Assembly: GCA_050084515.1 (NCBI GenBank)
Contig: CM114271.1
Span: 15,810,001 to 15,874,000 of the forward strand
DNA length: 64,000 bases
From: Blasia pusilla
Lineage: Eukaryota
Direction: 5' to 3'
The position numbers and the translations under genes were made by a program. Position 1 is the stretch's first letter, and every line of letters begins with the position of its first letter. Of this stretch, positions 1 to 64,000 are shown in pieces. The notes under the pieces were generated by a model, which was not told the DNA's origin, made no database searches, and saw only the letters and a program-made list of their open reading frames with translations.

Positions 1-2074
1 GCAATTCCTTTTAAGAGGCAGTCCTATCCGTCGGCCCCCGATTTTAAGGTTTCTCGTCTTCGAGGAATAATGAACTTCCATAAAAACGCTTGATGGAAAA
101 CCCATCAGAGATTAAAAAACCCGGCCCTGAAAAGAAAGAAGGGGCCTTTCTCGTGTTGGAGGAACGATATCATGGGACGTATCCGCCACGGGTTCATAGA
201 ACCCAGTTTCGAAATAATCATCCCCCTTTTGCAAGTGCATATTATGATCGGCCCCTAAAAGGTGAATTCTATTCAATCACCCCCTAATCTGTCGGTGGTA
301 AACTCAATCACCCTCCAATCGGCTTATTCCCGTCCGCGTACATTTGGCTATCGTAAGCCATTCTTAAACTGAATTATTGCACGCTACAAGGGGAGTATGG
401 TTTGATTCAAAATATGCACTATGGAAACCGTCGGGACGTTCTTATTCTCTCCTTCCATTGTTGCGGATAAAATGGAAAAAACTTCGCTATAGATGATACT
501 TGCGGATAGGACTGCCATGCACATGACTGGATGAGACGGGTTTGTTTTAAATCAGTTAAATGTGATTAATTAATTAGATAGGACAAGTGTTATAATAGGA
601 GGCCACCTTAAAAGACCAGTCAACTTGTAGCCAATGTCCGGGGAGAACCGGGGTTACGTGTTGAGCTGGCTGGAAGAATTTGAGAATTTCCGATTCAGTT
701 CGTTACTTACCGGCCAAAAAAGAGGGTTCATGGAGGGTGTCCTTCGTATCCGTGTCTATTTAGCCGGCTGGAATGAAGAAAACTTCGAAAAATGCCTCTT
801 GGATTTGTAGAGACCGAAAACGTACCGGTTGTCACGAAAAAACTCCCTAGACCCTACTTGTAGCATGATAATCGTTGAGATGCATGTCTCTAAGGATAAT
901 ATAGGTTCTTCTCAGTTTTCAAACCAGGATATCTATATTGTAATTTGATTTGAGGAGGGGGTATTACTTTATTTAATAGCTCCCTTCCCAAAGAAGTGAA
1001 GCCCTCCTTTAAAAGGAAGTCTCTTTTAAAATAGCATGAACACTTGAAAATAGTGGATGAAATCCACTATCCAAAACTTCGGTAAATAAATCAATGATGA
1101 TGCTCGCCAATCTTTTTTTACGTCTCAAACTTGGTAAATAACCTCTCCTATAATATGTTTTCCAATTCAGTAGTAGTCCAAAGTTCATTCGTACATCGCA
1201 CGGGCACCAGCTAGTAAATATTATTTCAAAATCGTCAAGTGCAAGGAACATGTTGTGCACCTATGTGTGTTCACCTTGACGAGCCTCATAAAAAACTAAC
1301 CCACTTATACAAAATCAAGTGAAGAGGTACCGAACATTAGTGTTCAATTCTAATGGTTAACCATGCTTAAAATATGGGCCCCAGCTCTTGCAAACCATGT
1401 CCGTAGACATGTCCAAACTTGTCTTTCCATATCCGTTCTAGGGACAGACTTGTCTAGTGTTTTGCAACCATGTTTCATTTTCCTTTCCCATCTCATCTAT
1501 CTTTATGATCCCTTTCGGACCTCTCCCCTTCATTTCATTTCCATCCCCTTCTCTCTGTGATGTGAGTGTTTGGAGATGTGTCACCACATCTCCAAACGTA
1601 CTCTATCTTGTCTCTTCTCTATCAAGTTACTTACATCACATAGAGAAGGGGATGGAAATGTAACCAAGTGGAGAGGGATCATGAAGATACATGAGATGGA
1701 AAAGGAAAATGAAACATGGTTGCAAACTGGGAAGTCATTTATAATTTTTTAGTGAATAATAATGCACAAATATCGTGAGTATTTAAGGTGGTTTCTCCGA
1801 GTTTAAATTTTATATCTCTCCTCCAAAAGAAATTTCTTAAAGAACACCCAATTTTGACATATTTTTGTATAATTTTTTCATATTTCCTTCATAATTCTCA
1901 AATTTTACAATCTGATTTTACAAGAAAATACAGATTATTATGCCTAACCATTTTCCTCTTAAAAAAAAACTAATTCTTTCCCAAACTAAAGTATCAGTCA
2001 TGAGTTGGCAAGAAACCTCACATGTCATGAGTTGACATGAAACCCTAAACATCTGATTTTTTTTTTTAAAACAA

Positions 2075-2499
2075 GGCATGGATCTAGCGGATCTTAGTTG
2101 AAATCTTGATCTTCCGGACCAAGATTTCGGTCTAGTGGACCCAACTCTGGTCTGCTGGATGAAAATTTTGTAGGCCTTGAGCCCGCGCGTGCTTGCTTGG
2201 AACCCCTCAGCTGCCCACGCCCTGCCTGCGTCTGCCCGCTTGGAGCCCGCCCTTGCCCACGCCTACCCGCCTAGAGTCCGCACCTGCCCGCCTAGAGCCC
2301 GTGCCTACCTAGAGCCCGCGCCTGCCCGCACTTGCCCGCCTGGAACCTGACCTACGGGCCATGCAACGGGTGCGGGCTCCATGAGCCGGGGTCTACGTGG
2401 CGGGCTCTGATGCAGGCTTAGGGTGGGCCCGGGTGCGGTCCGGGCATGTCCGGACACATCCATCCCATGGACGGACATGTTCGTTTCCGTGCAACCTTA
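2075..2499. mobile_element. hAT-type MITE of the same family; left end unclear
   Basis: The right end ggacatgttcgtttccgtgcaacctta matches the other copies. The body is GC-rich with repeated gcccgcc. Confidence 0.6.
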
Positions 2500-5400
2500 C
2501 CGGTAGACACGTTTCTTTAACCAATTTTATTTATACTATGTTGAAATTATATTTTACTGGTTGCTTCTTCTCTGAAATGTGGCCTTGGATTCCATTCCCA
2601 TACACCATGGATTCAATAGGGCCACTTACTTCCTTTTCACGGAGAAGAAGTTCGGGGAGGGAAGAAATTGCCGTTGGGCTGGACAGCAATTTCTTCCCTT
2701 CCCGAACAAAAACCCTAGAAAAAAAAGTAAAAAAATTCATATAGTCCGAAAGAAGACAAAAATATCTTTGGGACGTCCCAAGAAAACGCCTTTACACAAA
2801 CGACACACCTGTTTAGATACCCGTTGGAAGAAACGGGGATTCGTTGCGGCTAGAGTTCCCGTGGGCCTACGAACTTGGAAGTGAGTGGCCCTAATAGGGC
2901 CACTCACTGCCGGAGTTGGGAGGCCCCCGGGAGTCGTGGCAACGGCCAACGCCCGTTTGAAGAAACGGGTACCTACACACGGTTCCCGTTTCTGGGAACG
3001 GAAATTTTTAGGGACGTCCGAAAGAAATTTTTGTCCTCTTTCGGACGATACCAATTTTTAAATTATTGTTTATAAAAAATTTATCATTATTATTCAATAA
3101 AGTCCATTCGTGTGGACTACACGGGAATTTCCTCAGTCCCCATATTTGTTCCCCGTCTGGAGGAAATGAGTGGCCCTAATATACTGAACGTCGGGGGAAA
3201 ACCGGCGTTACGCTGGCCGGTAGAATTTGAGAATTTCCGAATCAGGTCGTCAGGTACCGGCCAAAAACCGAGGGCTCAGGAGGGTGTCCTTCGTATTCGT
3301 ATCTGTTTAACCGGAAATGTACAGGTTGTCACGAAAAAACTCCCCGGACCCTGAATATACTTTCAATGGGTTCTAAAGATCTTTTATTTATTCATGTCCG
3401 ACATCCACCAAAAACACTACCCGGCTTGCAGTAGATAGGGGCAGTTTACAACTGCGGATTTGGGGTCTGGATGAGTGAGTCCAAGTTTGGTATTAGGGCG
3501 GTTGAGGCGCGTGTTCCGAAAAGAGGTGTGATTAAATCTACTTTTGTTTTGCTATACCAGGCTGAAGTTTGAATGCTACGAGCGAACCGTAGTTGGGCAG
3601 CTGTAAATTCCTGGGCTTCGCTCGCACCCATTCGATGAAAACTGGGACTGCACGGAAGGCGATGGCCGGGACACCTTATGGTGTCTCAGCCATTGCGATC
3701 GACCCACTTCCGAAATTCCGAACCAATATGGTGCGGCCTCCGGAGGCGGGGCGGGAGTGGTATTCCTCGGGGAGTCAGGGTCCCTAACACGGCCTAAACG
3801 TTACGCGGTCGAGTAGAAGCTGCTTAGGAAGAAAGAAGGTAAACTTCCATAAAACGCTCGATGGAAAACCCATCAAGAGATACGAAGGAGGAGGCGGGGC
3901 ATAGAGAGCCAAAAACCGGCCCTGAAAAGAAAGAAGGGGACCTTCCCCCTGTCGACTTTGGACAGGAACCTAATCAGATAATGCCAAAATTAGATATGTC
4001 CGTTTCTGCCGCGGTGCATCGCCTCTTGTTGGCCGGTAATTTATCATTTGCGTACCTACTTGTATTCCATTCCTGCACCCTTTGAAGAAGCAATGGTGAC
4101 GCCGATACCCACGGGAGCGAGACGGCACTCAACATCGCGTTCGCTAGTCCGACCAATGTGTTGATCCAGCTCTGTACAGACACATCAACGGCTCCTGCGT
4201 TTGGAATGTTATGCCAACTCCAGGACCTGCCATATCATTCCAAATCGAGGAACATACCCGACGCACGCCTTCGGGCATCTGGAATGAACGCGCCACCATC
4301 TGTCCGTACATAGTTTTGTCGATCTCACCGCAGTAGGTACGACCCGACTATGCTGGCACCATTACTGCTGCTCCTACATGTAGTATCTGCCTACTGGGTC
4401 TACTAAGAGTTTCTCTCTCTAGAGCAGACGCTCTTTCTTCCTGTCCCCTGGCCATATTGTACTGTACCAGCTAGCTCGTGACGGGCACTACCGTAATCGC
4501 GGAATCTCTCACTGCATATCATCTCGTGGTCGCCAGGGTAAATCGTCAGAGCTATTCACGCCGGTCATTTGTATCGGACTGGGATCAAACATCCGCACGA
4601 CTGAGTTACCTCCAATGCCTTCATTTAAGTTCTTGTTACAATCTGAAATATAAAAGTGAGGTTAAGAAAATAGCACTGGAATAAAGAAAGGTTCGACACT
4701 TCCACCCGGCGAAACGGACAGACAATTAATCCCCATGCACTTCGGAACAAATTTCTTAGTGGTTCTCATGTGGAACTCCCTTCCTTAATGTACCTGCCTC
4801 GATACTTTCTTTTCCCACCTGGCCTATTGAGTGTGCCACATAGTTTCCGTGTGTGTGGGATACTGATAATGTGCATATTTTTCTGATAGATATAGTTTTA
4901 GGTTTCTATGTTTGAATTAGAAATTTGATATTGGGCAAACTGTTTTCCCATCTTATTAAAAAAATCAATATTATTCGTCATATGTAAAACATGGAAAATT
5001 TTGAAATTCTCTAAGAAAAAATTTCTATATTGAAAAATATAATTCATGGGAAGACCAAAAATATCACTTTCTACATTTTTCTTGAATTGCAAGATTTATT
5101 TTTAACTTTCTAATTTTTTTATCTCTTTACAAATTTCCCTACAAACATTGGGAGATTTTTTACATTTTATAACTTGAAGGAAATGAAAACCTTAAGAAGA
5201 ATAAATTGAGATGATTCAAAAAAAACACCCAGACCTACACTAAAATTTTTCAATGCATATAACTTTAAAAATAATAATTGAGAGAAAATTTATAAAGAAA
5301 GAAAAATACAACTCCTACAAGAATTGTGAAACTCGAGAACAAATCAAACCTTCCCTCCCCTCTCCCACCAGCACATGTCCCCTCCCCGCTCTCATGTGTA

Positions 5401-8014
5401 CTCCCCTTTCTCCTTCCCTCTAAAATTTAAGTCCCTCCCTTCAAATTTTCAAACTTTAACAATAGAAAGGTCCTAAGAGAACAAGTGTCAACAATAGAAG
5501 GGTAGCATTTGAAAATCCCTCCTTTGTTAATAGTATAGAGGAAGTTCTTTAGTACCCTTATATACAATATAACTTGACCGGTTGTCTGATATAACCATGT
5601 GATACAAAGGGTCAAGGCCTCTTGAGCAAAAAAATTTCCCTAAGAACCATCATATCATAATTTTATTGGAGAGAGCCTTGTTATATTTGCAAACTCTTAT
5701 CTGCTTGACATATGGCACATGGGCAACAAGAAAAAAATTTCTATACTACGGCCAACAAGAAAAAACAAATTTAATTAGTCCCTTCCTTCTAGTGTATGGC
5801 ATGGGATGTGCACTAGTATCCGTTACAATAGTTGCATGGGAAGCATCTTGAGAATAAAATTTGAAATTTTGGGAATGGAGAAAGAAGATAGCACCAAAAA
5901 TAACTTGTGATAAGGAAAAACATAAGTTTTGGAAAAATATAGGGCTTTTGCGAACAAGATTTTTTTTTCATATCTAAATTTGTGGACATAGAGAAATAAT
6001 CTTTTATCGTGAAGTATTATTTTTCTATAGTCATATTAAGTTCTTCTATTAAGAAAACCCTAAGAAAAACCATACATTAGGGCTTAGGGTCTAGGCCAGA
6101 AATCAAGGTTCCATATGGATATAGTCCATATGTGCGAACATGTCCATGCCTATGGACTAACATCCATCCTATGGAAGAACTTGTCCATATAGACCCCACT
6201 TTCCCCTTCTTTCTCATTCCCCCCACTTGCCTTTGTGTTCCATAATCTCTTGTTTCTTCCTCCTCCCACCTCCATTCCTTCCCCCTGTATTTCCGCACTC
6301 GCACACGCCCTTGCCCTGCCTTCCATCATGAACTATAAAGTGTAGATCCCACCTCTTATAATCGATGTCCGTGGACATATCTAGACTTGTCCATCCATGT
6401 CCGTCTTAGAGATAGACTTGTCAATTTTTGTGCAATCATGCCCAAAATCCCAAGCGAAATCCTAGACATTACCTTTAGGATGTCAAAAAGAAGCTAAGTT
6501 TAGGGTATAGAGTTTACTTGCAACCAAGGTTCACTCAAAGGTTTAAACCACAATTTTCAAAAAAAATTGGAAAATTTTTCCATATATTAGGATGTCAATT
6601 TTATTTCGAGCATCATTATCTATAGTGGGCAATGCATCGGGATGTGGAGCGTAAGTCGGGCGTTGAAAGGGATTTTAGTTCAAGGCGCTAAATTTTTTAA
6701 CAAAAAACCTAGATACCAGCCAATGAAATTTGACAATGGTGTCAATGGCAGTCTAATCGGGCAAAAAGGGGAAAGAGTCAGAGATGTAGTTTCGCAAATG
6801 CTTGAGTTTTCCTTATCTGATGTAGTTGCAATTGAAGACCTTGGTTGATTTATGGATGGAAAATATAGACGGGAAGACGAATGTTCCTCGTTGGAAGGCA
6901 AGAGAATGAAGATATAAGCCGCATGCATACATCTACGGGTTCCATACACGAGGCTCTAATAAGATTAGATAATAATCCTATCACTCATTGTAACACTTCT
7001 AGTATGCCATAATAGTAATTGGCAAGTCCTATACGTAACAATTCAAATACCATAACTTCTATATTACTATCACATAACACAATGAGAAACTCATTATTAA
7101 AAGGAGAGATAGTGGACTATAATTTGATTTTGGGAAGGGATACTTTGGCTTCATTATGACAAAACAAAAATCATGAGGATCTCCATCAGAAGTTTGCGCT
7201 TGCCTCTATTATATCTAGATGGTTATTCAAATGTGTAAAGAATCATCATTTCCAAGAGGCTTTAAGGAAAATTGCTAGATTAATTGGAAGTTGCATACTC
7301 TGGATCCAATCTAGATCAAATGTGATATTAGAATCTACGTTGGTACAAGGCCCATGTTGAAAAAACATATGAAAATGATGAAGGTGATAAGGAAGAAGTA
7401 CATGTATATGATTTCTAGCGACGGTTTTAATTACCAATTGCCAAGGAAAGCCCCTTACGAATAATTTGGTAGCATTCATGGGAGGTGAATATTTCATTGA
7501 GGCTATAAATGCCTTGGATATGATTAAGAATGCAAGATGGATAACGAGAATCATGATTGGGCATATCAACGAAATGGACCCCAAAATTTCATTCAATTTG
7601 TGAAAGGGAATGCATCAATTTGTAAGTTTGCAAGTTCTTTTTTACTCAAGCTCATCCTCATATTTTATGGGTTGGTTTTGTAGCTTATGGGTTGGATTTG
7701 GTTTGTGAAGATAGGGGGATAATTGGATGTTTTCAACCATATCTTCTCATTTTTGTAATATGGTTAAATTCATCAAGAATCATCATGCTACCGATTGCAT
7801 CAAGAAGTTTCCTTTTCCATAGATTCATTCACGAACAACATAGGAATTGACTAAAATCTTCCACTGCAAATGATTTAGTCTATGTATATCACAATGATTG
7901 CATGAACAGTCAAGCATCTAAGTTTTGTACTCGGTGCGTTCGTGACTTGAACAAGTACTATAGATCAAGAGACCTATAACAGTTGTTATGAAAATATCAC
8001 GGTGAGAAGTATGG

Positions 8015-8318
8015 TGTCGTACGCATACATATTGCTACACAACATACATCGCTATCACCAAACATACACACAAACACGCACGATCCCATGCTGACTCATG
8101 GCATCCAAACAACGAGACAAGAAGTACCAAAATATCTCCAATAAATCAATGAAATCTCACATCAACATCTCACACCAAGCTTTCCATGGTGTGCACTCTC
8201 TCTCATGTCAAACCAAACCCACTCCTAATGAGAGGCTCGGGTTACACACACAAGGCAAGGAAGACCATAGCTCCGCCGCCTCATGCCAAGAGGTTCAACA
8301 AAGAGATAATGAGCTCTA

Positions 8319-8406
<88 letters not shown>

Positions 8407-8719
8407 GAAGTATACACCCTTCCTTCTCCCAAGCTCTCTCCTCGGTAACCTATGCTCGTAGGTCACCTCCTTGTCTCTTGACCTGTTGTAGCGGGTAAGG
8501 GCTACTTCCTAAAGTGGAAAGTCAACTATACCAAAAAGGGTAACTTGCTTGAAATAGTAAGTTCCTCAATATGGCTCCAAATGAGCTCAAACGAGGGGGA
8601 AACCTGCTCTCGAAAGTTATCCGTGGCCTCAAAAGGTCATCCTAGACCTCTTGAGGCTGTCTTCCAATATCTCCAAAGGCTCTACTACATCTCGCCGATC
8701 TATCCTAAAAGATGTGACA
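8015..8719 (-). mobile_element. Solo terminal repeat (A+B) of the DNMT-Gypsy family
   Basis: Reverse complement of 42924-43564, with TG...CA ends. ATGG lies directly on both sides (8011-8014 and 8720-8723). It contains an expanded (CT)n tract. Confidence 0.88.
8322..8403. repeat. (CT)n microsatellite
   Basis: Read directly from the sequence. Confidence 0.98.
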
Positions 8720-8729
8720 ATGGCATGGG

Positions 8730-11700
8730 AAGTTTAGAAGAGGAATGGATGGTTGGACAAATGAGACCACACTCGAGGAGCATATGCTTGAGACCACTAT
8801 CACTAATCAACAAAGGTAAAGGGGATTTCAGTTCAATAATGACTCATAAGAGGGTGATGTTGAGGATCATGAGACTCCTCCCCCCAAAGGTTCTGGACGT
8901 GATAATTTGGAAGATGGCATTGGGAACCATGAGGCATGGTTGTCTCATCTTGATAGTGATGACAATGATACATCCGGTAAGGAAATATATGAGGATGATT
9001 GCAATGATGTTGGATGTGGTGAGTATATTGGATCACCTGCTCATACTCCATGCTTATGGTGTATGAAATGTTTTCAATCTAAGGTATTCAGGTCGACTTA
9101 TGATGGAGTCTAGAGGCCATTCCTAATCATATAAGATGCCATCTTAGATCTATGGAAGCGATTGCCACTCGAGATGATATATCACTATTGGAATTGGCCA
9201 ATAGGATGGGCTCGCGTCCACAAGGAAAGGTTGGCCACTTTGGTGGTTTTTGCGAGATCCCATGCTTTTCATTAGGGAGGCTATGACCAAGGATGATATA
9301 GGGTGGAGAAGGCACATACACTGGTGGAGCATAATGCCAATAAGCAAGAGCAGGCTATGGGGTTACAAATAGAATAGCGATGCCTATTAAGTTAGAGGCA
9401 TTATAGAGATAGGTATTGGGTCAAGCTATGGATCTGAATTTTCTTACTTGTGTGTTCAATTTGGGTTGGGTTGAGTAAATATGGACGTCAAAGAAATTTT
9501 GTGACTTCACATCCATTTTGTAGTCCAATATCTACCAAGGTGGGTGAGACATTGGCTGGGTGGTTGATGATAATAGAGAGCCATCCATGAACTTTATGGG
9601 ACCTAATATAAGAGTGGAGAGAGATGATTGAAAAATATGGCGACAGATCATTATGATTTTTGATATATATCATAGTGCCCATAAAGTTTGTGCTCAAGAT
9701 GACTAATAATCTAGAGGTTCTTAACTCTTGAGTAGAAACCAACATTCTTGTTGTAAAGTTCAACCTCTACTCCTCCTTGCTTCACCCTAAACCATTTCCA
9801 ACCTTTAGCTTTTTGCGCAAGTCTTGGGTTGAGTCTCAAAGAATCAACCAGTTGCGTGTTTTGTAGGTAGGCGAGAAAATTGAAGCAGCCAAGCACTAAT
9901 TAAGTCCGAGTCTCCCCAAGTATGTACCATATCCCTATGGAGCCTCTTGCCCAAACTTTGAAAAATTTTCACAAGTTGCTTGCCTATACTAGAGCATGTT
10001 GATCGGTTATTTCCTCAAGATGTGTCTCGAATGCTTCCTTAGCTCAAACCTGAAATATGGCCAAACCCGGGTCATGGTTAATTCCTTGAACCTAGACTTG
10101 AGCGGGTAGGGAGGGAGAGGGTTCTCCGTATAGGTACTAATGGGATTATCCATGGGAATCCCACCTTCCCCATTATCCACCATATGCCTTGATCTTGGCC
10201 CAAAACCCAAAGTTTAAGGTGGTTCAAGAACCGCATACTTGCATTTGACTATATTCCCCTCCAAAAATGGTTTGGCATAGTCTTCCTACAAATTCTAGAA
10301 CTTCCAACTCCCCAAATGCATCTTGGAGCTTGGACTTGAATTTTATGCGCATGATGACTAGTGCCCATTTTGACTCTTGCCTTTTGACATCTCATGGTTG
10401 TCTTACCATCCTTCGCGTTTTGTGACTAGTATCATGGCATCTAGCCCATCTTGACTACTCTCGCGGTGGAGTCTTGCCCTTGACTTGGATTTTGGCTTAA
10501 AGATCTCATACCTTGCTTTCCTTGCCCTTATCCGCGTGAGTAGCTACGTCCCTTTTTTTACATAAGGCTAGTTTCAAGGCATGTGTCTGTCTCTCCTAGC
10601 ATTAGTCCCATAGTTGATCAGTTCCACCACCATTCTTAGTCTCAAACTGGCTAGTCTAGGCTCAAACTTTGATGGGTCATCCTAAGGTCTCTCCTCCTTG
10701 GACCCGCAATTGTGACTCGCTTCTTATGTGACGGCTAGCTCCGTGAATTGCAACAATCCTCCTATTCTATAGATGAGACAAGAGAGATTTGAATTGGGAA
10801 TTTTTCGGTTGGTCCTATGTTAACAAGAGAGGAAAGGAGACGCACTTCATTGTTCGTATGGAGTTAAAAGGATTTTTTTGCTTTTATCATGCATGACCTG
10901 ATTATTGTGAAGGGTCCATATATTTAGATTCAGTTGGTTGATGATATGGTTGGTGGATCCAATGATCCATGGGCGGATGTGTCGAGATCATCATTCTATC
11001 AATCCACATACGAAAGCCTTGCCTAATCCTAAAGAGATCTTTAATGTGATAGGACATGCAAAGGTCTATTGTACTTTGGATCTTTGCATTGGTTAGAACT
11101 TGTTACTTATCTATGTAAAGGATATGAAGAAGGCAACGTTTTAAGGGATCAACCCCTTAGGGAAGGATTTTTTTTACCATTGGAAATTCTTACTATTTGG
11201 GTTGAAGAACATTCCAGGACCTATACTATTTCAACGTATTATGAATAGGATTCTAGAAGGTTTGGATTTTGCAAGGTATTACATGGATGATTTCATAGTC
11301 CTTCGTTCCACGGTTGAGGAACAAGAGTGACATTTGGAAGAGATGTTTCATAGATAATAGGTACATGGGTTAAAGTTACATCTAAGCAAGTGAAAGTTCT
11401 ATCATGATCAAACTGAGTTCCTTAGACATATTTATTTGTCGAAGGGATATTGAAGTCTGGGAGAGAAAGACGGAGGCTAGCTATAATGCACTCTCCATCC
11501 TAGAAATCCGGATCAAGTTTAAGCTTTCATGGAACATGCACCTAATATCAATGGTAAGTGAAGGGATTTAGTGTGATCCTCAAACTTTACCATTTATGCT
11601 TGACTAGGGGTCTTTGTGGGGAGAGAAATTAAGAGAGAACATTTAAGAAGCTCAAGGAAAGTTCACATCCTCAATGCTCCTTACCCACTTTGCGGAGACC

Positions 11701-11800
11701 TATGTCTACTCATCCATTCCATTTACGTACCACTTGGAATATGTGGGACCTAGGAGTGGTGCTTATCTAAAGGGATGAGGAGTATGGAGTAGCATACATC
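8730..11800 (+). mobile_element. Old, heavily degraded copy of the DNMT-Gypsy family (MTase motifs VIII-X, then RT/RNase H), interrupted by a solo LTR
   Basis: 9000-9065 aligns with MTase motif VIII at 38830-38895. 9416-9437 (ttgggtcaagctatggatctg) encodes LGQAMD. 10900-11770 aligns with the RT at 39850-40700. Confidence 0.7.
9749..10755. mobile_element. Solo LTR (~1 kb) of a different family
   Basis: TGTTGTAA...TTGCAACA ends with a 5-bp TSD attct/atcct. It is homologous to 55395-56165. Confidence 0.8.
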
Positions 11801-14409
11801 CGATACACTTACGTAAAAGAACAAGGGTCGTATACTCATGTCACCCTAGAGGAAACCATTTCCCACGTGAAAAAAATTGGATAACGGGAACGAACGGTAT
11901 TCTTTTCGTATGGAGTAAAAGTTCTCGTAACATGAACGAAGCGTGGATGACCTTCCCATATGCCTCCCGTTAGTCCTTTGAAACGTTGTTTTCATGTGCC
12001 CACTAACGAAAAAAAACTAGGAGGAATTCTAATTCTTCTAATCTATTGAACCGTGCGGATTTCATAAAATTCTCGAGCTTTCTCCATCGGACTACACTCT
12101 AATGACATTTTGATCGGTTCCGGATAAAATCTATGTCTTAATACTCTTTGATCACGATCACATGAATGTCACATCCGGATCTCTCGTGCAGCACCCTTGG
12201 GATGGGCTATGTGCCCACTTTGAACTCGGATACCCGCTGAGATTTAGTATACCGACTTTGCTCGATCCAACCAGCCCATCCCCTCTCGCATCTTCTTGGG
12301 AAGGGTATGTATGGACGGACGTCATGGGCAAAAGGCTTCCGGCTAGATAAGTATTTCGAAAGCTGAGCATTGGCAGGAATCTGATGCTTCCCCTTATCCA
12401 TTCATCATCATCTTATTGGCTTGCTAAAATTGTGACACTGTGGGAATGTTTGCCCCCGTGTCGTACGCCGACCAGACCACCGGAACTTTTCGGCGTGAAA
12501 AATCATCAGCGTCCAATGGAGTGAAACGCGGATCTGTCTTCATATCCGCCAAGAGAAACGAATAGGAATCCACTGTGGGAATGTTCTTTTGACTTGATCG
12601 GTATACTATGGCCGGTGAAAATAGACAGTCAAACTGCTCTCCGTTCATCGACCCGCTTTTGCGCCAGCCAATGGGTGTCCTCCAAACCTTCTTTTGACTG
12701 CACTCTCACGCGAAGAAAGTTCAGTGTACACTCCTACTCTCAATCCAAAGTTCCAAACAACAAAATATTTTGTAGAGTTATTCTCAAGTTCTCAACTACT
12801 GCCAGAGAAGCGAGCGATGGGTAGCTCGAAGGCAGAGTTTGTACTTTGACCGGATCTTGTAGCATTAAGATGAGACCCGGACCAAGTCAGCCCGACTGCG
12901 CCACATAGGTAAAGATCTCCGGCCTACCTGCGTAGCGCTCATGCGTTCTGAGCCGGCTGTACTGAGGTCCATGTTCTTCAGGGCCGTGCGGGCAGCGAGG
13001 AAAACATTTCGGGACCAAATACAAATATTACACCATGCGGACACGAGGCACCTGGTCTCCAGAATTACCCCTCGCACGCAGATCCTGCCCACTGCAACGG
13101 CGCCACCGCACAGCCTGGCCACTGACAACTCCAGTCGAAGGCCCGGAGCGCAAAGAAGCTCGGGTCAGTTTCGTTTTCTGCCCTTCATACATGTGCTTTT
13201 AATTCCTTCATCGTGAAGAAATATTTGTGTCCGTGCTCTGGACGGGATAGTTTCGCTTTCAGCTGAATTTTCCTTTGTTACAAAAGGACATGTGTCCTGT
13301 AATCCCGACATGTGATAGGATTTTGGAATGGTTCTTTTTAAGAAATAAAAATCTATGCAATTATTCGCATGACATATATATTTATGGGGTTAGATTTTGA
13401 AGATTCACACATTATACAGCATGCTAGTGAGGTGGTACACCATTGCATGATATGTAATAGGCGGTGGATGTAAAATTAAATTTGTATTTTCAAATTTGGT
13501 GCCATTACTCTAGGGATGAGGGAGGCATCACGATCATTTTGAGAGTGCATTTTTCCCGTTATCTACCACTTTGTGGGTCTTTTTCGAGCTCACTCTACTT
13601 TGTGACCATTCTGAATTCATGACGTTTGCGAGTTCTTTGCAAGTCTTCTCCATTTACGAGTGGTAGGAGAGGAAACTAACATGGAAAGACCTCGCATTGC
13701 TACTTGTGAGTGTAACTCGTAATCCATGAATTTTGTAACTTTCATTTTGGGACTTGTGAGAATCGTAAAGTACTCGTGATTCAAAAGTGTACTCACAAAC
13801 CAAATAGTTTGCAAGTGCTTTGCAAGTTTCTAGACTTGCAAAGCGTTTGCAAGAACTCAAAAAATGACTTGTAAAAAGAACTTCAAATGGAGTCTCAAAC
13901 AACAAACAAATAATTAAAACTCACCAATAAATTCCCTTTTTGCCTCCATGACTCTTCTTTTTTGCTTTTCCTTCCTAGTTTCCAAACTCCTCTTCTCACT
14001 TTTGAGCTAGTTTCTTCCTTAAGTGGGGTTTAGTCTTGAGTTTTTTCACGGTACGAACATTTCTTTTAATGTTGTAAGATAAAATACATGGACAAGTAAA
14101 AGTCATAGTACTATATTTTTTTCTTGATCATTGATTTTAATTTAAATCCTCTTACTATGTTTTCAATATGATTTTAATACTAATTATGTTGTGTTGTGGT
14201 GATTTCTAGTACAAATATTATGGCTTATATCCAAGAGGATCAAATAAAGGTATCATGCCGCGATTCGAGATCAATAACCTAGAAATTTTTACTTTTTCTA
14301 AATAATAAGAAATGAATAAAAAGAGTAAAAGGAAAGTAACCTCAAAGGAGCCTAATGCATTTCATAGAGTCTGGAAGCCTCTGGCATTGCAACCTGGATC
14401 GTGTAGCAA

Positions 14410-16184
14410 TGCTCATTATATGGGATGAAGCATGAGCTCCTACGACTCATGGCTATGCATTTGAGATAGTGAATTGCACTTTATAAGATATGATGGGGGT
14501 GGTCTCTACTGAACTACGACAAGTACCATTTAATTATATTTAGTGGCAAACTCATGATATTTGGTGATGACTTTCATCAAATCTTGCGTGTTGTTCATCA
14601 TGGGGATCATCGAAAAATCATTTGAGCCAATATAAAGAGGTCACCTCTATGGTTTTATATAAAGGTGATGAACTTGACAAAAAATATGTGAGTACAAAGA
14701 TTAGGAGGTTTTTTGTATGTTGTCCAACAAGCTTTTGCTAATTGGTTATTGGAAGTAGGAGAGGGTTATATACCTTTGCACACTCATTTGGGAGATGAGT
14801 CCAAGGTTACACGGAAATGAACAAGGCCAGACATATACACGGACATGCCGTCTGAGTACCCGCGGTTAGCATTCGAGCCCATAGCGTAGATCCGGGCTGG
14901 CCAAGCTCGCTATGGTTTTATGGCCCGTGCACAGCTCGCACTAACATGCGGCAAGCCTGCAGGGCGGGATGGGCACCCCTTGGGCGAATTAGGCCCGCGC
15001 AAGGCTCACAGCCCACACCTGAGGTCCGCCCAAAGAGGGCGTAGCCTGCCCTACGGGCATGTCAACTTGACTACAAGCTTGTCGCATGCTCGAGCGGGCC
15101 ACACAACTAGTGCAAGCTCCGCCATCTTGGGTCTTGACTCAGGTGCTTAACTGTAGGCCCTAGGTACTAGGTACTTGGGCCCACACAAACATATCTATCC
15201 TCAAGACGCCCATGAGTCCAAGGATACGGACTTTGTTTGTATGCAAACATGGAGATGACTTTATATGATTACCATCATAAATCGTTACTAAAAGTTTTAA
15301 GATATTATGTGATCTTATTAACATTGGAAATCAATAAACCAGATTTTATGATATTGATTTCTTAGAGATGCAACTATTTCGACACCGGGAAATAAAAATG
15401 GTGACGATAGAAATGCAAATATCATGTCTTGGTTTCTTGAAGAGATTTTATCATAATATTCATTTCACAATTTTCCTTTCCAATTTCATGAATTCTCTTA
15501 TAAAGTCTTCTTATCAATTTTCTTATAAAGTCCTCGTATATTATTTACAATAGCATATTTACCTCACCATTTACTCTGTTCATACGAGGGGATGTCTCAT
15601 ATATATTTCACTGAATTTTTTAACATATGCTTGTCTTCTAGATTACCTTCATACTATTTGTCTTTGAAGGTTGGTGCACCAATCATGCTTTTAGGAAACA
15701 TGAATGGGTCACAAAGACAAGAAAACAAGACTAGATTGGTGATTCATGGATTCATACAAGATTGCATAGATGTTGAAATCATCATAGGGAAGAATATTGA
15801 AGAATGATTTTTTATTCCATGTATTCCATCCACTGCATCTCACTCCGATTTTCCATTTAATCTACATAGATTTAAATTCCCTAATCGTCCAACTTTTGCC
15901 ATAACTATCAATAAGTCTCAAGATCAAACTTTGCAAAAGGTTGGAATTTACTTGGATACTCTTGTATTCTCTAATGATCATTTGTACTTTGCATTATCTA
16001 GGGTAGGGAAGAGTAGTTCCATCAATCCACATTACAATTAGAAGTGAGGAACATTCAAATAAAGAAGATGACTAAACGCGAAATGTAGTGTATAAAAATA
16101 TCCTTGGCTCAAATAAAGCATTCTTTTGTTTTTTTACAATTGCATAGCTCTAAATTATTCCCTCTTGCACCAACATATTTCTAG
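14410..16184 (+). mobile_element. Helitron remnant: degenerate PIF1-like helicase, interrupted by a MITE
   Basis: Motifs LIIWDEA, FSGK..IFGDDFHQIL, LSLKVGAPIMLL, FAITINKSQDQTL, VFS..HLYFALSRV and NVVYKNIL. There is a CTAG at ~16181. Confidence 0.85.
14802..15251. mobile_element. hAT-type MITE inside the Helitron helicase
   Basis: CAAGGTTACAC...ATGCAAACATG termini, a GC-rich body and ggacatg/catgtcc subterminal motifs. An imperfect gagatga TSD is present. Confidence 0.7.
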
Positions 16185-18480
16185 TGATTTATCAAGGAGT
16201 ATATATATCATCATGTGCTATTAAAAAATTATTATTTAAAAAAGTCCATTCACAATCCACATTAGATCTCCTCTAAAAATTATTGTAAAGTCTACAACAT
16301 TGCATCCCGTTAGCCAAGACTCCATGTGAACCGATGCACCGCAAGAATCCGCCTTCTTTGTCAAAGCAGCCGGTTGGGAACGCGTGATTTCCGGTTAAAA
16401 TCTGAAACTTTTGGAAAATCCCCGACCTGAAAACTGGATTTTCTTTCTTAAATTGTAAAAAAACTGGCGAAAATGCCAACTACCTTCAATTTTTTCTTGG
16501 AAAGATACCGATATGCATAAAAATGCTTGTAGAGCACTATGTGTTGGAATCCCTATTTAATGTTGGTGATCTCCACTTGTTGAACTGCCTCTTAAAAGTG
16601 AGCATTTATGATAATGAAACATGTAGAGAGAGAACTAGGAAATCCAAAGAGCCTGAGAGAGGGGATCTCATTCAAATTATACATGACATTATGGTTGTCC
16701 ACAAGTGCACTAGAGTAGTAACTAGAGGTGCCTCCTTTTTGGCCACTCTTTACTCATGCAAGTTCAAATTTGCGAATGCTGTATGACGTCTACTATCACA
16801 AACCTTTGTTAGTCACGTCGTACTATTGTTATGGCCACAACTTCGACATGACTATTTTTTGCTGTCTACATGGTTTCAAGTCCAACTTTGTACAATATAA
16901 AGGTTAGAGAGTTCACTTCATAGGTTCATCTATGCTATTAAACCAACATGAGTCGTCTTGCAAAAAGGAAAGATCTCTACAATTCTGCTTTTCTTCTTGG
17001 GAGGAAACCTTCTCCACTTAAAGACTTCTACCATTTATTTCCTTAAGGGATATTTCTTCTGGACTTGAAGACTTCGATAATTTACTTTCTTTAAGGATAT
17101 TCCTTGTGGACTTAAAGACTTCTATAATTTATTTTCTTCCGGGATATTTCTACATGTGTGACAATTATCTGATAAAATGTTTTGTTATGCATGTACTTCC
17201 GAGACCGATGGATGCGTCATATGGCAAGAGACAAGGTGAGAGATTGCAAGTTTTAAACCATCACTTTAATTGTAGATCTTATTTTCATGCGGGGAATATA
17301 CCAGTTTTGGGGTAAGTGCACGCATGATAGGTGATGTATATCTATATCCTACAAACATCATATTTCCACTATTACAAACATCAAATAATCAGTATATGCT
17401 CCTATAATTCCCATTCCATTCTATGTAATCCATACACCATGAATCTACATACACATCACCATTAACTTCTTCCATCATATCCCCAAGACATCCATATCTC
17501 ACATGATCATCTTTACAACCAATGTGACTATTAGATGATTAAGTTTTCCTTTTCACCCTTGGTCTACATAATCATTTCCACAATCTCTACACCGATCACA
17601 GGATTGGTTTACACTTTTGAACAACTTGACTCTAAAACACTACTTCAAACACCTAACTAATATTAAGGCTTTTTGGGAATGGAAGTCCCCAGTTCAGACC
17701 ATGATTGATGCCTCCTACAATAGGAAAAAGCTCCTTCATGAGGATTTCTGCAAGCACAGCTCACTGCATGGATGGAGGGGAGATGGAACACTATCCAGAA
17801 ACCAGGCAATATGAAGAGACCAGAGTATGGAAAGCCTCTTGAGATTCTGTGCATTCTGAATCTCTTCTCCCAATAATTAATTTAGTCTCCATGGTGCCTT
17901 ACTTCCTTTCCTTGGTGGTTTAACTTCATTCTCCATCACCTTCAGAGATATTGCATACTTTTGACTATGCCTTATCTTTACATTCCTGGGGAGGACTTTG
18001 AAATGTACCTGGTATTTGTATTGTTTGGGACTCAGGAAACTGTTCCCAACGGTCCTCTTCTTTAATAAAACAACACAACTGTAAGAGCCATCTTAGCACA
18101 ACACCAAAGGCGAAGAGGGAGGCTATTAAATCTTGGCACAAACCATGGAGAACAATACAATCACTTAAGAGCAAGCCAGAACCTCTTCCTCCTAACGTTC
18201 TTGTAACCTAAGGCACTCTCAGATTTTGCTACCAAGAAAACAAAATATCTTGATAAAACTGCAGATGGCAGGGAAATGACAGCACAATGAAAGTAAAATG
18301 CTGACGAAGTAAGAATAATATTACAAGGCACTCATGACCTAAACGAATTGGCAGAAGACAAACTTTCTTTCTGGTTCTTTCCATGAAGAACCTTGCTTGA
18401 CGCCTGCAGGAACTACAGGATGTGAAACAAGATTGTAATTACAACTAAGGTAGGATACTAGTTGATAATTTCAAATAAAA

Positions 18481-20199
18481 CTAACTCTTCGTGGACGAGT
18501 CCTTCACATCTTCATTTGCCTCATCTCCGGGCCCGGTCCGCTTGTACTCAGGTTTGAGCTCATAGGTACCTTGATTGGCTCCTCTTTTGTTGTAGATGCA
18601 AAGATCATTTAAAACTTCTTTCAAGAAGGCCTACACAAGTGTTCAACCCCAGAACAAATTAAACAAGATCTTAAGAATGAGAACCAATCCTTGCTCCGGT
18701 CCCCTATCATGGTGTAATTAATTTTTCAAACAAATTCTAGAGATCCACCAGCTGATAGTAGGGTCCAAATGCACTGCCATCTTTATACCGCCAACTCCTG
18801 TAGCAAAGAGACTCACCACAGGTTGATCCGTTTCTGTTACAAGTTGTTTCAGGGTCCAGTTTGGTTGTCGTTCAAAGAGCTTAAACACAATATCCTCCAG
18901 TTCTGTCCGTTCTCTTCGGATCCTCTTACCCTCTGGTTGTTTAGGAGGTGCTATGGGTTTCTTCTTATCCTGCAGACGAACCACCACACCAATACCACAC
19001 TCCCATCACAAACCAGGCAGGCATGCACTTCTCCTAAAACTGTAATATTCCTCACATGTGAAAGTCAAACATCCAGAACAAGTTCATTCCTTTGAAGGAT
19101 GCAAAACTTGCAACAAGTCTCACCTTGCTTCCTGTAGTCGGCCACATCGCCACAGGCATGGGTCTCATGAAGCTACCACGATCATTCTCTAGCCTCTGTA
19201 TCCCGTGAAAACAGATGCAAAATTAGTATGCAGACACACAACACATTTGAAGCCACTGCAATGACCAGAAAGCGATTGCGAAGGGACAGCAGCAAGTAAG
19301 GCATTGGCATCTAAACCTGTAAAGTTCTAGTCTTAACCAAAGACTTGTTCAGCCGTTCTCGACAAAGCTTTCGGTAATTCTCATCGCCCAAAGTGGTTGG
19401 TTTCATATCAAACTTGTGCTCGACCTTCCCTTCCACTGACAGCTTCCCTACGACATATCCCAATGATCACGTCGGCTGTTTCAACCACCGGCCAACACAA
19501 CCATCGGGTCCATTCAAGTCATGCAATAAGGATAGCCGCTCGCTCTCGTACTACAATCCTCATCGCCATGGTCAAAACGTTATGAGGACTAGTCAAACTA
19601 CAGACTGCCCGTGAAACATTAATTGAACACCACTGCCGGAAGTAAAACAAAACCACTAACACGTCAGCAAACTGGGGCCCTTCCAACGCACCCCCATTCA
19701 GAAATAGGGTTGAAAACTCACCACCTTGCGGCGTTTCTGAGAAAATGTGCATAGGAACGACGTCTTTGGTGAAATTGAGGTCATAGGATTTGGAAGGCAT
19801 CTCAGGGTCATTCCCTGCCACATCCATCGTAAACTGCACGGAGAAAAGAAGCAAACCCACGACTGCTCATATCAACAATTCCACCAACATCAAACGATTT
19901 GCCCGACCAACTGCACCGAACGTATCAACTTGAAGTTCTTCCCGCAGGTGACAATCAGATTTGCAAGGGAGAGTAAGAGGTGGAGAGATGAGGTTGCAAA
20001 CCTGAAGTGACGAAGTGTCGTCTGGCTGGCAGGGATCTATGGAGAGTATGAGCTTGGCGAGCACAGGAGGCGGCTGCTTCCACTGCAAAACGACTGCATT
20101 CGGCACTTTTAGCAGCCAAATATTCCTCTCTGCCTGTCGCGTTTCGACATTCGGCCCTCCACCTGTTTCCCCCACCTTCTCTTCTGCATCTCCTGCCAT
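18481..20199 (-). CDS. GTF2F2: Transcription initiation factor IIF beta subunit (RAP30), 6 coding exons (approx. 20199-20002, 19833-19722, 19447-19317, 19195-19124, 18969-18816, 18630-18481)
   Basis: The spliced translation gives MAGDAEE...AERNIWLLKVP...KSYDLNFTKDVVPMHIFSE...GKLSVEGKVEHKFDMKP...ELEDIVFKLFERQPNWTLKQLVTETDQP...FLKEVLNDLCIYNKRGANQGTYELKPEYK...TAG. These are characteristic TFIIF-beta motifs, and GT-AG introns lie at the junctions. Confidence 0.93.
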
Positions 20200-22213
20200 G
20201 TTCTGGCCTTCGCTCTCCTCCGCTCTTCTTCTGTTCTCTAAACGTACGAAACGCCGAAGCGTTCCTTCAAGCGCACTCACCTCTAGCAAACAAGGGCCGC
20301 ACTGACACAGTGGAGCTTCGAGTGCGATTGCGAAATCAATTGTTAGAGACGAATTTTTCTCTCTGGGTATCAGTTAGCTTTGCTCCACTGCACCGGCCTA
20401 AGGAATGGGCTCAAGTCCGCTGTGGAGCTGCCGCAACGCACTTTCTTTTCTACGATTAAACGTGTTTCTTCGATTAATATATTAAGATTACTTCTTCCCT
20501 CTTCGAAGGGGCTCCTTTATTTTAGTCCCTTGTTAGTCATATTCCTCTAGCCTAGTGTTTCTTTTCTACATTTAAATGTTTAGGGTGCCTTGGGTTAATA
20601 CTAATGGGCAGCCCATGCCGAAGGGACTAATTACGTTGCACTAAAAAAAATTCTTGCGGCCCACAAAAGGGGAAGTATTTTTTTTCCGTTGTTATATGTC
20701 AAACAAAAAGGTGTAAGCAAATAAAAAAACACTCTCCAATAATAATGATGTTAAATATTAAATATTATTTTCCCTTCTTCGTAGTAGGAACTTCTTTTTT
20801 CTTTAATCCCTTTCTAGCATGTGTCTATGGGTTCCCCATCACTCTCTTATGCATGCTTTCTTTGTAATTAATATTGACCATTTAGTTGGCTAGTTTAGTT
20901 TGTAGAGACTACCACCTTCTTTCTTTTACTAAGGAGGGGTATGGCCTTGGTGTTCTTGACTCCTTGAGTAATCCTTTTTCTAACTTCGGATAGATTACCC
21001 TTCGTGAACTTCTTCATTCGGATCTTTTTTTTCTCCTCTTTCGTCACTTTTTTCTTTCTTCCTTTTTTCATGTTACATCCATATTATTTTCAATCTCTAT
21101 TTTTTTAATGCGAAAAGGTGTGTTTCTATTATTTTCTTCTTTCTTCCTCCTATCCCTTATTATCTACATGTGTGTCCGCAAAGGTTAGCAAAAAGGTATG
21201 GAAGGATGATGATGGATTCTTTAAAAGAATAGTAGGAAGCACAATATGTTCCCTTTCTCCAACCATGTCCTACTCCTTTATCTCATCTTCCCTCCCTATT
21301 TGAAGATTTATTTACTACAAGCCTAAGCCCGTGCATTGTATGGGTTTAAATTACATCCCATGTTTAACTCTCAGTATTCTCAAGGGTCATGTTAAATCAA
21401 TTTCGGGTTGTCTTATTTGTTTAGAAGGCAAGCAATCCTATTGGCTGAAAGTGCCAAGTGTCAAGAGGAGAGGAGTTTGCAAAATAAAAAGGCACTCTCA
21501 AATATCTCCTTCCAACAACTATGTACTCATGGTCATTTACTACTTAAATGACCATTATTAGATAGTTGTTGGAATAGTTGGATCGACTCCTTTAAGTGTC
21601 TCTCACAAATTTTCCTTTCAAAAATCTATGAGTATGTGCGCTTGAGTTTTCCCCGTGTAATGAAAGTGTAAAAATCTTTATGAAACCCTCGCTTATTGAA
21701 TTTTTCTTGTTTATCTCCCCTTCTATAGGAAATTATTTTCCTCTCCTTTTGAAGATTCAACTCTTTATCAAAAACAATAAAGTGAAACCTCCTATCTTAA
21801 AATTGTATCCTTTTCTCTCCTCCCCTCCCCTATTCAAAATTAAAAAATGAAAAAAGTTTCTTTCCTTCTCCCATTGAAAATTAAACATTTGACGTATAAG
21901 GTCCACTCGGTAAAAAATAACCCCTTTCTCTCTATCCCTCTTTTATTTCATAATCAAGATTAATTTTCTTCCTCTCCACTACTGTGATAAATCTTGCCTC
22001 TCTTTGTTTCATTTGGCTCACATTAATGAATTTGATTTAGTTAAAAAATTAGACTAGTCAAAAGAAGATATGTTTGAAGCAATGAAGGCTTCACCAAAGT
22101 ATTAAAAAATGGAACCATTACAAGACATTGCTAATGTCTTTTATATTATAGATGTACAAATTATCCTCGCATGATATTACAAATTTGTTGTTAATAAAAG
22201 GGAGCTATTAGAA

Positions 22214-22502
22214 CTGATGGGATATAACTCTCACACTCACACACCATCATGGAGAACAAAAATTTGCAATGAAAGAGTGAGTGGAAATTGGTCCCCTTCT
22301 CAATTATATAGGGTATGTACAAGCAACCCTAACCCTAATCCTAACCATGGTCTCGAGGTTAAATTAAATGTGATTAACTAACTCTAGAGAACATAATCGT
22401 GCTTAACTAGCTATCCAAGATTAAGCTTTCCTACATTGTGTGAGTACCGAATGTAGCAATTCGGATGTTCGATGAGCTTGACTATAACTCAATCTTCAAT
22501 TA
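22214..22502 (-). mobile_element. Copia-type LTR copy in inverted orientation relative to 27245-27525
   Basis: The reverse complement shares ttgaagattgagttat, tataattgagaagggga and the tatccca end with the LTR at 27245-27525. Confidence 0.7.
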
Positions 22503-23004
22503 CTTTTTGGTTGTATTTGTTTTGCTCATGTTCTCTCTGAAAAACATCAAAAATTAGATGACAAATCTAAGAGATATATATATCTTTATAGGCTACATTC
22601 ATGAAACTAAGATATATAAGTGCTAAATTCCAACCTCTAGACAATTAATTATTAGTCGCAATATCTTTTTTATGAGCTGAAGTCCTAGTATGCTCCATCT
22701 TAGCCCATTCCAACTCTCAAATTGTATGTTGAGGAGGAGAATATGAGTATAAACCAACTAACATTGCCTATAAATTTCCCAAGTATTAATGTAGGGTTAG
22801 GAGAGATACTAGACTCTTTAGTTAAATATTTTAATCCTCGTCGAGAAGAGTATGTATTATGTCTCTTGACACCAATCAGAGCTTAAGTTAGATGTTAGAA
22901 GCATCCACCTCTAAATAATAACTTCGTAGATCAAGTAGAGTCACACATTCTGTTCATAGATTCATAAAGGAAGGATTCCTTGCAACATATCATGCATATA
23001 TGGA

Positions 23005-26000
23005 GGACAGGCAGAAGACCGCATTTTGGGGCATCGATCCTCACGGGAAGGATTGTTTGTACCAGTGACGGTTCATACCATTTGGGTTAAAGAATGCCCC
23101 GGCTGAGTTTCAGAGGGTCATGGATAGGATCTTGGCTGGTTTGGATTTTTCTAGGTGTTATATTGATAGCATCATAGTCTTTAGTGCCACGGTTGAGAAG
23201 CACGAACGACATCTAGAGGAGGTGTTTCGACGATTGCAATTACATGGGCTGAAGCTACATCCAGACAAGTGCAAGTTCTTCTACGACCAGATTGAGTACT
23301 TGGATCATACGATATACCCATGGGGCCTTGGTGTTCAGCAGACGAAGGTAGAGGCTATCTCACGCATTCCACGCCCTATAGATGCGAGCCGTGTTCGCGC
23401 ATTTATGGGATTGGCGAACTTCTATCGGCGGTACGTCAAGGGATTCAGTTTGATTGCAAAGATGCTAATCTTGCTGACCAAGGTGGATCACGAGTGGCAC
23501 GGGGGGATGAGCAGGAATGAGCATTTCAGTTGCTCAAGGACAGGTTGACTTCCGCGCCCATCTTGAAGAGACCGATCAAGGGGCATCCTTTCTAGTTGCA
23601 CACAGATTGGAGCATGTTGGGGCTTGGAGCGATGCTCACCCACCATGATGATGAAGATAGAGAGTTCGTGGTGGCTTACGATTGCGGCTCGAACAACATT
23701 GCAGAGGCAAAGTACAACATGTATGAGGGTGAGTACTTGGTTGCAGTGGGGGTTGTGGCGCATTTCAGGTGTTACTTATTCGGCAACCCCTTTACCATCA
23801 TCACTGATTATCAACCATTGACGTGGTTGATGGAGTCTGACAAGCTTACAAGGAAGCGTGCGAGATGGGCTTAATTGTTGCAGGAATATGATTTTCAGGT
23901 GGTACATAGACCTGGGACGCTCAACCACGATGTAGATGGGTTGAGTCGTAACCCATGCTCGAGTCAGCAAGATGCAATTGGAGCTCGATGGCATGGAGAG
24001 AGTGATGAGGAGTCACTGCCAAGATGGCATGCGTCAGCCTATTTAGGCATGTTGGCTATGGAGAGCCAGAGTGTGGAGACTTTGATGGCGAGGTCTAGTG
24101 GAGAGTCCTTGGATCCCGAGGCTAGTGAGGATACGACAGGTGGCCGAGATATTCATGATGATGGAGTAGTCTTGGAGTACCTTCGTACTGGCAGCATTGC
24201 GAGCATCATGGGTGCTAGAGAGCGGGATCGGATCCTACAGCGGGCTAGACGGTTTCGTTGGGAGGGGACACATGTTTTGAGGGTTTGGAAGGATGGTAGA
24301 GTACACGTAGTGCCACATCCTTCGCAGAGAGCACGACTAGTGCAACATGCCCACGAGGAGTTGGATCACTTTGGGGTGAAGCAAACATACAGCTTGCTCT
24401 AGATTCAATATTGGTGGCGAGGCATGCAGACTGACGTTCAGTAGTTTGTTACCAAGTGTATGGTGTGTGATCGGGTCCGAGCATCGTTCAATGCTCCGAC
24501 TCCTTAGTTGCATCCATTACCGAACATGGGCTTAGGGTATAGATGGAGTTTGAATTTTTCAGGACCTTTGCCTTTGACGAAGCGTCACTGTCATTATGTG
24601 TTGGTGATGGTCGAGCACTTCTCGAAGTGAATCGAGTTGGTTGCATTGCCTGACAAAGCAAGTGAGGGAGTAGCTTATGCCTTCCTTCATAGAGTGCTGA
24701 GTCATTATGGCGCACCGGCTGAGGTGTTGACAGACCAGGGTATCGAGTTTTGTGGTGAGTTCCAAGCCTTGTGTGATCACGCGCTGATCAACCACCGCAC
24801 GACTTCGCGAGATCATCTTGAAGCGGATGGATTAGCGCAGAGAGTTGTGCATACGGTGAAGAGGAGTTTACGCAAATATGGCTAGGAGAGAGGTCACCTA
24901 GGAGACTGGGACCTCCAGTTGCCGTAGTTGGCGATGGGATACAGATTCAGCAAGCAGACATCCTTAGCGTCTTTTTCACTATACTTGCTACTTTATGGCC
25001 GAGAGCCAGATTTACCTACGTCCATTCGTCTAGATGTTGGTGAGGTGTTGGACCTTGATGACCCAGATATATGGATGGGAGCATGTTATCAGAGGGCTGA
25101 GTTGCTTCGGAGAGTGATTCCCATGGCATTCGTGAACTTGGCGATTGCGCAACATCGGGATACGTTGAGGTATGCGACTATTCGGGGTGGTGGTTATCGA
25201 TCAACTATGCGGAGGTTTCATCAGGGAGATTATATCTACTTGCAGCAGATGGCACCGACGACGTTGGATGTGACTGCACGGCACACTATCCTAAGAGTGT
25301 GTGATGTTTTGCCATCCAGTGTTCTCTTGCTGAGGGACGCGATGTTATGGTATGGAAGGACCATGTGCGTAATTGTGCGCTATGTCACCTTCCTAACATT
25401 GATGGTATAGTAGATCCGAGCTCAGCAATAGTTCCTACATGCTTGCGTTGTATGTTGTGTGGTTTTGCTCCTAGTGCGGCCACGATGCTAGTCTGTGATG
25501 CATGTTCGAGAGGTTAGCATATGGCATGTGTGACGCCACCTCTCACTAGGGTTCCTCGAGGACGATGGATGTGTCCTAGATGTACATGGAGGAGATACTA
25601 GGTAGGTTTCAATTCTGACTTTTTTTGTGATATGGATGACAGGAAGGCGACTAACGATGGGGCCACATGAGCACCCGGCCTTTCTGCTCTTGGCGTCCTA
25701 GAGATGTATGTCGTGGTAGGTAGGGATAGATGGCTATCTGGAGTTGGAGGGACCTAACCACCATCTAGGGGGGCGATTGGAGATATTTTGGTACTTCTCG
25801 CCTCTATGTATGGATGCCATGATGCATGGGATCGTGTGTATTTGTGTGTGTGTTCGATGCCAACAATGTATGTTGTATAGCGATGTGTACACGCACGACA
25901 ACTGTCATGACTGTTATGATAGATCAGTGGGATCTAGCAAAGCATCTACACGAGTAGTGGAGGACAGGCCCAAGAAGTTGAGGATGACCTGTTGAGGCCC

Positions 26001-26526
26001 CGGGAAACTTGAGAGAGCAGGTTTTCCCTTCGTTTCGACTCATTTGGAGCCATATAGAGAAACTTACTATTTCAAGTAAGTTTCCATGTTGGGGATAGTT
26101 GACTTTCCACCTTGGGAAGGGGGCCTTGACCCGCTACAGCAAATCAAGAGCAAAGGAGGTGACCTGCGAGCATAGGTTACTATTGAGAGGGCTTGGGAGA
26201 GGGAAGGGGATATACCTCCAAGAGAGAGAGCTTGAGAGCTCATTCTCTCTTTGTTGAACCTCTTGGCATAAGGTGGCAGAGCTATGGTCCCTTGCCTTGT
26301 GAGTGTAACCCAAACCTCTCATTAGGAGAGTGGGTTTGGTTTGACATGAGAGAGAGCGCACAACTTTGACAGCTATGGTATGAGATGGTGTAGAGAGAGA
26401 TTGGATCTTACTTTAATTGCAAATAATTTGGTACTTCTCGCCTTGGTGTATGGATGCCATGAGTTAGTATGGGATCGTGTGTATTTGGATGTGTGTTTGA
26501 TGACAGCGATGTGTATGCGCACGACA
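23005..26526 (+). mobile_element. 5'-truncated second copy of the same Ty3/Gypsy family (RT-RNase H-integrase-PHD plus B-ac-A-B 3' end)
   Basis: Colinear with 40050-43564 and ends CACGACA at 26526. It has the same cacgaca-ac-tgtca junction at 25894-25907. Confidence 0.9.
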
Positions 26527-27525
26527 GATTAAATGAAGGAGAGTTACTTCTAGATTCTAATATGCACATGTGCATGGTTGGAAGTTTAATCTATTTGACT
26601 ACAACTAGGCCAAACTTGAGCTACAAAATTGGCCTAGTGAGCTAGTTGACGCAAACACCTTCGAAACCTTACCTTGATGGTTTGAGGAGGATTATGTTGT
26701 ATGTGAAATTCTCTTTTCAATTTGGACTTCAATTTGAACCTTCTTTGAGTTTATAATTATATGGATTCTCATATGCTTATTGGGTAGGAAATGTCATTGA
26801 TATATATTCTATATATGTTTATTCTTTTATTTTGGGAAATGCGGTTATAAGTTGGTCTTTAAAAAAGTAACATATAGTTGCTTTATCTTAAACAGAGGTT
26901 GAGTATAGAGCAGCAACCAATGCAACATGTGAGGTGGTATGATCCTTTCATCGATTACTTATTGAGATTAGGGTTAGTAACTTAGGACCTAGTGTAATAC
27001 ATGCGGACAAGTTTGGTAGCATAAAGCTTGCTAATAACCTTATGTTTTATGCTCAAACAAAGCATGTTGAGATGTAGTACCACTTTATCAGAGAGAAAAT
27101 GTTTGCAGAAGAAATTGATTTTATGTATAAAGATATAGATCTAAAAATCACTCATATCTTTACAAAGACATTATCTAGAGATAAGTTTGAAATGTTTAGA
27201 AATGATTTAGATGTTAGAGATATCGATACGAGCTTGAAGGGAAGTATTGAAGATTGAGTTATTTGAAGCTCATCAAACACACAAAATACTACACTTGGAC
27301 TCACATAAAGTAGGTAAGATTATTCTTGATTAGTTAGTTAGGCACAATTATCTTAACTAGGATTAGTTAAACACACTAAGTATAACTCGAGATTATGGTT
27401 AGGACTAGGATTAGGTTTTCTTGTACATACCTTATATAATTGAGAAGGGGACAAACCTCCATTCTCTTGTTGTAAAATTTTGTTCTTGATGGTGTCGTGT
27501 ATGTGTGTGTGAGCCGTATCCCATT
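26527..27525 (+). mobile_element. Ty1/Copia 3' fragment (RT end, RNase H, PPT, 3' LTR)
   Basis: MVGSLIYLTTTRP, ISWS.KK, VALS.TEVEYRA and KHVEM.YHFIRE motifs. The PPT gagcttgaagggaag at ~27230-27244 is followed by an LTR at ~27245-27525. Confidence 0.85.
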
Positions 27526-28681
27526 GCTTATGCTTATTTAGTAATTTTCTACAATAGATACTACAAATATAGCTTGAATTGTTAACACTGAGATTGCACA
27601 TGTGCAAGTGAATTATATTTATGAGAGTGTATATATGAATGCCCAACTAGTATCCAGTAATAGTAGTTTCCATCTTATTCCAAATTATGAGTATATCAAT
27701 GGGTATTTTAAACATCAAAAATCAGAAATTAGGAAGGGATTCCTCCACTCCATCCAAATGGAGAAGGAGACATCATGTATGAATCTAGAGGATGTAGTAT
27801 TTTTCCAAAGGCATTGAGGCTCTATGTGTAATATTACTAAGGAGATTTGAGGATAAGTCTTTGGTTGGAGGAATGAAGATTTTGGAGGCTATATGTGTAA
27901 TATTCCTAAAGAGATTTGAGGGTAACTCTTTGGTTGAGGAATGAAGAGTTCACGGAAGATCCTTTAGAGAGAAAAAAATGCTTGATGATGTTTTAATAGA
28001 AGTAGAAAATGTTTGGAAGCAATCTAAGGAGTTTAAGTACCTCTTATACTAACCCTAAGTTATATTGATCCTCTTCTTCAGAAAATTTAATCATGCCATG
28101 AGAAGGTAACAACATACCATAACAAAGTGCATCCTCAAACAAGCCTTCATCTTAGACTTTTATTTTCTCCTCACTAATCATTACATAGTTAACTGTGCTT
28201 ATTTGAAACAAAAATTGAAGGGAAATCTTTTATACAAAGATACTAAAGAAAACCAATGTAATGACTTTATATAAGAGGTTGTTAACACCTTTAGTCCCAA
28301 AAGGGGGGTTTCTAGGTTCAAATCATGCCATAAGTTTTAAAAAGAAAATTTAACAACCCAAGATATTGGAAAAGAAACTAGACAATTGTTATGAAACCCC
28401 CGAAAAATTGGAGAATGATCATGAATCTTGAAAAAGTTGTGAGGAAATACTTTTTCAAGTAAGATGATCAAGCTAACCAACTAGACCTCAACATAAAATT
28501 AGACATGTAAAACATGTCTAGGGGAAGGCCTAGAATAAATTGTGTATAGCTAAGTAGATAAATTTAATACAAATGAAAAAGTTGTTTGAGCTTGGATTTG
28601 GATATCTAGAATTTTCCTATAAAAGAGCCACAGAGTATCAACTTTGACTATGAGATTGATTGGAGAATCCTAAGATCGAGT

Positions 28682-28935
28682 GTTGTGCACACACACAATG
28701 CTACACATTACACACAACGTATATTGTTGTCATGATCTTAACACATGTAAACACAAGATACCATAATCACTCATGACATCTACACATATAGACAATTTTG
28801 TACCAAAATATCTTCAATTAATCTCATAGCACAAAACTCTCATATATACTCAATGTCTCTCTCATGTCAAACCAAACCCACACTCCTAATGAAAGGCTTG
28901 GCTTACTCATACGGCAAGGAGGACCATAGCTCTAC
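28682..28935 (-). mobile_element. Partial terminal repeat (B plus end of A) of the DNMT-Gypsy family
   Basis: Shares gtaccaaaatatc and ctcatgtcaaaccaaaccca...cctaatga with 8015-8280. Confidence 0.7.
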
Positions 28936-29084
28936 ATCAACAAGATATCCTTGATCCCTTAAGATTATCCTCTAACCTCCTTGAAGGAAAATTATGGATT
29001 TCCATCAATCCACTACAAAAATATGAGATCTCACAAAGTGAGCCTTTTATATGATAATGACATGTTTACGCACGTATGGCTTGC

Positions 29085-30085
29085 AGAGAGATCATCTAGA
29101 AGACAAGGACCTATAATTGTTATGGTTGGAGACGGGTTAAAGGTTTAACAAGCATCTTTGGCATCTTTTTGACCTTCCTTTTTCTCTATGGATGAGAGTC
29201 CAATGTATCTATAACCATTCTTCGTGATGTTGGTGAGGTGTTGAACCTCAATGACCTTGACATGTGGACGCAAGCATGTTCTTGACAGGCCAAGACATTT
29301 CACCAAGTCCGGCCTACTCATGGCATTTGAGAACTTGGCTATTGCACAACACATTCAGATATACAACTATTTTGGGGGAGGCTATTGACCGAAGATCCAA
29401 AGATTTCATCAAAGATACTACATCTACTCGCAATAGACAACATTAATAACCCTAGATATCACAAAAGGATGCACAAACTTGGATATGCATGAGATTTTGT
29501 CAACAAGAGTCCTTTTGTTGGAGGGACGTAAATGTATGGTTCGAAAGAATCCCTAAACATCATATCACCTTCCTAACATTGATGAGACATTTGATCTAAG
29601 CTTGGCAATCGTACATATAGTCTTGTGTTATATATTGAGTGGATTTGCCACAAGTGCAATCATCGTGTTAGTCTATGATGAACACTTGAGAAGATAGCGT
29701 ATGGCATTTTTTACGTTATGCCTCACTAGGGTTTTTTCAAGATGATTGATGAGTCCCAAATATATATATATATATATATATGATGATTATTTATAAATAT
29801 AGATTTGCTCAAATGACATTGATGACAAGAAAACAATTTTAATGATGCGGCAACATAAGTAACTAGACTTTTAACTCTTAGAATCACAAAGGTGTATGTT
29901 ATGGTAGGAATGGATGGATGGTTAATTGGAATTAAAGAGACCAAAGCACAAACTAAAAGGGTCATAGGAGATCTTTTTGATACATGATTATCTATGCATG
30001 TCGATATCATGATTGAATATCTTGTCTTGGATTTAGGACAATATGGATGATAAATGTAATGTATGTTATGTAGCAATGTGTATAT
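29085..30085 (+). mobile_element. Degraded integrase-PHD-3' region of the DNMT-Gypsy family
   Basis: Blocks ttggtgaggtgttgaacct, catttgagaacttggc and ctcactagggtt match 42085-42575. B-like sequence occurs near 29960-30085. Confidence 0.7.
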
Positions 30086-30424
30086 TTATAGAATTCACAT
30101 CCTTTGTAGTGTCACACAAAAAAAACCACGCGACATAGCTAGGAAGATTGCATTGAGTTGAGATATGAATGATGATGTGATAACTTAAATGTACATGTCA
30201 CTTCCTATTTTGGGCTAGTTTTTTGAAGAATTTATCATTTTGAAAAGTTTCTTGTTTCAAGTGGAGTTTTCTATTTATATGAAGAAAATCACACTTACCA
30301 CACTATCATAGGTTAGGTTAAGGAGATAACATATATCTATGGGCCATCTTAGAGAAGAATAAAAAGAAGAAATCAATTTCTAGTCCACGGAAAGGCCTAT
30401 AGAACCCCTTTCACATATGTAATA

Positions 30425-31590
30425 CTAATAAGGTGCCTGTGCGATGCACAAGAATAAAAAGTGTTTGAAAAATTTTGTTAGTATATAATTTGTGAAGGGA
30501 AGGGATTAATGATGCAACACACAAATTCAAATCTCTTTTATCGCTGCTTGCACGAGGAGATATATTTTCTTGCTGCCTAGTTGCCATGTGTCAAATAGAG
30601 AGGCGAGGTGTTTGCAAATCAAGAAGGCACTCTCCCATAATAATATAGATGTTGCTCGTGCCATGCACGCCTAACATAGTTTCCTCAATAGAATGGCTTA
30701 TAAACAGGTGTCGATGATATTTTTTTAATTATATTTAAAATTTTAAAATATATTTAATTTGAAAATTTAGGTGTAATTTCCACTCTTATAAATCTTAAAA
30801 GAGTAAGAAAATCACCTTTAGATAACATCCATATCCCCTAAATAATTACATTCCTCCCTAAAAGTTCCAAAAAAATTTATTCTTCTCCTTCCACTCTTCC
30901 TACCAAAATCACATTCACTAATTTTTTTTAATTAATTTTATTTAATCAAGTGATTTTCCTTTTCCATTAAAATTTATTTTCCTGTCCCAAAATATCACAT
31001 ATGAATTAATAAAATTAAATTAAAAATAATCACATCATTAATTTAAATTTTAAATTTTAAAAATTATTTTCTAAAATTTTAGAAGAATAAGAAAATTTCA
31101 CTCTTTTAAGTAATTACAGTACTCCATTTAAATTTAAATGATATCCCAATCCTCTAAATATTTTCAACCTTCCATAAAATTTGATCTACTCCTTATCCAT
31201 TAAAATTTTCCCTTTCCATCACATGTGAATTAAGACTCTAATTCTAAAAAAATTTAATCCAAATTATTCTATTTTATTAATATTTATAATCCCCCATTAT
31301 AATATTACATAAATTATTATACTTAATAAAATATTTTTCTATTTTATTCAAATCCCTATGATTTTTTCTAATTGGAATATTTCTACCTATCTAGTGTGGT
31401 TTAAATAATAGAATTCAAACAGATTCATTACTTGAATGCCCCCTCCCTACCCCTCAAGCCTCACTACTTGAATACCCCTCCCCCTTCACGTGTCAGCCCT
31501 CCACGTGTCGTAAGGCTAAGACCTCAAAACGCCTACGTGTCATTACCCGAGGACGGGTTCTCAAACCCCGTCCTCTTTTAATAATATAGA
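30425..31590 (-). mobile_element. Non-autonomous Helitron(s), AT-rich
   Basis: Minus-strand 5' ends A|TCTATATTAT at 31590 and 30649. A 3' hairpin gtgcatcgcac followed by TTAG|T lies at ~30425-30450. Confidence 0.6.
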
Positions 31591-31849
31591 TTGACAATAC
31601 ATATGACCTACAACTTTACGTCCAAATTTCAAACATTTCTATTCGAGATTCCCATGGAGGAGATTTGGTTTATGAGTGAGGGTGTGGAATTTTTTATCCA
31701 AATTTTTAACCCACGAACATAGTGAAGACACACACACATGAAAGGCACACAAGGTGTGTTATGTCTAGAAGATGGACCATACATACCCTAGGTAGGGGAC
31801 ATAACTACTCTTGGAGGTTGAGGCCAACTTTCACTATCCAAGGAGAGGA

Positions 31850-32046
31850 ATTGGGGACTTCTTTGAAAGGATCTTCTATCACTCCAATCCGTATGACTTA
31901 AAGAGTGATAGAAGATCCTTTCAAAGAAGTCCCCAATCCGTATGACTTAAAGAGTGATAGAAGATCCTTTGAAAGAAGTCATACGGATTGGGGACTTCTT
32001 TGAAAGGATCCTTTCAAAGAAGTCCTATCCAATTCGTATGACTTAA
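31850..32046. repeat. Complex direct/inverted repeat cluster
   Basis: A perfect 35-bp stem (31850-31884 / 31903-31937), a 34-bp perfect palindrome (31992-32025) and a repeated ccaatccgtatgactt motif. Confidence 0.92.
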
Positions 32047-35000
32047 ATGCCTACCGCGGATTTTGTAACCCCACTCATGCAACTTAAATTCAAGTGATTA
32101 ACGACCTCATAATGGTTCCTCTCCCGTGTATCTTCTCTCCCCTATGTGGTTGTATACTTCGTATAAAAACTTGTTTGTATATGCAAGATTGTATATGGAC
32201 ACTTTTTCTCTCGTCCCCCAACTTCCCCTCCCTCCCTAGTATTCTCTCCTCTCCGTGCGGGTATTGTATTCCGTGGTTGTATATATTGGTTTGTATTTCT
32301 GTCCCCTCCCTCCCTAGTATTCTCTCCTCTTTGTGTAGGTATTTTATTCTGTGTGTGTATATGTATATGTACTGGTTTGTATTTCCGTCTTAATTTTTTC
32401 CTGGTCCGGCTATTCCTCTCATGGTATGTATACCTCCTATAACAATTTTTCTCTCGTCCCAAAAATTACCCTCCCAAAATGTGTCTGGTATAGAAATTAC
32501 TTCGGTGGGCAATTTGTTTTAAAGGGCCGCTGTCACGTATTTTAGGATAGATCGGCAAGATCTAGTAGAGCGCCTTTGGAGGTACTGGAGGACAACCTCA
32601 AGAGGTTGAGGATGATCTGTTGAGGCCACGGGTAACCTGAGAGAACATGTTTCCCCTTCGTTTCGGCTCATTTGGAGACATATAGAGAAAATATTTTGGG
32701 TAAGTTTCCATTTGGAGTATAGTTGAATTTCCATTTTTGGAAGTGGCCCTTGACCCGCTATAGCAGGTCAAGAGCCAAGGAGGTGACTTGCGAGCATAGG
32801 TTACCGAGGAGAGAGCTTGGGAGAGAGAAGGGGGTATACCTCCAAGAGCGAGAGAGCTTGAGAGCTCATTCTCCCTTTGTTGAACCTCTTGGCATCAGGG
32901 AGCAGAGCTATGGTCTTGCTTACCTTGTGTGTGTAACCCAAGCGTCTCATTAGGAGAATGGGTTTGGTTTGACATGAAAGAGAGTGCACACCATGGAGAG
33001 CTTGGTGTGAGAGATGTGATGTGAGATCTACAATGGAGGAGCTAGCTGGTGCTCGCTATTTGGTGCAGGTTGGGGACCGTGTTTCCCGCTTCATGACTCA
33101 TGGGAGTGCTCACGGAGGAAAGAGCCATGCAGTTTGTTGTTTTGCATTGCTGATTTTCGTACGGGAGACTGGCACGCGGAAGTGCTGCCCAATTTTTGAT
33201 AGGAATTGAGTATGGGGGCGGATTGCTCCATGCTGGTGCTCGCGAGAGCACTGTGTAGCTCTTTGGTTTGTTTTGTGATAGGTTTTCAAATTTTATTGGG
33301 AGAAATCAACGCAGAAGCGTTGCTGAATTTTTGTAGGAGAAGAGACATTGGGTTGCACGACAGTCCCCGTCAGTTTTTGGGGGAAGATTGAATGGAGAAA
33401 CCAATGTAAGGAGGTCGTATCGGGAAGCTGTGCACGTTGAGGAAGAAACGGTGCGCGATTTCATCATCTGACCATGAAGTTACAACAGTTTTGGTTGGGC
33501 TGCCATAACCACTATTCCAAGGTGTGAGTGAAATTTCCAAAATCCTTGGATAGAAATCCTTTTAAGAAGTAGAAAAAAATAAAAATCTTTTTACTTAAAT
33601 GGATAGGACAAGGGCACATGTCCTTTGAGTTAGAAGTTAGGGTGAAAATTTTATTTCAGGGGAGTTGACTCTTTTTTTGTGTGAAGAGTGTGAGTGGGAG
33701 CCAAATTGGAAAACATTTAGGGGGTAGACCCAGTTTTCTGGGGGTCATTTGAGTAAAGTGACAAGTAAAAGGAGGGACGTCCTGCCGAGATTACCGCCGA
33801 CTTGCTGTGTCGGTGAAGTATAAGCTGCCGGAACTGTGTGCCTCTCCGCTGCCTGCTTTGCTGCCGAAAATTGCCGCTGCTAAATGCTCGGAGCTGTTGA
33901 CCTTGCCGCGCTACTACCGCCGCTTGATTTTAGCCGTGCTACTACCGCCGCTTTGACCTTGCCGTACTACTACCGTCTGGCTGTTGACCTAGCCGCGTTA
34001 CTACCTCGATGACCCTGTCGGCGTGGCCTTGACGCGGTTGTGCCGTGCGTTGCTACTGCAGAGCCGCGACCACAGGGGGGAAGCTACTGCGCAGCCACTG
34101 CTGCCTGGTGGAGACTGCCACGACCTGCCTGCTCGGGAGCCCGTGCCGCGGCCATGTCATTGTCAGCCGGCGTTGGAGTTATTTTTGCCCTCCCTCGCGA
34201 TCGCCTACGTGGTTGCTCGCAGTGCGCGCTCTGCTGCGGTTTACCCTATTTTAGGCTTGTTCCATCACAGGCCCCGGAGCCGTCGCGCCCGAGTGGTGCC
34301 CGGGCAGCTGTAGCCGCGAATACAGCCGAAGCCGCTGTGCCCTGTAATGCTGTTTTGCGCTTGTGGACGATGCTACTGCGTTCACTCCTTACGGTGACTG
34401 TCACCGTTGCCACGTCATATGCGCCTGCCGGCGTCGAGCTGTCATGCCCGTCCGTGGATCTCCGTCCGCGGATTTTTGTGTACTGTCCGGCCCTTCCGTT
34501 CAGCTCCGTTCAAGCGCCGTTCGGACAGTCAACGCCGACAGTCCCGACTCCCTTCCTGGTCCACTCTACCCGGCGCGGTCAGGACCTTTCACCGTTTTTC
34601 GCCGTTTCGGATCGGCGACGCTCCATCCGTTACTCCTCCGTCAACGGCGTCAGTTTCCGTTTGTTACCCCATTGGAAATTGAACGGTGGGACCTTGGGAC
34701 AATTGATTTTTATTTTATGCCACCGCCACATATTTGTTCTGGCCGCTACCGTCCTGGCAGTGTGCGTCATCCTTGGATTGATGGGGTGGTAGTGTTTTTC
34801 CGCTTTACTATGTTGTGATTGGTAGCCGCTTGACGACGATCGAGTATCGTGCCCTGACGCCCGTAGCCGCAACGTGCCGCCGATTGCCGCACCGTACCCC
34901 TTATGGTTGCACCGCACCATTTCGATCGCGGAGCCGCACCATCATTGGAGCAGATCGTGTTTTTTTTGAGGAGGATATGCCGCTTAGTGCCGCACCCATT

Positions 35001-35375
35001 TCCGAGTTCCGTGCCGCCAGTGCTGCACCGTCTGATGGACCCGCATCGCACATCGAGGAGATTTGAGCATCGTTTGTACCCGAGGAGTACGACTTGCTGA
35101 TTGGAGGAGATTTTCATCATGATTGAGTTGGGGTCAAGATTTGCAGTTGTTGAGGAGCGACATCGACATTTGTTGTCAGGTTACCCATTATGGTCTTTTG
35201 CCTTGCACGTGTGAGGGAATTCCGGGTATTGGGCAGTTATTTGGGGATATTGGGTTTCGTGCGGATGCTGAGAGCATCATTCATGTATGGGTTTAGGGAA
35301 CATAGACTTGTGTGGGATGTCCAGAGTTGAGGGTATCTCCTATTGATGAGATGATAGGACAATAGTCTATGTTCC

Positions 35376-36527
35376 TGTAATGTCTAAGTATTTCTTATTT
35401 ATAGTCAATTGTAGAGTTCGATCCCCAAGAGGATCATTGTTGGATGAAAAGAGAGTATAAAGTGATGATTATGTTGTAAAAGTGTAATTGATTATGTAAT
35501 TCAATTGTAGTATTCCAGTATCAGCTTCCGATCCTTCTTAGTACCTATGTTTTCTTCTTCAATTCTCTCGAGTGGATTTTAAAGGACGCTCAGGCAATTT
35601 GTTCTCTCATCATCTCGGAACGTCACAGAGACCTCAAGAATAAAGATGGCTTCTCCTACTTTCGGAACTCAATCCGTCGGGGCAGGTTACTCTCTATCAA
35701 ACTGATTTCATACAACTTTATATTGATTATTCCATTGATGAGAAAGGTTCGCCTGATTCACTCTTCACTCGATTGCACTCCAAAAAAAGAATGTTCAGAC
35801 ATAAGCATCGCACATCAGAATGAATGAATGAATGCTTTACTACTCCATCAAGAATTGGAAGACTTCAAAGTATCTACAAGCTCGAGAGGGTACATCTCTC
35901 TTGCTCGGACCATTCCTACAGCATAAGGACTTCATGAGCGAATGATGATAATAGCTTCTGTCCTGTTTCTTAAATATTCTCGAGAGTAGGATCGTTTCTA
36001 TGATCCGAAGTGTTCTTGATGAAGTTGGTGTCTCTTCAATATCTGTAACTACCTAGATCTATGGTTCTCTTAGCTTTTCCTACGATCCCTATGAATCCGC
36101 GGTACAAAACTGTCCTAACGACCAATTTGATACAAAGGGTCGCGCCCTTTCCTAGTCTCATTCTGTAAACTATGTGTCGTTTCGAATCTCAATTCGCTGT
36201 GCTAAATTTCCGGAGGACGAAGTTCTTCTTTCTTCTTCGTGCTTTGCTGAAGAACGAGGTACTTCGTATATAGAGCTTTGTTAGACTTCGTTAAACTTCG
36301 TTAAGCTTCACTGGGCTTCGTGTTGAGCCTTTATACTTCTTTGCAGCTTTTGACTCTCCTCTAAGGCAAATCCTTGATCTTCATCTCTCTGCCTTGTCTT
36401 CGGAGCTTGGTGATTCACTTATTCTTCTTTATAATAATAGATAATCATAATCAAAATCATAATATACAAGAGTCTTCGTTGAATAAAATGATACATTCTT
36501 CAAGATTACAAAATTGTGGGTATCACA
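35376..36527. mobile_element. Probable solo LTR nested in the leader of the DNMT-Gypsy element
   Basis: TGTAAT...ATCACA ends flanked by a perfect 5-bp direct repeat GTTCC (35371-35375 and 36528-36532). The segment is non-coding and more AT-rich than its flanks. Confidence 0.6.
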
Positions 36528-36637
36528 GTTCCGCACCACGCCGCTTGTTGCCGCACAACACACGTCTGTGAGTGAGAGAGTGTGGATTGAGTGCCGCCTG
36601 TTTAGTTGAGTGCTTGAGTGATTACTCGTGAGGTTGA

Positions 36638-36857
<220 letters not shown>

Positions 36858-37049
36858 TAGTGTGTGTGGTCATCATCGCGTCCTTTCAGGACTTTGAGAG
36901 GCGAGATGGTGGACTTGAGAGGGTTTTACGCGGAGTGGCGCGAGGTTTCGAGGGTCTTCACGTAAGAGACCACATCGATCTCCTTCTGTGTGGTCTTCAG
37001 ACGAAGGGGAGAGTGTAGAGGATTGTGTTAGTGATCCACCGCACATAGT

Positions 37050-37930
37050 TAGTGGTCCCACTAGTTGGGCGTACGAGATGGACGACCGGGGTAGAGGACC
37101 ACGTAGGTTTTCGATTGTTATAGGCACGATAAAGTTGCACGACTTTATTGCAGAGTTTAGGAGTAGGTGTGACTCACAACGGGCTAGGAACTCTAGAGAG
37201 TTCAACTCGTTCACAGCATGGAACAGTATGTTCTAGCATTTAGAGGGGGCGCCCATGGACGATTACTATGAGTAAAGATATGCCCAGGAGATTGAGGCAT
37301 GGTGACTCTACTATGACCTACACTATGTGTCATGGACTAAGCCGTTTCCCGATGAGGAGGAGAAGTCAGGAGAGGGTTCCTCCACCAATGATGTTGTAGG
37401 AGGGGTGACTCGCACTGGAGCAGTTGCATCGTCCACTCGAGTTCGGCCCCAGTTCAACCCCGTGGTTGAGTTCTTTGCTAAGTTGAGGGCAAGCTACCAG
37501 GGGGTACGGACGGAGAAGTTGCGGAGCACCCACGACTTCCAGAGTCGGCCAGATGAGATTTTGCGTGAGGCCTACATCCACTTGCGCTGGTTGATTAACG
37601 TCACCCAGGGGGTGATAGAGGCTTAGGCTATCTAGACATGGTACGCGATGTTGGACCGGAACCTACGGACACGGGTGCTTCTTATGAACACTTCCCCTAC
37701 ATTAAGAGATATTTTTAGTACCGCCAAGAACATTGAGCGCAACATGGCAGAGGAGATCATAGCCACCATGGAGGTCGTGGTGAGGATTTGCCCAAGACAT
37801 CCTACAAATGAGTCCGTGGTACGAGCCAAGGTGATAGTGACTGATGCACAGTCCTACGATGTCTTGGTTGGTGGAGCAGTGTTGTACCCGATGCGGTTTT
37901 CCCTAGATTACTGGGAGGAGTCAACCTCTT
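37050..37930 (+). pseudogene. Retrotransposon gag and C-terminal aspartic protease remnant
   Basis: EFFAKLRASYQG...LRSTHDFQSRPDEILREAYIHLRWL is gag-like, and RAKVIVTDAQSYDVLVGGAVL is the protease C-terminal DhLhG motif. The catalytic D-S/T-G is not seen and is probably deleted. Confidence 0.6.
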
Positions 37931-38339
37931 AGAGACCAGGATGGCAATAAGGTGATGGGCGCCTTAGCTCATTACCCGTTCGATTCACACGTGCAGTGAT
38001 CGAGCGCCGGCCAAGAGAGATGGCGATTTTAGTAGCATTTAGCAGCGCCATGACTTGGCCTAGTGATTTGATCGAGGGACATGTCCATGTAGAGGATACT
38101 CATGTTCCTGACATTTTTATGGAGAGGAGTGTCATGGTAGCCTCATCAGTCCGTGGAGGAGAGGTGCCACTTTGGGGATCGACGAGGAGCTTCGACACTT
38201 AGCCTCTGAGCATGTGCAGACCGCGTGGAGCGAGGCGTTTGCACCAGAGCATGACGGGTCAGAGGAACCTAAGGTAGCCGAGAGTGCTATGATGATGCCC
38301 TTGGATATCACACCCATTGTGTGGCGCATCCCAGAGGAG

Positions 38340-39290
38340 GGTATTCGGGTGTTGGATCTCTTTGGAGGGATCATCACTGGGTTAGCTATTGTTTTGCACA
38401 CAGGAGTGCGCGTGCAGCAAAACCTATACGTGGAGATTGATGATGTTGCGAGGCGCACTTCACTTCATCATATGGCGCAGTTACGCCTCCATTTTCCCGA
38501 CTTGTTGTCTGCATCCGCTCTCGAGGGATACTAGAGTTCCCTATCGAGGGATATTTCATTGCTGGGGGCACGGGACTTGGAGCGGATAAGGATCTTTGAT
38601 GCTTGGTCATTGCTGGTTGGTCGTGTCAAGGCCAATTGAGTGTTGGACGGGATAGTGGATTAGCTGACTCGCGGTCCAGGTTATTTTGGGAGATGATGCG
38701 GATCTTGCGATATTTACATGAGCATCAGTCCCGTTCCCCAACATACATTATGGAGAATGTGCCAATTTTGGGCGATTCGAGGTCCCGCATGGTGACGAAT
38801 GCACATCAGGTGCGCGCATGGATTGGCGCCGGCAATGTTGTTGGATGCGGCAAGTGTAGGTTCATGAGCACATCGCCTGCGTCTTTGGTGGACCAACTTG
38901 GTCCCACATGAGGTTTTGCGGAGGGCGTATGCGAGAGTGGATCGCCCCTCCGATTTGTTGGTGGATTCTATGTTAGATCCATGTCGTCGATCACAAGTAG
39001 TGAGGGACGATGATCAATTGCCGATGATTGTGGTCAACAAGATTGGCATGCCATGAGCACCCTTTCCCACATTGGTGAGTTTTCTCGTTCCTATGCATTC
39101 AAGGAGGCCGGACTTGGCTTGGTTTGGGATGACCAAGTACAGCGGTTGGTGGAGCCCAACGCCGATGAGCGAGAGCGAGCGATGGGATTTCCCATAGGAG
39201 TGACGGCAGTACCGTCACTATCAGAGGCATCATGACGTCGTGTCTTGGGTCAAGCGATGGACCTGGACTGCTTGACATGGATTTTCAGCT
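38340..39290 (+). pseudogene. DNMT3-like C5 cytosine DNA methyltransferase domain inside retrotransposon pol (frameshifted)
   Basis: Motifs occur in canonical order: I GIRVLDLFGGIITGL; II YVEID; IV LVIAGWSCQ (PCQ); SRLFWEMMRIL; VI YIMENVP; VIII DAASVGS*AHRLRLWWTNL; IX ERERAMGFPIGVT; X RRVLGQAMD. Confidence 0.9.
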
Positions 39291-39639
39291 TAGGAGTAGT
39301 TGAGAAGCGTTGTTTGTGGATGCGACAGATCACAGTTGTTGTGTTGGTGAGCCCATGCCTACCGAGACGGTTGAGGCAGTGGCTGGGGGCGAAACACGAG
39401 CACATCGACACACCAGGGGTGACTGGGAGAGACACCCTTGGACTTCTCGGGATGTTTTGCAGGTACGCTAGGAGATGGTAGCCACAACATCAAGCGTGGT
39501 TGTGGGTACTGCATATGGAGATCAGAGTTTGAAGTTGGATGCAGGGGAGCAACCGAGTGCTACTTCTCGAGACGGGGTTGCACCATATCAACCACCTACA
39601 CCCACGCCGGAGAGTCGTACTGTAGTTTCGATGGAGATT

Positions 39640-42447
39640 TGGAGCCAGATATGGGCCCTAAGTTGACAGGAGGAGAGCGGGGCTGGATACACTAGTTCCT
39701 AAGGAGTTATAGGAGTTTTTTTGCATTTAGTATGCATGATTTGGGTACGCTGAAAGGTCCGGGATATGCATTGAGTTGTCGAGCGACACGCCAATCTTCC
39801 GATGATCCTACAGGTACAGTGACATGGAGAGTATGCATTTGCCACTATCATGCCCGCCAAGAAGGATGTGCATGGCAACTAGATGGATAGGCGGGTGTGT
39901 GGAGATTACTCACCTATTAATCTGCAGATGAAGTCTGATAGGTATGCTATGCCCACATCTGAGGAGATCTTTGATGCTATTAGGCACGCAAAGGTCTTCA
40001 GTTTGTTAGATCTTTGAGCCGGATACCATCAGCAGCTTATCAGATTGGAGGACAGGCAGAAGACGGCATTTTGGGGCATCGATCCTCATGGGAAGGATTG
40101 CTTGTACCAGTGGTGGTTCTTACCTTTTGGGTTAAAGAACACCCCGACTGAGTTTCAGAGGGTCATGGATAGATCTTGGAAGGTCTAGACTTTGCTTGGT
40201 ATTATATTGATGGCATCGTAGTCTTTAGCGCCACGGTTGAGGAGCATGAGCGACATCTAGAGGAGATGTTTCGACGATTGCAATTACATGGGCTGAAGCT
40301 ACATCTAGGCAAGTGCAAGTTCTTCTCCAACCAGATTGAGTACTTGGGTCATACGATATACCCAGGGGGCCTTGGTGTGCGGCAGACAAAGATAGAGGCT
40401 ATTTCATGCATTCCACGCCATATAGATGTGAGTCGGGTTTGTGCATTCATGAGATTGGCAAACTTCTCTCGACGGTACGTCAAAGGTTTTAGTTCGATTG
40501 CAAAGCCACTAACCTTGAAGACCAAGGTGGATCAGGAGTGGCACTGGGGGGGATGAGCAAGAGAGAGCATTTGAGTTGCTCAAGGGCAGATTGACGTACG
40601 CGCCCATATTGAGGAGACCGATCAGGGGCGTCCTTTCCAGTTGCATAGCGATTGGAGCATGTTGGGGCTTGGAGCCGTGCTCACCCAACATGACGATGAT
40701 GGTAGAGAGTTCGTGGTGGCTTACACTAGTCACTCGAGCAACGCTCAAGCTGCAGAGGCAAAGTATAGCTTGTATGAGGGTGAGTGCTTGGCTGCGGTGT
40801 GGGCTGTCGCACATTTCAGGTGTTATTTATTTGGCAACCCCTTTACTATCATTACTGATCATCAACCACTTAAGTGGTTGATGGAGTCCAACAAGCTTAC
40901 AGGGAAGCTTGCGAGGTGGGCCATTTTGTTGCAGGAGTATGACTTCCAGGTGGTGCATAGACCTAGGACGCTCAACCAGGATGCAGATGGTTTGAGCCGT
41001 AACCCATGCCCGAGTCAGCAAGATGCGATTGGAGCTCGTTTGCATGGTGAGAGTGATGAGGAGTTGGTACCAAAATGGCACGCGTGAGCCTATTTGGGCT
41101 TGTTGGCTATGGGGAGCCAGATTGTTGAGACTTCGATGGTGAGGTCTGATGGAGAGTCCTTAGATCCATAGGCCGGTGAGGAGACAAGAGGTAGTCGAGA
41201 CATTCACGACGATGGAGTGGTCTTGGAGTACTTGCATAGTGGCAACGTTGCAAGCACAGTGGGTGCTAGAGAGCGTGATTGAATCCTACAGCGAGCCAGA
41301 CGGTTCCGGTGGGAGGAGACACATGTGTTGTGAGTTTGGGAGGATGGTAGAGTGCGTGTGGTGCCTCATCCTTTGCAGAGAGCACGTTTGGTGCGTCATG
41401 CCCACGAGGAGTTGGGTCATTTTGGAGTGAAGTGGACGTGCAGCTTGCTCCAGATACAGTATTGGTGGTGAGGCATGCAGACTGATGTTCAACAGTTTGT
41501 TGCTAGGTGTATGGTGTGTGATTGAGTCGGAGCATCATTCAATGCTCCGAATCCACAATGCATCCACTTCCAATCATGAGTTTAGGTTATAGATGGAGTT
41601 TGGATTTTGCAGGACCTTTGCCTTTGACGGAGCCCCATAGTCGTTATGTGTTGGTGATGGTCGAGCACTTCTCAAAATGGATAGAGTTGGTTGCATTGCT
41701 TGACATAGCGAGTGAGGGAGTAGCGTATGCCTTCCTAGATCGAGTGCTGAGTTATTACGGCGCACCAGATGAGGTATTCACAGACGAGGGTACAAAGTTT
41801 CGCGGGAAGTTTCAGGCCTTGTGTGATCAGGTGTTGATCGACCACCGCACTACTTTGTGAGATCATCCTCAGGCGGATGGACTAGCGGAGAGGGTTGTGT
41901 AGACGGTGAAGAGAGGATTGCGCAAGTATGGCTTGCAGAGAAGTCACGTAGGAGATTGGGACCTCCAGTTGCCGTGGTTGGCGATGGGATACAAATTCAG
42001 CAGGCAGGCATCCTTAGCCTCTTTCTCACCGTTCTTGCTTTTGTATGGCCGAGAGCCAAATTTACCTACGGCCATTTGTCGAGATATTGGTGAGGTGTTG
42101 AACCTTGATGAACCTGATGTATGGATGCGAGCATGTTCATGCCCATGACATTTGAGAACTTGGCGATTGCTCAACATTGGGATATGTTGAGGTATATGAT
42201 TATTCGGGGAGATGATTATCAACCTACTATCCGGAGGTTTCATCAGGAAGACTATGTCTACTTGCAGCAGACGACACCCACGACGTTGGATGTGACTGTA
42301 GGGCGCACCATCTTGAGAGTGCGTGAGGTTTTGCCATTCGGTATTCTCGTATTGGAGGGACAGGATGGTATGGTTTGGAAGGACTATGTGCGTAATTGTG
42401 CGCCATGTCATCTTTCGAACATTAACAATACGTTGATCCGAGCTTAG
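39640..42447 (+). pseudogene. Ty3/Gypsy pol: reverse transcriptase, RNase H and DDE integrase (degenerate)
   Basis: RT motifs KTAFW, PFGLKN, YIDGIVVFS and KCKF...YLGH. RNase H motifs HSDWS...LGAVL, YEGECLAAVWAVAHFRCYL, TDHQPLKWL and LARWAILLQEYDF. Integrase motifs HEELGHFG...CMVC, WSLDFAGP, TDEGTKF, HPQADGLAER and SPFLLLYGREP. Confidence 0.93.
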
Positions 42448-42460
42448 TAGTAGTTCTTGC

Positions 42461-42610
42461 AGGCTTGAGATGTATGTTGTGTAGTTCCGCCCGTGGTGCA
42501 GCCACTATGCTAGTCTATGATGGGTGCTCAAGAGGATGGCATATGGCATGTCTGACGCCATCTCTCACTAGGGTTCCTCAAGGACGATGGACGTGTCCCC
42601 GATGTACATA
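42461..42610 (+). pseudogene. PHD finger (C4HC3) at the integrase C-terminus
   Basis: LRCMLCSSARGAATMLVYDGCSRGWHMACLTPSLTRVPQGRWTCPRC. The second copy at ~25445-25585 retains all ligands: CMLC...VCDAC...HMAC...WMCPRC. Confidence 0.88.
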
Positions 42611-45298
42611 GAGTAGGTAGTTCTAGATTCTGACTTGTGTCTATGACATGGATGACAAGAAGACCACTAACGATAGGGCCACATGATCACCTGGCCTTTT
42701 GCTCTTAGCGTCCGAGAGATGTATGTCATGGTAGGTAGGGATAGATGGCTATCTGGAGTTCGAAGGACCTAGCCACCAGCCAGGGGGAAGGGTAATTGGA
42801 GATATTTTGGTACTTCTCGTCTCGTTATTTGGATGCCTTGAGTTAACATGGGATTGTGCGTGTCATGTGTTTGTTCGGTGACAGCGATGTATGTTGTGTA
42901 ATGATGTGTATGCACATGACAACTGTCACGTCTTTTAGGATAGATCAACGAGATCTAGTGGAGCGCCTTCGGCAATATTGAAGGACAGCATCAAGAAGTC
43001 GAGGATGACTTTATGAGGCCATGGATAATCTGAGATAGCAGATTTCCCCTTCGTTTCGGCTCATTTGGAACCATATAGAAAAATTTACTATTTTAAATAA
43101 ATTTTCATGTTTGGTAACATTAACTTTCTACTTTGGGAAGTGGCCTTTGACCCACTACAGTAGATCAAGAGCTAAGGAGATGACCTACGAGCATAAGTTA
43201 TTGAAGACAGAACTTGGGAATGGGAAAGGGATATACCTCCAAGAAAGAAAGCTTGAGAACTCATTATCTCTTTGTTCAACCTCTTGACATGAGGCCACAA
43301 AACTATGATCTTGATTGCCTTGTGTGTCTAACCCAAACCTCTTATTAGAAGAATGGATTTGGTTTGACATGAGAGAGAGAGTTCACACCATGGAGTGCAT
43401 GGTGTGAGAAGTGTGATGTGAAATCTATTTGATTTTATTGGAGATATTTCGATACTTCTTGTCGCGTTGTGTGAATGGCATGAGTTAGCATAGGATCTTT
43501 CGTGTCTATGTGTTTGTTCAATGACGGCGATGTATATTACGTAACGATGTGTATGCACACGACAACGCTTGTTGAATTCCATGTGTCATTTGGGAATTTC
43601 AAAATAATTTTTAACATACGATCAACCAAACCATTTTCCTTCATTTTTCTTAACTAATTTTCTTTGTATAGACATTTTATCCAAAAACAAGGCAACTTCC
43701 TTCTCAATTAGAGTTCTAAAATCTCCATAATTAGAGTTTTTAAAATCTCCATAATGGAAAGAAAAATTTTAAAACAGACTTTATAAGACAAAAACAATCC
43801 TCACGACTTATGGGTAAACTTGGCTATATAACAAATAGAACCTGGGTAAACTTGGCTATATGACAAATAGAACCGTTACATACTTGGAGGAATAGCTGAC
43901 CCGAAATCCTCGATCATAACCTAGCCACTTTCTTGAAATTCGCAACCCTTATGATCTGATGAAATTATGGACAAGTTGCTAGACCAACTATGACAAGGAA
44001 GCGTCTTGTCCGCATTTGCAATACCAAGGGGAAGTGGGACCCAAGCAGTTCTACCCAAACCTCGCAGACAAGAAACAACAACTCTTCAGCTCCACAATTT
44101 CAGGAAAAAGCAGGCTGACAGTAATGAAAGATTTTCCTGTATTTTGTGTCGACAAACAACCAGCCAGAGCTGAGAAAACTTCCAAAGTTACTCCATGCCA
44201 ATATGAATACAGGGATAGTAACGGCCAGGGTTCGGGGAGTTTTTTCGCAAGATCTGGTCCATCGCCGGCAACGTCCCGGTTTTGAGATACGAGATAAGGA
44301 TACAAAGGACCAACTCGAATTCCAACCGATTTTCGTAGGTAACTTTAAAATCAATCCAAAATTCTCAAATTTAACCTCCTAGCAATATTCGTAATTCCGG
44401 AGCTCCCCGATCATTGGTACCGGCGCTTGGAGACTCCCCTGACGTAGTCTCAGAGGATGGACCTGACATCCTCGAGCACTACAATACTGAGCCAAATTCG
44501 TCCCTTAGCAACTCTTACACTCAGTCTCACACCCATGACCAATGCGTGAGAACTTGAGAAGGGGGCCCCGAGCAATAAGTTGGAGCATGCCCCATCCTTC
44601 GAAGTTCGAACTACCTGATGGGGACAGAGGGCGGAAACGTTCGAACTACCTCATATCCCGCTCGCCTTGGTATGGAAAGCCAGTCACTGCAATTGCCCTG
44701 GTCTTCAATTATGCTACGATACGTAACGTCGAACACATTCTTCAGAAACCCAATAAAAAGTGGAAGATGGAGTTTTACCAGCCTGTAAGTGAAAAATGTG
44801 TGCGTGGCTCGAGTTCCCAGCTCTCCGAAAATCGTTTTAGAGTATCAACCAATACGCTATCAATTAATACTGATTATCAATCAAGTAAATTCGAATTGGA
44901 AAATGCAAAAAAATTTGGAACAGCGAATTCATCTTACACACTCTTTTGAAACCAGAATACAGATCCGACCCATAAAAGAAAGTGAGATAGAAACAATGAC
45001 GAAATAAATAATTGACCCAACAGGAGTCGCCTTCAAAACCTATGTGGTAAGTGGAGATCTTCCTTCGGAGATTTGCGGGTCGAATCTAATCCTCCTGAGA
45101 CATTACAAGACTTCATCTAAGTTTGAGCTATACAAGAAAAAACATTTACAACGTTTTGGCGGGGAAAGTTAGGGCAGATAAACTGCAGATGTTCCATCGC
45201 GCATGCCTGAAATTGAAGGATCGACATTGGAACTTTCCCTTCATATAAAGAGATTCGTTAGAATCCCAATTTGTCGAAGGCAGCCATCATCTCCCAAT

Positions 45299-48200
45299 TT
45301 ATGCTCCATACTTAGCATACAAAGCCTTGACCTCTTCAACATCGTCATAGCTCCCGAGAAATATAGGTGACCGTTCATGAATGTGCTTTGGAATAATTTC
45401 AAGGGCCTGGAATAAACGATGTCACAAGGGCGAGATACCACAATTTCATAAAATCAGAAAATGTTCTGTAGCTCAGATTTCGTTGTAGATCGAAAACCTA
45501 CTATTCTATACACCAGAAGAGCTCTATTAAGGATGGATGGACAGTCAGAAAGTTTACTCACCCGTCCTTTTCCAGTAAATGCTTGGCCCCCGGCTTGCTC
45601 CACGAGGAAGGACATTGGAAACACCTCATATAGCACACTAAACATATAGAATCAACCACAATGAAGAGTGAGCAACTATAACTTGAACTGGAAACCATCT
45701 ACGCAATGGGCATCGCAACACAACTCGTCACTTAACAGAATGCTGAAAACTTTCCTGTTACATGCAGAAAAAACAAAACTGCAGTGAGTGAAATCAACGA
45801 GAACTTCTCCAAGAGAATGGATGAGAAAAGGATCAAAGACTTACGAAGTCCCTGCACGTTTCGGATTCGGTTTCGCAGCTTCCCAACCTATTTTCAAATT
45901 TCTAGGCCTAGATTTCCCACGAAGGAGTTTTTTTTCTACTCATCGCTTGGAATTCATATCTATAAGATGTAGTCCCGGGATATATTTCCTGAGACTCTAA
46001 TTGGAGGAGTTTCTTATGTTCATGGGTTCCCTAGTTCAAGCTAACAGCATAGAGTCCACACATCTCCGCTTAGAAAGATCACAACATAGCCAGGACAAAT
46101 AGATTAAGACGAAAGGCACTGCCTTGACATGTTCGTAAGACATTCTTCCTAGTTAATGATTACCGTAGCTTTCCGTTGAGACTCTTCTTATCAGCAGGGT
46201 ACAAAAAGATGCCCCCATACAGCAAAGTACGGTGCACATCTGCCACCATGCTGCAAAACCATCGAATCCCTATCAGCACCAGTTCAGTAAAACATAGCAG
46301 AATTGGATGACTCTTTTCCTGACACCAGGGTGCTTCAAGTGTGTACTCATTCTACACAAGTCAGGATGATCACGATTAAACTTCCGAGGGGACAGTTTCA
46401 GTAACAAAAATCACGCGCAGCAGTTGATTTACGCATACCTGCCGATGTACCGAAGAGACTTTGGAGAAGAACCATCTGTGGGAAACTTCACCATCTCAAC
46501 GTATCTGAACGCACTCAAGTTCACACATTAGCATTGCATTGTGAAAAATAACCCGGAATGGAACTGCGACCTACTTTCGAGATCATGGTAAAAAAGTGGA
46601 CATAAATCTTGGAAGCTGAGGGAGAAAGGAGCCGCACTTTGTAGTAGGAGTGTCCCAGTTCCTTGCATTCCCTTCATTAACGGAATAGATCTTTCCCTTT
46701 TGGGGGATCTGCGACCAAGTTAAAAGAGAGTTAATATCGTCTAGAAATAGTGTTCATAAACCTATTAAAACAATCTGCAGTCGTCGTTTTATTAATTGCC
46801 GATTAAATCCTAGCGAAACTAGTTCTTCTAGCCGCTTAAACCTTTCCTACCTCCTATCAGCCTCCCTACCCCCAACTCACCTTGATATTCGGGTGAGTCA
46901 AAATAAACTCTCCAAGCGAAGGATCCAGGGTGAAACCATTCACACCCGTACCAGTACTCAACACCAGCTGGAGGGTAAACCACAACAGAGACCGAAAGAA
47001 TATCAGAGAACGACCTTGTCACTGTCGAAAGGAGATAGACGGGAGTGAAGCGTAAGAGATGAGACAGTTTGATAAGTGCGTAAAAGTATACCTGTAACAT
47101 CTAAGTGAAAGGGCTCCGCGTGCCGAAAGCCTACCATTGCATTATTGGAAAAAACTTACCGTGCAAGAACTTCCATACATGCAGTAGCCTGCTGCCACCA
47201 TGGACGTCCCTGGCTTCAAAACATCTTCAACTGAACCAGCCTGTCCCTCGTCAAGCATATAAATGCCAAAGATCTGTTGGCAAGGAGGAGGCACCCGTGC
47301 AAACAATTGATGTCCGCAGTATCTGATATCCTTTTAGAAAGAGTAGATGGAACAATGACGTGTCGTAAACTTTCACCACACCGAGTGCTCTATGCTATAG
47401 TGTTAGGTACGTATTTACAGTATCTGGTGCTGACGTAAGTAGCTAAATTAGCAGGAAGACCTTCTAATGGTGAAAAGATGGGTGCACAATGGAATGAAAC
47501 TAGTCACAGCTAATTTGCATTATCTGGGAACGACGGGTGCATACTGAAGATGCTTCGTCTATTTAAGATGATGTACGCACAGTTCCAATCGAGACGCCAC
47601 AGTCGATGTTTGAAGAGCCATCGAGAGGATCAAACACAACGCAATATCTGTTTGATATCCACGTAATAGTTAAAACCGAGAATCATACAAGATTGTAATA
47701 CTGACCTTCCCATCTAAAACATGGAGTCCACTTTCCGATTCACCGGGCATGATTGACTAACCAAAAACTGCCACTCCAGAGTATTACCTTCCACGCAATT
47801 TTTCAGGCACAACAATTGCTTCTTCATCCTCCTCAGACACGAGAATGTTCTGCATCGTGAAACATCGAGGGAAATTTTCAGTGAGCCATGAAAACGATCG
47901 ACGTAATCAACTCGGGCTAATCAAGAACCAAATACACAGTATCAAATGAACCTTGGTGCAGCTCAAAATATTTCTTTTAACAAATGTGTTCGACAGAACA
48001 TGTAGAACAACAGACTCAAAGTTCCTCACAACGGTGCTGAAACTTGAACCGCACCAGATGCCGACTAAAGTGGATGGTATCGGGATTTTTGGGTCAGTAA
48101 CGCACTCATCTTTCACTCCTTCTCACCCTTCCTGCTGAAACTTCCCCTCATAAACTACATTTTCCAAAAAGACGATGATGAAATGAAAACTGGTTTGTAC

Positions 48201-49607
48201 AAAGTATGATATTGTGATCCACACAGGACACCATGGTAGCGATGATGCAGTTAGAAGCACTGTGGGATTAAGGCTTACAGTTCGCCCGCTTGAAGTAAGT
48301 GCTTTCACAAAGACTTGATTTGAAAGGACGTCCAACTTTTTTTGCTCCTCTCCCTGGAAACCACAATATAACAGCACTCGTGACTAACAGAAAGAGCGAG
48401 AAATTCCTCGTCCCTCCCAAAATCAGCCGAGCTACCATGAAACATCCAGTGAGGGTCACCGGTCAAAGGCACAGAAAACCGGCAAGATCAATGACGTGAT
48501 GAAACGTCATGAGACCTGTGTTCAGCAATCCCCAGATCGCTGAGAAGACCGAGTCCAGGCAAGAACATTTCATTAGAGTGAATCAGTTGTTAAACAAGTT
48601 TCTCAGTCCTGACATCTTCTAACAAGAATCCGCCATGCTTACTGGTATATACAACAATGGGTAATCTTACCTGAATGTTGGTTTCTCCAGCGAGACCGAT
48701 CAACTTGGCAAGGCCAGCCTGCACAGTATCCGCACACCACAACAGGGATTGATTCACAAGGTGTGATTCCGAGTGCAAAGAAGGGGAAATAGACGAGTCA
48801 GGCGACCTGGACATTGATGAACCGATGCATTACCACCAATTGTTACCACTTTGCCAGCATCCCGTTCGAGCAGGACATTCACACTTGCATTAAAACTTCG
48901 CATCGTAGTCAAGTAGGATGATGTAACTGATAAAACCGGCAAACAGGAACCGGAAACCATAGACATAAACGTGATGAAAAACTGGACCGGACTTACTTTA
49001 CACATCGCAGGGTAACGCGAAACATGCTAAGGGAACAAAAATACTACGATCTTGGATACAGTTTACATTTTGTCCTACACAAACGAGAGAAACGCTATTG
49101 TCACCTCAAAGTCACAAATTAGAGAGTGAAACTGAGCCTTGAGCCAAATAACACCACTAAAAGGAATTTCGTCGTCGTTGAGATAACCGTATCCTCTGCT
49201 AGATACCAAGCTCAGCACTGCTGTCCGGTACAATGGTCGGACCAGACTACAATCAACAATAAGATGTTGGCTGAGATGTAGAAGAGTAACACTGGGTCCT
49301 AGTAGCCAGATCATCTGCAGTCTCGTAAACACATCTTTCACATAGATGAACAATTGTCCGTCATTCGAAATTGGGAACGTCACAGACCATCTTATTACGT
49401 GTCACAAGACCAACGGACCTGAGCTTAAGTAAACCATTGAGAATTGACCTTGTTCACAGCAGAGCAAACAAATTTGCAACCCAGGACGATGTTATTCAGT
49501 AGAATCGTCAGATCTCCTCTGGCTTCAGGGTACTTGCTCTGCTCATTCAGCACATGGCGGGTCAATGTCATCAAATCCGTACGCATCGCATCCGCAGCGT
49601 GATCCAT
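45299..49607 (-). CDS. FBP: Cytosolic fructose-1,6-bisphosphatase, 12 coding exons
   Basis: Exons translate to [34 protein letters not shown]..., [129 protein letters not shown] and [10 protein letters not shown]...KYGA*. There is no transit peptide, and introns are GT-AG. Confidence 0.96.
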
Positions 49608-51565
49608 TTTGAATGGTTCTGGAGTTCTAGCACGTGTAGAGCGGCCACTATCTCACCACCTGATCGTGCGCGAATTATCACAAAGATATCGTATGAGAGA
49701 CTCGAAGACTCCTGTAATGTCAAGCCGATCTACTCAAATTCAGTTCTGAGAGTTTTGTGTCAGCACGCATTCTTGCAGGCGCTGGAAAACCAATGCCAGC
49801 ACGGTAGAAACGTGTCCGCACTTCAGACTCCTAACCACCTCATGCCTTCCTCAAATTTTAAGATAACATATGTTTCAAAATCTGGAAACTACACTCATAA
49901 TTATATCATGAAATGTTCAGCTCTCGGTGGATTGGTGCAGGTGCTAGTCATTCCTCGGAAAACGCAAAATGATCAAGCCACGTACCAAATATCTATCTCC
50001 GAATGCTAATAGGCTGTAGACAATGTGATCGCTGCCCGTGCTGTTCTGGGCGATCCAGATCCTCTTGTGTAACGAGCCAAGACCTTTCCCGCTGGTTGTA
50101 CTGAATGGAAGAGTGCAGTGGCGTAAGGCTACGGAGAATGAGCGTGGGGCAGGTGGAATCCGGGGGCGGTGCAGTCCATAACAAGAGCCACGGTACCGCG
50201 CCTACATTTTTCCGAAGCAAGGAGGAGTTTCGTGCTTCGGAGACGCAACTAAATACGACAGTGCGTTGCTTTTGCTGCGTTTTTCCACACCGAGTGATGA
50301 GTGTCGAGTTCATTTGTCGCTTCAGGTGACGCATTCTCGAAACACGTGCAATCCGCATGGAAGTACATGAGGTAGAATGTGATGGCGGAATAAGGAAAGC
50401 CATCTGTAGTCTCAGGAAGTGCCCCCCGCCACATACCCTCCATCCCTCTTCCCCTTCCGGCCGCCGCCCTGTCCCCGGGGGCCCCTTACCGTCGCCGAAG
50501 TCCTCACTGATAGGACCTACCACAGGACTTTTGTGACAAAATGTCAATTAATCGCGTTCAGATTTAGCTGATCCGACAAAATTCATTCAATATCCGATGA
50601 CACCTCTCATGCGGATTATGAAATTTCGGGATCGTACTAATTGCATGTCTGCTTCGTCCTGCTCGCATCTCACCTCCCAGGCCCAAAAGAGAGTGAATCA
50701 ACTTCGACGGAATCGATCGAAACTCGTCAGCAGACGCATGTGGAACGTAGCAGCGGTGCGCTCGATTCTTCGGAGGTTCCCGGGATCGTTTACAACAACC
50801 TCACCGTCCAACAAAACGTTTCAGACTCTGAAAGCTTTGAAAAGTCTTCGGATGTTAGTTACTACGAAGAAAAGCGTACATTTCATTAGATTTAAAATTA
50901 AAAGAAGTCACCCCGTCAAAAGAGTCGTGCAGACAAATATTGCAGACCGCGCTTAAATCTTCTTCTATTTTATGCGAAACGCAGGTGGCTAAAGGCCGCA
51001 TCCCTGGCTTTGGAACCCGCTATGTGGCCGGGGTGGGAAGTACGCCTCAGCCACGGTGACAGGTCTGGAGGGGTGGGAGAAGCGAGGGTTAAACAATCAG
51101 AAGGTTAAAAAAGGACCTGCGATGTTGCCTGCGACCATAGCCGTTTGTCCGCAATATAAGGGAATCCAAACCTGCCCGGAGGATCTAATCGGAACATCTC
51201 TTAACTGAGTCTGCATATGTGTACGACGTGTCGATGGGCCATTCCTCGAAGACTAGATTTCAGTTGGGACGACGAATTAGACTCCAGCACATGGTCGGGG
51301 CTTAACCGTTGAAGGTTCGTGGCCACAACTGAACTCCTAGAGTGACCGTGGGTGGCGTTGGGTAAGGTGTGAGTGAAGGGGAGGTGACCCTTTAAAGGTG
51401 AACCGTTTATTTTCAATCACTCAATCATTGCAAGGAGAGACTTTCGTACTTGCCATGGAATATTGGGAGACATATTTTACCCCCATAGCTAGTGTGGGGT
51501 CCGTGCATAAATTAAGCTTAATAAAATCACCACCCTTATTATTGGTGTGTAGCCACATGGGTATT

Positions 51566-51807
51566 TCTATATTTTAACATGTCTCTTCTCCCATGTATAT
51601 AATTAAAAGAGGATGAAGTTATAAAAAAACCCTCCTTTTTTGTGTCTTGTAAAAGTTCTTATGATGTTGATATATGTCACTTTAAGAGAGGGAGTTAAGT
51701 GAAGAGGAAATAATTAAATCAGGAAGGGAAAAGAGGACACGAGGCATTAAACTAAAATCTTTTTGAAATTTGAAGATGACCTTTGCAAAGCACGGGAAAC
51801 ACTCTAG
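51566..51807 (+). mobile_element. Small non-autonomous Helitron
   Basis: TCTATAT start and a tgcaaagcacggg...CTAG|T end. Confidence 0.4.
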
Positions 51808-52058
51808 TTTATACTAAGAGGGGATGACCATGTCAAAGTCAAATCATTATATTTTTAAAACATCATACAAAATATAGAATGGAGATAGTGTGTTTGATCA
51901 CAATTTATATCTCTATCTTATATTAATATCCACTTAATTATAAAAAAAATACAAAAGAGGACAAAGAAAGGTAATAACATCCCAAGAAGGGAAGAAGTTA
52001 AAAAATGTACCATGGAATTCTAAAAAGAAAATGGCAACAAGTCATCATAAAAACCAAC

Positions 52059-53206
52059 TCAACGAGCTGTATGACTAATAGCATGAAACAAAACTAACAA
52101 GAACAATAGTGATTGATCCAACGTAAATGGACAACGAGATGAGTAAAACCCAACCACTTCGGCTCGTTGTATCAACACCAAAGCTTGTGCACGTTGTAAG
52201 GTCATGGAGATGCATTGCCAAAAATAAGTAGTGACTTCGGAGAGGGAAGGACTACGAGAAGGGACAAGGTGATGATTCTTGAGCAAATGATGAGCAAATG
52301 TTTTCAGGAAAGTATCAAAAGACACATATGAGTGACCAAATACTTCTACTGCAAAAGAAATAAATCTATTGGTCGCATGTCTCACATCATAACTTAACTC
52401 CTTCATTCTTGTTGTTGTTTTGGTCGGAGAACCTTTAGCAGGGTTGCACACAGACAAAGTCCGTACGTGTCCATGGACATGTCCATGTCTTTGCGGGCTT
52501 AGGTATCTACGGCCTGCACCGGAGCCCGCCTGAAGCCCGCCACATAGACCCAAGCCGACCAAGCCCGCACATGTTGCATGGCCCACGAGACACCAGAGCC
52601 CGCGGTCAGCCTGCAACCATGCGCGCATGGCGGGCTTGGCCCTCATTGGGCGGGCTCAGGTCCGTGCAGGGCCCGCATGCTCCGACGGGCCACGCAACCG
52701 GTATAGGCTCTGTCATCATGGGTCTACGCGGCAGGCTTTGGGCGGGATGGGTGCGGACCGGACATGTCCGAACTTGTCCGTTTCCATGCAATCTTTACCT
52801 TTAGTATATGACGTCTAACACACCAAGTCAAAACATGTTGGACGAGCTACCACCATATCCTCCAATATCCAAAATCCACCTCGAGACATAACACGATCAG
52901 CTCTTTGACAAAAGGTTGCTTGTATAGTAAAAGATAGGACATACAGTTGTTATGCCCAATGGTATACCTTGCAATACGAGCCATCAATACTACCTTCTCT
53001 CTAATCACATCATGTGTTTCCATTCCTTCTCCACCATATGCACATTGGAGAACCTTTGCATCAATGGGCTCCCCACATACATAATTCAACCCATCTACTG
53101 GAGAAGGATGAGGAACTCCAAGGCATAATGGAAAAGCTATTGAGATTCTACTTTGAGGAAGACGAAATGGACCAATAAGAGGATTTTCAATAAGCCATGC
53201 CCCCAC
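52059..53206 (-). pseudogene. C-terminal remnant of a CRE-like non-LTR retrotransposon (zinc knuckle plus restriction-like endonuclease region), split by a MITE
   Basis: GAWL...P...CGEPIDA..LQCAYGGE.METHDVIRE and FISFAVEVFGH...YFWQCISMTLQRAQA resemble REL-clade (CRE) C-terminal motifs. Confidence 0.6.
52439..52796. mobile_element. hAT-type MITE
   Basis: CAGGGTTGCAC...ATGCAATCTTT termini with a perfect 8-bp TSD ACCTTTAG (52431-52438 and 52797-52804). Confidence 0.88.
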
Positions 53207-53323
53207 TCATGTACCCGCAAAATCATGGGGGGGAGAGGAGCCAAAGGCAAAGACTTTCTATTATATAAATCACTTTAATTTCCTCGATTCTAAATATGTC
53301 GTGTTTGAGAAAAAGGAAGAGGT

Positions 53324-53437
53324 TGGATGCAGCACCGGGACTTCCCGGGAGGTCACCCATCCCAGTACTATTCCGGCCCAAGGGCGCTTAACTGCAGAGT
53401 TCTGATGGGATCTGGTGTAGTAGCCCTGGCTTCATCC
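53324..53437 (-). rRNA. 5S: Solitary 5S rRNA copy, probably a pseudogene (5' end altered)
   Basis: The reverse complement reads ggatgaag-ccagggctactacaccagatcccatcagaactctgcagttaagcgcccttgggccggaatagtactgggatgggtgacctcccgggaagtcccggtgctgcatcca, followed by a T-rich tract. A typical plant 5' end is GGATGCGRTCATACCA. Confidence 0.9.
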
Positions 53438-53547
53438 ACAAGGGTTCATATGTAATCGTGATGAATTTTTTTTTATATAAGCCCAAGCTCAATATAACTC
53501 TTGTAGTTTAATATGGTGACAGGTAAGAAAGTTGCATGTGTGCACAT

Positions 53548-53998
53548 CAAGGTTGCACACAGACAAAGTCCATGTCTGTGTGGGCACGGGTTCCCACAAT
53601 CCATACCCAAGCCTGCCCAGCCCACAACATAAACATACCCAGGCTCGGCTAGCCCGCACCTAGTCTAAGAACCCATCACCCATTTTGTAGTCTGCATCAA
53701 CGTGTCCTAAGCCCGCATTGGCCCGCGGTAAATCCGAGTAGGACGGGGCCGAGCCTACAGTACACGGGCCGCAGCCCACCCTACGTGGTCCTGCCGTGGA
53801 CCAATGTGGGCTTAGGGCAGGCCGGTGCGAGGTATGTGCTCGCCAATTCCTTCCTGCCTCTCTTAATCTCATCCTGCACTTGTTCCCGCGTCCCGAGCCT
53901 GAGCCCTTGCGGGCTAAGGGATACTGAAAAACCTGAGCGGGAGACCAGTTGGGCATGTCTACCCCATGGACGGACATGTCCGTTTCTATGCAACCATG
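53548..53998. mobile_element. hAT-type MITE
   Basis: CAAGGTTGCAC...ATGCAACCATG termini with an 8-bp TSD gtgcacat/ttgcacat. Confidence 0.85.
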
Positions 53999-55394
53999 TT
54001 GCACATGCCACAAATCTAGGATAAATTGATACTTTTTTGTGTGGATTCTAATTAAGGCAAATATCCCTACCTTTAGAGAGAGATTGAGAAAGAATGAGAA
54101 AGAGACTTTCTCATTCTACTTGTCCACATTCTCACTCTTCTTAGGTATACAAAATAGATCTCTCTCTACTTTCTTTCTATGTAAGAATAGGTTTTGTAAA
54201 TTTAGTGGTTTCTATGTGGATATCTAATGGAAATTCATGTTTTAATATCATTATAGCATGTAAGACATAAACCAAGGTGCAAGTATCGTAAACACAAATG
54301 TCTTAAGTACTTCCTTGGAACTAGAACCACCACACATGTCCATCTTTATTTTTAACCAAATAATATTACAAATCCACTTTCCTTCCAGAGAGGAAACTTT
54401 TTTTTGAAAAAATATTTTCTCAAACTTCCCAAAATAGTATCCTCCCTCCCTCCTTCTTATATTATAATATAGATTACTATTTGCAATGCTTTCAATGCAC
54501 GCATTTGCACATAAAATAGAAAAGAAAAAGGAAAAAATGATTCCCAACAATTTCAAGCAACTCTTTTCTTTGAGAGAAACTCCCCTCCTAAACCTCCGCC
54601 TTTATATATTTGAAATAAAAAATTCATATTTTTTTAATAAATTTGATAAATCTATAAAGTTTTTTTAGTAGAAAACTATCAATCAATTTTCTCTTATCTT
54701 TAATATTTTTACAATATTTCTCGTCTAGGCATCTTTTACATTTGAATGTTTACTACCTCTAATCGTGCATTATATGAATGGCCTTTGTTCTGCCATTTTT
54801 TCTGAAATGTTATATTTCTTTATAGCCATAAGAACATAGAGAGTTATAAAGCATATCTTAGCCTTTTAAAAAGTTTCACCTTAAGACTTATTAATAGTTG
54901 TAGAAAATTTTTGACAAATAGGAAATTGACATCTACATGAATTGAAAGATAACCCTAAGTCACATGCAATCAAAGGAATACATCACATGAAATTTTGATC
55001 TCGAATGATTTTTCCTATAATGATCTTGGCATCAATGATATGTTGCATGAAACCACAAAATATTAAATTTGTGCTATTTTATTTTTATTTTTATCCATTC
55101 GTGCTTTGTAGTAACATAATTTGAGCTCCAAACTTCATTGAAAATTTAACAAACAATGTAGAGATAGTTTTAAATGTTAAAATACACTTTCAAATTTTAT
55201 GAGATAAATATGATTGAACCTATCATTTGAATGGAGTCAATACTTAGGTAAATATTATAAGAGAACACAAAGGAACAAATCATTACATACATAAAAAAAT
55301 TGGAAAAAAAGTAGCATAGACTATCTATATGCGTACAATAGAGCTTCAATGGAACTTAAACATGGAGAAAACTAAACATACAATAATGCACTAT

Positions 55395-56165
55395 CGTTGC
55401 AATTCCCCAAAACTCGACCAGTCTCCTCAAGTTGATTGCCTTAGGAAGCCCCTTCCCCAAGACTTGACCAATCTCTCCAAGTTGCTTGCCCATATCAAAG
55501 CCCATCGGTTAATTCCTCAAGGTTTGTCTCCGAGCTCAAACACAACCAAACATACACCACGGTTAGTTCCTTGTTCAAAGACTTGAGCGAGTAAGGAGGG
55601 AGAGTGTTCCTCCTTAAAGGTACTTCTGGGGTTCTCTTGGGGAACCCCGCCTTTCCCATTGTATCCCTAGGACCCTTGATTTTGGCCCTCAACCCAAAAG
55701 TAGTTTGCTACCTATCGACTAATATTTGACTAGTTATCCATCGAGATGATTTGGCAGAGGCTTCATGCATATTATTCAACTCTTGGCTCCCCAAAAGCAT
55801 CCTAAAGCTTGGACCAACATTACATGTGTCTCTTGGAAATTCCCGTCTTGACTCCTCGTTTGGCTTCCCTGAGGGCTTCTCAAGGTTTTCTTGCCACCCT
55901 TCATTTTCATGACTAGTCTCTAAGGTTTCACACCTTCTTTGCCTTGCCTTTGTACCCACAAGTAACTACGCCCCTTTCTCACCTAAGGCTAGTGCCATAG
56001 TCACAAGACATGTGCGCGTCTCACCTAGTGTTAGTCTCGCATCCCCTTCTACCATCCTTCCTAGCTAGTCTAGGTTCCAACTTTGGTGGGCCTCACCAAG
56101 GACTTTCCTCCTTGGATCCATCATCATGACTCACTTCTTAGGTCCTTGTTAGCCAAGGCGTCATA
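55395..56165. mobile_element. Diverged solo LTR related to 9749-10755
   Basis: Colinear shared blocks include caagttgcttgcc, agacttgagcg.gta.ggagggagag and gactc.cttctta. No clean TSD was found. Confidence 0.65.
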
Positions 56166-57276
56166 GATTTAGCTATTTGCAGCGGAGGGAGAGAATCGTA
56201 CCTAGACTAAGCAAACTTACGATACAAAATTACTTCAATAAGGATAATTATCAATTCAACTTAAGAAAAAAATATTTTTGTGGTATCAAAAGAATGTGCT
56301 TGAAGGTATGAATCTAGGAAATCCTTAGGAAAATAGTGTATTTAGAAAGTAACATAAATATTTGAGAGGAATAGACATGAAAAGGATCTATACATAAAAA
56401 CAGAAAGAAGAAATAATGGAGCATCCACTTGGGAGAAAAAACTAATTCTTCAAGACAATCATAAGAAGACCAAACATCCATGAAACCAATATTTGAGGAG
56501 AAAATAACCAAAAAATTTGAGAACACTAAGAAAACTATTTTAAGTGAAAATGAAGTCACCCATCAATGATTCATATGAGGGATAACAGCATAATATTGGG
56601 CCATTGTATAAGAATGGATTGAGTAAAATAAGAGGAAACCTTTAATATAGTTGAAAAAATTCAATGACACCATAAAAAAGATTAAGATACGTAAAGTCAC
56701 TAAAAGAAAAATGCCACTTTTATGACTTTAGACCTAATGACTACTTACTTTAAAATGACTCAATTGTAAGTGAACTAGTCATGATATGCACTATTAGTCA
56801 AAAGTAGTCATTTGTCTAATCATATTTAGTCATAATAAAGTATTCTAAGTCTCTCTAAAAAATGACTCGAAACTTTGAGTCACAAAATATGGTTATGACA
56901 ACACAGGTTCCACGTGGACAAGACCAAAGTCTTATGAACTTAGCGCTAGAATGTAAGTGGTGAACCTTGGGGAGAGGGAAGTAGGCGTCAGGGTACGCAG
57001 GCGCGCGTTGCAGCAAATTGAACTCCTTGTGTGGCCGGTTTTGTGTGTAGTCGGGTGAAGGGTTTTGTCTCTCTTTGAGGTGTGTAAAGATGCTGATTGT
57101 GGAAGAAGATTGAGAAAGGGAAAGATAGTGAGTGAAGGCGTGAGGACGGAGGAGAACACAAGCTTGTAGGAGGCGAGCAGAAGAGGAAAACGACCAAGTG
57201 CACGAGAGTTTTGCTAAAGAACTAAGTTGGAGAGGCAGGCAGAAGAGCATATCAGCTTAGAGAATTATAGAAGAAA

Positions 57277-62340
<5,064 letters not shown>

Positions 62341-62449
62341 GATTAGTTTTCTTCTTGTTTAGTGCATTGTTTCTTCTAACATAGCTCTTTGATGTTTAAT
62401 TTGTGGGCATGTAGCTTTAAAGAACTCTCATCAGCAAGCTGTGCACAAT

Positions 62450-64000
62450 TATCTATTTCAATTTTGTTAGGAAAGGCTAAGAAATAGCCTCTGATTATGG
62501 AGGGAAACTTACCTTCCCAAAGACTCTATGATTCAGAATATTTTTTGTTGAGGCTGCGTGGTCTTTTGGTGGATTTGAAGAACAAGATATTGCACAAGAG
62601 TAGGCCTTTAGGGATATTTGATCAGATCTTGGCTCTGCCAATCCTTGTACGGGTAAGGATTTTACAGTTGATTGATGATTCCAGAGAAAATGACCATGCC
62701 AATGGTTATAGAGTTGGGAAGAGAACATTATTTGACTAGACATCGTCATTTCTATATTAGGTTCGTTGATGTTATTCTCCTCCATGATGATAGATACTCT
62801 TTACTTGCCTGGATAATGGTCGGGGTGGTTGGTAAGGTCACTGTTCGTATATGCCACGATAAGCAAGGAATGGCTATTGGGACAGATACTGATGTAAATG
62901 TTACAAAATGGGTGCGTTTGTTAGAGTATGCAATTGAGGTCGGTGGGAAAAGTGTCCAAGTACGTTTAGAGTACAGTAATTTTTGGGAAGGGAAAAGTCC
63001 AGGAGAGCAAGTTTGCACTCGCTCAAGGAACCAAACAATTTCTGGAAGGACATGTATTTGTTGTTTCAAAATATGTTGTGCTGCTACATGGTAGGGAATT
63101 CCAGCACCTGATAGGTATTGGTAGTTTGATTAAGCTTGTTAAAGGCCATAAAGTAGGATTTTGATTAATGTAACAACTTTTCATTAAAGAGATCATGTGA
63201 AATGATCGTGGGTTTTTTGCATATTTGACTTCGGATATGATTTGTTAAGCAGCAAGTTTCTTTAGGAGTGTTTGAATGTGACTCTCAAGAAAGTAACTCA
63301 GATGATAGCTTTTTTCTGAACAAGTTCATACTCTTCTTTCCTCGAGAGTTTCCAAGAAAGCTTGGGGACTATCATGGATTGTTTTAGATAAAAGTATAGT
63401 AATGGCTCACTTTTTTCCGTACGTGTAAGTGATCTGTCATTTTCATAGGCACTCGTTTATAGTGGGATATTGCAATGGTGTTGAGATCATCTGGATCTAA
63501 TATGTCATGAATGTGATGAAATGGCTTGCAGCGTTACACACACCATTTGAATCGGTCTGAGTTTTCAAGGAGTGCAGAAAAATAGACCATCCAAGAAAGG
63601 TATTTATCAATTCCCTTGCAAGAATTCTTTAGTGGATAGTAGATAAAGCAAGTGTGGGTAAATATAGGATTCAAGGGATTTTTTTCATATATCAGTAGGT
63701 GAGATATACTACATATATCAAACCATTGAGGTCCATCTTGGAAATCTTTGTTTTTTTATTCCCCTTGGTATGGTGTGGTGTGTCGGATGGTTTAGGCTTA
63801 ATTACTCAATATTGTGGCTATGGAAACCACCTCCCTTGGACATAGGAAATCTTTACGTCATCCTAATAGAGTGGCTGCGCATGACTTGAATTATCGCGTA
63901 GAGAGCTTGCTAGGGCTCACGCAGATGGCAAGAGACGTATAAAATGCCCTTGCAATGAGTGCAAGGGGCATAAAACTATAAAATTACATACGGTAGATGT
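62450..64000 (+). mobile_element. Probable L1-type LINE remnant (ORF1-like region, then decayed endonuclease)
   Basis: VGVVGKV...DVNVTK..RLL...IEVGGKSVQVRLEYSNFW resembles plant L1 ORF1. Decayed WNxRG and LQES motifs lie near 63195-63295. Confidence 0.45.

Follow-up and report, generated by a model that had tools for sequence, protein, structure and literature searches.

The main element of the window (the whole 64-kb stretch of DNA that was analyzed) is a decayed Ty3/Gypsy-type retrotransposon of the Gypsy-Dnmt3 kind (32531-43564), bounded by split direct repeats. Its integrated form reads TSD-A-[leader, genes, purine tract]-B-NN-A-B-TSD, where TSD stands for target-site duplication, and this A...B-NN-A-B layout is a family-wide feature, not a local deletion or duplication. 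The overall explanation that we favor, with a probability of about 0.6, is self-primed reverse transcription, then an intermediate with joined ends that the integrase would cut at an internal palindrome.

The repeats of the main copy, all on the plus strand, were located with BLAST and a repeat finder. A1 (32531-33030), which begins with TGTCACG, is 79% identical to A2 (42924-43427) over 506 nt (E 5e-125). B1 (42795-42921), ending in CATGACA, and B2 (43437-43564), which ends in CACGACA and forms the right end of the element, are covered by an alignment of 42795-42923 with 43437-43566 (82% over 130 nt, E 3e-32). The termini are thus TGTCACG...CACGACA. Between the end of B1 and the start of A2 lies the 2-nt spacer AC (42922-42923) in the palindrome GACA-AC-TGTC, and A2 is linked to B2 by the 9-nt joint tttgatttt (43428-43436), with short homologous joints present in a second copy and a solo unit of the window. 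Neither program found a copy of B beside A1 in the window. The polypurine tract agggggaaggg (42782-42792) lies 2 nt upstream of B1 and does not adjoin A2. No TGG-type primer-binding site was found downstream of A1 and no tRNA gene within the 64-kb window. An earlier note on this DNA had described an A...B-ac-A-B layout with a DDE integrase and TG...CA ends, a purine tract preceding B1 and no clear tRNA primer-binding site after A1; our searches, including the Pfam rve match, bear out each of these observations. By homology with the relatives, A1 would hold the promoter and R-U5, and a GGGGGTATA box is found ~195 nt before the end of A, at the position of the relatives' TATA box. The note had also used target duplications to place the true ends at the start of A and the end of B. 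The placement holds for relatives and for the solo unit, where 4-bp duplications are perfect, but the main copy itself offers only an imperfect pair, with CCGC on the left (32527-32530) matching ACGC on the right (43565-43568) at 3/4 positions.

The domain order of the main copy, also on the plus strand, is presumed gag/protease, Dnmt3-like methyltransferase, reverse transcriptase, RNase H and DDE integrase with a PHD tail. Its leader (33031-36918) exceeds that of the relatives by ~2.9 kb; within it lie a (TG)n microsatellite at 36545-36914 and, at 34013-34792, a GC-rich 259-aa frame without a family match. Broken frames upstream of the methyltransferase (36919-38202) are common to the relatives (tblastn against L004, L012, L029 and L038, E 1e-10 to 1e-17); a Pfam search of these frames returned no match, and they are presumed to correspond to gag and protease. 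The Dnmt3-like C5 cytosine methyltransferase domain (38112-39292), broken by stops and frameshifts, was overlooked in the earlier note. It matches PF00145 over 38600-38911 (E 1.9e-5), and residues 149-324 of the related protein P0057 align to 38796-39292. In the intact relative P0044, the methyltransferase region matches DNMT3A chains (E 1.6e-4), and the protein also matches Ty3 reverse transcriptase (E 5e-102) and the PFV integrase. Further downstream lie the reverse transcriptase (39832-40556; RVT_1 E 1.3e-11 and tblastn of P0057), a Ty3/Gypsy-type RNase H (40575-41087; RT_RNaseH E 2.7e-34), the zinc-binding region and rve DDE core of the integrase (41164-42127, core at 41522-41860; rve E 1.2e-9, P0057 residues 1144-1345) and the integrase C-terminal region with a decayed PHD finger (42139-42608; P0057 residues 1359-1513). 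The domains of P0057 follow the same order, with a PHD finger at residues 1470-1513, and the protein is collinear with the element along 38796-42605. No tyrosine recombinase was found in the frames tested on either strand of the window or in six scanned relatives.

The window contains only one 5′ end of the family, and two further copies. The second copy already reported in the earlier note (23001-26526, plus strand) is 5′-truncated and sits in a Copia-type pol; it was aligned and its parts located, confirming the same 3′ layout as in the main copy: RT to PHD at 23003-25583, AGGGGGG at 25767-25773, B1 at 25776-25900, AC, A at 25903-26415 and B2 at 26416-26526. Positions 23001-26516 are 82% identical to 40046-43537. 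The other, missing from the note, is a contiguous solo A-B unit on the minus strand (A 8719-8154, B 8142-8015; 8011-8723 including duplications) with a perfect CCAT/CCAT target duplication (8720-8723 and 8011-8014), and it corresponds to a solo LTR. To check the junctions, we used raw reads from the species itself (runs X7 and X8); flank depth was 0 and family depth was in the thousands. Reads joining the tail of A to the start of B numbered 164 in X7 and 134 in X8, and in X7 another signal was given by 1,438 reads clipped immediately before the start of B, whose clip consensus is the A tail. The depth of B was ~1.6-1.8x that of the adjacent internal region. The reads show that the layout is neither a local accident nor an assembly artefact.

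The comparison set consisted of 80 related metagenome loci, 19 of which (16 distinct insertions) carry the order polypurine tract/G-run|B-NN-A-B. The G-run is directly 5′ of B1 in 19/19 of these and never beside A2, with L011, whose B2 retains the last 29 nt only, counted with its full B1, which follows the G-run. The spacer between B and A is AC, GC or AT and always exactly 2 nt. Each of the three complete A...B-A-B elements is bracketed by a perfect 4-bp duplication (L029 AAGG, L004 TCTC, L011 CCAC); these duplications flank TGTCAYG at the start of A and CRTGACA at the end of B and enclose the whole unit. Perfect 4/4 duplications were seen in 8 of the 11 elements having both ends, the chance of one being 1 in 256 per element. 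The earlier note had named as its counter-case a 5′ A+B repeat with a primer site and a purine tract before A2; this was looked for, and neither a 5′ A+B nor the form A-B-A-genes-B occurs in any of the 15 relatives that carry A at the 5′ end. In another 24 related loci, a count made without de-duplication, B alone follows pol; six of them have both ends, four of these with perfect duplications. These B-only loci may be either primary products or deletions. One locus, L036, passes from B-A directly into unrelated sequence. L014 and L015 share 99.4% identity as far as the B1 end but differ beyond it, which means that chimeric joins at the edges of repeats may be present in some metagenome contigs.

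In Tf1-type self-priming, the RNA 5′ end folds back and primes the minus strand. Among the relatives, 15 loci have a 5′ A, and in 10 of these the nucleotides immediately 3′ of A1 can pair with a stretch inside A ~30 nt below the TATA box, with 11-12 of 12 bases complementary, a score matched by at most 1 in 200 shuffles. The TATA box lies 20-35 nt upstream of the pairing site in eight of these ten loci, and the pairing is kept with different letters in two sequence groups, that is, by covariation. In minimum-energy folds, the predicted RNA 5′ end pairs with the primer site in 9/9 loci, all nine having been picked for their complementarity. This complementarity in the better-preserved relatives is the sequence signature of Tf1-type self-priming. 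The tRNA-independent replication suggested in the earlier note is thereby supported for the relatives, but not at the window's own decayed 5′ end, where the self-priming score was reached by 207 of 500 shuffles and is not significant.

With the purine tract at the start of B and the primer site after A1, the repeat unit of reverse transcription is B-NN-A, with U3 made of B and the head of A, and R-U5 of the tail of A. The integrase ends, namely the start of A and the end of B, abut 2 nt apart as a palindrome inside this unit. The integrase therefore uses the B|A boundary within the reverse-transcription repeat, and the inserted copy has the order of a normal two-LTR element that has been circularly permuted. 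We propose that ordinary self-primed reverse transcription would first yield [B-A]-genes-[B-A]; the U5 end (end of A) would then join the U3 start (start of B), as a two-LTR circle or a head-to-tail joint, creating the A2|B2 joint; and the integrase would finally cut the abutted-ends palindrome of the repeat beside the primer site and insert A-genes-B-A-B. That form alone could found further copies, because it alone retains a complete 3′ B-A repeat. Copies of the A-genes-B and solo A-B types would come from cuts at other palindromes or from later deletions between B1 and B2 or A1 and A2. IS3/IS30-type insertion sequences transpose via a circle or tandem junction in which abutted ends with a 2-3 bp spacer are handled by an rve-fold DDE enzyme; they are DNA transposons without reverse transcription and would serve as an analogy for the putative cutting step only. 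The junctions themselves are compatible with such an intermediate, whose circular form the earlier note had put forward as a possibility. The A2|B2 joint sets the last base before the primer site against the first base after the purine tract; among the nine group-2 loci, four have an exact joint, and in five it deviates by 1-2 nt or has been deleted, whereas the purine-tract|B1 boundary is indel-free in eight, the ninth being L011, where the G-run precedes full B1. A precise boundary beside a variable joint fits an imprecise end-joining step. The types of A|B joint, however, partly track subfamily and could thus have been passed on from parent copies instead of arising anew in every cycle. The joined-ends model also needs an unexplained preference for a single palindrome, because random cutting of a two-LTR circle predicts A-B-A-genes-B in equal number (0/15 observed).

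That last point would be answered by a rebuilding of the ends during reverse transcription, as proposed for DIRS, PAT and Ngaro elements, which would yield the observed isomer only. The transcript would run from inside A1 to inside B2, complete B1 and A2 would act as internal templates with switches from B1 to B2 and from A1 to A2, and the linear cDNA, already extending from the start of A to the end of B, would be directly integrated. The layout is indeed the defining one of split-direct-repeat elements, as described for them in PMC4157794, and B1-NN-A2 keeps both complete ends adjacent. We nevertheless regard this route as rather unlikely, as the sole supported primer site follows A1 and not B1, and a minus strand primed there cannot copy B2. 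The start of A (TGTCAYG) has no complementarity to the predicted RNA 5′ end, a plus strand begun at the purine tract would start at B and not A, the B1-to-B2 switch is not forced by an RNA end, and the A2|B2 joint carries indels of 1-2 nt that simple copying would not be expected to leave. Alternatively, linear [B-A]-genes-[B-A] cDNA could be cut at both internal palindromes to give A-genes-B as the true product, with the A-B tail added later, for example through unequal exchange or the insertion of a second or solo unit at the end. This finds some support in the 24 B-only loci, four of which combine perfect 4-bp duplications with decay equal to that of B-A-B copies, but is improbable: A-genes-B lacks a 3′ R and would be uncopyable by the self-primed route, the gap between B1 and A2 is always 2 nt and not a 4-bp duplication, the duplication encloses the entire unit in all three complete elements, and the species reads show raised B depth and abundant A-to-B joints.

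It is very unlikely that an ordinary element with LTR = A+B lost its 5′ B and gained a partial 3′ LTR by deletion or duplication, nesting or misassembly. A single visible 5′ end, the age of the copy (~80% repeat identity) and the enlarged leader would allow it, but the layout recurs in the second copy and in the 16 independent insertions, which span three sequence subgroups and differ in their flanks and duplications; no 5′ A+B and no G-run beside A2 were seen in the relatives, and both junction types are supported by the reads at high depth. A true tyrosine-recombinase element (DIRS, PAT or Ngaro) merely adjoining Gypsy fragments is scarcely credible, even if PAT/DIRS are described as typically having split direct repeats together with a methyltransferase domain (PMC4157794, PMC5890265): a single collinear pol holds both the rve integrase and the Ty3-type RT/RNase H, the recombinase is missing from the frames and relatives scanned, and the 4-bp duplications, TG...CA ends and C5 Dnmt3-like rather than Dam-like methyltransferase all point away from it.

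The earlier note overstated the novelty of joining Gypsy domains to DIRS-type repeats, because the combination is already in print for KnitGypsy-Dnmt3 of the alga Klebsormidium nitens (legend of Fig. 4c in de Mendoza et al. 2018, PMC5890265), and the interest here lies in the mechanistic details. Both elements carry a Dnmt3-type C5 methyltransferase within the Pol of an LTR Gypsy element, and the KnitGypsy-Dnmt3 section and legends of that paper mention neither a primer site or purine tract nor a target duplication or a model of replication (PMC5890265). The two are likened by domains and repeats. The closest matches to the window's proteins come from liverworts (70-77% identity for RNase H) and not from K. 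nitens (57-60%). The PAT, TOC and Ngaro elements (order DIRS) share the split direct repeats A1...B1-A2-B2 with complete ends abutting internally, according to the description in PMC4157794. The window element differs from them by its rve DDE integrase, 4-bp duplications, TG...CA ends and C5 Dnmt3-like enzyme, since PAT/TOC/Ngaro rely on a tyrosine recombinase and the methyltransferase of PAT/DIRS is Dam-like. PAT/TOC/Ngaro are not known to make a target duplication. Self-priming is stated for Tf1/Sushi and the plant Tcn1 clade in PMC6317226. These elements, likened to the window family by the priming feature and not by phylogeny, also have a primer site beside the 5′ repeat complementary to their own transcript start, but they possess ordinary LTRs and a chromodomain, whereas the family described here has a PHD-finger tail and integrase ends inside the repeat unit. 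The self-priming helix of the Gypsy-Dnmt3 relatives is 12-17 bp long, against 11 bp in Tf1.

The retroelement at window positions 32531-43564 (the main copy) has unequal terminal repeats, its 5′ end consisting of segment A only and its 3′ end of B-NN-A-B, where NN is a 2-nt spacer; the same inequality is found in its relatives. Repeat comparison confirmed the segments that an earlier note had placed from the sequence alone. A1 (32531-33030) and A2 (42924-43427) are in the same (+) orientation and 79% identical over 506 nt (E 5e-125), B1 (42795-42923, including the spacer AC) and B2 (43437-43566), also in (+) orientation, are 82% identical (E 3e-32), and this comparison found no copy of B beside A1. 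The purine run agggggaaggg (42782-42792) lies, as that note had reported, 2 nt upstream of B1 and not ahead of A2. Split direct repeats in the order A1...B1-A2-B2, a trait of the DIRS order by the definition in PMC4157794, are therefore present in the main copy. The element ends in TGTCACG...CACGACA and is flanked by an imperfect target duplication (CCGC versus ACGC, three of four bases), which is unsurprising as the copy is old and its repeats are only ~80% alike.

All reading frames of the main copy are broken, and the Pfam scans of it were made on single open frames. The order of its Pol is RT - RNase H - integrase with an rve DDE core, a Ty3/Gypsy (Metaviridae) trait, with matches to RVT_1 (E 1.3e-11), Ty3-type RT_RNaseH (E 2.7e-34) and rve (E 1.2e-9), the last of which bears out the Gypsy-type DDE integrase first read from the sequence. 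Overlooked in that reading was a Dnmt3-like C5 cytosine methyltransferase domain (PF00145, E 1.9e-5) at 38112-39292, upstream of RT; the methyltransferase fragments of the window had no match among solved structures. An intact related polyprotein, P0057, has the order methyltransferase - RT - RNase H - zinc-binding integrase domain - rve - PHD finger and is collinear with window 38796-42605, as well as with 23003-25583 in a second copy. For another related polyprotein, P0044, the best solved-structure match was a Ty3 RT/RNase H (E 5e-102), followed by matches to PFV integrase and, for residues 101-246, to DNMT3A (E 1.6e-4). A domain scan of relatives placed a PHD finger, not a chromodomain, at the integrase C-terminus of the family. 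No tyrosine recombinase (PF00589) was matched in the tested window frames of either strand or in the six relatives scanned. The frames at 36919-38202 matched no Pfam family, even at E up to 5, and are conserved at the protein level with the equivalent region of relatives; from their position only, we take them as gag and protease.

In two related polyproteins (P0079 and P0083) the methyltransferase follows RNase H and precedes integrase (RT - RNase H - methyltransferase - integrase - PHD), so within the clade the domain has either changed place or been acquired on two occasions. The closest proteins to the RNase H frame are from liverworts (Riccia 77%, Calypogeia 76%, Marchantia 70%), and some of the Marchantia matches also have the methyltransferase; proteins of Klebsormidium nitens reached 57-60% (pairwise similarity). 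By protein similarity, the host is probably a liverwort or close to one. Compared with relatives, the main copy has ~2.9 kb extra between A1 and the gag-like frames (33031-36918). This leader includes a (TG)n microsatellite of ~370 bp (36545-36914) and a GC-rich open frame of 259 aa (34013-34792) without family match and without counterpart in relatives; at the nucleotide level, 33031-37100 matched neither the leaders of relatives nor the rest of the window.

Dnmt3-type enzymes within the Pol of an LTR Gypsy element have been described as KnitGypsy-Dnmt3 in K. nitens (PMC5890265; de Mendoza et al. 2018), and the legend of Figure 4c of that paper mentions DIRS-like repeats on a Gypsy-type element. 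The main copy has both traits, a Dnmt3-type C5 methyltransferase within Pol and A...B-A-B repeats combined with Gypsy-type domains. Section 9, the legends and further passages of PMC5890265 contain no discussion of mechanism, primer site or target duplication, and the KnitGypsy name was found in that paper only. Among the matches listed (titles and starts of abstracts) for split direct repeats in retrotransposons no Gypsy case was apparent, and those listed for Marchantia retrotransposons with DNMT3 and reverse transcriptase included nothing relevant. A Gypsy-Dnmt3 element with DIRS-type repeats is thus known from one alga, and the Blasia family adds a member from another plant lineage, one that is very abundant in its genome.

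The second copy (23001-26526) is 5′-truncated and, as had been noted from the sequence, shares the 3′ layout of the main copy, to which it is 82% identical over 3.5 kb. It terminates within a Ty1/Copia-type pol (26527-27131), the translated flank resembling RT to RNase H with stops, and is therefore a nested insertion. At 8719-8015, on the minus strand, lies a third unit that the earlier note did not list, a contiguous A+B between the two copies of a perfect 4-bp duplication (CCAT/CCAT). Such a solo A-B is the expected remnant of a crossover between A1 and A2 and is thus the counterpart of a solo LTR. Its A segment contains an expanded (GA)n microsatellite (8330-8410), where other A copies have a short gagagag run.

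To examine the layout beyond the window, 80 related loci were fetched from metagenome contigs via alignment of ten polyproteins and were annotated against A and B segments collected from the loci themselves. The arrangement pol - G-run | B - NN - A - B was present in 19 of them, corresponding to 16 distinct insertions in three subgroups once three pairs with identical right flanks were merged. The B-ac-A unit described earlier is conserved in other copies, with NN being AC, GC or AT, B ending in ...CRYGACA (variants AACA and GATA) and A starting with TGTCAYG. The layout that the earlier note had set against its reading, a complete A+B 5′ LTR, did not appear: B stood beside the 5′ A in none of 15 related loci, and an A-B-A 5′ end was likewise absent from all 15 loci with a 5′ A. 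Three B-A-B elements had both ends on the contig, and each was bounded, beyond the A start and B2 end, by a perfect 4-bp duplication (L029 AAGG, L004 TCTC, L011 CCAC).

A second form, with only B after pol and then unrelated sequence, was found in 24 loci (not de-duplicated). Six of these had both ends, with four perfect duplications (L012 TACA, L013 TACA, L038 TGTT, L052 TGCA), one match of three of four bases and one without duplication. L012 and L013 are different A-genes-B insertions with the identical duplication TACA, perhaps a sign of target preference. Collapse of young copies during assembly is not a supported explanation of the A-genes-B contigs, whose longest pol frames (122-437 aa) are as broken as those of the B-A-B loci (112-370 aa). 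Some metagenome contigs may be chimeric, judging from L014 and L015, which are 99.4% identical to the end of B1 and divergent beyond. In another locus (L036, 14275-14900), purine tract|B-NN-A lacks a B2 and gives way to unrelated sequence exactly where A ends, as would be seen at an ordinary right LTR end, after a deletion or in a chimeric contig.

The layout was also apparent in raw reads of Blasia pusilla, taken as ~1% of each of two WGS runs (X7 and X8, each ~139,000 million letters). Read depth was 0 at the flank and ~2,000-4,400 in the internal region (sum of both orientations), which marks the family as very abundant in this species. The host genome is large and the family is a major repeat there, as seen from the thousands-fold depth of reads over 42200-43566 from ~1% of each run. 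At B1 the depth was ~3,700-4,000, or ~1.6-1.8 times that of the adjacent internal bins. Reads joining the A tail to the B start numbered 164 in X7 and 134 in X8, and 1,438 X7 reads were clipped immediately before the B start with a clip consensus resembling the A tail. In this genome, B thus commonly starts both behind the purine tract and behind A, and the joints listed included none of the purine tract to A.

In each of the 19 B-A-B loci, B1 begins immediately after the G-run, which for L011 holds for its full B1 and not for its 29-nt B1 fragment. At the other side of the genes, in 10 of the 15 loci that have a 5′ A, the boundary at the end of A1 is complementary in 11-12 of 12 bases to a segment 124-178 nt before the A end, a level that no more than 1 of 200 shuffles attained. 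In 8 of these 10 loci, the paired segment is preceded by a TATA box at a distance of 20-35 nt. Two subgroups keep the pairing with different letters (ACTCAAAGAACT opposite AGTTCTTTGAGT and TCTAGAAAAACT opposite AGTTTTTCTAGA), and L013 has its own compensating version. When the predicted RNA was folded from the paired segment to just past the primer site, its 5′ end paired with the primer site in nine of nine loci, these nine having been chosen for the complementarity. With the transcript start predicted, the complementarity in relatives reads as a signature of self-priming as in Tf1. Tf1 uses a self-priming mechanism of this kind, and Tf1/Sushi-type elements carry a chromodomain at the integrase C-terminus, where the Gypsy-Dnmt3 family studied here has its PHD finger. 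Self-priming is stated for Tf1/Sushi and the plant Tcn1 clade in PMC6317226. The tRNA-independent priming proposed in the earlier note thus agrees with these relatives, but no such complementarity was detectable at the window's own 5′ end, the single one present, where the best ungapped match was 8/14 and 207 of 500 shuffles scored at least as high in the gapped comparison. A tRNA scan found no tRNA genes in the 64-kb window.

In the relatives, a primer site after A1 and a G-run before B1 would make the end of A the end of U5, the start of B the start of U3, and B-NN-A the unit of reverse transcription. The target duplications and a 7-bp terminal inverted repeat put the integrase boundaries elsewhere, at the start of A and the end of B. 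Perfect 4-bp duplications, within the 4-6 bp expected of Ty3/Gypsy elements with TG...CA ends, flank 8 of the 11 elements with both ends (TGTCAYG...CRTGACA), the main window copy having the three of four bases noted above for CCGC and ACGC. The A start and B end are the two halves of a palindrome, GACA-NN-TGTC, internal to the reverse-transcription unit. With the two boundary systems offset in this way, the inserted A-genes-[B-A]-B is an exact circular permutation of [B-A]-genes-[B-A].

The A2|B2 joint sets the U5 end against the U3 start, like the junction of a two-LTR circle, and is ragged. Among nine group 2 loci, it was exact in four, shifted by +1 in two and by -1 and -2 in one each, and in one a large part of B2 was deleted from its 5′ side. 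B2 of the group 1 loci had all, some or none of the four bases that follow the G-run, and one locus had 17 extra bases. The purine-tract|B1 boundary of those loci showed no indel wherever it was listed (L011 being judged from its full B1 start). Such a joint is what imprecise end joining would produce; its types, though, go in part with subfamily, and it may instead be inherited rather than remade.

From the element's identity, its layout, its two offset boundary systems and its target duplications, all shown by the analysis, we infer the following as the most likely route. Self-primed reverse transcription would yield a linear [B-A]-genes-[B-A], whose two ends would be linked to each other in a circle or in a head-to-tail array. 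The integrase would then cut the palindrome of abutted ends in the repeat next to the primer site, giving A-genes-B-A-B with a 4-bp duplication. Only A-genes-B-A-B would retain a full 3′ B-A, hence a 3′ R, and be copyable again, and A-genes-B and solo A-B could result from other cuts or from deletions that arose afterwards (B1xB2 and A1xA2). This proposal is weakest in the choice of cut, since a simple two-LTR circle cut at random should also yield A-B-A-genes-B copies, seen in 0 of 15 loci. The single isomer is accounted for by the main rival, a DIRS-like rebuilding of the ends via template switches during reverse transcription, which does not agree with the primer site after A1, the purine tract before B1 and the ragged A2|B2 joint. 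A bolder reading, to which we give a probability of about 0.35, is that a whole lineage of plant Ty3/Gypsy elements has moved its integrase sites from the LTR tips to a palindrome of abutted ends within the LTR, so that the two cDNA ends must be joined before a retroviral-type integrase cuts the junction and inserts the cDNA, in a manner that we liken to IS3/IS30 transposases. If true, this would give DIRS, PAT and Ngaro replication a counterpart that runs on a DDE integrase, and it could be a living model for the origin of split-direct-repeat retroelements from LTR elements.

To our knowledge, there is no settled account of how split-direct-repeat retroelements restore their ends, a question so far raised only for those with tyrosine recombinases. 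The same split layout occurs here with a retroviral-type integrase that leaves its footprints, the 4-bp duplications and the 7-bp terminal inverted repeat. Since the primer site, the purine tract and these footprints can all be read, the two boundary systems are directly comparable and found to be mutually offset. This boundary offset, the candidate self-priming signature, the 4-bp duplications and the solo A-B and A-genes-B derivatives are what our computational analysis adds to the known kind. The methyltransferase-RT-RNase H combination is annotated in related proteins of Marchantia polymorpha, a transformable model plant, which makes the question testable at the bench. The abundance of the family and its de novo-type DNA methyltransferase also bear on genome size and silencing.

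Other repeats were observed in the window. An A+B fragment lies on the minus strand at 28702-28933, next to the integrase 3′ end of a more distant relative (29054-29977, plus strand) that is ~64% identical to 41918-42808 and has a purine-rich run last. A further Gypsy-type RT fragment at 10974-11447 is 40% identical to residues 559-718 of P0057. A long (CT/GA)n-type tract, readable as an SL-repeat frame, lies at 57257-57925 (minus strand), and short tandem repeats of 48-78 bp lie immediately upstream of the main copy (31884-32362).
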